Shown: positions 1 to 37,004 of the stretch, one piece after another
How positions within the stretch are numbered: position 1 is the first letter of the stretch
Layout of the letters: the number at the start of each line of letters is the position of its first letter
Assembly (NCBI GenBank): GCA_964534285.1
Contig: CAZHQV010000003.1
Location: forward strand, 1-37,004
Origin: an uncultured Dehalococcoidales bacterium
Lineage (GTDB): Bacteria; Chloroflexota; Dehalococcoidia; GIF9; AB-539-J10
DNA: 37,004 nucleotides
Direction: 5' to 3'
Made by a program: the position numbers and the translations under genes
Notes under the pieces: generated by a model
The model's database searches: none
What the model saw: the letters and a program-made list of their open reading frames with translations, nothing else
Told to the model about the DNA's origin: nothing

Positions 1-20
1 CAGACCGAACCACAAATGAA

Positions 21-3000
21 ATGGAATTCCAGGGAAATGTAGTCTCGTGGATTAATGCTGAGTTGGCTAGGCGACCAGCTCTCGGTTTGGAACTCGCAAC
101 CCAAGAACCAAGCAAGGTCACACGGAACAGAAACGACGTTGTCGTCTGGCGCAATCGGGCTAGCAATGACGCCTTCTTCACTTTCGAGCTTAAGACTCCT
201 GAGACGTCCATTTCTAACCAATCCTTCTTCGATGATGCCTGTCAAAAGGCTCAAAGATGGAACGCTCCTTTCTTTGCAGTCTGGAATATGCAGAATGCCG
301 AACTTTACCGCACGCCTCCGGCCACCCGCCTTGCCAATCCCCAGGACCGAATAAAGCAGTTCCCGACACTTACTACGGTTCGATCTGTCGCCGACTGGAT
401 AGACTCGAACATCAGGGAGCAATTACGACAACAAGCTCTTGGCCTCCTGGATGCCGCCTGGATCGAGGCCACACACCGGGGCTTCCAGTTCCCAATCGAT
501 GCTTCCGTCTTTGTTGATAGACTTACACGCCGGATATACGATCTTAGAGCGGAGATTCAACCAGCCCTGGCGAAACGCGCTTCTCGCAGTCGGAGTCTAC
601 GCACCCGCCTGAGGCAGATCGCCGCTGCTGAGGGTTTCCTTGGATTCGTTGACGACATCAACACTGCCATCGCTGGCCAGTTCTGCTACCGGCTTGTCGG
701 ACAGATACTTTTCTATTTCGCTCTAAAGCGAAAACAACCATCATTGGCTATACTTGAACCAGACAGGGCGCAGTCATTTCTAGAATCAGTCAGGCCATAT
801 TGGGATAGTGTTCGCCATTTCGATTATGAAGCCCTATTTGAACCTCAAGAATTGGACCAACTCGTTCCCTTAACCGACCATGCGCAACGGCAACTTTATG
901 AGCTTATTGAGGGGTTCAACAAGTACGATTGGAACATACTTGCAGACGATGTACTTGGTGCGATTTTCGAACAACTCATCCCAAGACGTGAGCAGGTTCT
1001 ACTTGGTCAATTCTACACACCAACAGCTGTAGCTGACCTACTATTAGGCCTGGCCATTGATGGAGAGTGCCCTAGGCTCCTTGATCCCGGTTGTGGCAGT
1101 GGCACGTTCTTGCTTCGTGGTTACCAATACTTGCGTAACACACAACGACTTAATCATTCCCAGCTTCTTCCAATGCTCTGGGGATTCGATATAAGCCCTT
1201 TCGCAACTGAGCTAGCAGTCATAAACTTGTACCGGCAAAATTTGACTGAATTCAATAACTTCCCGCGCATCTTATCCGGAGACTTCTTCCAGAGGTTCGT
1301 TGGCCAACAAGTTGACTTCCCTCCGGCCCGAGCTGGGCTTCAGGTGAAAGTGACATTGCCAATCCCACAATTTGACGCTATAGTGGCTAATCCCCCATAC
1401 CTTAGGTCTCAACAGCAAGATGACCTGGACCCCGAATACAAGAAACGCCTGTATGCTTTGGTCGCTAGAGAGCATGGAATAACCGTGCCAGCGAAGACTG
1501 ACCTCTTTGCTTTCTTCATATATCATTCGTATGATTTCCTACGTCCCCTTGGTCGGCTCGCCTTTGTAACTTCAGCCAGCTGGTTAACTGCTGATTATGG
1601 ATATCAACTCCAACGCTTTCTTCTCGAAAAGATGCGCCTTGTTGCAGTGTTTGCATCCGAGACCGAGTCGTTCTTCAGCCAGGTAGACCAAAACACCGTT
1701 CTTTTTGTGACCGAGAAACGTCAAGATAACCAAATTCCCAAGGAAGACGAGATTATCCGCTTTGTCACTCTCAAGAAACGACTTGATGAACTTCTACCCC
1801 TTGACCACACTCATTGGTCATCGCTACAACAGCTCGTGGCTCGCATTGATGGCGTAAACGATTATTACGAAGACAACTCAATGCGCATCCGATGTTTTCC
1901 AACAGATGCCGAGCTCGAGAACCTCAGGCAAACGATCCAGCCTCGTAACTGGTCGTTACCGTTGAGAGCGCCTAACGTATACTTTTCCCTTATCGCTGCC
2001 ACCAAGACCAGGCTTGTGCCAATGGAGAAGCTGGCCGACTGTCACTTAGGCTATAAATCACTGCAGAATCAATTCTTCTACCTTGACTCACAAACGATTG
2101 CTAAATATGGAATTGAGGCAGAATTCTTGAAGCCCGTTTATCAGTTGGGAGACCTTCAAGAGGATCGGTTTCTTCAGCAGTCCAAGGCGCGAGTTTTCCT
2201 GTTCCATTGTGACCGTCCCGAGACTGATCTTCGGGGTTCCGGCGCTTTTAAGTATATCCGAGACATGGAAAACAAACCCGCCACGGTAAAGAAACAAACT
2301 GGCCATATCACAACCATTTTAGAGGCTCTTGAGCAACAAGGTGGAACATATTGGTATGGGCCCAAAGCAATTCCACAGGAGGCTCATGTTTGGGTGAGAA
2401 AGGCCTTTGATAAGACCTACTCGCCGTTTCTCTTTGATCAACCACTGGTACTAGATCAGAGATGCAACTACCTTCTCCCTCATCAAGGAATCTCTTGGCA
2501 GGCGCTAGCATCAGTTCTGACTTCCTCCATCTTTGCTCTGTCTATTGAAGCTGCCGGATCCGCGAGCATGGGTGGTGGTGCACTCGAGATTCCAACCACA
2601 AAACTATCTAAAGTAATGGTTCCCGATATTCGTCAGTTCCCACGAAACAAACTAGACCGACTCACCGATTTGGCTAAGGCGGTCTGGGAACACGACATAC
2701 CCATAAACTGGAGAAATTCTGCGAACCAGCCGTCACCTTACCTTCGAGATCTGGATGAATTCCTTTTGAATGAGGTCGGAGCCGACATTTCTCCTGATGA
2801 TGTTTATGAAGGTGTCCGACATACTCTATCAGTACGCATGAAATTGGTCCAAGAAAAGGCTAGGAGCAAGAGACTTGCCGAATCAGCCGACATAGCTGCG
2901 GTTGCCAGGACTATCCTTTCGAATTTTAAGCAGTTGCTAGAGTCCACACGCTTCCCTGAATCATTCACTATACCAGACACCGAGACTATACCTATTGAAA

Positions 3001-3398
3001 TCGATCCTCAACTGAGTCTGGACGTCTCCGCTGAGCCCTTCCTTGAGGAATGCGAAATCAATATTACTTCTGCCGAGGGAGAAAAAATTCTTCATTTGAA
3101 CCTGGTGCGGACACTTGCAGATGTACTTGTTCGAGCTCTCTTAATGGGTCGACGACGCTTCTCCATCCCTTCTGACCCAGACATAGCAAGTCAGTTGATG
3201 CAGGAGTTTTGGGATTGGCTGCCCCCTTTGCTCAACAATGTCAAAGCGGACTGCGCGTCATCCTCACTCGGTACCAGATTCGAAGGCGAAATTGAAAAGG
3301 CCGCAATGACTATGCTTGGGTGGTCAGACAGACTCAGTGAACCTAACCCCTATGGACATTTTAGGCTGCCCCCAACAACAGGCGAGTTAGATGCATAG
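21..3398 (+). CDS. Type IIG-like restriction-modification fusion (nuclease + N6-adenine methyltransferase + TRD)
   Basis: 1125 aa. MTase motif I LLDPGCGSGTF, motif IV NPPY, GQFYTP, and an N-terminal D...ELK PD-(D/E)xK-like motif. The frame is open to the window edge, so the true start may lie upstream. Confidence 0.85.
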   Translation: MEFQGNVVSWINAELARRPALGLELATQEPSKVTRNRNDVVVWRNRASNDAFFTFELKTPETSISNQSFFDDACQKAQRWNAPFFAVWNMQNAELYRTPPATRLANPQDRIKQFPTLTTVRSVADWIDSNIREQLRQQALGLLDAAWIEATHRGFQFPIDASVFVDRLTRRIYDLRAEIQPALAKRASRSRSLRTRLRQIAAAEGFLGFVDDINTAIAGQFCYRLVGQILFYFALKRKQPSLAILEPDRAQSFLESVRPYWDSVRHFDYEALFEPQELDQLVPLTDHAQRQLYELIEGFNKYDWNILADDVLGAIFEQLIPRREQVLLGQFYTPTAVADLLLGLAIDGECPRLLDPGCGSGTFLLRGYQYLRNTQRLNHSQLLPMLWGFDISPFATELAVINLYRQNLTEFNNFPRILSGDFFQRFVGQQVDFPPARAGLQVKVTLPIPQFDAIVANPPYLRSQQQDDLDPEYKKRLYALVAREHGITVPAKTDLFAFFIYHSYDFLRPLGRLAFVTSASWLTADYGYQLQRFLLEKMRLVAVFASETESFFSQVDQNTVLFVTEKRQDNQIPKEDEIIRFVTLKKRLDELLPLDHTHWSSLQQLVARIDGVNDYYEDNSMRIRCFPTDAELENLRQTIQPRNWSLPLRAPNVYFSLIAATKTRLVPMEKLADCHLGYKSLQNQFFYLDSQTIAKYGIEAEFLKPVYQLGDLQEDRFLQQSKARVFLFHCDRPETDLRGSGAFKYIRDMENKPATVKKQTGHITTILEALEQQGGTYWYGPKAIPQEAHVWVRKAFDKTYSPFLFDQPLVLDQRCNYLLPHQGISWQALASVLTSSIFALSIEAAGSASMGGGALEIPTTKLSKVMVPDIRQFPRNKLDRLTDLAKAVWEHDIPINWRNSANQPSPYLRDLDEFLLNEVGADISPDDVYEGVRHTLSVRMKLVQEKARSKRLAESADIAAVARTILSNFKQLLESTRFPESFTIPDTETIPIEIDPQLSLDVSAEPFLEECEINITSAEGEKILHLNLVRTLADVLVRALLMGRRRFSIPSDPDIASQLMQEFWDWLPPLLNNVKADCASSSLGTRFEGEIEKAAMTMLGWSDRLSEPNPYGHFRLPPTTGELDA

Positions 3399-4154
3399 TT
3401 AGTTGACCAATGAGCAGGAAGGCCACCATCGCCTGATTATTCCGTACCTCTCCTAAGCTTTCCTTAGTCGACTCTGACGGCGCCATAGTTAGCCGTTATT
3501 GTATGCGACGAACAGTTTCGGCTTCGAACACATATCAATGAAAGCTTGTTTAGTTGCCTGCGGAGAATAAAATAGAAGGGCTCGGGGAATTCCCCGGTCC
3601 TTTCTCTGATGAATACCGGCCTCAGAACTCAAACAACGCTGGATGCTCCAAGAGAAATATTTTATCCTCAGTTGGCCGCTCTATGCCTTCGTATGAGGTT
3701 ACCCGGGAGCCTGCCATTATGGGCCACTTATTCTCACTCTGGAGTGTTCCGCTGGCTGGTATAGAGTTACAAAACGATGAGTCCTGACGGTGTCGCTTCT
3801 TCTCGTGTTCCGAAACCTTTAGCTTCGTTGAGGAACTCCTAGAAGGGTACAGCTACTACGCAAAGTCACCTATCTTTCAAGGCTCGTAAGTGCCATGATA
3901 CTCGGCCTCAGTGTAACAAATCTCGGTTTTGTTAACCATCGCCATACTCAGGGCAGAGCAAGTAGTCCGTTCATATGAGAATGGCGTTATTCTTACTGGC
4001 ACGGCCAACCTGGATAATCTCACCCTGGATAACACGCAGACTACTACTAAGATAACTCGGATGCCATAGTGACGGCCGATGGAAGTTCAAGTCCTACCTG
4101 AAGCGATTTCATCTTTTCGGCACCTGATGGATACCGAATCGTCCAAATTCTGGG

Positions 4155-4183
4155 TTGACACTGGCCACAATTGAGATTAACAT
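4155..4183 (+). promoter_or_regulatory. sigma70-type promoter
   Basis: TTGACA-17 nt-TAACAT, about 50 bp upstream of the 4234 gene. Confidence 0.55.
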
Positions 4184-4233
4184 CTCTCCGTGGCTAGTGA
4201 CCTCGAATACAGGAAGCAGAAAGGAGAAGAACG

Positions 4234-4560
4234 GTGAAATTCTTGACAATTAGTACCTTCAAGGACACACTATCTACACTTCCACTTGCTACGACAATGC
4301 AGATGATGCAAGGGATGCAGGCCTGGATGAAGCAGCAAAAAGAGTCGGGCAAAATTTTGGAAGCTTATGTGATTCCTGGTTGGAAACGAGGTGTAGTTAT
4401 CGGAGAATTTGGCTCTGCCGAGGAAATAACTCAGATGCTTCCTCAAATGCCTGGCTTTGGGTTCATGGATTTCGAGATGTACCCTCTGGCTGACTTTGAC
4501 GAAGGCGTTAACGACTTTGTCGAAGGCCTTAAGAAGGCTCAGCAATCAGTTCCTAAGTAA
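4234..4560 (+). CDS. muconolactone isomerase/DUF3303-like dimeric alpha-beta barrel protein
   Basis: RBS AAAGGAG. Pattern GKILEAY...S.EE...L...P...F...PL, similar to 15168..15488. Confidence 0.6.
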   Translation: MKFLTISTFKDTLSTLPLATTMQMMQGMQAWMKQQKESGKILEAYVIPGWKRGVVIGEFGSAEEITQMLPQMPGFGFMDFEMYPLADFDEGVNDFVEGLKKAQQSVPK

Positions 4561-4857
4561 ATCCAGATCTTCACCTAAGCGGTGAGGCAATTCTTCATGC
4601 CACCCCCGATATTCAGGGCGACTTCATGCCTCATTAATAGGGTTGTTCCCAGGGAGTACGAAGAGGCCCGTTAACAAACACTCATAAGGTTAAGTGACCT
4701 GTCTACCCTCTACTCACACCCCCCCACCATTCTAAACGATGCCAACTACATTACTGACTCAGAGGCTCATTGCTTGTCTAAGGGTATTGTTGCCACTTTG
4801 CCTCTTGTGTTGTACGCCGAGTATAATGGCTATGATTCGTTACTATTACAATTGGCG

Positions 4858-5841
4858 ATGAGGCGAATCACCGTGAGACTGCCCCGACTAGACGTAAATT
4901 TCTACAAGGTTGTCATTGGTGTCGGGTTTTCCTTGCTTTGGGCCCGGGTCATGTATCTGGTCTGGCAACAACCAACCTTTATAACCTTCGTGTGGTTCTA
5001 TCTTTTGATAGGAAGCGTAATACTAAAGTGGGTAATCTTCAAGATAGTTGACCGGGTCCATCTGAAGATAAGGATTAAGGCAGTGACTGGAGAGCTCGAC
5101 GAAGCCAGTACGCGAGTTCATGAAGCGACTAAGGGTGAGTTCAAATCAGATGGGCGGCAAGTGAACATCAATACCGTGGCCGATGTTGGCCTTAGAGAGA
5201 GGTTTAGCCAGCTTGAACAGGAGGTATTGTCCTTCGGGAATATGGTGGAGATAGCCCTCAAAAGCTCTGTGGAAAGCCTACAGAGAAGGGATGCTGACCT
5301 TGCCACTCAGGTCGTAAAGCATGACCAGGAGTTGGATCGCAAGGAATTTGCCATCCGGGAAGACTGCATGAGGCTTCTTGCTGCTGGTTACTCTTGGGGT
5401 AGTGACCTCTCCATGATAGTCGCTGTACTGGGAATTATTACGGAACTGGAGCGAATGGGCGACTATGCCGAGGGTATAGCCAACATCACATTGCTGATAG
5501 GCAATCAGCCACCCTTGAAGCCGCCTACAGACATTCCCCAAATGGCACAGAGAGGAACGGAGATGCTGCGAGGGAGTCTAGAGTCACTATCCGAGAGAGA
5601 CGTGGAAAAGGCGAAACGCATCTCTCAGATTGATGATGAGGTAGACGCCCTCTATGACCAAGTATTTCGCGAGCTTCTCTTGTTCATGGTCGAGGATACC
5701 AAGAACATCACGCGAGCTACTCGACTGATATGGGTAGCACACAACCTGGAACGCTTTGCCGATAGGGTAACAAATATCTGTGAATATGTTGCGTTTGGTA
5801 TAACCGGGGAAAAGATCGACATAGGCGCATCAAAATATTGA
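4858..5841 (+). CDS. phoU: PhoU-family protein with N-terminal two-TM extension
   Basis: Two PhoU repeats (ELERMGDYA, NLERFADRVTNICE) and a hydrophobic N-terminus. Start moved to ATG 4858 (or GTG 4873) because TTGCCT-18-TATAAT lies at 4798-4827. Confidence 0.85.
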   Translation: MRRITVRLPRLDVNFYKVVIGVGFSLLWARVMYLVWQQPTFITFVWFYLLIGSVILKWVIFKIVDRVHLKIRIKAVTGELDEASTRVHEATKGEFKSDGRQVNINTVADVGLRERFSQLEQEVLSFGNMVEIALKSSVESLQRRDADLATQVVKHDQELDRKEFAIREDCMRLLAAGYSWGSDLSMIVAVLGIITELERMGDYAEGIANITLLIGNQPPLKPPTDIPQMAQRGTEMLRGSLESLSERDVEKAKRISQIDDEVDALYDQVFRELLLFMVEDTKNITRATRLIWVAHNLERFADRVTNICEYVAFGITGEKIDIGASKY

Positions 5842-6412
5842 TGCAGCCCACTTCAATCATACAGAAACGGTGCCGCCAAGTTGTGTCCCCTTGCGGTAGC
5901 ATGGCATTCTCTCTTAGAAAACATTGCCTGTGTTTAACAATTGGGCGAAATGTGGAATCAGGCCGTTGGTGGCGGATATTGTTGTGCGGTTTGATTCTTC
6001 TCATGCGGTTGCTTGGCGGCAGTTCATGGACTCTTGTTCGAGAAGAAGGGAGTGCCATCCTGAGCCCTTGAGGTTCTCCTGCACCTCAAGCTAGCCTAGT
6101 CGTGTTGATAAGCCCGTTGTCATCGCGACACCCCCACCGACGCTTCTGACTGTCGCACTTTCTTCGAGAGGAGCATCAGTCGCTTTGCACCGTGTCGGGA
6201 ATTGTTCCAGTAAAGCCACAGTTATCTCGTGGTGCTGCAGGCATGTCTCCCTTTCGACTCTCCATCCGTAGAAACCTGGGCAGCGGCCGTTACTAGCTTT
6301 CGTAGGCAACAGTATGACTCTCGACCACTTCAGGAAGTAGCCCAACTCTCCGTCCAGCGAGTTAAGGGTATATTATTAATGTGGTCCTAGTGTCCAGAGA
6401 TATTCGGCTACT

Positions 6413-7807
6413 TCACTCGAGGTAGTCCTTCAACTCGCAACTGCGGCTGGAATGGCGCAACCCGGACAGCGCGGCTTGCTCTATTTGACGTATTCGCTCT
6501 CTCGTCAGTCCCAGTGCCGTGCCGACTTCATCCAGCGTCCAGCTGCGTCCATTGCTCAGCCCGAACCTGAGTTCGATGACATCGCGCTGCCGCTTGGGCA
6601 ATGAGCCCAATACCTCTCTCAATTGCTCTCTAAGCAAGTCTTGAGTGGCCCGTTCCTCAGGTGATGGTATGCCTTCGTCGGCGATTAAATCGGCAATCCT
6701 TGTTTCCCCTTCCTCCCCCACGGGCATCTCGAGAGAGATAGGCTCTCTAGAGCCCGCCCTAACTATCTTCTCCACCTTCTCACTAGGGACGCTGAGCTCT
6801 TCGGCTAACTCTTCCCTTGTTGGTAGACGCCCATACTCCTGTGACAACCGCTCTGTCGCTTTCTGCAGCCGAGTCAAGCTCTCCACCATGTGCGCTGGTA
6901 AGCGTACGGTTCGCGACTGGTCAGCGATGGCTCGGGAAATTGCCTGACGGATCCACCAAACGGCGTAGGTACTGAACTTGTACCCCTTACGGTGATCAAA
7001 CTTCTCCACCGCACGAATTAAGCCGATATTGCCTTCTTGGATGAGATCAAGTAAGGGCATGCCCTTTGCCGTTTTTTTCCTCGCTGTTGCTATCACCAGA
7101 CGCAAGTTTGCCCGAACCAGCTGGCCTGTCGACTCTTGCGCCTCTTCCCTTATTCGCTCAAAGTGCCGAGATAAATCGGAATGCTGCTCGTGAAAGCACT
7201 CGCGGGATTGAGGTGAGGTGAGAATCCTCCCGAACTCAGCCACTGTATTCTTGTGTCCCGCTTCGCCTACCAGGTCCCAGGGTGTGAGCCGACTACTGAC
7301 CGACAGATTGACCAGCTGCCGTCTAACTTTGGCTGGGCTTAACCCGGTAACCTGAGTCATAGCACTAACCAGCTCCGGCTGAATTTGCCCGTCGATGGCT
7401 TGACGTAGAACTGGGTTCTGAAGCCTCTCCCGTACGGATGCTGTAGCCGCAAAGCCCACGTACTGGCAAAGCGCCTCGAAGAGTTCATGCAGCTTGCCTA
7501 AGTTCTTGCCCAAGGCGGATAGCAGATCTGCCGCCGAAGGCGGACCACCATGTCTGCTCATCCAGTGCTGCTCGAGTCGTGACACAAATTTGCCGTCTTC
7601 TATCTTTCTGCTAAGCAGTGCTTCTTCCTTAGCATCCAGCAATGGAAATTGCTTGGATTCCAAGACGTACGCCTGGAGAGCATCTTCCCCAGCCCCAACT
7701 TCTGCGGGCAAAGAAGAGTCATGTGCTTCCAGTGTCCTCTCTTCAGGCGCTTTTTCATCGCCGCCCTCTTCATCCCGAACGGGATGTGGTTGTACATCTC
7801 CGGACAT
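6413..7807 (-). CDS. RpoD/RpoS-like sigma-70 factor (no region 1.1)
   Basis: Region 1.2 DALQAY..., region 2 NLRLV...[10 protein letters not shown]...[14 protein letters not shown], region 4 TLDEVG...[19 protein letters not shown] precedes ATG 7807. Confidence 0.92.
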
Positions 7808-8483
7808 AGCTTTAGTCTCACCTCCGTTTGGTAGCAGCATGACTACTTACCTGTTGGGTTGGCTGACAATTTATTGTGGCTTCGCATTTCTCAGCTTTCG
7901 ATCGTTTTTCATTTTGGTAACGACCGAATTCGCCATAAAGAATGCCTAAACGCAGTATACCGCAGCAGTGGATCAGCCTCAATGGCTGTTGGAATGAGAA
8001 TAATGTAACCAATGGCATAATCGTTTCGTAAGGATTCTTAGCTTCGTGGAGGACCTCAGCTCTTTTGGAACACTGGAAAGTGGTGCAGAAACCAGAATAC
8101 GCGGCGCGAGGTGCTACCCTGTAGCAATTCAGGCCCACCCTCGGCAGCTTCATTACTAGTGCGTCTCATCAGCTTGTTATGCTACGCGCAAGGCAAATTG
8201 CCACTATGCTAGCTCAGCGATGAGACTGGCGAAAGGGAGAGAAACTCCGATAACGATGAGTGGGGACAGGCGTGATTCTGTTTAAGAGTCCGCCAAAAGG
8301 AGCCTTAAGACTGTCCTAGACAGACATTGGTGTTGGCCCGAGGGCTCCAGCGTCTACCTACCCTAGCAGCCACGATTTCTACCCTCGCGGGAACGGGCAT
8401 ATCGTGAGAGGCAAGCGCTACACCCGGGTACAATTGTGTATACATGATATCATGCCTAGTTGTGGACGCTGCACGCAAGGACT

Positions 8484-8512
8484 TTGACGTCTCGACGTCA
8501 CGGTGTTAGAGT
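8484..8512 (+). promoter_or_regulatory. promoter overlapped by a palindromic operator
   Basis: TTGACG-17-TAGAGT, with a perfect inverted repeat TGACGTC-TC-GACGTCA at 8485-8500. Confidence 0.5.
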
Positions 8513-8554
8513 GATAATCGTGTTAGACAAGTGTCGAAATAAGCGGTCTCCCCG

Positions 8555-9223
8555 ATGCGAGGGTGGCGCATGATGCACGAGTTAAAGGTGCTCTTGGCAG
8601 ACGACAAAGAGATATTCCGCGAAGGGCTGGCTAGGCTATTAGAGGAACAGGAGCACATTGAGGTTGTATCTCAATGCTATAACGGTAAGCAAGCTGTCGA
8701 GAAAGTCAAGGAGATAGAGCCCGATGTTGTCCTGATTGGTAGTAACATCTCGCAGTGTAGCAGCACTGAAGCCGCACGCCAGATAACGCAATCAGTTCCA
8801 GGGGTTAAGGTAGCCATGCTCACCGATTCTGAGAGTGAACAAGAACTTCTCTCGGCCGTAGAGTCAGGCGCTACGGGATATCTGTTGAAAGATATGAATG
8901 TCGATGACCTCGTTAAGTCTATTGACTTGATTGGTAAAGGCGAGATTGTCCTATATTCGCGCCTTGCCGAGAAGCTTGTTGGCAAATTCACCTCCTTGAG
9001 GCGAAGGGAGGTTGAGGGGCAAGCCAGTCTCACGGAGAGAGAGGTAGAAATTGCAAGGCTTTTGGCTGCAGGGGCTTCCAACAAAGAGATAGCTGAGGCA
9101 CTGTTTATTAGTGAGAATACCTGCAAGGTTCATGTTAAGAACATTCTGGAGAAGTTAGGACTACGTAATCGGCAACAGATAGCGGCCTACGCGGTACAGG
9201 AAGGGCTAGTGACCGAAATATAG
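8555..9223 (+). CDS. NarL/LuxR-family response regulator, atypical receiver
   Basis: REC domain plus LuxR HTH (LTERE...GASNKEIA...ISENT.K.HV). The phospho-Asp position reads DVVLIG. Start may be one of the ATGs at 8570-8573. Confidence 0.92.
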   Translation: MRGWRMMHELKVLLADDKEIFREGLARLLEEQEHIEVVSQCYNGKQAVEKVKEIEPDVVLIGSNISQCSSTEAARQITQSVPGVKVAMLTDSESEQELLSAVESGATGYLLKDMNVDDLVKSIDLIGKGEIVLYSRLAEKLVGKFTSLRRREVEGQASLTEREVEIARLLAAGASNKEIAEALFISENTCKVHVKNILEKLGLRNRQQIAAYAVQEGLVTEI

Positions 9224-9278
9224 GATACGAAAGAGAAGGCAGGCTAGGTTCGTAGGTCAATAAGCGAACACATCTCCG

Positions 9279-9306
9279 AAAGGGTTATCGCAGGATAACC
9301 CTTTTT
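9279..9306 (+). terminator. intrinsic terminator-like hairpin (possibly also an operator)
   Basis: AAAGGGTTATC-gcag-GATAACCCTTT followed by TT, downstream of the regulator gene. Confidence 0.6.
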
Positions 9307-9467
9307 GTACGCCAAAATAACCCGAATGCAATATGGACACGTAGTTCAGGGCTGGATACAATCGCTATCGAGTGTATGGAACCGAATCTGTGTGAGCCAC
9401 GCAAGGACGCGTTCTGCAGCGGTCAGGATTCCCATCCACCCAAATGACCCATATTTGGAGGTCACAA

Positions 9468-9752
9468 ATGTCGGGGGACATAGTGTTCAAAGAGGTAACA
9501 CTTGATGACCGAGATAGAAGACACACGTGGAAGCGGCAGGATGCAGTAGTCGTCATCCGTAACGGGCGTCAAGTAGCATTACTTCCGGAAGCTGACAGGC
9601 TTAGACGGGTTCTGAAGTTGCCACTCAAGGAGATTGAGGATACGTTTGACAATTTCTCGACCATAATGGGTCGGGAACCAACTAATGATGAGACGGAGTT
9701 TTGGAAGGCCGTCCTTGACTTCAAGCGTGGCCAAAAAAGTTCATGCAACTAA
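9468..9752 (+). CDS. hypothetical protein
   Basis: RBS GGAGG before ATG 9468; 94 aa, protein-like composition. Confidence 0.65.
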   Translation: MSGDIVFKEVTLDDRDRRHTWKRQDAVVVIRNGRQVALLPEADRLRRVLKLPLKEIEDTFDNFSTIMGREPTNDETEFWKAVLDFKRGQKSSCN

Positions 9753-9797
9753 GGAAGGAGCAAGAGACTCCAGTAAGAATGATGATTCAGAAGGAGG

Positions 9798-10115
9798 ATG
9801 TGCAGTTTGGTCAACGTGAGTAACAGAGCAGCAATGCGACTACGAGACGAACTCACACACAAGTGTTTTAGGGCTGGCATAGGATTCAGGATGGTTGTTG
9901 ATACCACTGAGTCTGGCAAGACAACCTGCAGTATTAAGGTCGACAGACAGCGCCGCGGAGACGAAGTGATGGAGCTAAACGGTGTCAAAGTATTCTTGGG
10001 TCCAAGTAGTGCGGCTCGACTCAGCAACTACCGGCTTGATTATCAAGATGAGCCTAATAGTGGGTTTTTCCTTAGGACAATGCAGGGAAGCCAAGGGCGG
10101 GTAGAGTTGGCGTGA
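9798..10115 (+). CDS. HesB/IscA-like protein lacking the Fe-S Cys motifs
   Basis: V.VS..A...L, D....GDEV.E.NGVKVF, LDY...GF; no CGCG motif. Confidence 0.65.
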   Translation: MCSLVNVSNRAAMRLRDELTHKCFRAGIGFRMVVDTTESGKTTCSIKVDRQRRGDEVMELNGVKVFLGPSSAARLSNYRLDYQDEPNSGFFLRTMQGSQGRVELA

Positions 10116-10165
10116 TTGGGCTATGTCACAGGGCTAAGGGAGGGTGGGGCTCCGGTAGGAGAGCA

Positions 10166-10400
10166 ATGACGGAGCGTGCCAAGGAGGAGCCATCCCTCAA
10201 CGGCTACCCCACTCGCAATCCGACACACGTCCAATCACGGCTATCTGAAACTCCTCCTTGGCACGCCAAGATGCTGTATTCATATTGGCCCTAGACTCCG
10301 ACTTACTACGTGATCACGTCGTGGAGTATCAGGGTTTCAGGTTGCTTCTCTTAGGGGTTGGGGCACACAGGACCACGACGAGAGAACAGTACACTGTGCC
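10166..10400 (+). pseudogene. frameshifted HesB-like remnant
   Basis: MTERAKEE in one frame and LALDSD...DHVVEYQGFRLLL in another, both matching 10467..10748. Right end approximate. Confidence 0.5.
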
Positions 10401-10466
10401 TATGGTAGGGGGATACCTGTTTTCTTCGCACGGTAGGCTAGTCATTCAGAAAAAAGGAGGTCAGAA

Positions 10467-10748
10467 ATGGTGACAGTAACTGAAGGAGCGAAGCAGCTGT
10501 TGAAGGAGAAGCTGCTGGCCCATAGGAGCGAGCCTGACGTTTGTATGAGGCTTGAATCAGAGCCATCGGGACAGCTTGTTTTGGTACTCGACAGAGAATC
10601 GGAGGACGATCAGGTTGTAGAGCACGATGAGATGAAGGTGCTGCTTGTAGCACCAGAAGTGGCCACGAAGCTGGAGGGGGTTACAATTGACACTGAAGAC
10701 ACAAGTGAAGGCCCCAGGTTGGTGCTATCTAAGGAGCAGGCGGAATAA
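10467..10748 (+). CDS. HesB/IscA-like protein lacking the Fe-S Cys motifs
   Basis: RBS AAAGGAGG; MVTVTEGAK...LVLD...DDQVVEH...VLLV...LEG.TID. Confidence 0.75.
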   Translation: MVTVTEGAKQLLKEKLLAHRSEPDVCMRLESEPSGQLVLVLDRESEDDQVVEHDEMKVLLVAPEVATKLEGVTIDTEDTSEGPRLVLSKEQAE

Positions 10749-10775
10749 CAAACCGATTGCGTTGAACGGCATGAA

Positions 10776-10871
10776 ATGGGGAAGAAGGGAAGCAAGAAAA
10801 CAGCTAAGAAGGCTCATAAACAGAGTTCGGCTTACCTTAGGAAAGGCCCGAAGAAGGTGAAGGGCAGATAG
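10776..10871 (+). CDS. candidate small basic peptide (31 aa)
   Basis: MGKKGSKKTAKKAHKQSSAYLRKGPKKVKGR, translated by hand; no clear RBS. Confidence 0.3.
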   Translation: MGKKGSKKTAKKAHKQSSAYLRKGPKKVKGR

Positions 10872-11105
10872 GATGGACTCATGACTATACCGAGCTTCCG
10901 AGAATGGATGCGAAAATAGCTCGGCTCTTGGTGAGGTGACCCGGTTTGTCTCGCACAATAGCGCAATTGTGCATGGGCCAGACGGACTCGCCTGGCATGC
11001 CAGGATTTGGCCCAATTGGCACTTGGGGCCAAGCATCATGTCATTCTAGCTGAATCCAGCAGCGATATCCGGCATCAAGACAGATTAGATATAAAGGAGG
11101 TAATC

Positions 11106-12794
11106 ATGTGTCCGATAGGCGGCGTTTTCAGTCGCAATGGTGAAGACGTAGCCACCCAGATAGACTGTGTGATGGCTAGTCTCTATCCCGAAAATTTCGC
11201 CAAGCCTTGGCTGGTCTCCAAGCGGATGTCTCGGGAGAGGGAGAATGGGAGACATGGAGTGACACGAAGCTCTGCAGTTGGGCAAGCTCTGGGGCAGGTT
11301 TCATTCATCACTAGAGAACAATATCCGGAGCAACCGGCTCTTGATTGCAGTGGCAGCCTGGCTGTGCTCTACGAAGGGAACCTCTACAATATTGACGAAC
11401 TGAGGTCGAAGATCGACCCAGTCCACCGGCTTTTTGCTCGAGGTGCTGCTGATATAATTGCCCATCTGCTGGAAGAGAATTATCGAGGCGATCTACGAAC
11501 AGCATTGAGGCAGGTTACGGCTATGCTGGATGGGGTGTACTGCCTGGCAGCCAGTGACGGCAGCGAAGCCGTCGTCATGCGTGATTGTTTGGGTAGAAGA
11601 CCGGTTTTCTACGGTACGGGTAGTGGATTCACTGCCTTTGCCTCGAAAAAGAAAGCGCTATGGGAGGCAGGACTGCGCGATGTAAAACGGCTACGCGCAG
11701 GGACGCAGGCCTGTTTTAAGAAAGGTGGTATTACTGTCGAAGAGTCGTCTTCGCTAGGCAGGACGGAAATCAGCATGGATGACCTGCCAGGCGTTGTTGA
11801 TAGCTATTGCAGCCTACTCAAACGAGCTGTTGCTAAGAGGCTGCATAGGCTAGAAAGGGTGGGTGTGCTCGTCTCTGGAGGGGTGGACAGTTGTCTGCTA
11901 GCCAAGCTTGTCTTAGATATTGCAGCCATAAGGGGTATTGAAGTAACGGCCTATACGGCCGGCGTGGATGGTGCCCCCGATATAGGGTATGCGGAGCGCT
12001 TCGCCCGTGAACTGGGCATGAGCCATGAAGTAAGAAGGCTCAGCTCGGATGAGGTTGAGTCCTATATACCTCAAGTTGCCACTGCTGTTGAGGAAAGGGA
12101 CCTAGTGCAGATTGAAGCTGGTATCGGAGTTTATGCTGCAGTGGAGATGGCAAGTCAGGAGGGCTTCAAGGTCATTCTCTCTGGTCAGGGTCCAGACGAG
12201 CTGTGGGGTGGGTATAGCTGGTATCCGCAGGTTGTTGCCAGAGAAGGATATCAAGGCCTCAGGCGAAGGATGCGGCGTGATTTGGAAAGGGCAGATATAG
12301 AGACACTGGATAGGGAGAACAGGATTGCCTTGGCTCAAGGGGTAGAACTGGTTTTTCCCTACCTTGACACCAAAGTAGTCAGGCTGGCAATGAGCGTCTC
12401 CCCTCGCTTAATGATAAGCTCTGGTGAAGATAGCCTTGGCAAGAGTCCTCACCGAGAAGCAGCCAAAAGGTTCGGGCTACCAAGGCAGTATGCTGAGAGA
12501 TGTAAGGATGCTGCTCAGCACGGCAGCGGAATTCACGATACCCTTGATACCGTAGCGCGTAAGAATGGGTTCACTCCTGGCTTGGTAGCGCATGCAGGAT
12601 ATGACAGCGCTGAAGTCACTCGGGAGAGACTAGGCAGCTCTACTCGCTATGGCTACCTATACGATGAAAGGGAACTTTGGCAAGTCTCTGAGCATGTTCA
12701 ATTCTTTCTTGACTCAGTGGCATATGAGAATAACCTGCTTAATGAGGCCGAGAGGTCAAAAATAGAGCGATTCCTAGAGAAGGCGAGGAGTTGA
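11106..12794 (+). CDS. asparagine synthase (AsnB)-like amidotransferase
   Basis: RBS AAAGGAGG; N-terminal MC (Ntn nucleophile), PP-loop SGGVDS, SGQGPDELWGGY. Confidence 0.85.
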   Translation: MCPIGGVFSRNGEDVATQIDCVMASLYPENFAKPWLVSKRMSRERENGRHGVTRSSAVGQALGQVSFITREQYPEQPALDCSGSLAVLYEGNLYNIDELRSKIDPVHRLFARGAADIIAHLLEENYRGDLRTALRQVTAMLDGVYCLAASDGSEAVVMRDCLGRRPVFYGTGSGFTAFASKKKALWEAGLRDVKRLRAGTQACFKKGGITVEESSSLGRTEISMDDLPGVVDSYCSLLKRAVAKRLHRLERVGVLVSGGVDSCLLAKLVLDIAAIRGIEVTAYTAGVDGAPDIGYAERFARELGMSHEVRRLSSDEVESYIPQVATAVEERDLVQIEAGIGVYAAVEMASQEGFKVILSGQGPDELWGGYSWYPQVVAREGYQGLRRRMRRDLERADIETLDRENRIALAQGVELVFPYLDTKVVRLAMSVSPRLMISSGEDSLGKSPHREAAKRFGLPRQYAERCKDAAQHGSGIHDTLDTVARKNGFTPGLVAHAGYDSAEVTRERLGSSTRYGYLYDERELWQVSEHVQFFLDSVAYENNLLNEAERSKIERFLEKARS

Positions 12795-13064
12795 TGAAGG
12801 CTCGAAATCTGTATCAGAGGAATGCGAGGTGGTGAACAGTGGCACTGTCACCCCTTGGCCGGAGACCCAATCCTGCGACGAAGCCTCGAGCTATACTCAA
12901 ACCTGACTGACCGGGAGATTTGTAGTTCATTAGCGACTGCTATGATTGGGCTCACAGTGACTGCTGCACCTTGGCCTGACGATGAATTATGCCAGTTGGG
13001 GCTAAGCGACGGGCCGCAAAGTCAAATGACATACCACACTGAAGAATTCCGTTTCGGGGGGCAC

Positions 13065-13190
13065 ATGAAAGGTTATCGAACTCCGTCCTGGTTCCGCTCG
13101 AAGGCACACCTGAGAGACAAACAGGTGAAAGCCCAGCGCGTGAAACCCAGAGCCCATAGGTCGGGGAAAGGAAAACGAGAACCGCGGTAG
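13065..13190 (+). CDS. small basic protein (41 aa)
   Basis: MKGYRTPSWFRSKAHLRDKQ...GKGKREPR with a G-rich RBS; it is the 3' part of track ORF 12822..13190. Confidence 0.45.
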   Translation: MKGYRTPSWFRSKAHLRDKQVKAQRVKPRAHRSGKGKREPR

Positions 13191-13220
13191 GCGAGCTTGG
13201 TTCTCTGCGGGAGGTTGGAT

Positions 13221-13532
13221 ATGAGCGACGTTTTTGATGAAGCCCAGGCACTACTACAGTGTAAATCCTGTCCCTGGTATAAGAATTGCGTTATGCCAAT
13301 GCGGGTGACCGAAGAAGATTTAAGGAGGGAACTTGAGGCGTCCATGCCCGGTACCTCGATCTCCGGAGCCCCTTACGAAATATCGCAGCTTCTGTCAACA
13401 ATGGCAGCAGCAGCTCAAAACTCCCTTCTTGAGGGCTGTCCGGTATTTATTAATAGACTGAGAAACAACCCTAAACTCGCGCAGCGGATAAAGAAGATGA
13501 TGCAGGAATGGTCAAAGGAGGACGAAGAGTAA
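13221..13532 (+). CDS. hypothetical Cys-motif (possible metal-binding) protein
   Basis: RBS GGAGG; CxxCPWYxxC...GCP. Confidence 0.7.
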   Translation: MSDVFDEAQALLQCKSCPWYKNCVMPMRVTEEDLRRELEASMPGTSISGAPYEISQLLSTMAAAAQNSLLEGCPVFINRLRNNPKLAQRIKKMMQEWSKEDEE

Positions 13533-13555
13533 GCTAGCAAGGGGGGCAGCTAATT

Positions 13556-14101
13556 GTGAGAGAGATGACTATTGATAGCATAAGGGTTAGCCTGGAGAAT
13601 TACCAACATGTGGTACTCCTGAAGGAGCAGGCAGGTGAGCGGTATCTTCCAATCTGGATTGGCCGCGCTGAGGCCGATGCCATAGGAAGAAAACTTCGAG
13701 GAGCCGCTGCGCCCAGACCTTTAAGCCATGACCTGTTATGGTCAGTCATCAGCGTCTTGGGGGCCAGTGTCGAGTCCGTTATCATTGATGGCCTCAAGGA
13801 CGATGCTTTCTATGGCGAAATCATTCTAAACACCTCAAAAGGAAGAACTGAGATTGACTCCCGACCCAGCGACGCCTTGGCACTGGCAGTAAGAGCCGGG
13901 GCACCAATCTTTGCTGAGGACACGGTCCTAGATGAAGCCGGCCTCTTAGTAGACACGGAAACCGGCGAAGCTACTCCACAAGAACCGCCTCAAGGGAAAA
14001 ATATTGGCGAAGAGGAGTCAGGGGGGATGTCTGCTTTCACTGACTTTGTCGACAACCTAAATATGGATGACCTCGGTGAAGCAAGAGAGGAAGATGAATA
14101 G
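13556..14101 (+). CDS. bifunctional nuclease (DUF151/BFN) family protein
   Basis: LPIWIG..EA.AI, RPLSHDL, IDSRPSDALALAVR. Confidence 0.92.
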   Translation: MREMTIDSIRVSLENYQHVVLLKEQAGERYLPIWIGRAEADAIGRKLRGAAAPRPLSHDLLWSVISVLGASVESVIIDGLKDDAFYGEIILNTSKGRTEIDSRPSDALALAVRAGAPIFAEDTVLDEAGLLVDTETGEATPQEPPQGKNIGEEESGGMSAFTDFVDNLNMDDLGEAREEDE

Positions 14102-14146
14102 AGTGCATCATCCCAACAAAAAGAAACACACGATAATGGAGGTAAT

Positions 14147-14761
14147 ATGCTGACAGTGACTGCAAGTGCAAAAGAAAAGCTTGAAGAGGTTCTGCAAAAG
14201 CAGGCCGAGCCCGAAAGGGCTATCAGGATTATGCGTTCCCCTTCGCAGCCAGACCAATTAGAGCTGACTTTGGACAAACAGAAGGAAGGAGACCAGGTAG
14301 TGGAGACTGAAGACGGCGCAAAGCTATTGCTTGTAGGGGCTGATTTAGCTCCTGCACTGGACGGAATAGTAATGGACTACCAGGAAACACCCCAAGGCTC
14401 AGGCTTCACCATGTCGAGGATTGCTCCAGAAGCCGAGATGAGCAAGGTGATCGAAGTGACGGACGAGAATTTTGAGGAAGTGGTATTGAAATCGAATCTT
14501 CCCACCGAGGTCGACTGCTGGGCACCATGGTGTGGTCCGTGCCTCATGGTTTCTCCAATATATGACAAGCTCTCAGAAGAATACGAGGACAGATTCAAAT
14601 TCTGCAAGCTGAACGTGGATGAAAACCGCCAGACTGCTACAAGATATCAGATTATGAGCATACCGATGCAATTGTTTTTCAAAGATGGCGAATTGGTTGA
14701 CAGCATCTTGGGGGCAGTTCCCGAGGCCCGGATTCGGGCCAAGGTTGAGGAGTTCGTATAG
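14147..14761 (+). CDS. HesB-like domain fused to thioredoxin
   Basis: N-terminal ~97 aa resemble 10467..10748; C-terminal thioredoxin domain with WAPWCGPC and SIP. Confidence 0.85.
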   Translation: MLTVTASAKEKLEEVLQKQAEPERAIRIMRSPSQPDQLELTLDKQKEGDQVVETEDGAKLLLVGADLAPALDGIVMDYQETPQGSGFTMSRIAPEAEMSKVIEVTDENFEEVVLKSNLPTEVDCWAPWCGPCLMVSPIYDKLSEEYEDRFKFCKLNVDENRQTATRYQIMSIPMQLFFKDGELVDSILGAVPEARIRAKVEEFV

Positions 14762-14853
14762 CCTTTGTCGGCTGCCCAGCTGAAACCGTCAATCTGCCTC
14801 AAGCGTGGATAATGACATCAAAGGTGAACTGGAAAGCAAAGGAGGTAAGAGCC

Positions 14854-15075
14854 ATGCCAATCTACGAATACCAGTGTACTACCTGTGGAGAGAAGTTTGA
14901 AGTCCGTCAGTCCATAGGTGAGGATGGTTCCAAGCTTACTTGCCCTAAATGCAATGCCGAACATCCGAAGAGGTTGTTGTCTTCATTCTTCAGCCCGGCC
15001 TCAAGCACGTCTGAGCCTTCGGAGATAAGCTGTCCCACCTGCGGCACAGGCACCTGTGGGCTCCCGCCAATGTAG
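14854..15075 (+). CDS. FmdB-family zinc-ribbon protein
   Basis: RBS AAAGGAGG; MPIYEYQC..CG..FE...CPKC and a Cys-rich tail. Confidence 0.9.
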   Translation: MPIYEYQCTTCGEKFEVRQSIGEDGSKLTCPKCNAEHPKRLLSSFFSPASSTSEPSEISCPTCGTGTCGLPPM

Positions 15076-15167
15076 CGAAATGCTGCACTCGGGGTGAGGC
15101 AAGGTGAGTCAGGGCTCAAGGCGCTCGTGCCCGAAACGAACCGTCAAAACAAGTAAGGAGGAATGAT

Positions 15168-15488
15168 ATGTTGTTCTTATTCAAAGCTGAAACGAAAGGT
15201 GCATTTCCACTTCCAATCGAGGAGTGGATGAAACTGGTGGTGAAGCATGTGGAGACCCTCGTCAGCTATAAGCAGCAGGGAAAAATCTTGGCGGGAGGTC
15301 CATCGGCCGATGCAAAGGGGGCATATTTCATTCTGGATGTGGGATCGATAGAGGAACTCCAGGGGTTGGTGACTCAACTGCCGCTGTTTCCTTTCAGCGA
15401 CTCGGAGCTCATCCCGCTAGTCAGTCTTGAGCGGGCCATGGAGTCCGCTAAACAGGCCGTGGCACAATCCCAAGAATCGAAGAAGTAG
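15168..15488 (+). CDS. muconolactone isomerase/YCII-like protein
   Basis: RBS AAGGAGG; GKILAGG...ILDV.S.EEL..L...LPLFPF...PL. Confidence 0.75.
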   Translation: MLFLFKAETKGAFPLPIEEWMKLVVKHVETLVSYKQQGKILAGGPSADAKGAYFILDVGSIEELQGLVTQLPLFPFSDSELIPLVSLERAMESAKQAVAQSQESKK

Positions 15489-15801
15489 TATAGAAGGAAC
15501 TAAGCCTGACCCCGGGCCTCACCTTGGGTGGCTGACAGCCTATGAAAGCGGATAAGAGGCTTCGTAGGCTCCGCACGAATTGGCTATGGGCGCCTTCTTC
15601 CATCGGCGCAATGTTATGTGGCATCTCCACGGGAAGAATGTATCAGAAGGAGGCCACAAATGTGAGTAGAGAGGGTGTTTAGGAATAGATGATGAACTGT
15701 GAGATAGTCGCGAGTCCTAGCAGAGGGCCCCTGCCCGCCGATGCTCGATTAGCGGGGATCCACAAACGCCAAACAGCTGTCAGTAGAAGGAGGCGATGAA
15801 T

Positions 15802-15969
15802 ATGCCACCGGAAGAGAACAAGGCCATTGTTCGCCGCTGCGTACAAGAGATTTGCAGCAAGGGGAACTTCGCTGCATACGAATTGGGGGACTATTTCCAA
15901 CAATTCAAAGGACAATTCTCCTGCATCTGGGGGAGTTACCCCATTTACCTGCAAGAAGGTATGATTTAG
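15802..15969 (+). pseudogene. truncated SnoaL-like/ester cyclase gene (5' fragment)
   Basis: RBS AGAAGGAGG. MPPEENKAIVRRCVQEICSKGN resembles the family N-terminus; similarity is lost after about 28 codons. Confidence 0.55.
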
Positions 15970-16001
15970 TATGTACGCACAGCAATTACCAGGAGGGGAT
16001 G

Positions 16002-16805
16002 ATGCAAGAGAGGGCTGAAAAGAAAAGAAGACTCTTAATCGTGGACGATGAACCTGATTTTGTCGGAGATGTGAAAGGTGCTCTAGAGAGTGAGGTAACT
16101 GAGGTCATTGCCGTCGTAACTAAGAGCGAGGCTGAGCAAATAGCGAAGACTACAGGCCTTGATTTAATAATTCTGGGTACCCTGACACCACGTGGAGAGG
16201 CATTCGCGTTGCATCAATGGTTGAGAGCCAACCCAAAGACTAAGGACCTGCCGCTCATAGTCATGGATGCACCGCCGGAGAGGCAACTTGTCAAGGGCTG
16301 GAGAAGGGACGAGGCAGCTTTGATGGAGGCTGAGGAGTACCTAACCAAGCCGGTTGAGTCAGGCGCACTAGCCACCAGAGCGCAGTCGATTCTGGCAAGG
16401 GCAGCCGAACGCATAAGGGTGCTGATAGTGGATGACCACTCGGTAGTTAGGGAGGCCATTCAGGCCGTACTGGCGCCTGAAAAAGATATCGAGGTAATAG
16501 GCGCAGCCGAGAATGGGAAGGTGGCATTAGAGAAGGTGAGGGAACTAGCCCCCGATATCGTGATAATGGATATCGTCATGCCTGAAATGGATGGGTTTGA
16601 AGCGACCAAACGGATATACAAAGAATATCCACAAACAAGGGTCTTGATGCTGTCTCAGTACGACGGTGGGGAGAATATCCTTGCTTCTGAGCGGATAGGA
16701 GCTGGCGGATTTGTTTCCAAGCGGGCCACCAGTTCTGAGTTGGTGAAAGAGGTGAGGGCCATCGATTACCTGGGGAAGCCACTGCAAAGGCCTGCTGAAT
16801 GTTGA
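16002..16805 (+). CDS. tandem receiver-domain protein (atypical REC + canonical REC)
   Basis: RBS AGGAGG. REC1 has DLIILG (Asp absent), REC2 has DIVIMDIVMP. No output domain. Confidence 0.88.
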   Translation: MQERAEKKRRLLIVDDEPDFVGDVKGALESEVTEVIAVVTKSEAEQIAKTTGLDLIILGTLTPRGEAFALHQWLRANPKTKDLPLIVMDAPPERQLVKGWRRDEAALMEAEEYLTKPVESGALATRAQSILARAAERIRVLIVDDHSVVREAIQAVLAPEKDIEVIGAAENGKVALEKVRELAPDIVIMDIVMPEMDGFEATKRIYKEYPQTRVLMLSQYDGGENILASERIGAGGFVSKRATSSELVKEVRAIDYLGKPLQRPAEC

Positions 16806-16978
16806 GCTACGCTCTATCCTGTATTCAAAAAGCAGGCATAGGAAGTCATGCTACGATGAGTAATTGACAAGTTCAGACCTCAGACCTTGACCCAAACTGC
16901 GACGATGCAGGGTCCAACCCCACAGACCGAGATATATTGAGAAACAACTAGACGCTTGGGAAACTTAGCCCAGCCAAG

Positions 16979-17674
16979 ATGCAGTTCATCAGAAGGTCGC
17001 AAGAAACATCGAGGCACTGGCGTGGCCTAGTTAGCCGGTTGGCTTTCCTGGCTGCAAACACGGTCTGGAGAGAGGCAGCTATTTCAAGACGGCTTAGAGA
17101 GAGGAAAGGTGGGAGCGTTCTCGATGTGGGTTGTGGGAAGCATAGTGCGCTACTTTCGATAGCTAAGCATTACAAATTTGAGCTAACGGGGCTTGACATC
17201 TTCGAGCCTTATCTCAAAGAAGCAAAAAACAAGGGGGGTTATCGGAGTGTCGTTCTTGCCGATGCAAGGCAGCTTCCGTTCAAAGATAAGAGTTTTGAAG
17301 CAGTAGCATGTATTGAGGTTATTGAGCACGTTGGAAAGGAAGGTGGAGAGAAGCTCCTTAATGAACTTGAAAGAATTTCGAGATGGCTAGTATTGATAAG
17401 CACCCCGATTGGAGAATCTGTGCAGCATGCTTATGATGGAAACCCTTACCAAGAACACAGGTATATCTGGAGTGTTGAAGAGTTGGAGGCGAGGGGTTTC
17501 GAGATGAGAGGAAGAGGGCTAAAGGGTTTGGCGGGAGAGCATTGGTGGGGCTTGTTACCTTACTTTTTGAGACCAATACAGTATGTTATCGAAATCATCG
17601 GAACATCGATTTCCTATTCTTTCCCCAAAATAGCCTCAGGTGTAATCGCGTGGAAGGAGACAGGCATATCATGA
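16979..17674 (+). CDS. class I SAM-dependent methyltransferase
   Basis: VLDVGCG, GLD, DARQLPF.D.SF, EVIEH. Confidence 0.88.
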   Translation: MQFIRRSQETSRHWRGLVSRLAFLAANTVWREAAISRRLRERKGGSVLDVGCGKHSALLSIAKHYKFELTGLDIFEPYLKEAKNKGGYRSVVLADARQLPFKDKSFEAVACIEVIEHVGKEGGEKLLNELERISRWLVLISTPIGESVQHAYDGNPYQEHRYIWSVEELEARGFEMRGRGLKGLAGEHWWGLLPYFLRPIQYVIEIIGTSISYSFPKIASGVIAWKETGIS

Positions 17675-17853
17675 CTGGCCTATGACTCTATCGTATGACT
17701 GCGGGTAGATGCTCCCTAGACCAACGACGGTCTAGAACAGGCAGTCGAGGCAACATTTAGACGTTTGTTCAGCCTTAGTTAGCAGAGAAGCCCTTGACAA
17801 GAGGCATCCGCTGTTGCTGCGGAAAGCGCCAGACAATAGAATTGAGGTGTGAA

Positions 17854-18567
17854 ATGGGAAGGATCAAAGCATTTGGCAAATATGTGCCTGTCACCAAGGG
17901 TGGCCAGGTCAAGTTCTACCTTCCGCTGGAGAGATGCGCTGACATAGACGCGCTAAGTGCCAGCGGCTATGAGGTTGCCGAGGAGTGTCAGGATCTCATA
18001 GGAATTGTCAGGCTAATAAGAGAAGCTGAGAGTCGGCAAGCCGTGTCAGAGCGGAGAAAGCGCAAGTTTGTCACCGCCGCTCTTGCTGACTTTTCCCAGG
18101 AGGTAGGGAGCATAGACTTGCTTTGCCCGTACTGTCTAGGCCGGATTGAACGGAACTGCCCGGCTCATGAGGGTAAGGTTATCTGTGGCTGGTATGACGA
18201 GATAAGCAGCTGCGATGGCTCTGCGTCCTATAGTGTGGATAGAGCCAACTTTGTGCTTGGCATGCCGGATGTGGAAAGATACACCTGCTCTGCCCGGGGA
18301 ACTCAATTAGAGCTTACAGTTTACGACCTGCACTATCTCAGGGAAGAGATAGACCGCAGAACTAGAATAATCGAAGGAGACCAGACCTCAGCCTGCGACC
18401 TAGAGCTGGCCAGGATATTTCCGCTGAGAGTGAGCTTGGAGAGGACGAGACGTAGCTTCAAAGAGCTTGTCCGGGAACTCATGCAGAAAGATGCCATAAG
18501 CTGGCTGAACACCCTTAGCCTTGGGGACCTGGGAAGCCTGCTCGAGGGGGCGACCAAAAGAAGCTAG
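17854..18567 (+). CDS. hypothetical protein with CxxC...CxxH...C motifs
   Basis: RBS GAGGTG before ATG 17854; long ORF ending just before a double terminator. Confidence 0.65.
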   Translation: MGRIKAFGKYVPVTKGGQVKFYLPLERCADIDALSASGYEVAEECQDLIGIVRLIREAESRQAVSERRKRKFVTAALADFSQEVGSIDLLCPYCLGRIERNCPAHEGKVICGWYDEISSCDGSASYSVDRANFVLGMPDVERYTCSARGTQLELTVYDLHYLREEIDRRTRIIEGDQTSACDLELARIFPLRVSLERTRRSFKELVRELMQKDAISWLNTLSLGDLGSLLEGATKRS

Positions 18568-18607
18568 CAGAGTCTATGACAAAGGGAAGGTAGCAGTCGC
18601 AAAAAGA

Positions 18608-18687
18608 AAGGGGAGTTCAATCCTACACCTTGGGATTGAACTCCCCTTGAACACAAAAAGGGGCTACCTATCCGCCCCTTTTTGTGT
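18608..18687. terminator. two tandem hairpins (bidirectional terminators)
   Basis: 16-bp stem (18608-23/18633-48) and 14-bp stem (18651-64/18674-87) with A/T tracts, between convergent genes. Confidence 0.8.
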
Positions 18688-18711
18688 GTGGCTATTCTCG
18701 GCTATTGCGTT

Positions 18712-19968
18712 CTATGCTACTCCTACGGCTTCCGCTTCCTCTTCGGCTACCGTTTCGCCTTCGGTTTCCTCTTCGGCTTCCCCTTCGGCCTTGGGCTTCG
18801 CCTTCCGCTTCCGCCTGGGCTTTCCTTTCCTTTCCGCTTCAGTTTCGCCTTTGGCTTCGGTTTCCGCTTCGGCCTTGGCTTCCTCTTTCGGTAGAAACAT
18901 CGGCATGACAAGACAACGGTGACTGTCAACGGTGAGGAGCATGGCCGATTTCTCGTCAACTATGCTCAAATCCACCATGCCACCACAGGCCTTCAGCGCG
19001 ACTAGCAACCGCTTGCCTTCAACGGCTATAGTAGCTTCGCCCGTAGTTTCCGCGGCTATTTCCGCCTGTCCTCTTTCGCCCTTGGCTTCTACGACTATCT
19101 TACCTTCGGCTACGGTCAAGGTAAGCGGGCGGTATAGAGGTTTCAGGCTATCGTCATACCAGATAGTCAACAGGCTTCGGCTTGCCCTGATTAGCTCTTT
19201 CGAGTCAAAGCTAGCAGTAGCCGTAAACTCTGTCGGTATGATTTGCTCGTAGTTGGGATAAGTCCCGTCCTGGCTTCGGAAACGGTATCTAATTAAATCC
19301 GTTTCCACTACGAGAAACTTTTCCACGATAGCGCCGTTATCGTTTGCCTTGTCCTCAATGCCGAGCTTCACCCGTCTTGACTTCCGCAAAGCTGGAATCA
19401 AGCCTTTCAATTCACTAGCGTATATCAAGGCTTCCGCTTCGCCCTCGTCAAAGCTGAGGTTAACTTCGCTCAGGCTAAAGCCATCGCAACCTGTAAAGGT
19501 TAGCCTGTTGTCCTTCTGGACAACCTGGGCGCATTGGAGAACAGGGCGCGCTTGGTCACTGGAAGTGAACGGCAGAACCTTTGACAGCGCTTCGGCTAGC
19601 TCAACGCTACCGACATTCGGCATGACGGCGTTTCTAGGCGAAACGTGGACTTCGGCATAGCTATGAGGAGTCTTGTCCTTAATCCACGCTCCATCGGGAA
19701 TATAGCCTTGGTGACTACCACAAACTACCTTGGCGGCCTTTTCGGCAACCTGCGATTCGCCAGCGCTGCCGTTGGCAGGTACTACCTTGACGATATTGCT
19801 ACCTGCCAAAGCCTTCAGGTAAGCGGTGAAGCCTCTTCGCCCTACAGTGACATCGTTGAACACGGCTAACCTTTCGGCTAGCACCGTTGACAACGCTCCT
19901 ACCAGTAAGTCCTTATGGGCGACAAAGCCAATGCCAGAACGCTTGCCTTCTATATTCACTTGCTCCAA
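18712..19968 (-). CDS. divergent DNA polymerase III beta-clamp (DnaN)-like protein with charged tail
   Basis: SSDQARPVL, GCDGFSL (cf. ATDGHRL), DGTYPNYEQIIP, CLVMPM. First domain is divergent; ~60-aa E/A/K/R tail; not next to dnaA. Confidence 0.8.
   Translation of the reverse strand: MEQVNIEGKRSGIGFVAHKDLLVGALSTVLAERLAVFNDVTVGRRGFTAYLKALAGSNIVKVVPANGSAGESQVAEKAAKVVCGSHQGYIPDGAWIKDKTPHSYAEVHVSPRNAVMPNVGSVELAEALSKVLPFTSSDQARPVLQCAQVVQKDNRLTFTGCDGFSLSEVNLSFDEGEAEALIYASELKGLIPALRKSRRVKLGIEDKANDNGAIVEKFLVVETDLIRYRFRSQDGTYPNYEQIIPTEFTATASFDSKELIRASRSLLTIWYDDSLKPLYRPLTLTVAEGKIVVEAKGERGQAEIAAETTGEATIAVEGKRLLVALKACGGMVDLSIVDEKSAMLLTVDSHRCLVMPMFLPKEEAKAEAETEAKGETEAERKGKPRRKRKAKPKAEGEAEEETEGETVAEEEAEAVGVA
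18720..18890. repeat. imperfect hexamer repeats (TTCGGC/TTCCGC) encoding the clamp tail
   Basis: Visible directly; encodes EA/ET/EG dipeptides. Confidence 0.7.
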
Positions 19969-20131
19969 TGTATCACCCCCCTTAATCGTATTCGGCCAGG
20001 CTAGCCATAACCTGGCTATTGATTAGAGCAAGAGGTTTATTGAAGCTGTCGAGGTTACTTGATAGCTGCTGTCCGCTAGCCTATCTTTCCCCTCTACTGT
20101 AGTAATGATTTTGGGAAGGCAAATTGATACA

Positions 20132-20599
20132 TCAAAACAAGGCTTTCTGCGCCTTGGCTAGCTCTTTTCGACGGGCACGGGTTAAATAGGTTTGCTCGTT
20201 TTTGTTGAGCGGCTTGCCTGCCACCCTCTTATGAGCAATGCTGACTAGCCGCCTCGGACATCCCAGAAGCCATCTTTTGGCATCCTGCCACAGCTCCAGG
20301 TCTATGGCTTTGTCATCCGCTAGCGTTTCCCACAATTCGGTACTATTGCCTTCATCATCCTGTATCTCGACATTGAGGCTTAGCATGGTCAACACTCGCT
20401 TTTGTCGATGCCAATACTCCATCGTCACATAGCTAGCGACTCTAAGCATTGACGCTTCGGTAAATGGCTTATCCCCGTTGTTGCTGGCTAGCTCGGCAAG
20501 CCTGAGTACGATGTCATGCCTTAAATCTTCCCTATCCTGATACCTTGCCTTGTGTTGAAACCTGTCGGCAATTTGACTATACTTCTGCCAGTCTAGCAT
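20132..20599 (-). CDS. small sigma-70-like protein with abbreviated region 4
   Basis: RBS GGAGG. DREDLRHDIVLRL and MEYWHRQKR (region 2-like), LSLNVEIQDDEG...ETLADD (region 3.2-like), YLTRARRK. Confidence 0.6.
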   Translation of the reverse strand: MLDWQKYSQIADRFQHKARYQDREDLRHDIVLRLAELASNNGDKPFTEASMLRVASYVTMEYWHRQKRVLTMLSLNVEIQDDEGNSTELWETLADDKAIDLELWQDAKRWLLGCPRRLVSIAHKRVAGKPLNKNEQTYLTRARRKELAKAQKALF

Positions 20600-20704
20600 T
20601 GTGGAGTCCCTCCCTTTGTTAGATTTCCCTGGTTAGCTATTCCCTAGCCAGGGATTTTGTTACCCTGCTAGATAGGCAGGCGTTCAGGCTTTCGGCTTTG
20701 CCAC

Positions 20705-20724
20705 CTATTCAATTGTTAAGGTGC
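20705..20724 (-). promoter_or_regulatory. rrn boxA-like motif in the leader
   Basis: Minus strand GCACCTTAACAATTGAATAG resembles rRNA-operon boxA elements and is followed by two hairpins. Confidence 0.45.
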
Positions 20725-21456
20725 TACCAGATACTCATATCTGTTACGAGTATTGTGCTTTACAAAAGATGCTTTTGAAAAGGAAAGGAAGTAATTACTT
20801 TTTTGGTCTAGATTCAAAACCGAGAAATTCTTGTCTCGCCATTCGGGAACAAGATGAGAGTTGAACTAGACTGTTACGGTAAGAGTGTAGGTGTTCTTGT
20901 CCGATTGCCTAACGAAGCAGGCAAGGACCAATGAACCCGCTTTTGAGGAGCCTATTAGTAGAAGACATGGGCTATTGAAAGCGAGAGCCCCGGCAATAGA
21001 AAGGGCGCAGAACTGGGATGTGGGAACCAGCTCTAGCTTGAGAGACGTTGAAGCTATCTCATCTCTTGTGAAATTCCTCCCTATCAGTCAATTCCGAGAG
21101 TCATTCTGATAGGACTACATGCCTGCTGGCTCACCATATTTCGCAATCAACAACCATGTCACAGGCTGAGCTTCTTGTAGAACAATCTCTCGAGGGAGCT
21201 GACAACGTTCTCGAGGCGGTGACCACACTTAGACTGGGTATGTCCCTAGCCGCGATGGCTGCAGTCTTCGCCAGGAAAAGAACAAAGCATATGCAGAGAA
21301 AGGGATTTCGAGTGCAGCCAGACGCTAGGTTAATTGACAGATCGCATGCAACATTGAACTCTCACACTCACCTTATGCGTGGATTGAAGAAGGAACCAAC
21401 CGGGCCGCCCATTCACGGACAGTGTATCAATTTGAGAGTCGCAGTTGATCAATGGG

Positions 21457-21585
21457 AAGAATCCTCATGCCATTGCCTTGGGTAGATTGGGTGGTCTGTA
21501 AGGTGGCAAGGCTAGAGCTTCGAAGTTATCTCCTGAACAAAGAAAAAAAGCCGAAAAAGCTGCATTGAAAAGGTGGCATAAATAG
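21457..21585 (+). pseudogene. small basic GRLGGLKGG-type protein with a nonsense codon
   Basis: KNPHAIALGRLGGL*GGKARASKLSPEQRKKAEKAALKRW; TAA at 21499 where Lys is expected. Confidence 0.6.
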
Positions 21586-21588
21586 CAA

Positions 21589-22080
21589 TTATATTTCTGG
21601 CATGCTGGTTTGCCGAGGGATAAAGGGAATTTCTTTTACTTCAATGTAATCTTGTCCAAACGCCTTTACACCCTCATCGTGACTATATATACATTCAGCC
21701 CCTTGAGAAATGGCTGTAGCCACAATCAGACTGTCCATCTTTAATTCAGTCCTAGTCTTACCACTCTCTATTAGGCTATTTACAGACTCCTGCCCCTTTC
21801 TAGAAAGCCAAATCTTAGCAAACTGACTAGCAGCTGCCGTATCAAACGGTGCTACAACAAAACCCCTATCAAACAGATTTATTACAGCAGGGTGCATATC
21901 TGCCGGTATGGGCATCAAAAATTCAGCTACTACAATAGAAGGTATCAATACACGTATTTTATCTTCTTGTAATTGCCTAATGAATGATTTCGTGCGAGGT
22001 ATCATGTCTTCTTGCCCTGGGGTTGCCTGTTCTTTGATACCCCATACTAGAACGTGATTATCGAAACAAACCAAACTCAT
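21589..22080 (-). CDS. PIN-domain (VapC-like) nuclease
   Basis: Acidic residues in FDNHVL, VVAEF, DSLIVATA, YSHD. Confidence 0.85.
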   Translation of the reverse strand: MSLVCFDNHVLVWGIKEQATPGQEDMIPRTKSFIRQLQEDKIRVLIPSIVVAEFLMPIPADMHPAVINLFDRGFVVAPFDTAAASQFAKIWLSRKGQESVNSLIESGKTRTELKMDSLIVATAISQGAECIYSHDEGVKAFGQDYIEVKEIPFIPRQTSMPEI

Positions 22081-22877
22081 TCAGTTTTCGATTCTAATCG
22101 CCTGATGTCGGAAATGTACTTTTTTACATCAGTTACATCACTATAATATATGCCTACGGCCTTAGCCAGCTGGTTCATGGCATCTTCCAACAGCAATTCC
22201 TCGTAGGGTGTTACATCTTCTATAGTGAATTGTTCTAACCTTAATGATTCAGCATCCCATCGTGCCATTCCTAGTAAACCAACAACAGTATAGAGTCTAT
22301 TGCCCAGTTTCTTGGCTACATCTTTGTTTGTATCACAAAATACTGTTTGCCCACTAAGCAGTTCCACCATGGCTCTTGGTTCTCTACCTCCTACTCTCAC
22401 AACCTGCCCATATACTATAGTCTCCCCAGATAATCTAGCACGTCTTTCCAATGTGGTCTGGGGTGTAATTGTTGCTAAGACCTCGCGATGCTCGTTGCTA
22501 GTCACAAGTTCAGCAACGCATTGTTTCTTGCGTGAGAATGTTATTATTGTCTCAACGGCATCAATAGAACTCGTGGGTAATCCTTTATAATCATTGGTTT
22601 CTATGGCTTGCCCTACGCTTCGAAATATGGGAAAAACTATATTCTCAATAGGCGAAACAAACTGAAGACCAATGCTCTCCGACTTAATATTCACAAAACC
22701 AACGATGACCTGTTCCTTGTTAATCTCAGGGTGGTCACGGAAAACTTGAGACTCGACCATATTTTCTACGGCCTTGAGGATCTCTCCAATATCACTAGCT
22801 TTAACAGAGTCTGGTTTGATATTTTCGCCTGAGAAGTTGACCTCTATGAGACTTTTTGAAAGAGCCCTGTTATTCAT
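22077..22877 (-). CDS. hypothetical protein translationally coupled to the PIN gene
   Basis: RBS AAAGGAGG; ATGA overlap with the PIN gene; 266 aa. Confidence 0.8.
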   Translation of the reverse strand: MNNRALSKSLIEVNFSGENIKPDSVKASDIGEILKAVENMVESQVFRDHPEINKEQVIVGFVNIKSESIGLQFVSPIENIVFPIFRSVGQAIETNDYKGLPTSSIDAVETIITFSRKKQCVAELVTSNEHREVLATITPQTTLERRARLSGETIVYGQVVRVGGREPRAMVELLSGQTVFCDTNKDVAKKLGNRLYTVVGLLGMARWDAESLRLEQFTIEDVTPYEELLLEDAMNQLAKAVGIYYSDVTDVKKYISDIRRLESKTE

Positions 22878-22995
22878 GCCAAACTTGGCCTCCTTTCACA
22901 GACATGTTAGAATATCTCTGATTGGGAGGGGCCTAAACTACTTCCATTAGTTTAGACACACGGTAAGAAGAATATCAGTAGCTAGTTTGAGACTG

Positions 22996-23030
22996 ATATT
23001 AGCAGAAGTACCCTACTGTCACAAGTAGGG
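22996..23030 (-). promoter_or_regulatory. candidate promoter with overlapping inverted repeat
   Basis: TTGTGA-17-TAATAT with TGn; inverted repeat CCCTACT-N6-AGTAGGG at 23011-23030. Confidence 0.4.
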
Positions 23031-23346
23031 ATTTCCTTTTTGTACGAGGAAAACTACCCGAAAGTACCTATCTGACGCAAAATTTTCTTTCAATTTAACC
23101 CCCATTTAGTATTGATCGATACTTCGTCCCATAGAATGACTTACGATACCTGGTCAATGTAGGTATTCAGTTGGTCTTCAGAGCAAAGTAGGAGCATCCT
23201 GCAATCATGACATCGTCATATTTAAGGCGTTTGCCCAACAGAGCGTGCCTATATCTGTCCTAGTAGCTTTGCTTAGTGCCGCAGTTGGTGCTGGAGTAGG
23301 TAGTCTGATGACATAGTTGTTGATGAGGTAAGACGCGAATCTATAT

Positions 23347-23694
23347 TCAGGCTGTCAACCACAGTCGAGCAGAACCGCTCAGATGAGGCTTCAGCTTGTC
23401 CTCCAAGGTCCACCAAGGTGCTCCCCCAGGCAAAGGTTGAGACCACATGGTTACTGCGATTCCAGCACTTGCTAAATGAGTACCGCGATTTTGACTGGTG
23501 CCACCAATTGCCTGATTGTCAGGAACAAAGTACGAAGTGGTTTTGGCCAAAAATCCGATGGAGGTCCCGACAGGCTCTGGAGGGAGGCAACGTCCAAAAC
23601 CCAAGGTAACCCAGCGGACTACATCCTGTCCAGCAAGTAGAATCCTCAGCGCTACTTCGATTTTGGCCTCGCACTCGGTGATGCTCATGGCCAT
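23347..23694 (-). CDS. hypothetical protein
   Basis: TGATG overlap with the upstream gene; no motif recognised. Confidence 0.35.
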   Translation of the reverse strand: MAMSITECEAKIEVALRILLAGQDVVRWVTLGFGRCLPPEPVGTSIGFLAKTTSYFVPDNQAIGGTSQNRGTHLASAGIAVTMWSQPLPGGAPWWTLEDKLKPHLSGSARLWLTA

Positions 23695-24476
23695 CAGCCC
23701 TGCCCGGTAACCGAGTCAAAGCCACGTTCTGTAGCCCTCGTTCCATATCTCGCTTCAAATTCCCTGCGTCGAGCTTCTTCCCTAAGCCTTTGCGCCTCTT
23801 CTCGTTGGCGCCTTTGTTCCTCCCTGGCCCAACAGTCCTCGTGTGCCCATCCACGTTCCCTCGCCAGCTGCCTGATGGCGGTCTTTTCCTTTTGGCTCGT
23901 CACCTCGATCGGTTCGCCGCAGAAAGCACAGGCGTAAGAAACCAGGTATGTTTCCTTACCTTGTGCGTATCCCTCGGAGTGACCTTCTTTGCGCCCTTGA
24001 TCCTCGGCTTTCTTGAGCGCTTCCCCCGTTTCGGCCCTTAGCCTGGACCGCTCATCATCCAAGGTCCTCTGGCTGCGTTTCTTTTCCTCGACCCTGCCCA
24101 TCTCGAAGCCTTCCTTATACCCGTCATGTCTAGCTTCTTTGACCACTTGTTCCTTTTCCTCCTTTAACTTGCTCTTTTCATTGTCCAAAGCCCTCTTAGC
24201 ATCCCTTTCTCCCTGCAGCTTTCCCTTCTTGTACCCCGATTCGTACGCTTGTAGTCGGGCCTCCTCAGTGTCTTCGATGAGGGCCTTCTGGGCGCCCATT
24301 GCTTCCTTTATGAACTCGGATCTTGATATGCCCCGTTGACTCAGGTGTGTCCTTAATTCGTTCCACAGACCCCTCTCCATACGAAAGGAAACTGTGGGGT
24401 GAGAATCCTCGTATCTGAGCCTTGATAGCGGCTTGCGTTTCCTCTGTGTTGCCTTGCCACTAACCATGTCAAGCAC
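23694..24476 (-). CDS. ribbon-helix-helix protein with coiled-coil/GxxxG repeats and CxxC motif
   Basis: PTVSFRM...ELRTHL...GISRSEFIKEAM (CopG-like pattern); three GY..G...G segments; CAFCG...HEDC. Confidence 0.75.
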   Translation of the reverse strand: MLDMVSGKATQRKRKPLSRLRYEDSHPTVSFRMERGLWNELRTHLSQRGISRSEFIKEAMGAQKALIEDTEEARLQAYESGYKKGKLQGERDAKRALDNEKSKLKEEKEQVVKEARHDGYKEGFEMGRVEEKKRSQRTLDDERSRLRAETGEALKKAEDQGRKEGHSEGYAQGKETYLVSYACAFCGEPIEVTSQKEKTAIRQLARERGWAHEDCWAREEQRRQREEAQRLREEARRREFEARYGTRATERGFDSVTGQG

Positions 24477-24479
24477 TGT

Positions 24480-24527
24480 AGATTACCCTATGGTTTACCA
24501 TAGGGATTACCATATCGATTACGACAC
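24480..24527. repeat. four 12-bp repeats with an embedded palindrome
   Basis: agattaccctat/ggtttaccatag/ggattaccatat/cgattacgacac; CCCTATGGT-TT-ACCATAGGG at 24486-24505. Confidence 0.75.
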
Positions 24528-24582
24528 GGAAAAACCGTGCCGTGCCGGCACGGCAAACGGCAAAAACTGGCACGGGCACGGA
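24525..24582. repeat. CACGG/CCGTG repeat block
   Basis: CACGG-AAAAA-CCGTG and the perfect 18-bp palindrome TGCCGTGCCGGCACGGCA (24538-24555). Confidence 0.7.
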
Positions 24583-24615
24583 TACCGGGAGAGCCGTAGA
24601 GAAAGGGCGCGGCCG

Positions 24616-24697
24616 GCACCACCACCAACACCGGCACCAGCACCAGTACCGCAACCGCAACCACAACCGCTAACACCATCATCGCAACCGCTTCCGC
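24616..24697. repeat. ACC-rich hexamer block
   Basis: GCACCA/GCAACC-type units. Confidence 0.7.
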
Positions 24698-24725
24698 TAG
24701 CACGGCTTTACCTTCTTTCCAGCAC

Positions 24726-24905
24726 TTTCTCTGGGCCGAGATTTCTCCGACATTTCTCCGCGGTTTCTCTGGTGAGATTTCTCTGTTTCTCTAGCATTTC
24801 TCTGAGATTTCTCTAGAGTTTCTCTACGGTTTCTCTGCCGTTTCTCTACCCCGTTTCTCTGGATTTTCTCTGAAATTTCTCTGATTTTCTCTGTGACGCT
24901 TCTCT
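24726..24905. repeat. phased TTTCTC(T/C) array
   Basis: 15 copies at 24726, 742, 753, 764, 778, 786, 797, 808, 819, 830, 841, 854, 865, 876, 886 plus a variant at 24899; mostly 11-bp spacing. Confidence 0.9.
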
Positions 24906-24975
24906 ATGAGTTTTCTATTTCAAGAGCCTTCGACAACACATCGTCAAGCGTACAACTGCATAAGGATCTGCCATA

Positions 24976-25024
24976 ACCGGACCGAGACCGAACCCGAACC
25001 GGACCGCACCGGCGTGGGTGCGGT
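24976..25024. repeat. ACCG block with hairpin
   Basis: ACC(C)G at 24976, 981, 987, 992, 998, 25003, 25008; stem ACCGCACC/GGTGCGGT. Confidence 0.7.
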
Positions 25025-25096
25025 GCCGCAACCGAGAAGCTGAACGCACCTCGCTCACCTGTTTACCTCTGTGCCTTAGCAGTGCACTGGACCGGA

Positions 25097-25286
25097 CAGA
25101 CTGGCCAGAGATCTGGTACCAGAAAACAAGCAAAAATCGGGAGCAGAGCGCTTCGCAGAAATCTGGATCCAGAAATGTCACAGGAACCCGACCAGAAACC
25201 CCAGCCAGAAAGCGACCAGAAATGGGACGGAAACCTCCGCCCAGAAGATCATCACGACGCTGAACCAACAAGAGCACATACAGAAA
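25097..25286. repeat. CAGAAA-type array
   Basis: Exact copies at 25120, 156, 170, 193, 206, 217, 281, with variants between them at 9-14 bp spacing. Confidence 0.7.
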
Positions 25287-25464
25287 CCTAAGCGGCGCGA
25301 AAATGAACAGCGCCGCGACCAAGATGTTGGGAATGCCGGAGAGCGCCGTCTGGCTGGGCTTTGGCTTAACGCGAACCTGGAACCACCTTTCCTCTTGATC
25401 CAATGTCGACGCTGATGACTTACCGTTCAACTCGCCGCCTAAGAGCCTTCTGTGGGCAAATCCC

Positions 25465-25767
25465 CTAACCATCTCGATCATATGCCACAAACCCCCTCGC
25501 GTTACGGGCCAATTGCACAGATTTTAGGGATTTCCGGCGTCTTTGGCGCTCTTCTTCAGTCAGCTGCGGGCGCTTTGCCGGGAGCCTTAGCCATTTCTTG
25601 GGAAACTCGTACTCTCGAGCTTCCCCCTCGGTCCGGATAGGCTTCAGGCCCATTTCCTTCATCCTGCGCTGCCACCTCTCGTTGTAGGTGAACACATTGA
25701 CCATGAGATCCCCTTCATTGAACGTGATGATGGTTTCCTGTTCCTGTCGCGTCAGTTTGACCCTCAT
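25465..25767 (-). CDS. hypothetical mobile-element protein
   Basis: RBS AAGGAG before ATG 25767; EQETIITFNE...YEFPKKW...LTEEER. Confidence 0.7.
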   Translation of the reverse strand: MRVKLTRQEQETIITFNEGDLMVNVFTYNERWQRRMKEMGLKPIRTEGEAREYEFPKKWLRLPAKRPQLTEEERQRRRKSLKSVQLARNARGFVAYDRDG

Positions 25768-25793
25768 CTGCGCTTCTCCTTGATAACCATGAT

Positions 25794-26210
25794 TCAGCCA
25801 AACTCTGGATGCGCCGCCCGGACTGGATCCTCCCACACCTCCTCTTCAGCTTTGCCCTTATCTGTCAACCGGTAGAACCTTTTTCGCTCAAGGAAGTCAT
25901 AAATGGCCTGCTCCGTTCTGTCCGTGCGCTCAACCAAGCCCAGGAGTTTGAACCAGTGGAAATACTTCGCGAAACTGCTATAGTTTGGCCTTCTGAACGG
26001 TTTTTCGCCTATTTCCACACGTTCCTTATTCATACGCTTTATCTCCTGGCTCAAGGCGTAGTAGATGTCAGCGGCACAAGCCTCTCCATACTCTTCAAAG
26101 TAGTGCTTAACGAAAAGGCCCGGCCGATATTCACTAGCAGCCCTGCCCCACGGGACCCCTATTCGGTCAGGATCCACTGCTGTGTTTCCGAGGTTAGGTA
26201 CTTCTTCCAT
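25794..26210 (-). CDS. winged-helix-like DNA-binding protein
   Basis: YSSFAKYF...LGLVE...RFYRLTDKG wing pattern; starts 5 bp after the recombinase stop. Confidence 0.65.
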   Translation of the reverse strand: MEEVPNLGNTAVDPDRIGVPWGRAASEYRPGLFVKHYFEEYGEACAADIYYALSQEIKRMNKERVEIGEKPFRRPNYSSFAKYFHWFKLLGLVERTDRTEQAIYDFLERKRFYRLTDKGKAEEEVWEDPVRAAHPEFG

Positions 26211-26215
26211 TGTCC

Positions 26216-26830
26216 TTAGTCCCCGTCTTGCCAAACGCGATCATAGTCCTGGTGTAAATCCTCCACTGAATACTGTAGATAGACGGATGTCGTAGTTGGC
26301 GACTGGTGACCCAGTATCTTCTGTAGCCGCTCTATGCTCATGCCTCTCTTGATGCAGTGGACTGCAAATGAATGGCGGAGGTGATGAGGATGGAGCTTCC
26401 TGTGCTGCGACACGAAGGGGTCGCCAATCTCTCTTATGCCTGCTCTCCTTCCCAGCTTCCAGAAGATCTGGTCTACCCGTTGCCTCGTAATAGGAAATAG
26501 CAAATCACCTTTGTATGGGAACTGTTTCCGCCATTCCAGGTATTCTTTCACCATGTCCAGCGTGCCTTGGTCAACGGGAACTCGCCTTCTCAGTTCCTTG
26601 ACCTTGCCATCCTTCTTCCGCATCTTTTGGATCCTGATGGCGATTGCGCGATTCTCAAAGTCGACGTCGGATAGCTTTATGCCAATGAGCTCCGATACCC
26701 TAATGCCGGTACGCCACAGGATTCGCACCAGGAGCTTGTCTCTGCAGTTGGAAGCGGCATCAAATAACTTCTCTACCTCATCAACGTCGAGGTATCCCTT
26801 CAGATCTCTGATTGGAGTCACTTCAGGCAT
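26216..26830 (-). CDS. short tyrosine recombinase (catalytic domain only)
   Basis: TGIRVSE, HPHHLRH, LGH, TTSVY all intact; 204 aa. Confidence 0.92.
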   Translation of the reverse strand: MPEVTPIRDLKGYLDVDEVEKLFDAASNCRDKLLVRILWRTGIRVSELIGIKLSDVDFENRAIAIRIQKMRKKDGKVKELRRRVPVDQGTLDMVKEYLEWRKQFPYKGDLLFPITRQRVDQIFWKLGRRAGIREIGDPFVSQHRKLHPHHLRHSFAVHCIKRGMSIERLQKILGHQSPTTTSVYLQYSVEDLHQDYDRVWQDGD

Positions 26831-26852
26831 TGCCAGGAACCTCGTCTACCCG

Positions 26853-27167
26853 TTAGCCGTCATCGGCCTTTAAGACCTCGTTAAGCATCCATCTGGCATA
26901 GCTGGCCCGCTCATCGTCGGCTGTTATCTCTGCCTGTTGAAGGATACCGCGCCATTGTGGAATCGAAACCCGGCGCCACTCCCTTAGTATCCAGGGCACA
27001 CTATCTTCCGCCAGCTGCTCCCTGCACCTCCCGCTATCGAGCGCGTGTTGCATCGCCGGCCTGCCATCTCTTTGTATCTCTCTCAGGCGCTCTTCGTAGA
27101 GGCGACGCATTCCTCCCTCGGGTAGGAGAGCTATCAACCGCTCGAGCTTCTGCACGTCAGTATCCAT
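26853..27167 (-). CDS. hypothetical protein
   Basis: Co-oriented within the operon; GGAG RBS; helical composition. Confidence 0.6.
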   Translation of the reverse strand: MDTDVQKLERLIALLPEGGMRRLYEERLREIQRDGRPAMQHALDSGRCREQLAEDSVPWILREWRRVSIPQWRGILQQAEITADDERASYARWMLNEVLKADDG

Positions 27168-27395
27168 CTCCGCTTTGTGTGCGAACTCCTTGCCTGCGTT
27201 TGCGGAAACCAGTAACCGCTACTGCCTTTGCAGCTTTGACCTCGTGTCTGCAAGGAGTGGTTACCATCCGGAGTGACCAGTAGCAGAGACGTCGCCTTGG
27301 CCGCTCGAAGTGGTCACTCAAGCTCGGCAGCACGGCCTTCCGGCAGGAAACCCGATCTGGCAAGCGAGTGGTGGTTACTGGTTCAGGCCTTCCAA

Positions 27396-29966
27396 TCAAT
27401 AGATTTGCACACACGCTTGCACTCCTTGTAGTTCAGCACCTAGCCTCAATGCTTCTCGTAATTCGCTCGGGGTAGTAAGCCCCTTCACCTCTGATTGTGC
27501 CGGAGTTACTCCTCTAGCCAAGCGGTAGTGCTTTGTGCCCCCCTGACTCCAAGGCGAGGCAAGTTCCACAAACTCCTGGTCCTCCAGTGGGGGGAAATAC
27601 TTCTTGATATAGGAATCAGTCAGACCTACGAATGCGCGGAGCTGTCGCCTAGTGAATGTCGCTTCCGCGGCCGGTGACTCCGCAGCCGAGACCATTTCAA
27701 GAACTTTCGTCAGCAGAAACCGGCTTTGCGGTGCTAAGTCATCGAGAGCCGCCCGCAAGGCAGCGCGGCCATAACGATAGGCCAAGGCATAGTCAATACC
27801 ATCAGCCTCGATGTAGGACACTTCGGAGCCATCTGGCTTGTGGTACACTTGTGCAGTCTTCTGATACTGCCTGATGAATGCTATTTGCTTTATTAGCTGG
27901 AGAAACCGAGGAAAGTCCCTGCGCGTCCTTATCTGGTCGTTAGGAAAGCGGATGAAGTCAGCGTAAGGAACAACCACCTCAACATCCTCCAGAAGACGCT
28001 GGGCATTCTGATGTCGGCGCTTCGTCTCCGCCCTCTGTTCGTCAATTTCTAGGCCCTCCCTCGTCGCTCCTTTGCGCTGGGCCTCATGGATGCGCTTCGT
28101 CTGATCCGCCGACTCGTCCAAGTAGACCGTGAAAACTCTGGTGGCGTTCTCGGGGTTAATTGTCGCCCTGGTGGTAGTCTCAGTGTAGGCCACTGGACCT
28201 TTCACTTCGTGCTCGACGGTCTCCATCCTTCCCGTCTCGGGGTCTCTCACTGGGCAGGCGACCTTTATTACCTTCTCCGACTGAAGCACCCGAATGCTGT
28301 AGTCTGCCTCGTCGGCACCACTACGTTCGGTGATTACTAGCCACTTGTGGCTGAGGCCAGTGTCCAGATAGTCCAGCGCCTTGGGGGTTATCCTAGTGAA
28401 TTCTACCACCTCGTCATGAGGGATAAGTGACGCCACGCCTCGAACGAGGTAGTTCTTGCCCGCAGAGGATGCTGCTCTCACTATGACGCCCAAGGGCTCG
28501 TTTGACTTTCTGGACGTTGCGACCACGTAGACGAGCAACTTGTTCTCTGTTTCACCAACGACTCCCATGGAGGTTAAATCTCTGATTATGCGGACGATTA
28601 GGTTTGGGCTTCTGAGAAGAGCCAATGCTTCCTCTTTTTCGTTGTCAGACATGACCGGAGCTGGAGTGGCCTCAACCGGGGGAGTGACATCCGCCGTCTC
28701 GTCCTCCCCTTTTTGTGCGCAGTGCCTCCGTGGAACTTCCTTCTCCAGCAGCCTAAGGGTCCTCGTGTAAGGGGATAGGTCCCGCTCCTTGAGGCTAAAG
28801 CGAGGCGCTATCCGGTGTCTCAGGTAGGCTTCGCTCTTGGCTGGATCCAGACTGGCGAGCAGTTTGAGACAAGGACGCAGTACATCTGGCAGCTTCACCT
28901 TATCTACGTCGGCCGGAATTTGGGATACCTGGTGCTCAACGTAGTCCTGACCCTGCGTCAGTAGGTCGGCGAACTCATCCCTTGTGTGTCCCTCATCCAC
29001 AAACCGGCATGGGTCATTGATTCCTTCCGGTAGCCGTACCACCTTTGACTTGGGGAAAAGTCTTTCTGCCAAGTCCAAAGCAGCCCTCTTTCCCTCCACG
29101 TCTGTGTCTAGGCAGACGTAAATAGACTCCGCCTTGTTGAGAACAGGCAACCAGTCGTCTTTACAGGAGGTTCCCAGGAGGGCGACGGTCGAGTAGCCCC
29201 ATCCCCAGATGGGAATGGCGTCGAACGGACCTTCAACCACTATGAGGTCGTTAGCCCCTTGCCTCAGAGTCGACGCATAAAGGGACTTAGGCGTCGGCAG
29301 CCCGAGATACTTCGGTTCGGCGCCACTCACGGACCTGCCAACGAGCCAGATAACTTTGCCGCTCCTCAAGCACGGAAACATGATTCGCCCTCGGAAGAAT
29401 TCCCGCAGTTGGCCGTTACGCTCATACACTAGGCCTGCACTCTTGGACATATCCTCTCCGACGCCATGAGCTTGGAGGAAGGCTACGAGACCTGATCCAG
29501 AGGCAACCCCTAGCTTGAGCTCCAGTGTAGCTTCAAGGCTGATGCCTCGCCTTTGAAGATAATCTCGGCCCCATTTTCCTAGACGACTATTACCCATAAG
29601 CAGATCCTGATAGTAGTTAGCGGCCAGCATCAAGACATCCTGAACAGCTCGGTGCTGCTGCATGTCTGTATAGCGTTGCGAAGACAGCTGTGCCACTGGA
29701 ATGCCAGCCCTCCTCGCCAGAAGACGGACTGCCTCGGGAAAATCCACACCCTCCTTGGCCATTACCAAGTCGAACACGTCCCCACCCTTACGGCAACCAT
29801 AACAGTAGAAAGTCTGGCTCTCTGGGTACACATTGAAGCTACGACGGGTCTCGTGATGAAGTGGACATAGGCCAGTAAGGCGCTTACCTTCCTTGCGAAG
29901 TTCGCAATATTGACCGGCTACATCCTCTATTGGCGATGCTTCGCGCACGAATTCAAGGTCCTTCAT
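27396..29966 (-). CDS. DnaG-type primase fused to a P-loop NTPase (putative helicase) and wHTH-like tail
   Basis: CHC2 zinc finger CPLH...CYGC, TOPRIM VVEGPFD and DTD, Walker A AASSAGKN, Walker B-like WLVITE; RBS GAGGAGG. Confidence 0.9.
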   Translation of the reverse strand: MKDLEFVREASPIEDVAGQYCELRKEGKRLTGLCPLHHETRRSFNVYPESQTFYCYGCRKGGDVFDLVMAKEGVDFPEAVRLLARRAGIPVAQLSSQRYTDMQQHRAVQDVLMLAANYYQDLLMGNSRLGKWGRDYLQRRGISLEATLELKLGVASGSGLVAFLQAHGVGEDMSKSAGLVYERNGQLREFFRGRIMFPCLRSGKVIWLVGRSVSGAEPKYLGLPTPKSLYASTLRQGANDLIVVEGPFDAIPIWGWGYSTVALLGTSCKDDWLPVLNKAESIYVCLDTDVEGKRAALDLAERLFPKSKVVRLPEGINDPCRFVDEGHTRDEFADLLTQGQDYVEHQVSQIPADVDKVKLPDVLRPCLKLLASLDPAKSEAYLRHRIAPRFSLKERDLSPYTRTLRLLEKEVPRRHCAQKGEDETADVTPPVEATPAPVMSDNEKEEALALLRSPNLIVRIIRDLTSMGVVGETENKLLVYVVATSRKSNEPLGVIVRAASSAGKNYLVRGVASLIPHDEVVEFTRITPKALDYLDTGLSHKWLVITERSGADEADYSIRVLQSEKVIKVACPVRDPETGRMETVEHEVKGPVAYTETTTRATINPENATRVFTVYLDESADQTKRIHEAQRKGATREGLEIDEQRAETKRRHQNAQRLLEDVEVVVPYADFIRFPNDQIRTRRDFPRFLQLIKQIAFIRQYQKTAQVYHKPDGSEVSYIEADGIDYALAYRYGRAALRAALDDLAPQSRFLLTKVLEMVSAAESPAAEATFTRRQLRAFVGLTDSYIKKYFPPLEDQEFVELASPWSQGGTKHYRLARGVTPAQSEVKGLTTPSELREALRLGAELQGVQACVQIY

Positions 29967-30162
29967 GAGCAACCTCCTCGCCGTTAGGCTCTCCTTTCGA
30001 TAGGGGATCTAAATTGCTGCGGTGCCATCGGACGATGATGCGAGACAGAAGTCGTAGCCCTTGCGCCCGCAAACCCCCGTCACGGCACGAAGGTCTATTT
30101 TGCCTTGTCGTTATTTGGCCTGGCTTTCGCTCCCTAACTGCCGGTGTTCTCATAAATCTCAT
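29953..30162 (-). CDS. small hypothetical protein
   Basis: Overlaps the primase start; contains GLRLLSRII helix. Confidence 0.35.
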   Translation of the reverse strand: MRFMRTPAVRERKPGQITTRQNRPSCRDGGLRAQGLRLLSRIIVRWHRSNLDPLSKGEPNGEEVAHEGP

Positions 30163-30533
30163 CCGCTGAACACCTGAGCGCCTCGTTCAGGCCCAACGCA
30201 TAGGTGAGTAAGCCAGCCCTGAAATCGCACACCCAATAACGAGCACCCTTTTCAGGATTGAAATTTGTCGACAGATGCTCATCCCCGTTCTTGTGAGCCT
30301 GTGGGCGCAGACACTTTGTCCGGTATTCACCATTGCCGACGCCTAACCGGCGCGCTCGCGTAGCGCGTCTAAAATTGCCTGTACAAGTCCTGAACCTGTG
30401 CTAGCATTGTCCATGTCTCAATCTCCCTTATGAGCCAGCAGCGGCTCGTTGCCAATGGTGGCCCTTCTTTCTGCCGATTCAGGCCATGGTATACTGTGGC
30501 GGGGGAGCCAAGATTAATCCGGCGCAGGGCTGC

Positions 30534-30749
30534 TTACTGCTCCTTTTTCTTATTTCCTGACTCCCCCATCGTCTGCTCCAAATTAGCTTTCTTCGGGCGC
30601 CCTCCCATTTTCCCCCAATCGCGAGCTTTGTTCGGATATTGAGCCCTCATAGCTGACTGCCCACTTCTACCCAGCCTCACAAAGTGGGTACGACCATATC
30701 TTCTCAGGACCGATAGGCCCCCTCGACGCCCTGCTTCATTGACAGTCAT
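30534..30749 (-). CDS. KGG-repeat (GsiB/Em-like) small basic protein
   Basis: MTVNEAGRRGG...LGRSG...WGKMGGRP; RBS GGAGGAG. Confidence 0.7.
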   Translation of the reverse strand: MTVNEAGRRGGLSVLRRYGRTHFVRLGRSGQSAMRAQYPNKARDWGKMGGRPKKANLEQTMGESGNKKKEQ

Positions 30750-30767
30750 TCCCAAATCTCCTCCAAA

Positions 30768-30868
30768 CAAAAAGAAAGAGCGACAAACTCTGGACGGTGA
30801 CGCTTGCCTGGCAATCCCTCCAGAGTTTGCCGCCCTCTTCTTACTCCGCCTAATCAGTTTGGGCGACA
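30768..30868 (-). promoter_or_regulatory. terminator/antiterminator-like leader
   Basis: 15-bp stem (30780-94/30819-33) with a U-rich tail; alternative pairing of 30861-68 with 30828-35. Confidence 0.55.
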
Positions 30869-30891
30869 GCGTCTATATTCAGTCTGAACTG

Positions 30892-30920
30892 AGTCTACAT
30901 CTGGGCATCAAAGGTGTCAA
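30892..30920 (-). promoter_or_regulatory. sigma70 promoter of the replication operon
   Basis: TTGACA-17-TAGACT. Confidence 0.65.
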
Positions 30921-31582
30921 GCGCGTGACAGGAACGAACAGAAGGTACTGATACGTTAAAACGCGATTGAAATGCTGTTGAATTGCGGTCCAACCGGCCA
31001 GGATGAGAGCCAAGAGAGAAAGCGCACCCATACCTAAGAAAGGGTCAAGCGCAATGTCGCCAAGGCAGCTGTAGGAGCAACTATGCGTTGAACGAATAAA
31101 GGCCAGAACAGGTTGATAGGCCTAGCCACATCGTTCCCACTCGCTAGCTTGCGTGTGGACGGAAGCACTAGACGGTTTGAATGCTCTCACCAACAGAATT
31201 GCGCCTTTCAGGATATCTCGGGCACCACCTCCTGAGCACGTCGGTACCACGACTTCCCTCAGACTAGTAGGTACAAAAGCCCACGTGGCACCTCAACCGC
31301 ACCCCGCACCGGATGCTATCTGCCTCAGCGCGCAGCATGCTACTGCTACTGCTCATCGGACGAGGTCTACCCAAGATGACCAATTTTGGTGAACGTCCCA
31401 CGCCTAGCATCACAGCAAAGGCAAAAGATCGTCACCACACAAAGCCGCTCAACGATGGTTGCTGAACGCCTCCTAGCGCTCACATCAATGGGCATGGCGA
31501 CTTAGCCAATCAATGTGACATCTCTCCGGAAGTCAGCTGTACCACTTGGCGAACCCAGAACCACCCCAGTCCACAAAATGAG

Positions 31583-32578
31583 TCACCTCAGACCAAGAAG
31601 ATCCGCTGGACTCGCCTTTGTGTGAGCCTCAAGGGCATCCTCCATTCCCAGAGTTGCCACATAGTGCCTTACCATCCTCAAATCCGAATGACCAAGAAGG
31701 TATTGAAGGTTAAATGGATTTCTATCGGCTCGGAGGAAGTTAATAGCAAATGTATGCCGAAAGCGGTGGCAATTCCCGCTACTTTTTACTCCCGCCCTCT
31801 GTTTGAGTCGCCTTACCATTATCTGGATGCCATCTGATCGCAAAGACCTTCCCTCTTCCGTTAGCCATAGGTCTTGTCTTCCATCATCCGGCCTATGCAT
31901 AAGATAGCGCCAAAGTGCTTTCTGTGGCGTTGCCCCAATTCTAACCACCCTCTCCTTGTCTCCCTTGCCTCGAATCTTAATCCATCCTCGCTCAGTGTCT
32001 ATGTCTTCGAGCCCGACACTGGCGATTTCACTTACTCTCAACCCAGTGTCTAGCAGCATCAAAATGATTGCTCTGTTCCGACTTCCGAGAAATCTAGCAT
32101 TATGCTGGTAATCATAATCGCACACTGCCAGCATCCTAGCCACTTCCTCTGGTGTATAAGGTTGTACGACCTTTGCTTTGGGATTGGACATCTTCACTCT
32201 TGCTATTGGGCTCTCAGTGAGGAAGCCTTCTCTGACGCACCAATTAAAGAAGGCTTTGAGAACGGCATAATAGTGATGGACTGTAGAATGTGAAGCTCGC
32301 CTTTCGCTCGATTCCGAGCCGTTGCCGTCAAGCCCCCAGCGACGCACTTCGCTCGTAACATACGCCAAGAATTCCCGTATGTTCCATTCTGTGATGAGTC
32401 GCACGTCGTGAGGCCAACTTTGCTGGTCGCAATACCACAAGAAGCGTTGGAGATTCCCTTCGTAGTACTCTACCGTTCTGGGGCTTTTGCCATCGGTCCT
32501 CTCTGTTAGCACAAAGCCTCTTACCAAGGATCTTAACGACGTCCCTGGTCGCGCCTCCGATTTGACATTTACTACCAT
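31583..32578 (-). CDS. tyrosine integrase (SAM-like + catalytic domains)
   Basis: TGLRVSE, GKGDK, HRFRH, LGH, RHY; starts 108 bp after the tRNA-Val CCA. Confidence 0.95.
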   Translation of the reverse strand: MVVNVKSEARPGTSLRSLVRGFVLTERTDGKSPRTVEYYEGNLQRFLWYCDQQSWPHDVRLITEWNIREFLAYVTSEVRRWGLDGNGSESSERRASHSTVHHYYAVLKAFFNWCVREGFLTESPIARVKMSNPKAKVVQPYTPEEVARMLAVCDYDYQHNARFLGSRNRAIILMLLDTGLRVSEIASVGLEDIDTERGWIKIRGKGDKERVVRIGATPQKALWRYLMHRPDDGRQDLWLTEEGRSLRSDGIQIMVRRLKQRAGVKSSGNCHRFRHTFAINFLRADRNPFNLQYLLGHSDLRMVRHYVATLGMEDALEAHTKASPADLLGLR

Positions 32579-32686
32579 CAGTCATTATGCAGCCCTGCGT
32601 CCTATCAAACAGGTGGTCAAGATTGTATTTGATCACCCTTAGTTTGTCCGACAATCAGGAGGTCTAAAGACCTCATCTCATACGTA

Positions 32687-32762
32687 TGGTGGGCAGTAGA
32701 GGACTTGAACCTCTGACCTCCTGTGTGTAAGACAGGCGCTCTAACCACTGAGCTAACCGCCC
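32687..32762 (-). tRNA. tRNA-Val(TAC)
   Basis: Cloverleaf; anticodon arm CCTGT-CTTACAC-ACAGG; GTTCAA T-loop; CCA encoded. Confidence 0.97.
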
Positions 32763-32801
32763 AACGAACCGCCGCACCTCCGGCCAGCCCATAAAGTGTA
32801 G

Positions 32802-32875
32802 CACGCCTGGCGGGATTTGAACCCGCGACCTCAGCCTCCGCAGGGCTGCGCTCTATCCTGCTGAGCTACAGGCGC
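32802..32875 (-). tRNA. tRNA-Arg(GCG)
   Basis: Anticodon arm CAGCC-CTGCGGA-GGCTG; followed by CTA rather than CCA. Confidence 0.95.
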
Positions 32876-32902
32876 ATACCAGTGCCAATAGATTGTCTGG
32901 CC

Positions 32903-33781
32903 TTATTTCTCCTTCTGTATCTTGTAGTAATCGTACCAGCCGCCCTTGCTTCCCGGCTTGTTGCCTATGTAGCCAGCCTTAACCAATTTCTTCATCGTGA
33001 TGGGCACGACATATCTTGGCTCGCCGATTTCCTCGGAAACGTATTCGGACGCATGCATCGCTATGTCAAGGCCTGTCAGATCCATGAGCTCAAATGGACC
33101 CATCGGCCAGCCAAATCCCAGCTTGCACATCGTGTCTATCTCCTTGATACCGGCTACCTGGCTCTCAAACAATCGAATGGCCTCCATGAAGTACGACCCA
33201 ATGTATCTGCTCGTGAAGAATCCAGGCCCATCATTAGCTTCTACAGGAACCTTTCCAAGTCTCTTAGAAAGGTCCACAATGGTGTCAAACGTTTCATCTG
33301 AGGTCTCCGCCGACCTAATAACCTCAATAAGCCTCATTACTTGAGGTGGAACAAACCAATGCATCCCAATGCACTTTTCTCGCCTCCTCACCGCAGAGGC
33401 CAATTCAGTTATCATTATCGTGGAGGTATTCGAGGCAAGAATAGTCCTTTCCGGGCAGACATCATCCAACTCCTTAAACACCGCCTTCTTCGCTTCCACA
33501 TCCTCAAATATTGCCTCTATGATCAAATCTGCATCTTTTCCAGCTTCCTGCAGGTCCACAGTGCCTTCAATTCGCCGAATCACCGTATCAACGTCCTCTG
33601 GAGTCATTTTCCCACTCTTTACGAACCTCGCCAGGCTGCCTTTGATTCTCTCAAAAGCGCCATCAACGAACTTCTGCTCCGTGTCCCTCATTATTACCTC
33701 ATACCCCCCCTGGGAGCATGCCTGAGCTATCCCGGAACCCATAGTCCCAGCACCAATGACGCCTATCTTCTTTATTTGCAT
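32903..33781 (-). CDS. hbd: 3-hydroxyacyl-CoA (3-hydroxybutyryl-CoA) dehydrogenase
   Basis: GAGTMG, IEAIFE, SNTS, GMHWF, PMGPFEL.D..GLD. Confidence 0.92.
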   Translation of the reverse strand: MQIKKIGVIGAGTMGSGIAQACSQGGYEVIMRDTEQKFVDGAFERIKGSLARFVKSGKMTPEDVDTVIRRIEGTVDLQEAGKDADLIIEAIFEDVEAKKAVFKELDDVCPERTILASNTSTIMITELASAVRRREKCIGMHWFVPPQVMRLIEVIRSAETSDETFDTIVDLSKRLGKVPVEANDGPGFFTSRYIGSYFMEAIRLFESQVAGIKEIDTMCKLGFGWPMGPFELMDLTGLDIAMHASEYVSEEIGEPRYVVPITMKKLVKAGYIGNKPGSKGGWYDYYKIQKEK

Positions 33782-33799
33782 GGCTCACCTCCTAAGTTA

Positions 33800-33885
33800 T
33801 GGTGCCGAAGGAGGGATTTGAACCCTCACGTCCTCATGGACACTACGCCCTGAACGTAGCGCGTCTGCCTTTCCGCCACTTCGGC
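33800..33885 (-). tRNA. tRNA-Leu(CAG)
   Basis: Anticodon arm CTACG-TTCAGGG-CGTAG; long variable arm; CCA encoded. Confidence 0.97.
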
Positions 33886-33887
33886 TC

Positions 33888-34271
33888 TCAGTAGTCCATT
33901 CCAAATTCACATTTTGCCAAGGAAACAAAAATAACAGCTAGTAGTCCCAAGACGTTGAGGGGAAGAAGAGCACAAATAGCTCCGGCCAGAGATAACCCAA
34001 AGCTCTTCCTTCTTATTGCTGAGATGCCACCCACTATGGCCAATATGCCTAGCACGACAAGGACAGCTCCTATGATAATCACCACTGTCGCCGTTGCACC
34101 TATGCCGAATTCACCTCCAAAGTATGGAACAGCTGAGGACCACAACGCTCCAATAGTCTCCATGACTTGTGTAAAGGCAACGATCATCGCGCCAGCTACT
34201 ACCTCGAGCACACCGACTATTATACTCAGGATTCCGCCAGCGCTGAGCAGGCCACCTCTTTCTCCGGACAT
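33888..34271 (-). CDS. small multi-pass membrane protein
   Basis: RBS AAAGGAGG; 3-4 hydrophobic segments. Confidence 0.8.
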   Translation of the reverse strand: MSGERGGLLSAGGILSIIVGVLEVVAGAMIVAFTQVMETIGALWSSAVPYFGGEFGIGATATVVIIIGAVLVVLGILAIVGGISAIRRKSFGLSLAGAICALLPLNVLGLLAVIFVSLAKCEFGMDY

Positions 34272-34292
34272 GCACCCACCTCCTTTCTATAG

Positions 34293-34365
34293 TGGGCAGT
34301 ACTGGACTTGAACCAGTGACCTCTTGCGTGTGAAACAAGCGCTCTAACCACTGAGCTAACCGCCC
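34293..34365 (-). tRNA. tRNA-Val(CAC)
   Basis: Anticodon arm CTTGT-TTCACAC-GCAAG; followed by CTA. Confidence 0.96.
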
Positions 34366-34377
34366 GAAATCATAGCT

Positions 34378-34406
34378 ATTTTACCCCTGAGAATAAGCTT
34401 TGTAAA
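34378..34406 (-). promoter_or_regulatory. promoter of the tRNA operon
   Basis: TTTACA-17-TAAAAT, 12 bp before the tRNA 5' end. Confidence 0.7.
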
Positions 34407-34442
34407 CATAGACCTCTTGCTTCGGCAAATCGTGGTACCGAT

Positions 34443-35370
34443 ATAGCAAATCTACTTCATGGTTATCAACTCCACGCTACTACAGAGGGAAAAGGCCCCA
34501 ATGCCATTGCCATTGTCGGCAACAGCGTAGGTTATTTTGAAGGCTTCCTCATGTCCCAAGGACGAACCACCGACGTAACTCAAATCAGCCGCCATGAAAT
34601 CAAGGAGTCCATTCTATATTTGCGACAGAAGAGGTGTTTCTCCGATCACCGGTTTGACCGCGGCGCGCGACAGGGGGCTTTCAGGACAGACCATAGATTG
34701 CTGTCTGCCCGGCCTGAGAATATTGTTCTCCCGGCTCATCTCATAAGGGATAGGAGGGACTAACTCGTTTAACCATGTGAAAATCCCACGACCAACCAGA
34801 AAAGCCATGCCTGCTTTCTCGGACTGGGAAATCCAGCAGTTGTTTAAGGCCATAGATACTGGAACCCCTGAAGGATACAGGGACTACGCCATCATCCTGA
34901 CTCTGCTTGACAGCAGCATTAGTGTACCCGAACTCTGCCGACTGGGGCTAGATAACGTCTGGCTGGAAGATGGCATGTTTGAGGTTCTGGGCAAAGGGAA
35001 TGAAGAACGTCTCACCCCGGTAGGTAGGGAAGTTCAACGCTGTCTCTGGCGTTATACTAGTCGCCACCGCCCTGAGCGAGCGACAGCTAATCCTGACTTC
35101 CTTTTTCTCACCCGAGATGGGAGGCCAAGACCAAAGATATGGTGGAGAAGATTATCACTCGCTGTGGCAGGAGCGCTGCACTGAAGGGAGACAGGTGCTC
35201 ACCTCACACCCTGCGTCACACAAAGGCAGTCAAATTCTTGCGTAATAGTGGCGACATATTCAGCCTTCAACACATTATAGGCCGCTCACAGCTCGAAGTG
35301 TTGAGAGGCTGCGTGAATCTTGCGCAGCCGGGCATGAGCGGCGTTCACCAAGGAACTCTCCGGCCGACAA
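34443..35370 (+). pseudogene. decayed tyrosine integrase
   Basis: Fragments TEGKGP, RDYAIILTLLDS, GKGNEER, SPHTLRHT. Frameshifts near 34660 and 35135, stop at 34744, catalytic R/H/Y substituted. Ends approximate. Confidence 0.85.
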
Positions 35371-35448
35371 CGTGGATTTTGGACTCCCTCAGCGGGGCAG
35401 GCGAACCGGACAAAGCTCGAAACGAAATGACATGCGCAACTGAGGAAA

Positions 35449-35700
35449 ATGAGGGCCTATCTCGAGATAGAAGAAACAGAGCAACTTGAGAATGCAGCGA
35501 CATGCCTGAAGGACAAGCTGCTCATTAGGTTCTTAGTAAGAGTAGGCTGACGCGTCAGCGAGGCTCTAGCTCTTGACGCAAAAGATATTGATTTTGATCA
35601 GGTCATGGTGACCATCGAACACCTTAGATCACATATCAGACTTCCCTGCCCTGGTGTAGTGCCAGCCCAGGGGGGAGCCGCGTCTGCCATGGAAAAATAG
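35449..35700 (+). pseudogene. 5' remnant of a short tyrosine recombinase
   Basis: MRAYLEIEETEQLENAATCLKDKLLIRFL.RVG*RVSE aligns with the 26830 protein (GYLDVDEVEKLFDAASNCRDKLLVRIL..TGIRVSE); TGA at 35548. Confidence 0.8.
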
Positions 35701-35829
35701 TATGGGATACTTGCCAGACATTCCTTAAGCATGTGTGTTCATTATCGCTCATGATTCATATATCTGTCATGTGGGTGTGATGTTTGTGTGTGAAATACAA
35801 TGGCAGGAAAACAGCAAAATCACAAATAG

Positions 35830-37004
35830 CTATGCTGAGCTTGTCTTGCTTGATGTGGATCGCTTTGCGATAAGTCTGAGGATAGACTTGAGAGTCTCAC
35901 CGACAATGAGGAAAAGCAACGCAGCAATTATACAAATAGACCATTGGTGTAGGGTTAGCGGACTCGTATCGAAGATCCGCTGGAACAGCCCGATTTCGGT
36001 CACAAGAACCAGGGCGAGTATGATCCAGCCATAGACGAGAAGGAGGTGCCGATTGGAGAGGGTTTCCATGCGAAATATAGTGTCTTGTGGGTGCCGCAGA
36101 TTCAGTGCGAGTGGAATACTGATAATAGAGAACATTACCATAGCCATAGTCTGAGCGATCACTGTTGAGCCAGTGTTGGTCTTAGCCCACTGATAAACGC
36201 CAATCGCGAAAAGCGCCATTATGAGCCCAGCTACAACCAGGCGAATTCCCAGACGCCGACCAATGATTCTCTCGTTGGCCGGTCGAGGCTTCCGTTTCAT
36301 CAAGCCGGGAGTAGGGCTATCCAACCCCAATGCTCCACCGATGGGTGCCTGGATAATGAAGTTTACGAACAGAATCTGCAATGGTGCGAACAGGACAAGT
36401 GTAACACCAGTGGCAGCTGCCCCTAGAAAGGCCAGGATAAAGCCAAACAGTCCGGCCATCTGGAAGCGAATATACTTCATCAAGTTGTCGTAAATAACCC
36501 GTCCTTGTTCAACAGCCCCCACAATAGTGGCGAAGTTGTCATCTGTCAGAATCATGACGGCGGCTTCCTTTGAAACATCCGTGCCGGTGATCCCCATGGC
36601 TACGCCGATATCGGCTGTTTTCAAAGCTGGGGCATCGTTAACGCCGTCACCCGTCATGGCAACAATATTGTTCTGCCCCTTAAGTACATTGACCAACCTG
36701 ACCTTATCCTCTGGTGCAACGCGAGCAATCACACCAATGTCATCTATTTGGTCGGCGGCTTCTTCATCACTCATTTTGTTGAATTCAGCGCCGGTGATGG
36801 CTCTGCCTTCGATGCCCAACTCTTGCGCGATAGCCCCCGCAGTTACCGCGTGGTCGCCGGTAATCATGCGCACACGAATCCCAGCCGACTTACACTCACC
36901 GATAGCACTCGCCGCTTCGGGCCGCGGTGGGTCAACGATACCAACCATACCAAGCAACGTCAGCTTGTTCACCTCGTCCAGGAGGTTGCACTGAGGATCA
37001 AAGG
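35830..37004 (-). CDS. cation-transporting P-type ATPase, C-terminal part
   Basis: DPPR, MITGD, TGDGVNDAPAL, DDNFATIV; frame open to the window edge. Confidence 0.95.
   Translation of the reverse strand, partial: FDPQCNLLDEVNKLTLLGMVGIVDPPRPEAASAIGECKSAGIRVRMITGDHAVTAGAIAQELGIEGRAITGAEFNKMSDEEAADQIDDIGVIARVAPEDKVRLVNVLKGQNNIVAMTGDGVNDAPALKTADIGVAMGITGTDVSKEAAVMILTDDNFATIVGAVEQGRVIYDNLMKYIRFQMAGLFGFILAFLGAAATGVTLVLFAPLQILFVNFIIQAPIGGALGLDSPTPGLMKRKPRPANERIIGRRLGIRLVVAGLIMALFAIGVYQWAKTNTGSTVIAQTMAMVMFSIISIPLALNLRHPQDTIFRMETLSNRHLLLVYGWIILALVLVTEIGLFQRIFDTSPLTLHQWSICIIAALLFLIVGETLKSILRLIAKRSTSSKTSSA

Follow-up and report, generated by a model that had tools for sequence, protein, structure and literature searches.

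The window, that is, the whole stretch of 37,004 b analysed from an uncultured Dehalococcoidales bacterium, carries on its minus strand a cassette in which a small sigma-like gene is followed by a clamp-like gene, with potential hairpins inside the clamp-like gene and flanking both genes. The features are as follows.

18563..20654, minus strand: the whole cassette, comprising the sigma-like and clamp-like genes, also low in short palindromes.
20132..20599, minus strand: sigma-like gene (ORF), 155 aa, C-terminus Q-K-A-L-F, with four GCTAGC (20157, 20319, 20432, 20487).
18712..19968, minus strand: 418-aa DnaN-like clamp paralogue starting at TTG (phrog_947, E 1.2e-21), with three GCTAGC (19210, 19595, 19877).
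20058..20088, minus strand: hairpin in the leader of the clamp-like gene with G-CU-A-GC(G) as its core (covariance model R1, 26.7 bits, E 3e-6), holding the GCTAGC at 20075.
19742..19772, minus strand: second copy of this hairpin inside the clamp-like ORF, codons ~66-76 (R1, 30.5 bits, E 2e-7).
19994..20016, minus strand: second leader hairpin, arms GCCAGG / CCTGGC (sequence, local fold and family leaders), holding the GCTAGC at 20000.
20626..20654, minus strand: inverted repeat, upstream of the sigma-like start by 27-55 nt (inverted-repeat search, family view).
18563..18568, no strand assigned: GCTAGC overlapping the stop codon (TAG) of convergent ORF 17794-18567, 144 nt past the clamp stop codon.
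18608..18687, no strand assigned: between the convergent genes, two perfect hairpins whose stems are 16 bp and 14 bp long (inverted repeats).

The hairpin pair at 18608..18687 probably serves as a bidirectional terminator and as a boundary of the module. At the other end, relatives carry a CCCTAGC...GCTAGGG hairpin at the place of the inverted repeat. A promoter-like TATATA box lies upstream of the clamp-like gene, and the leader hairpin at 19994..20016 is followed on its 3' side by a strong Shine-Dalgarno sequence and then the TTG start. The clamp-like gene begins at rare codons, preceded by a strong ribosome-binding site.

No Pfam match was obtained for the window's sigma-like protein, and profile comparison with the RpoD-like protein of the window gave nothing. 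Among family members, Sigma70_r2 matched 1 of 6 and, in a set of 60, nine, with a best E of 5e-5, and the Atlas has a Sigma70_r2 cluster at rank 20; for the window's own 155-residue protein, the sigma assignment suggested by these matches is weak. Its Q-K-A-L-F end looks like a beta-clamp-binding motif, the C-terminal consensus being given as Q-L-x-L-F in the available part of PMC4549789. By hand count, a Q-x-x-L/M-hydrophobic motif was present within the last eight residues of 43/66 sigma-like ORFs; the strict motif stood at the very end in 27/66 and in 45 of 150 representatives, many of the latter being fragments. A complex prediction for clamp residues 1 to 365 with the sigma-like protein scored 0.14 against a mark of 0.32 and is evidence in neither direction.

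The clamp-like protein matched TIGR00663 (dnaN) at 50.2 bits with a cut-off of 137.65, over profile positions 131 to 365 of 367, and Pfam DNA_pol3_beta at 17 bits, below 24.4, so that no full-length match above a curated DnaN cut-off was obtained. Residues 1 to 120 were without a match, and the Glu/Ala/Lys-rich tail ends in V-G-V-A. A sequence search of the PDB returned chance helical-repeat matches only. A canonical dnaN-like match lies elsewhere in the genome, at C70.

The sigma-like/clamp-like pair was kept together in 5 of 40 related genomes and was found at 75 public Dehalococcoidia loci and on six IMG/VR contigs, with unrelated flanks; no third conserved companion gene was seen among six loci compared. 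The supposition of the preliminary description that the module is a discrete unit was thus borne out. Among the DNA contigs of four runs, parts of the cassette were common to many related contigs. The rest of the window's element, comprising a primase, integrases and other ORFs up to a tRNA-Val at 32.7 kb, contains three GCTAGC in ~12 kb. No recognisable phage structural genes were found in the integrative element, and the search for its att repeat gave a single 16-nt near-repeat at chance level. Identity with the ssrA-type Dehalococcoides islands was rejected, the gene set differing from that given in the available part of PMC3146451. The portable pair seems to be undescribed: literature searches and that islands paper showed no counterpart.

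An exact word search of the window located GCTAGC at 18563, 19210, 19595, 19877, 20000, 20075, 20157, 20319, 20432 and 20487, precisely the ten positions first reported; the rest of the window held ten more, where about nine had been estimated. Seven of the cassette copies lie inside the two genes, two in the 163-b intergenic spacer and one on the stop codon of the convergent ORF, in agreement with the earlier remark that copies also occur between genes. The span from 18563 to 20492 was the densest 2-kb window in the 2.36-Mb genome: among ~3,700 windows taken at 500-b steps across the whole genome, the cluster locus gave 10, 9 and 8, and the best elsewhere was 5. With a genome background of 674 sites in 2,356,440 b (0.286/kb, versus 0.253/kb expected under independent bases), the Poisson probability of ten or more in one 2-kb window, given 0.59, was 8e-10. 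The pile-up of GCTAGC in the window is real. GCTAGC was also the top word in an unbiased hexamer scan of module versus genome, the remaining top hexamers being GAA-GCC repeats from the Glu/Ala tail of the clamp-like protein. The claim that the in-gene copies rely on synonymous choices holds as well, with 5/8 Leu-Ala pairs of the two genes spelled xxG-CTA-GCN and 2/6 Ala-Ser pairs spelled GCT-AGC.

The same 2.5-kb cassette is an island purged of nearly all restriction-type short palindromes. CTAG-centred words are exempt from the purge and lie in conserved, covarying sense-strand hairpins. Under a null that kept protein and codon usage, the 128 family genes held 38 GATC versus 275 expected, 176 GGCC versus 653 and 27 CGCG versus 183, while 6-mer palindromes other than GCTAGC numbered 453 versus 1167. 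The nine avoided 4-mers, namely GATC, GGCC, CGCG, CCGG, GTAC, TCGA, TGCA, CATG and ACGT, were chosen from the same data and had z-scores of -9 to -25. In the window, these nine were found 15 times in the clamp-like gene (36.6 expected) and 7 times in the sigma-like gene (13.0 expected), with densities of 12-15/kb in the cassette versus 24-33/kb in most other ORFs. Across the family the valley was sharp, at 5-12 versus 23-26 sites/kb over ~2.5 kb, with GC content unchanged. Non-palindromes were not depleted alike, the median module/flank ratio being 0.21 for 61 palindromic hexamers versus 0.83 for 2016 non-palindromic ones. The most avoided 4-mers of the host genome, GATC (0.59) and GGCC (0.67), also lead in the cassette. 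The exceptions were GCTAGC, which was enriched, and more weakly CTTAAG; that GCTAGC itself is not avoided is unlike the expectation for restriction-driven avoidance.

The enrichment of GCTAGC in the window's two genes outlived codon-aware nulls, under which the preliminary description had allowed that it might disappear. Three copies were observed versus 0.48 expected in the clamp-like gene (P 0.007) and four versus 0.80 in the sigma-like gene (P 0.002). When palindrome avoidance was added by Metropolis sampling of synonymous permutations, with the avoided 4-mers held at or below their observed number, the expectations were 0.55 (P 0.0175) and 0.72 (four reached in 0/400 samples), respectively. 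With protein, codon usage and palindrome avoidance all kept, the two genes pooled gave seven copies versus 1.4 expected. In the family, the codon-permutation null gave 124 observed versus 53.5 expected, and the clamp genes with the purge imposed gave 104 versus 34.5, although family-wide z-scores overstate independence because the modules are mutually related. These figures for the window genes and the clamp genes rule out the excess as a by-product of palindrome avoidance.

Across the family, the cassettes held 178 GCTAGC in 146.5 kb (1.21/kb) versus 101 in 538.7 kb of flanks (0.19/kb), and in the hexamer comparison the word was 7.6-fold commoner in modules than in flanks; the comparison with homologous modules, which the preliminary description had named as a way to overturn its claim, therefore came out in favour of enrichment. 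The density peaked at 2-3/kb between -250 and +500 from the clamp start, and 113/183 sites fell at four fixed positions relative to that start: -93..-85 (28 sites), +195..+207 (54), +350..+371 (22) and +488..+494 (9). At two of the four, one in the clamp leader and one at codons 67-73, the word forms the core of a covarying hairpin on the sense strand, and a conserved Glu-Leu-Ala triplet has a preferred spelling that contains GCTAGC. Sigma-like genes as a class showed no excess (20 observed versus 19.4 expected). This qualifies the preliminary description: in the family as a whole, the excess is gathered at the fixed positions rather than spread as a general word bias. No copy outside the fixed positions was present in 46/76 modules, and numerous scattered copies were restricted to the window and a few relatives. 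The window was the extreme locus: eight of its copies lie off the fixed positions, compared with four in the runner-up; with ~1.3 expected, the P value was 6e-5, or ~0.005 after correction for 76 modules.

The covariance model R1, which was built without the window sequence, gave two matches only in a search of the whole genome, the leader and coding hairpins of the window. In the family, 83.7% of cells were paired in the leader hairpin versus 32-41% in slid controls, with compensatory changes in 15/18 pairs, and 95.8% in the coding hairpin versus 25-44%. The consensus core, G-CY-A-GCG / YGC-RG, occurs twice per cassette, and GCTAGC is its U-A form. Pair 19-31 of the leader hairpin was UA in 33, CG in 32 and UG in 1, and the equivalent pair of the coding hairpin was UA in 50 and CG in 9. 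GCT and GCC were found to alternate, the use of GCC going with a compensating change; in the coding copy this even replaces Gln by Arg. The hairpin is imperfect: its 5' arm has two conserved single-base bulges (G and A), its core is conserved and its outer stem covaries freely; G-U pairs are common, as suits a fold of the sense strand. GCCAGC serves the hairpins equally well, so that GCTAGC as such is not required there, and the coding hairpin of the window is absent from the ten copies because its core reads GCTGGC. Since only 1/10 window copies lies within the R1 motif and no further R1 matches exist, eight copies are unaccounted for by demonstrated structures.

No Rfam family was matched between 17500 and 21500, where two sub-threshold matches were at chance level. 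Mutual pairing of the GCUAGC copies in a 2.2-kb sense transcript was rejected, with a best mean pair probability of 0.18 and minimum-free-energy partners that were local, and the local accessibility of the sites followed no common pattern. Cross-pairing between the two hairpins was ruled out because the allele, GCC or GCT, often differs between the leader and the coding copy.

We tentatively favour, at a probability of roughly 0.4, a reading in which the cassette is restriction-proofed and GCTAGC is a cis-acting word within it, kept by selection and linked to RNA structure or recognition; as part of this reading of selection at the nucleotide level, and at the same probability, tRNA-integrating mobile elements of Dehalococcoidia would have the cassette as their conserved core. 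Selection would act on a portable unit made of a small sigma-like factor, a structured leader and a DnaN-like clamp, with the hairpins as putative RNA operators or folded single-strand signals controlling the clamp-like gene. GCTAGC would be both tolerated and favoured, serving in recognition or pairing while escaping cleavage by the local restriction systems. In the window's lineage, extra copies arose by synonymous choice and have been retained better than other hexamers. The sigma-like protein could be tethered through its Q-K-x-L-F tail to a beta-type clamp, in the manner of T4 gp55 on gp45. A far-reaching extension, which we consider distinctly improbable, would make the cassette a self-contained, restriction-proof establishment module in mobile elements of a new Dehalococcoidia class, the first DNA to become double-stranded and expressed after entry and for that reason locally purged; the sigma-like factor, tethered to the element's clamp on newly primed DNA, would couple the element's transcription to its replication in the way of T4 late transcription, with the bulged GCYAGCG hairpins as RNA or folded single-strand start signals and GCTAGC, the one palindrome retained and multiplied, as a recognition word, possibly methylated.

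Somewhat unlikely is that a dimeric protein or a methyltransferase uses the copies as double-stranded sites, so that they form an epigenetic or occupancy mark, comparable to the GATC clusters at E. coli oriC and dnaA, by which the element's expression or replication is timed. GCTAGC is a perfect 6-bp palindrome, is present within genes as well as between them and on either side of the TATATA box, and has been gained independently in several lineages, some gains being private to single ones; as the only strongly enriched palindrome in palindrome-purged DNA, it behaves as a protected or used site might. The genome encodes N6/N4 and Dam-like methyltransferases, matches without readable specificity, and the same elements in relatives carry methyltransferases, but no C5-methyltransferase match and no enzyme of known GCTAGC specificity was identified in the 94%-complete genome. 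Alignment of 35 sites yielded no flanking consensus beyond the hexamer, the spacings of the window's copies lacked helical phasing, and most family members have only the 2-4 fixed copies. GCTAGC-free modules tend to reside in GCTAGC-poor hosts (0.061, 0.082, 0.061, 0.076, 0.142 and 0.233/kb versus 0.21-0.30/kb in the window's sub-clade), yet modules with GCT in both hairpins occur in hosts at 0.03 and 0.087/kb. Host tolerance as the sole cause was rejected, as host density is only loosely related to module content.

It is unlikely that GCTAGC has no function, a few copies being fixed by codon pairs and hairpins and the rest being inherited chance gains, in a lineage that favours CTA and GCT/AGC codons, that were spotted by a scan for oddities. 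Five of the ten window copies are common to close relatives at homologous codons; synonymous sites are unsaturated, with a sub-clade codon identity of 54.5% at identical residues; and the 4-mers GCTA/TAGC and all one-off neighbours of GCTAGC are themselves 2-3.7x enriched in the family. Off the fixed positions, moreover, there is no family excess (~19 of the 104 clamp copies versus 34.5 expected). Against such an origin stand the window count, a genome maximum twofold over the next, the in-gene excess that survived the full null, and the eight off-position copies, an excess that withstood correction. Within the sub-clade, where the tripeptide was identical, GCTAGC was also retained in 32/45 comparisons versus 2306/5467 for other hexamers. 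Import of the module from a replicon GCTAGC-rich throughout, as the preliminary description had proposed, is highly implausible: the cassette is mobile and its word usage is unlike that of the host, but the bias is missing from the rest of the element, from the host and from the flanks of the 75 loci (0.19/kb), GC content is constant across the island, and no examined host exceeds 0.30/kb.

The pair is widespread in Dehalococcoidia mobile elements, and on the preferred reading of a selected cis-acting word its 2.5 kb would carry three unusual layers of selection at the nucleotide level: a palindrome purge with sharp bounds, covarying hairpins, with the protein sequence dictated by one of them, and a single palindrome enriched within the purged DNA.

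HIP1 is a genome-wide iterated palindrome of cyanobacteria, and GCTAGC resembles it as a short G+C-rich palindrome written largely by synonymous codons. The HIP1-like character first suggested was not upheld, since GCTAGC is ordinary genome-wide (observed/expected 0.96; 664 versus 695 under a maximal-order Markov model, module excluded) and its excess is confined to one cassette. In Escherichia coli, GATC clusters at oriC and in the dnaA-dnaN region are read by Dam and SeqA. In the cassette, too, a palindrome that could be methylated is clustered locally next to replication genes, although methylation, a reader protein and an origin are features of the E. coli clusters. The MS2/PP7 coat-protein operators are hairpins with a bulged purine, and integron attC and ssoA are folded single-strand sites with extrahelical bases; the cassette hairpins, with two conserved bulges, a conserved core, a covarying outer stem and one intragenic copy, are similar in build but match no Rfam family.

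Restriction-site avoidance in phages and plasmids, with a special role for first-entering DNA, is described in the available part of PMC12455610. The cassette resembles such mobile DNA in having far fewer 4-bp and 6-bp palindromes than codon-aware nulls predict; its depletion, however, is sharply limited to 2.5 kb rather than covering a whole replicon, and GCTAGC and weakly CTTAAG go the opposite way. Models of first-entering DNA predict localised avoidance of this kind, of which the cassette may be a clean natural example; in the Enterobacterales plasmid survey, leading regions were "not consistently depleted" (PMC13478746, part of the text).

The closest parallel in gene content is the late-transcription module of T4, with the small sigma factor gp55, the sliding clamp gp45 and gp33 (PMC7892883 and PMC2988020, in part); phage Mu also uses the beta clamp (PMC12867686, in part). 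As far as those partial sources go, the common points are a mobile element on which a small sigma-like gene neighbours the gene of a sliding-clamp homologue, a short hydrophobic end of putative clamp-binding type on the sigma-like protein, here predicted from its residues, and an A/T-rich TATATA box upstream of the clamp gene. The differences are that the cassette clamp is DnaN-like, of the beta type, whereas gp45 is PCNA-like, that no gp33 counterpart was found by the cassette, and that the carrier is an integrative element without recognisable phage structural genes. If the predicted clamp tether is true, transcription coupled to a clamp would be a property of T4-like phages and also of integrative elements with a beta-type clamp.

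The ten GCTAGC copies that the preliminary description had reported across the cassette were all recovered exactly where it placed them, from 18563 to 20492, and a direct count gave 20 in the whole window. The host assembly (301 contigs, 2.36 Mb, 94% complete) contains 674, or 0.286/kb, and the word is ordinary in the host genome at large (0.96). Across 2-kb windows of the assembly, the cluster locus held 10 copies and everywhere else held 5 or fewer; with 0.59 expected, the Poisson probability of at least 10 is 8e-10. An unbiased hexamer scan ranked GCTAGC as the most enriched hexamer in the cassette stretch, the remaining enriched words deriving from the GAA-GCC repeats that code for the acidic tail of the clamp. 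The next-densest stretches of the assembly are on contigs C146 (6 in 3 kb) and C10 (12940-16183, 7 in 3.2 kb). The cassette consists of two genes:

18712-19968, minus strand, clamp-like gene, 418 aa
20132-20599, minus strand, sigma-like gene, 155 aa

When synonymous codons were permuted inside each gene, the clamp-like gene had 3 copies against 0.48 expected (P 0.007) and the sigma-like gene 4 against 0.80 (P 0.002); codons drawn from genome usage gave expectations of 0.43 and 0.46, respectively. Because the cassette avoids other palindromes as well, a second null was run that admitted only permutations in which the avoided 4-mers did not exceed their observed count. The expectation was then 0.55 for the clamp-like gene (P 0.0175) and 0.72 for the sigma-like gene, where 0 of 400 samples reached 4. 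Combined, both genes hold 7 copies against 1.4 expected. The excess therefore survives codon-aware nulls and is explained neither by codon usage nor by the avoidance of other words. The codon choices first described were also correct, with xxG-CTA-GCN in 5/8 Leu-Ala pairs and GCT-AGC in 2/6 Ala-Ser pairs.

The gene pair was present in 5 of 40 related genomes, with identities of 49 to 60% (clamp) and 44 to 65% (sigma-like) and with 6, 8, 3, 8, and 0 GCTAGC per module; none of its neighbors in the window was conserved in those genomes. Scanning public genomes for the pattern yielded 75 loci, with titles nearly all Dehalococcoidia or Chloroflexota, as well as the cassette on 6 IMG/VR contigs. On the two annotated IMG/VR contigs are genes for integrases, a methyltransferase, and an ArdC-like protein, and no virion genes were recognizable there. 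Over the 75 loci, GCTAGC occurred at 1.21/kb in the cassette versus 0.19/kb in the flanks, reaching 2 to 3/kb between -250 and +500 from the clamp start; the enrichment, whose absence from homologous modules the preliminary description would have taken as a refutation, thus recurs in them. Public contigs often end within the first 25 to 250 codons of the clamp-like gene (loci L019, L057, L062, L073, L074, L076, L080, and L083-L089), and metagenome contig depth peaks at 19872-20029, 20504-20661, and 19556-19634. The most conserved cassette parts seem to be common to several co-resident elements, breaking assemblies. Five loci (L078, L079, L081, L082, and L085) keep only the sigma-like gene, the leader, and the first 55 to 80 clamp codons before diverging, and these shortened copies may be recombination junctions or decay.

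Across the family, 113 of the 183 GCTAGC from -1000 to +1400 occupy four positions.

Fixed GCTAGC positions, counted from the clamp start
-93 to -85, 28 copies, leader hairpin
+195 to +207, 54 copies, coding hairpin
+350 to +371, 22 copies, Glu-Leu-Ala triplet
+488 to +494, 9 copies

One and the same hairpin occupies the first two. Its outer stem varies freely, and its conserved core runs from a bulged G through C-Y (pairing with R-G), a bulged A, and G-C-G (pairing with Y-G-C) to a loop of 3 to 5 nt. In 69 leader sequences (6 loci whose anchor or fold looked off were dropped by eye, and 1 lacked the anchor), 83.7% of cells were paired, compared with 32 to 41% with slid partners, and compensatory changes occurred in 15 of 18 pairs. 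The pair that decides between GCTAGC and GCCAGC was UA in 33, CG in 32, and UG in 1. The 64 coding sequences were picked by a motif pattern fixing part of the core, so that independent evidence in their 95.8% pairing (25 to 44% slid) comes just from the outer pairs and from covariation; here, the deciding pair was UA in 50 and CG in 9, and in these nine GCC forms the partner change turns a Gln codon (CAG) into an Arg codon (CGG). Frequent G-U pairs point to the sense strand as the one that folds. No Rfam family matched. With the window left out, 131 hairpins were used to build a covariance model, and its hits, whether searched against the window or the full genome, were exactly these two:

20058-20088, leader hairpin, holding the GCTAGC at 20075
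19742-19772, coding hairpin, reading GCTGGC and thus outside the ten

At the third fixed position, Glu-Leu-Ala was spelled GAG-CTA-GCN in about 24 of the about 40 loci having those residues, counted by eye.

The leader also carries a TATATA box (66 occurrences) that lies 106 to 119 nt before the clamp start. After it come a second hairpin and then a strong AAGGGGGTG ribosome-binding site, 7 to 9 nt past which the clamp starts (window 19966-19968; public loci L015-L089). The start codon is rare, being ATA in most loci, with ACG, CTG, ATC, TTG, and GTG also seen and ATG in one; such starts behind a strong ribosome-binding site hint that translation of the clamp-like gene is tightly controlled. 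The sigma-like gene has a separate upstream hairpin with CCCTAGC/GCTAGGG arms and opens ATG-CTA-GAC-TGG, rare CTA codon included, in most of 35 listed loci (window 20588-20599). An upstream (G/A)TCTA(G/A)C is able to pair with GCTAGAC across its ribosome-binding site.

Cassette DNA (131 kb) was further compared with flanks. Unexpectedly, the median observed/expected ratio was 0.21 for palindromic hexamers and 0.83 for other hexamers; GAATTC, GGTACC, and GCATGC were absent against 39, 20, and 19 expected, and GCTAGC (7.6), CTTAAG (3.2), and TATATA (3.1) were enriched over the flanks. Codon permutation in 128 genes gave the same picture for GATC (38 observed, 275 expected), GGCC (176, 653), CGCG (27, 183), CCGG (114, 280), GTAC (79, 233), and palindromic hexamers minus GCTAGC (453, 1167). 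Nine avoided 4-mers fell from 23 to 26/kb to 5 to 12/kb between -1000 and +1500, with GC content unchanged. In the window, they were depleted in the clamp (z -4.5), sigma-like (z -2.2), primase (z -3.1), and one integrase gene (z -3.2), and none of the remaining 23 ORFs tested reached z -2. The modules are relatives, so purge z-scores overstate independence, and the nine words were picked from these same data, but the 4- to 7-fold effect sizes and sharp boundaries are independent of kinship and word choice. Of all 4-mers in the host genome, GATC and GGCC are avoided most strongly. CTTAAG, the second enriched palindrome (113 versus 36 from flanks; 95 versus 49 under the codon null), sits at +147 and +231 to +234 (L015-L089), in conserved Leu-Lys codons just past the coding hairpin. 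Several Dehalococcoidia genomes (G046, G048, G045, G022, G019, and others) almost lack CGATCG, with 3, 7, 20, 25, and 34 copies in 1.1 to 1.7 Mb. The word is usually frequent where GCTAGC is scarce, and this contrast points to two distinct restriction landscapes. At the left contig end (21-3398), outside the element, is a large N6-methylase/Eco57I-type (type IIG-like) restriction-modification gene.

The best-fitting reading, at a probability of about 0.4, is that the cassette is under intense DNA- and RNA-level selection, with GCTAGC a favored cis-acting word tied to structure or recognition. The word demonstrably belongs to two sequence-conserved hairpins, predicted from covariation, and is the sole palindrome escaping and reversing a purge resembling restriction avoidance. 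Extra copies would act as RNA, single-stranded DNA, or double-stranded (perhaps methylated) sites. With the purge imposed, clamp genes family-wide had 104 copies against 34.5 expected, nearly all at fixed positions, and sigma-like genes 20 against 19.4, no excess. Off-position copies numbered zero in 46/76 modules, 4 in five modules, and 8 in the window, which is therefore the extreme of its family. The copies were searched for a longer surrounding motif, a common hairpin context (covariance model, local folding), mutual pairing, and phased spacing, and none was found. A cluster of methylation or protein-binding sites is a possible but doubtful second reading. It is rather unlikely that the copies have no function beyond inheritance. 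Two of the ten (20075 and 19595) are at fixed positions, three (19210, 20432, and 20319) are common to close relatives at homologous codons, and five are private; in identical-tripeptide comparisons within the sub-clade, GCTAGC was retained in 32/45, versus 42% for other hexamers, which suggests that copies are kept, the compared pairs being non-independent. Other readings share a small remainder. Foreign composition as the source of the excess is highly improbable. Host density of the word loosely tracks module content (0.06 to 0.23/kb in hosts of GCTAGC-free modules, 0.21 to 0.30/kb in the window's sub-clade, with exceptions at 0.03 and 0.087/kb).

Around the cassette, the element carries a DnaG-type primase, a PIN protein, and two integrase genes. 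One, a tyrosine integrase in the 31583-32762 region, directly adjoins tRNA-Val (32687-32762), which is likely the integration end; the other is a shorter integrase-like ORF (26216-26830). From about residue 120 to 360, the clamp-like protein aligns with DNA polymerase processivity factors (phrog_947, E 1e-21); against dnaN TIGR00663 it scored 50 bits, far below the cut-off, over profile positions 131 to 365 only, and a separate dnaN-like match lies on contig C70. Its Glu/Ala/Lys-rich low-complexity tail is built from 12/18-nt repeats (18712-18901) and ends in a conserved V-A-V-A in many of 51 complete ORFs (V-G-V-A in the window). The 155-aa protein had no match in Pfam, PHROG, or NCBIfam; Sigma70_r2 matched 9/60 scanned members of its wider family (337 representatives at E <= 0.001), with a few HTH matches, so the sigma-like label, though plausible, is weak for this particular protein.

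The sigma-like protein ends in Q-K-A-L-F, and Q-x-x-L/M-hydrophobic forms the exact C terminus of 27/66 sigma-like ORFs and falls among the final eight residues in 43/66 (hand count). This tail resembles the beta-clamp-binding consensus Q-L-x-L-F, given in PMC4549789 as usually C-terminal. A sigma-like protein with a tail of the clamp-binding type, encoded beside a clamp homologue, recalls T4 gp55/gp45 (PMC7892883 and PMC2988020), a resemblance rather than shown membership. As for the purge, a survey of enterobacterial plasmids (PMC13478746) did not consistently find a localized one; first-entering DNA would be expected to show a localized purge of restriction sites (PMC12455610).

What the first reader, a model, noticed from the sequence alone, without database searches (positions are those of the whole stretch)
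24480..25300. Mosaic of six different phased repeat blocks inside the integrative element: candidate origin or centromere
Seen: about 820 bp with no convincing gene, tiled by successive blocks, each with its own motif. These are GATTAC (12-bp period), CACGG palindromes, ACC hexamers, 15 copies of TTTCTC(T/C) (9 of 14 intervals exactly 11 bp), ACCG (two interleaved 11-bp series) and CAGAAA (about 12 bp). In the longer-period blocks the bases between cores vary while the phase is kept, which is unlike slippage microsatellites. The two largest arrays share an AGAAA core in opposite orientations around the central ACCG hairpin. Known: helically phased arrays serve as iterons (P4 alpha primase-helicase origin) or centromeres (R1 parC, R388 stbS). 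Inference: a multi-protein DNA-wrapping platform for replication or segregation of the excised element.
Basis: partly seen in the sequence, partly recalled or inferred. Interest (0 to 1): 0.85.

Follow-up and report, generated by a model that had tools for sequence, protein, structure and literature searches.

The report
Phased repeat arrays: operator plus likely origin
A roughly 1-kb gene-free stretch in a mobile element of an uncultivated sediment bacterium is tiled with real, helically phased protein-binding repeats: one block is the conserved operator of the neighbouring regulator gene, and the two big arrays most likely mark the element's own replication origin.

Summary
Window 24477-25464 is non-coding and carries six repeat blocks. 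TTTCTC occurs 15 times, and 9 of 14 gaps are 11 bp. Shuffles give at most 6 copies.

The GATTAC block reads GGTAA(T/A)C at 12 bp on the gene strand. It abuts the start of a ribbon-helix-helix-like/zinc protein. The same GGTAA 12-13-bp array precedes homologous genes in 56 of 76 metagenome loci. I read it as that protein's operator.

The element encodes a DnaG primase fused to an MCM-like helicase. In 76 related loci, short tandem repeats are 5-6 times enriched at that gene's 3' end. That is the SaPI/PICI arrangement (PMC7581432, PMC6092414). Here the TTTCTCT x15 and CCAGAAA x7 arrays point away from each other and lie 2.1 kb downstream.

A relative (L100) keeps the same slot, between the winged-helix gene and the regulator gene. 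Its array uses a different motif, GACACA.

Best reading: a composite control region, made of an operator plus a displaced iteron-type origin. The origin part is inferred.

No partition NTPase was found, so the centromere reading is weaker. New variant of a known kind.

The parts
24481..24523 (-). GGTAA(T/A)C x4 at a 12-bp period, directly upstream of the regulator gene. Proposed operator overlapping its promoter zone.
   Evidence: Positions. At least 3 GGTAA at 12-13 bp (or multiples) lie within 220 bp upstream of the homologous gene in 56 of 76 metagenome loci; background is 1.37 per kb per strand. A strain variant carries 12-nt and 11-nt insertions inside the block.
24525..24590 (.). GCACGG/CCGTGC boxes in both orientations. 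The central palindrome plus a T-run scores as a terminator-like hairpin on the minus strand (24554 to 24534).
   Evidence: The same boxes lie at -65 to -41 upstream of two paralogous regulator genes in the same assembly (C148, C76) and in L096. They occur in only 1 of 70 metagenome loci.
24598..24604 (-). A single inverted copy of the TTTCTCT core, about 120 bp from the main array.
   Evidence: (I6, I8).
24613..24690 (.). Block of ACC-type hexamers (GGT-type on the gene strand).
   Evidence: Similar ACC/GGT blocks lie upstream of regulator homologues in L095, L096, C148 and C76, and downstream of the 123-aa paralogue on C191. In L096 the ACC and GGT blocks can pair as a long hairpin (z = -3.4); this is not so in the window.
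24726..24918 (+). Main array: 15 TTTCTC(T/C) cores plus 2 degenerate copies. A 7-bp core and a 4-bp variable spacer give a period of about 11.2 bp. Proposed iterons.
   Evidence: A contig from an independent study is identical over 24653-24938.
24975..25035 (.). GC-rich centre: a 22-bp direct repeat x2 with an ACCG rhythm, and a short hairpin (GCACCG...CGGTGC).
   Evidence: AT content is 25-35% here, so this is not a classical AT-rich unwinding element.
25106..25287 (+). Second array: CCAGAAA/CAGAAA x7 (9 with near-copies), period about 12.4 bp, oriented opposite to the main array.
23694..24476 (-). 260-aa protein: ribbon-helix-helix-like N-terminus, long helix, CxxC...H..C zinc module. The likely true start is the ATG at 24467.
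   Evidence: RHH support is weak: PF01402 lead at 0.82; Arc repressor at Foldseek rank 34, E = 4, TM 0.60.
25465..25836 (-). 123-aa protein of unknown family, the last gene before the arrays.
   Evidence: A paralogue lies on C191.
25794..26234 (-). 146-aa protein with winged-helix-like leads (PadR/MarR-type).
   Evidence: leads only. 72% identical homologue in L100, again followed by arrays.
26216..26830 (-). 204-aa short tyrosine recombinase (catalytic domain only).
   Evidence: Homologues follow the regulator gene in 7 of 46 loci.
27396..29972 (-). 858-aa DnaG-type primase fused to an MCM-like AAA+ helicase with a winged-helix-like end. Proposed initiator.
18712..19968 (-). DnaN-like sliding-clamp homologue (418 aa). 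It is conserved downstream of the 155-aa gene (20132-20599) in related loci.
31583..32578 (-). 331-aa tyrosine integrase beside tRNA-Val (32687-32762).

Best explanation
Window 24477-25464 is a composite, protein-binding control region of a replicative integrative element.

(a) The GGTAA(T/A)C x4 array next to the 260-aa ribbon-helix-helix-like/zinc protein is that protein's operator. Dimers bind side by side every 12 bp over the gene's promoter zone and repress it. The comparative pattern is shown; binding and repression are inferred.

(b) The two large arrays are TTTCTCT x15 at about 11.2 bp and CCAGAAA x7 at about 12.4 bp. They point away from each other around a roughly 200-bp centre. I read them as iterons of the element's replication origin. 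The winged-helix end of the primase/MCM-like helicase would bind them and assemble the helicase in both orientations, with the element's own clamp homologue assisting replication. This part is inferred by analogy and from relatives.

(c) The GCACGG palindromes and the ACC/GGT hexamer block are lineage-specific extra sites. They may serve a second protein, or form a terminator-like hairpin that insulates the regulator's promoter. They remain unresolved.
For: Reality and non-slippage nature of the arrays.

Operator:
- 56 of 76 metagenome loci have at least 3 GGTAA at 12-13 bp within 220 bp upstream of the homologous gene, against 1.37 per kb background.
- The array is also present in L207, L208 and L224 of 13 loci from genomes of the same class.
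- The closest full-length homologues, L095 and L096, keep GGTAAAC x3-4 abutting the ATG.
- A strain variant differs by inserted 12-nt and 11-nt units in this block.

Origin:
- The element encodes a DnaG primase (TIGR01391, 3.6e-58).
- It is fused to a domain whose model (pLDDT 87) matches MCM subunits at E = 3e-9.
- The element also encodes a DnaN-like clamp.
- In 76 loci encoding relatives of the helicase, tandem repeats of period 7-13 or 20-24 bp occur at 2.2 per kb within 200 bp of the gene's end, against about 0.0-0.8 per kb in all other bins.
- Seven of those loci show 5-7 copies of a 6-bp core at exactly 11 bp with variable spacers. This is the same design as here.
- The mosaic holds the only such arrays in the window; in particular the 1.4-kb gap 30160-31590 and the stretch just downstream of the primase gene have none.
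- L100 keeps an array in the same slot, between the 146-aa gene and the regulator gene, but with another core: GACACA, 14 or more copies at 11-12 bp. Changing specificity is expected of iterons.

Literature (passages read):
[quoted passage not shown] - pRN1 pairs a repressor gene (orf56) with a primase-helicase and has its origin downstream of the rep gene (PMC4234260).
Against: - The arrays do not lie directly 3' of the helicase gene. Four ORFs (2.1 kb) intervene, and the stretch just downstream of the gene has only three GTGGTYAC copies 53-61 bp apart.
- The centre between the arrays is GC-rich (25-35% AT at 24975-25035). The most AT-rich part, at 62-66% AT, is the right end of the main array itself.
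- The two arrays differ in core (GAGAAA against CAGAAA) and in period (11.2 against 12.4 bp), so one protein may not bind both.
- No protein-DNA contact, replication activity or excised circle was shown.
- The closest helicase relatives with DNA in hand (L015, L016, L018) show no comparable array.
- The full-length regulator homologues L095 and L096 have the hexamer and palindrome blocks but no 11-bp array.
- The RHH fold assignment has only weak support.
- No sigma-70-type promoter was found in the region.
Confidence: 0.5

Rival explanations
1. Centromere-like partition or pairing site. The ribbon-helix-helix-like protein, with its long helix and zinc module, coats the phased arrays as ParR does parC or ParG does parH. 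It then segregates or tethers the excised element, possibly without its own NTPase, as reported for StbA of R388.
For: - An RHH-like gene directly abuts a phased array.
- Known RHH centromere-binding proteins bind arrays upstream of their operon, either continuous or split in two with the promoter between (PMC5016525 passages; PMC3130281 and the StbA preprint seen as listing and abstract only).
- The CCAGAAA array has nearly the same period (12.4 bp) as the GGTAA arrays.
- The long form of the protein (window, L095, L096) co-occurs with the extended mosaic. Most short forms have only the GGTAA array.
Against: - No ParA, ParM or TubZ-like gene appeared among the ORFs scanned with NCBIfam, PHROGs and PADLOC.
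- The family-wide motif of the protein is GGTAA, not the cores of the large arrays.
- In other loci the gene heads an operon with a short tyrosine recombinase rather than a motor.
Confidence: 0.2
2. Purely regulatory region. It would consist of stacked operators for several element repressors (the RHH-like protein, the 146-aa winged-helix protein, the 123-aa and 104-aa proteins) that keep the element silent while integrated, plus a terminator. On this reading it has no role in replication or segregation.
For: - The GGTAA block behaves as an operator.
- A terminator-like hairpin lies on the gene strand.
- All flanking genes run the same way, so the region separates two transcription units.
- A 7+4 direct-repeat design is also typical of winged-helix response regulators (recalled, not tested).
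Against: - Fifteen or more copies far exceed usual operators.
- The element needs an origin for its primase-helicase, and no other array exists in it.
- Relatives of the helicase carry iterons.
Confidence: 0.15
3. Accessory-site platform for site-specific recombination: an attP arm, or a cer/res-like region for the integrase or the short recombinase, with the RHH-like protein as directionality or architectural factor.
For: - The regulator gene is followed by a short tyrosine recombinase in 7 of 46 loci.
- In L095 and L096 a conserved tRNA-T-arm-like fragment lies beside the mosaic.
- On C148 the homologous region lies next to a tRNA gene.
Against: - In the window no tRNA-derived fragment longer than 13 nt lies in 24400-25600 or anywhere in 18500-32680.
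- The region is 6.3 kb from the integrase and 7.2 kb from tRNA-Val.
- ARAGORN finds no tRNA in L095 or L096.
- No candidate core site was identified.
Confidence: 0.08
4. The repeats act as RNA: a long leader or non-coding RNA whose AGAGAAA repeats titrate an RNA-binding protein.
For: - The arrays lie on the sense strand between co-directional genes.
- A hairpin plus T-run could end such a transcript.
Against: - No Rfam family matched at gathering thresholds.
- The folds are not better than shuffles for the centre (z = 0.04).
- L100's array has copies in both orientations, which fits duplex DNA recognition.
Confidence: 0.04

Closest known systems
SaPI/PICI and SCCmec replication modules (pri-rep followed by an iteron origin)
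   Same: An integrative element at a tRNA with an integrase. A primase and a self-loading hexameric-type helicase, sometimes fused, with a C-terminal DNA-binding domain. Short repeats with a constant core serve as origin, in two sets around a central region (passages in PMC6092414 and PMC7581432). Relatives of the window's helicase show repeats at the gene's 3' end.
   Different: - Here the arrays lie 2.1 kb downstream, behind four ORFs.
- The centre is GC-rich, not AT-rich.
- The two sets have different cores and periods.
- The primase is DnaG-type, whereas the SaPIbov1 and SaPI5 primases are AEP-type (PMC7581432 passage).
- The copy number (15 + 7) is high.
- Homology of the helicase to SaPI Rep or Cch was not tested.
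Plasmid pRN1 replication operon (orf56 repressor + ORF904 primase-helicase) with its origin downstream of the rep gene
   Same: A small repressor gene is paired with a multifunctional primase-helicase that has a winged-helix domain. The origin is a cis element outside the rep promoter and still works when displaced elsewhere on the plasmid (PMC4234260 abstract and passages).
   Different: The pRN1 origin is a 100-nt stem-loop, not iterons. Its primase is AEP-type with an SF3 helicase. The host is archaeal.
R1 parC / ParR, TP228 parH / ParG, R388 stbS / StbA (centromere arrays)
   Same: Helically phased short repeats bound cooperatively by small dimeric proteins next to their own gene. R1 parC is split in two sets with the promoter between (PMC5016525 passages). 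The figure of 11-bp units in R1 and R388 is recalled, not read.
   Different: No motor gene was found here. The family motif of the adjacent protein is GGTAA at 12-13 bp, not the 11-bp array.
Satellite phage P4 alpha protein with ori/crr iterons
   Same: A primase-helicase with a C-terminal origin-binding domain acting on short repeated boxes in two separate cis regions. This is recalled; only the sentence that P4 replication depends on alpha and its cognate site was read, in PMC6092414.
   Different: The fold search here gave MCM-type AAA+ matches. Similarity to P4 alpha was not tested.
BcMCM (Bacillus cereus prophage MCM-primase fusion)
   Same: A bacterial mobile-element protein fusing a primase with an MCM-like AAA+ helicase (PMC2715239 and PMC3273815, listing and abstract starts only).
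   Different: The abstract says the BcMCM amino-terminus is only weakly primase-like, and one paper in that listing places it among primase-polymerases (AEP type; my inference, not read). The window's primase is DnaG/TOPRIM-type. No origin comparison was possible.

Membership tests
Iteron origin of pri-rep integrative elements (SaPI/PICI type) | The element encodes a self-loading initiator helicase with a C-terminal DNA-binding domain. | tested here: met
   The model of residues 440-858 (pLDDT 87, pTM 0.84) matches MCM subunits at E = 3e-9. Model residues 336-379 show three short helices plus a beta-hairpin, which is winged-helix-like by DSSP. ATPase and DNA binding were not testable.
Iteron origin of pri-rep integrative elements (SaPI/PICI type) | The origin lies immediately 3' of the initiator gene. 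| tested here: not met
   The arrays start 2.1 kb downstream of the stop at 27396, with four ORFs between. No array lies in 27100-27460. The feature is met on average in relatives, with a 5-6-fold enrichment.
Iteron origin of pri-rep integrative elements (SaPI/PICI type) | Two sets of iterons flank an AT-rich melting region. | tested here: inconclusive
   Two oppositely oriented sets flank about 200 bp. The centre is 25-62% AT, with a GC-rich core.
Iteron origin of pri-rep integrative elements (SaPI/PICI type) | The initiator binds the repeats and the region supports replication. | not testable with these tools
   This needs EMSA or footprinting and a replication assay.
RHH autorepressor with a repeated operator (CopG/ORF56/omega type) | Ribbon-helix-helix DNA-binding fold. 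| tested here: inconclusive
   A strand-helix-helix pattern appears at residues 26-60 of the model. There is a PF01402 lead at 0.82 and an Arc repressor match at E = 4, TM 0.60. No PDB or NCBIfam sequence hit to an RHH was found.
RHH autorepressor with a repeated operator (CopG/ORF56/omega type) | Repeated subsites lie directly upstream of, or over the promoter of, its own gene and are conserved with the gene. | tested here: met
   56 of 76 loci. The array ends 5-15 bp before the start codon in the window, L095 and L096. The promoter itself was not identified.
Plasmid centromere with an RHH centromere-binding protein (parC/ParR, parH/ParG) | A partner NTPase (ParM or ParA) is encoded in the same operon. 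| tested here: not met
   No such family appeared among ORFs of 18.7-32.6 kb scanned with NCBIfam, PHROGs and PADLOC. Small ORFs under 60 aa were not scanned.
Plasmid centromere with an RHH centromere-binding protein (parC/ParR, parH/ParG) | An array of phased repeats lies upstream of the binding protein's gene. | tested here: met
Slippage microsatellite or minisatellite | Whole units are near-identical, including the bases between cores. | tested here: not met
   The core is invariant in 13 of 15 copies while the 4-nt spacers differ. By contrast, every viral contig shown with 5 or more copies of the motif (8 of the 31 hits) is an exact or near-exact 11-mer tandem.
attP arm or recombination accessory region | Adjacent to the att core or a tRNA-derived fragment. 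| tested here: not met
   No tRNA-derived match longer than 13 nt was found in the region or the element. No direct repeat of the tRNA-Val end was found.

The most novel reading that the evidence does not exclude
The mosaic is a combined origin and tethering platform of a previously undescribed kind of replicon. The primase/MCM-like helicase would load at two divergent iteron arrays. The RHH-like protein, through its 125-residue helix and zinc module, would bridge its GGTAA array to other arrays or other copies. One non-coding kilobase would then couple copy control, pairing or segregation without an NTPase, and silencing of the integrated element. This would sit within a family of RHH-zinc/recombinase/winged-helix/clamp modules widespread in sediment bacteria.
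Probability: 0.12. Interest if true: 0.8.

Novelty: new variant of a known kind. Interest (0 to 1): 0.55.

Why it matters
The work gives three testable things.

First, it defines a protein-DNA pair. An uncharacterised RHH-like/zinc protein family is paired with a conserved GGTAA 12-13-bp operator, seen in dozens of sediment metagenome loci.

Second, it identifies a very widespread primase-helicase family. More than 3700 proteins matched among the 8000 candidates scored, in many phyla. Its helicase is MCM-like by fold, and its genes carry iteron-like repeats at their 3' end. This extends the SaPI/PICI origin rule well beyond the hosts in which it was described.

Third, it offers a concrete candidate origin for a replicative integrative element of an uncultivated lineage. 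Such an origin could seed genetic tools for these organisms.

If the origin reading fails, the 15-copy array is an unusually large binding platform of unknown purpose.

Tried and rejected
Coding reading: rejected.

Known RNA family: none at Rfam gathering thresholds.

Slippage repeat: rejected.

Pattern scan of viral contigs for TTTCTCT at an 11-bp period: 31 hits; the 8 with 5 or more copies are exact or near-exact tandem 11-mers and the other 23 have only 3-4 copies. None was examined further and none is informative.

Viral-contig scans with the primase and with the regulator protein found no relatives.

The closest helicase relatives with DNA (L015, L016, L018, and L014 from the same genus) were inspected. 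They have no comparable mosaic. L014 has 8-9-bp repeats just after the gene.

DnaA boxes: none in the region, and 6 one-mismatch matches window-wide against 6.9 expected.

Sigma-70 promoter scan: 0 found.

AT-rich unwinding element: none convincing.

att repeats or tRNA fragments: none.

Sequence search of the regulator and the 146-aa protein against PDB: nothing meaningful.

The Foldseek search with the full-length regulator model is dominated by weak hits.

PADLOC: no defence family for 9 element proteins.

Sequencing runs: no RNA holder was listed, so nothing can be said on expression. Contigs laid from 4 runs show identical or near-identical copies, but no piece spans the whole stretch. 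Depth at 24601-24691 is inflated by unrelated low-complexity matches.

The Dehalococcoides IME1 preprint (abstract and passages) describes a different element type. The word 'repeat' occurs 0 times in its main text.

I did not test co-variation between iteron cores and helicase winged-helix sequences. I did not run complex prediction. Paper supplements were not consulted (closed); those of PMC6092414 and of the IME1 preprint might list origins or repeats.
Full report
WHAT IS THERE

The window is the first 37,004 bases of a 39,205-base contig (C3) of a 2.36-Mb, 301-contig assembly. From 32.7 kb down to about 18.7 kb, almost all genes run on the minus strand. In order they are:
- tRNA-Val (32687-32762);
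- a 331-aa tyrosine integrase;
- a 1.4-kb stretch without long ORFs;
- an 858-aa primase fusion (27396-29972);
- a 104-aa ORF;
- a 204-aa short tyrosine recombinase;
- a 146-aa protein;
- a 123-aa protein;
- the repeat region;
- a 260-aa protein (23694-24476);
- a lower-GC stretch with a few small genes;
- a 155-aa protein;
- a DnaN-like clamp homologue (18712-19968).

The repeat region is therefore the 988-bp gap between the stop of the 123-aa gene and the start of the 260-aa gene. It lies between co-directional genes.

CHECK OF THE OBSERVATION

The main array has 15 TTTCTC cores between 24726 and 24886. Nine of the 14 gaps are exactly 11 bp. Thirteen cores read TTTCTCT, and the four bases between cores vary.

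In 1000 dinucleotide-preserving shuffles of the region, the commonest 6-mer reached 6 copies at most.

Phase coherence is 0.76 at 11.2 bp for this array; 0 of 2000 random placements reach that value. It is 0.91 at 12.4 bp for CAGAAA (16 of 2000), and 1.0 at 12 bp for G(A/T)TTAC.

A scan of the whole assembly for 5 or more copies of a 6-mer gave 13 arrays. The runner-up has 8 copies at multiples of 3 bp, which suggests a coding repeat.

Two descriptions need trimming. The ACCG block is a 22-bp direct repeat with an inner 5-6-bp rhythm, not two clean 11-bp series. The CAGAAA copies are only loosely phased.

IS IT CODING?

The evidence says no.
- The 191-aa minus-strand ORF across the right half matches nothing but itself among 1.84 billion representatives, and no family.
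- The 127-aa plus-strand ORF has no homologue.
- A strain variant from another study carries single-base indels inside the 191-aa frame.
- Two shorter plus-strand ORFs (81 and 69 aa) were not searched.

THE GATTAC BLOCK IS A CONSERVED OPERATOR

On the gene strand this block reads GGTAATC, GGTAAAC, GGTAATC and one degenerate CGTAATC, every 12 bp. It ends a few bases before the start of the 260-aa gene.

That protein has full-length homologues at 49-72% identity. It also has many short homologues that keep the N-terminal motif (R-Y-E-x-S-H-P...R) and a CxxC...H..C module but lack the long helix.

A metagenome scan gave 80 loci. Of the 76 with at least 160 bp upstream, 56 have three or more GGTAA within 220 bp before the gene. 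The spacings are 12-13 bp or multiples. Background is 1.37 per kb per strand.

The two full-length homologues with DNA, L095 and L096, have GGTAAAC x3-4 abutting the ATG.

In a 401-genome sample of the same class, 15 genomes have the gene, counting the window's own. Three of the 13 loci inspected show the array. One shows GTATAC at the same 12-13-bp spacing instead.

A variant in one run has 12-nt and 11-nt insertions in the block, consistent with added repeat units.

The protein's RHH fold has only weak support. The gene-plus-array pairing itself is solid. I read it as an autoregulatory operator. Binding is inferred.

THE OTHER SMALL BLOCKS

GCACGG/CCGTGC boxes recur at -65 to -41 before two paralogous genes in the same assembly (C148, C76) and in L096. 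They occur in only 1 of 70 metagenome loci.

In the window, the central palindrome plus a T-run scores as a terminator-like hairpin on the gene strand.

ACC/GGT hexamer blocks recur in L095, L096, C148, C76 and C191, in either orientation. In L096 they can pair into a long hairpin. In the window they cannot.

These blocks are lineage-specific features that I cannot assign.

THE LARGE ARRAYS AND THE REPLICATION MACHINERY

The 858-aa protein has a DnaG-type primase N-terminal half.

Its C-terminal 419 residues belong to a very large family. A search returned 3704 hits among the 8000 candidates scored. Family members are fused either to DnaG-type or to other primase domains.

A model of this half (pLDDT 87, pTM 0.84) matches MCM2-7 subunits at E down to 3e-9. 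It ends in three short helices and a beta-hairpin, the pattern of a winged helix.

Together with the clamp homologue, this marks the element as replicative.

In 76 genome loci encoding relatives of this protein, tandem repeats of period 7-13 or 20-24 bp number 33 and 34 in the two 200-bp bins around the gene's end. That is about 2.2 per kb. Every other bin within 3 kb has 0-11, or 0.0-0.8 per kb.

Seven of those loci show 5-7 copies of a 6-bp core at exactly 11 bp with variable spacers. In L082 these lie right after the winged-helix coding part.

This is the arrangement described for SaPIs, PICIs and SCCmec. There, iterons sit directly downstream of the initiator gene and are bound by its C-terminal domain. 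In PICIs there are two sets around an AT-rich centre (passages in PMC7581432 and PMC6092414).

The window's main array has the same constant-core, variable-spacer, 11-bp design. The mosaic holds the only such arrays in the window; neither of the other two non-coding stretches I examined has one. Its partner array is inverted relative to it.

L100 encodes a 72%-identical homologue of the 146-aa protein. It keeps an array in the same slot before a short regulator gene. Its core is different: GACACA, 14 direct copies at 11-12 bp plus inverted copies, organised as a 68-bp unit repeated four times.

WEAKNESSES OF THE ORIGIN READING

- The arrays are 2.1 kb from the initiator gene, not adjacent to it.
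- The centre is GC-rich.
- The two arrays differ in core and in period.
- The closest helicase relatives with DNA in hand have no such array.
- L095 and L096 lack an 11-bp array.
- Nothing was shown biochemically.

THE CENTROMERE READING

An RHH-like protein beside phased repeats resembles ParR/parC or ParG/parH. However, no partition NTPase was found in the element. The protein's family-wide motif is GGTAA, not the cores of the large arrays. Elsewhere the gene heads an operon with a short recombinase, the 146-aa-like protein, the 155-aa-like protein and the clamp homologue. An NTPase-free system of the StbA type cannot be excluded.

RECOMBINATION-PLATFORM AND RNA READINGS

No tRNA-derived fragment lies near the mosaic in the window. 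L095 and L096 do have a T-arm-like fragment beside theirs. No Rfam family matched. L100's array has both orientations, which suggests recognition of duplex DNA.

OCCURRENCE

Near-identical DNA occurs in contigs of runs from several sediment and subsurface studies. One contig from an independent study is identical across the main array. No RNA run was listed, so nothing can be said on expression.

VERDICT

This is a multi-site protein-binding region made of several parts:
- the conserved operator of the adjacent regulator, which is well supported;
- most likely a displaced iteron-type origin for the primase/MCM-like helicase, about even odds;
- lineage-specific blocks of unknown role.

It is a new variant of a known kind, not a new principle.

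Noticed in passing
G000:C8:17916-17966 (L094:7917-7967): A second GGTAAAC x5 array at a 12-bp period lies in the same assembly. It is near a split tyrosine integrase and a tRNA-like sequence, with no intact regulator homologue by tblastn. The downstream frame has only a faint resemblance to the family's N-terminus, so this may be a decayed copy of the module.
   Followed up: partly
window 18712-19968 (-) and 20132-20599 (-): A DnaN-like clamp homologue carries an acidic, repeat-encoded C-terminal tail (repeats at 18716-18889). It is conserved together with the 155-aa gene downstream of regulator/recombinase/winged-helix genes in L099, L108 and L116 (42-46% identity). This is a recurring five-gene module of unknown function.
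   Followed up: partly
L015-L093 (loci of helicase relatives): 62 of 80 loci searched have tyrosine recombinase matches, which lie downstream of the primase-helicase gene in the rows I inspected, often two in tandem. Iteron-like repeats sit between or overlap the low-complexity C-terminal codons of the helicase (for example L082:9622-9687).
   Followed up: partly
L100:560-880: A 68-bp unit is repeated four times. Each unit has an inverted pair ATGTGTC...GACACAT around an A-rich spacer plus three direct GACACAC at 11-12 bp. It lies between a 146-aa-protein homologue and a short regulator gene.
   Followed up: partly
L095:9700-9760 and L096:4560-4620: A conserved segment GATTCGAACCC..CTGTGATTTTTTTGGTA resembling a tRNA T-arm/acceptor end lies just upstream of the mosaic. 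ARAGORN calls no tRNA there. It may be an att remnant.
   Followed up: no
G000:C191 (reverse strand about 728-1004): A paralogue of the 123-aa gene is interrupted by an (AGGCT)n microsatellite. It is followed by about 600 bp of non-coding DNA with an ACC-type block and GCACG boxes.
   Followed up: partly
window 30163-31582: A 1.4-kb stretch between the integrase and the primase operon has no ORF over 79 aa and no arrays, only a 21-nt inverted repeat at 30777-30836. Its role is unknown.
   Followed up: partly
window 24485-24515: A contig of run X5 carries 12-nt and 11-nt insertions and further GATTACC units in the operator block, so copy number varies between strains.
   Followed up: partly
window 21-3398 (+): A 1125-aa protein gives partial matches to BREX/MADS-type adenine methyltransferases, all well below the curated cut-offs.
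   Followed up: no
window 34657-35616 (+): tblastn shows fragments similar to the integrase and to the short recombinase beyond the tRNA cluster. This may be a remnant of another element.
   Followed up: no
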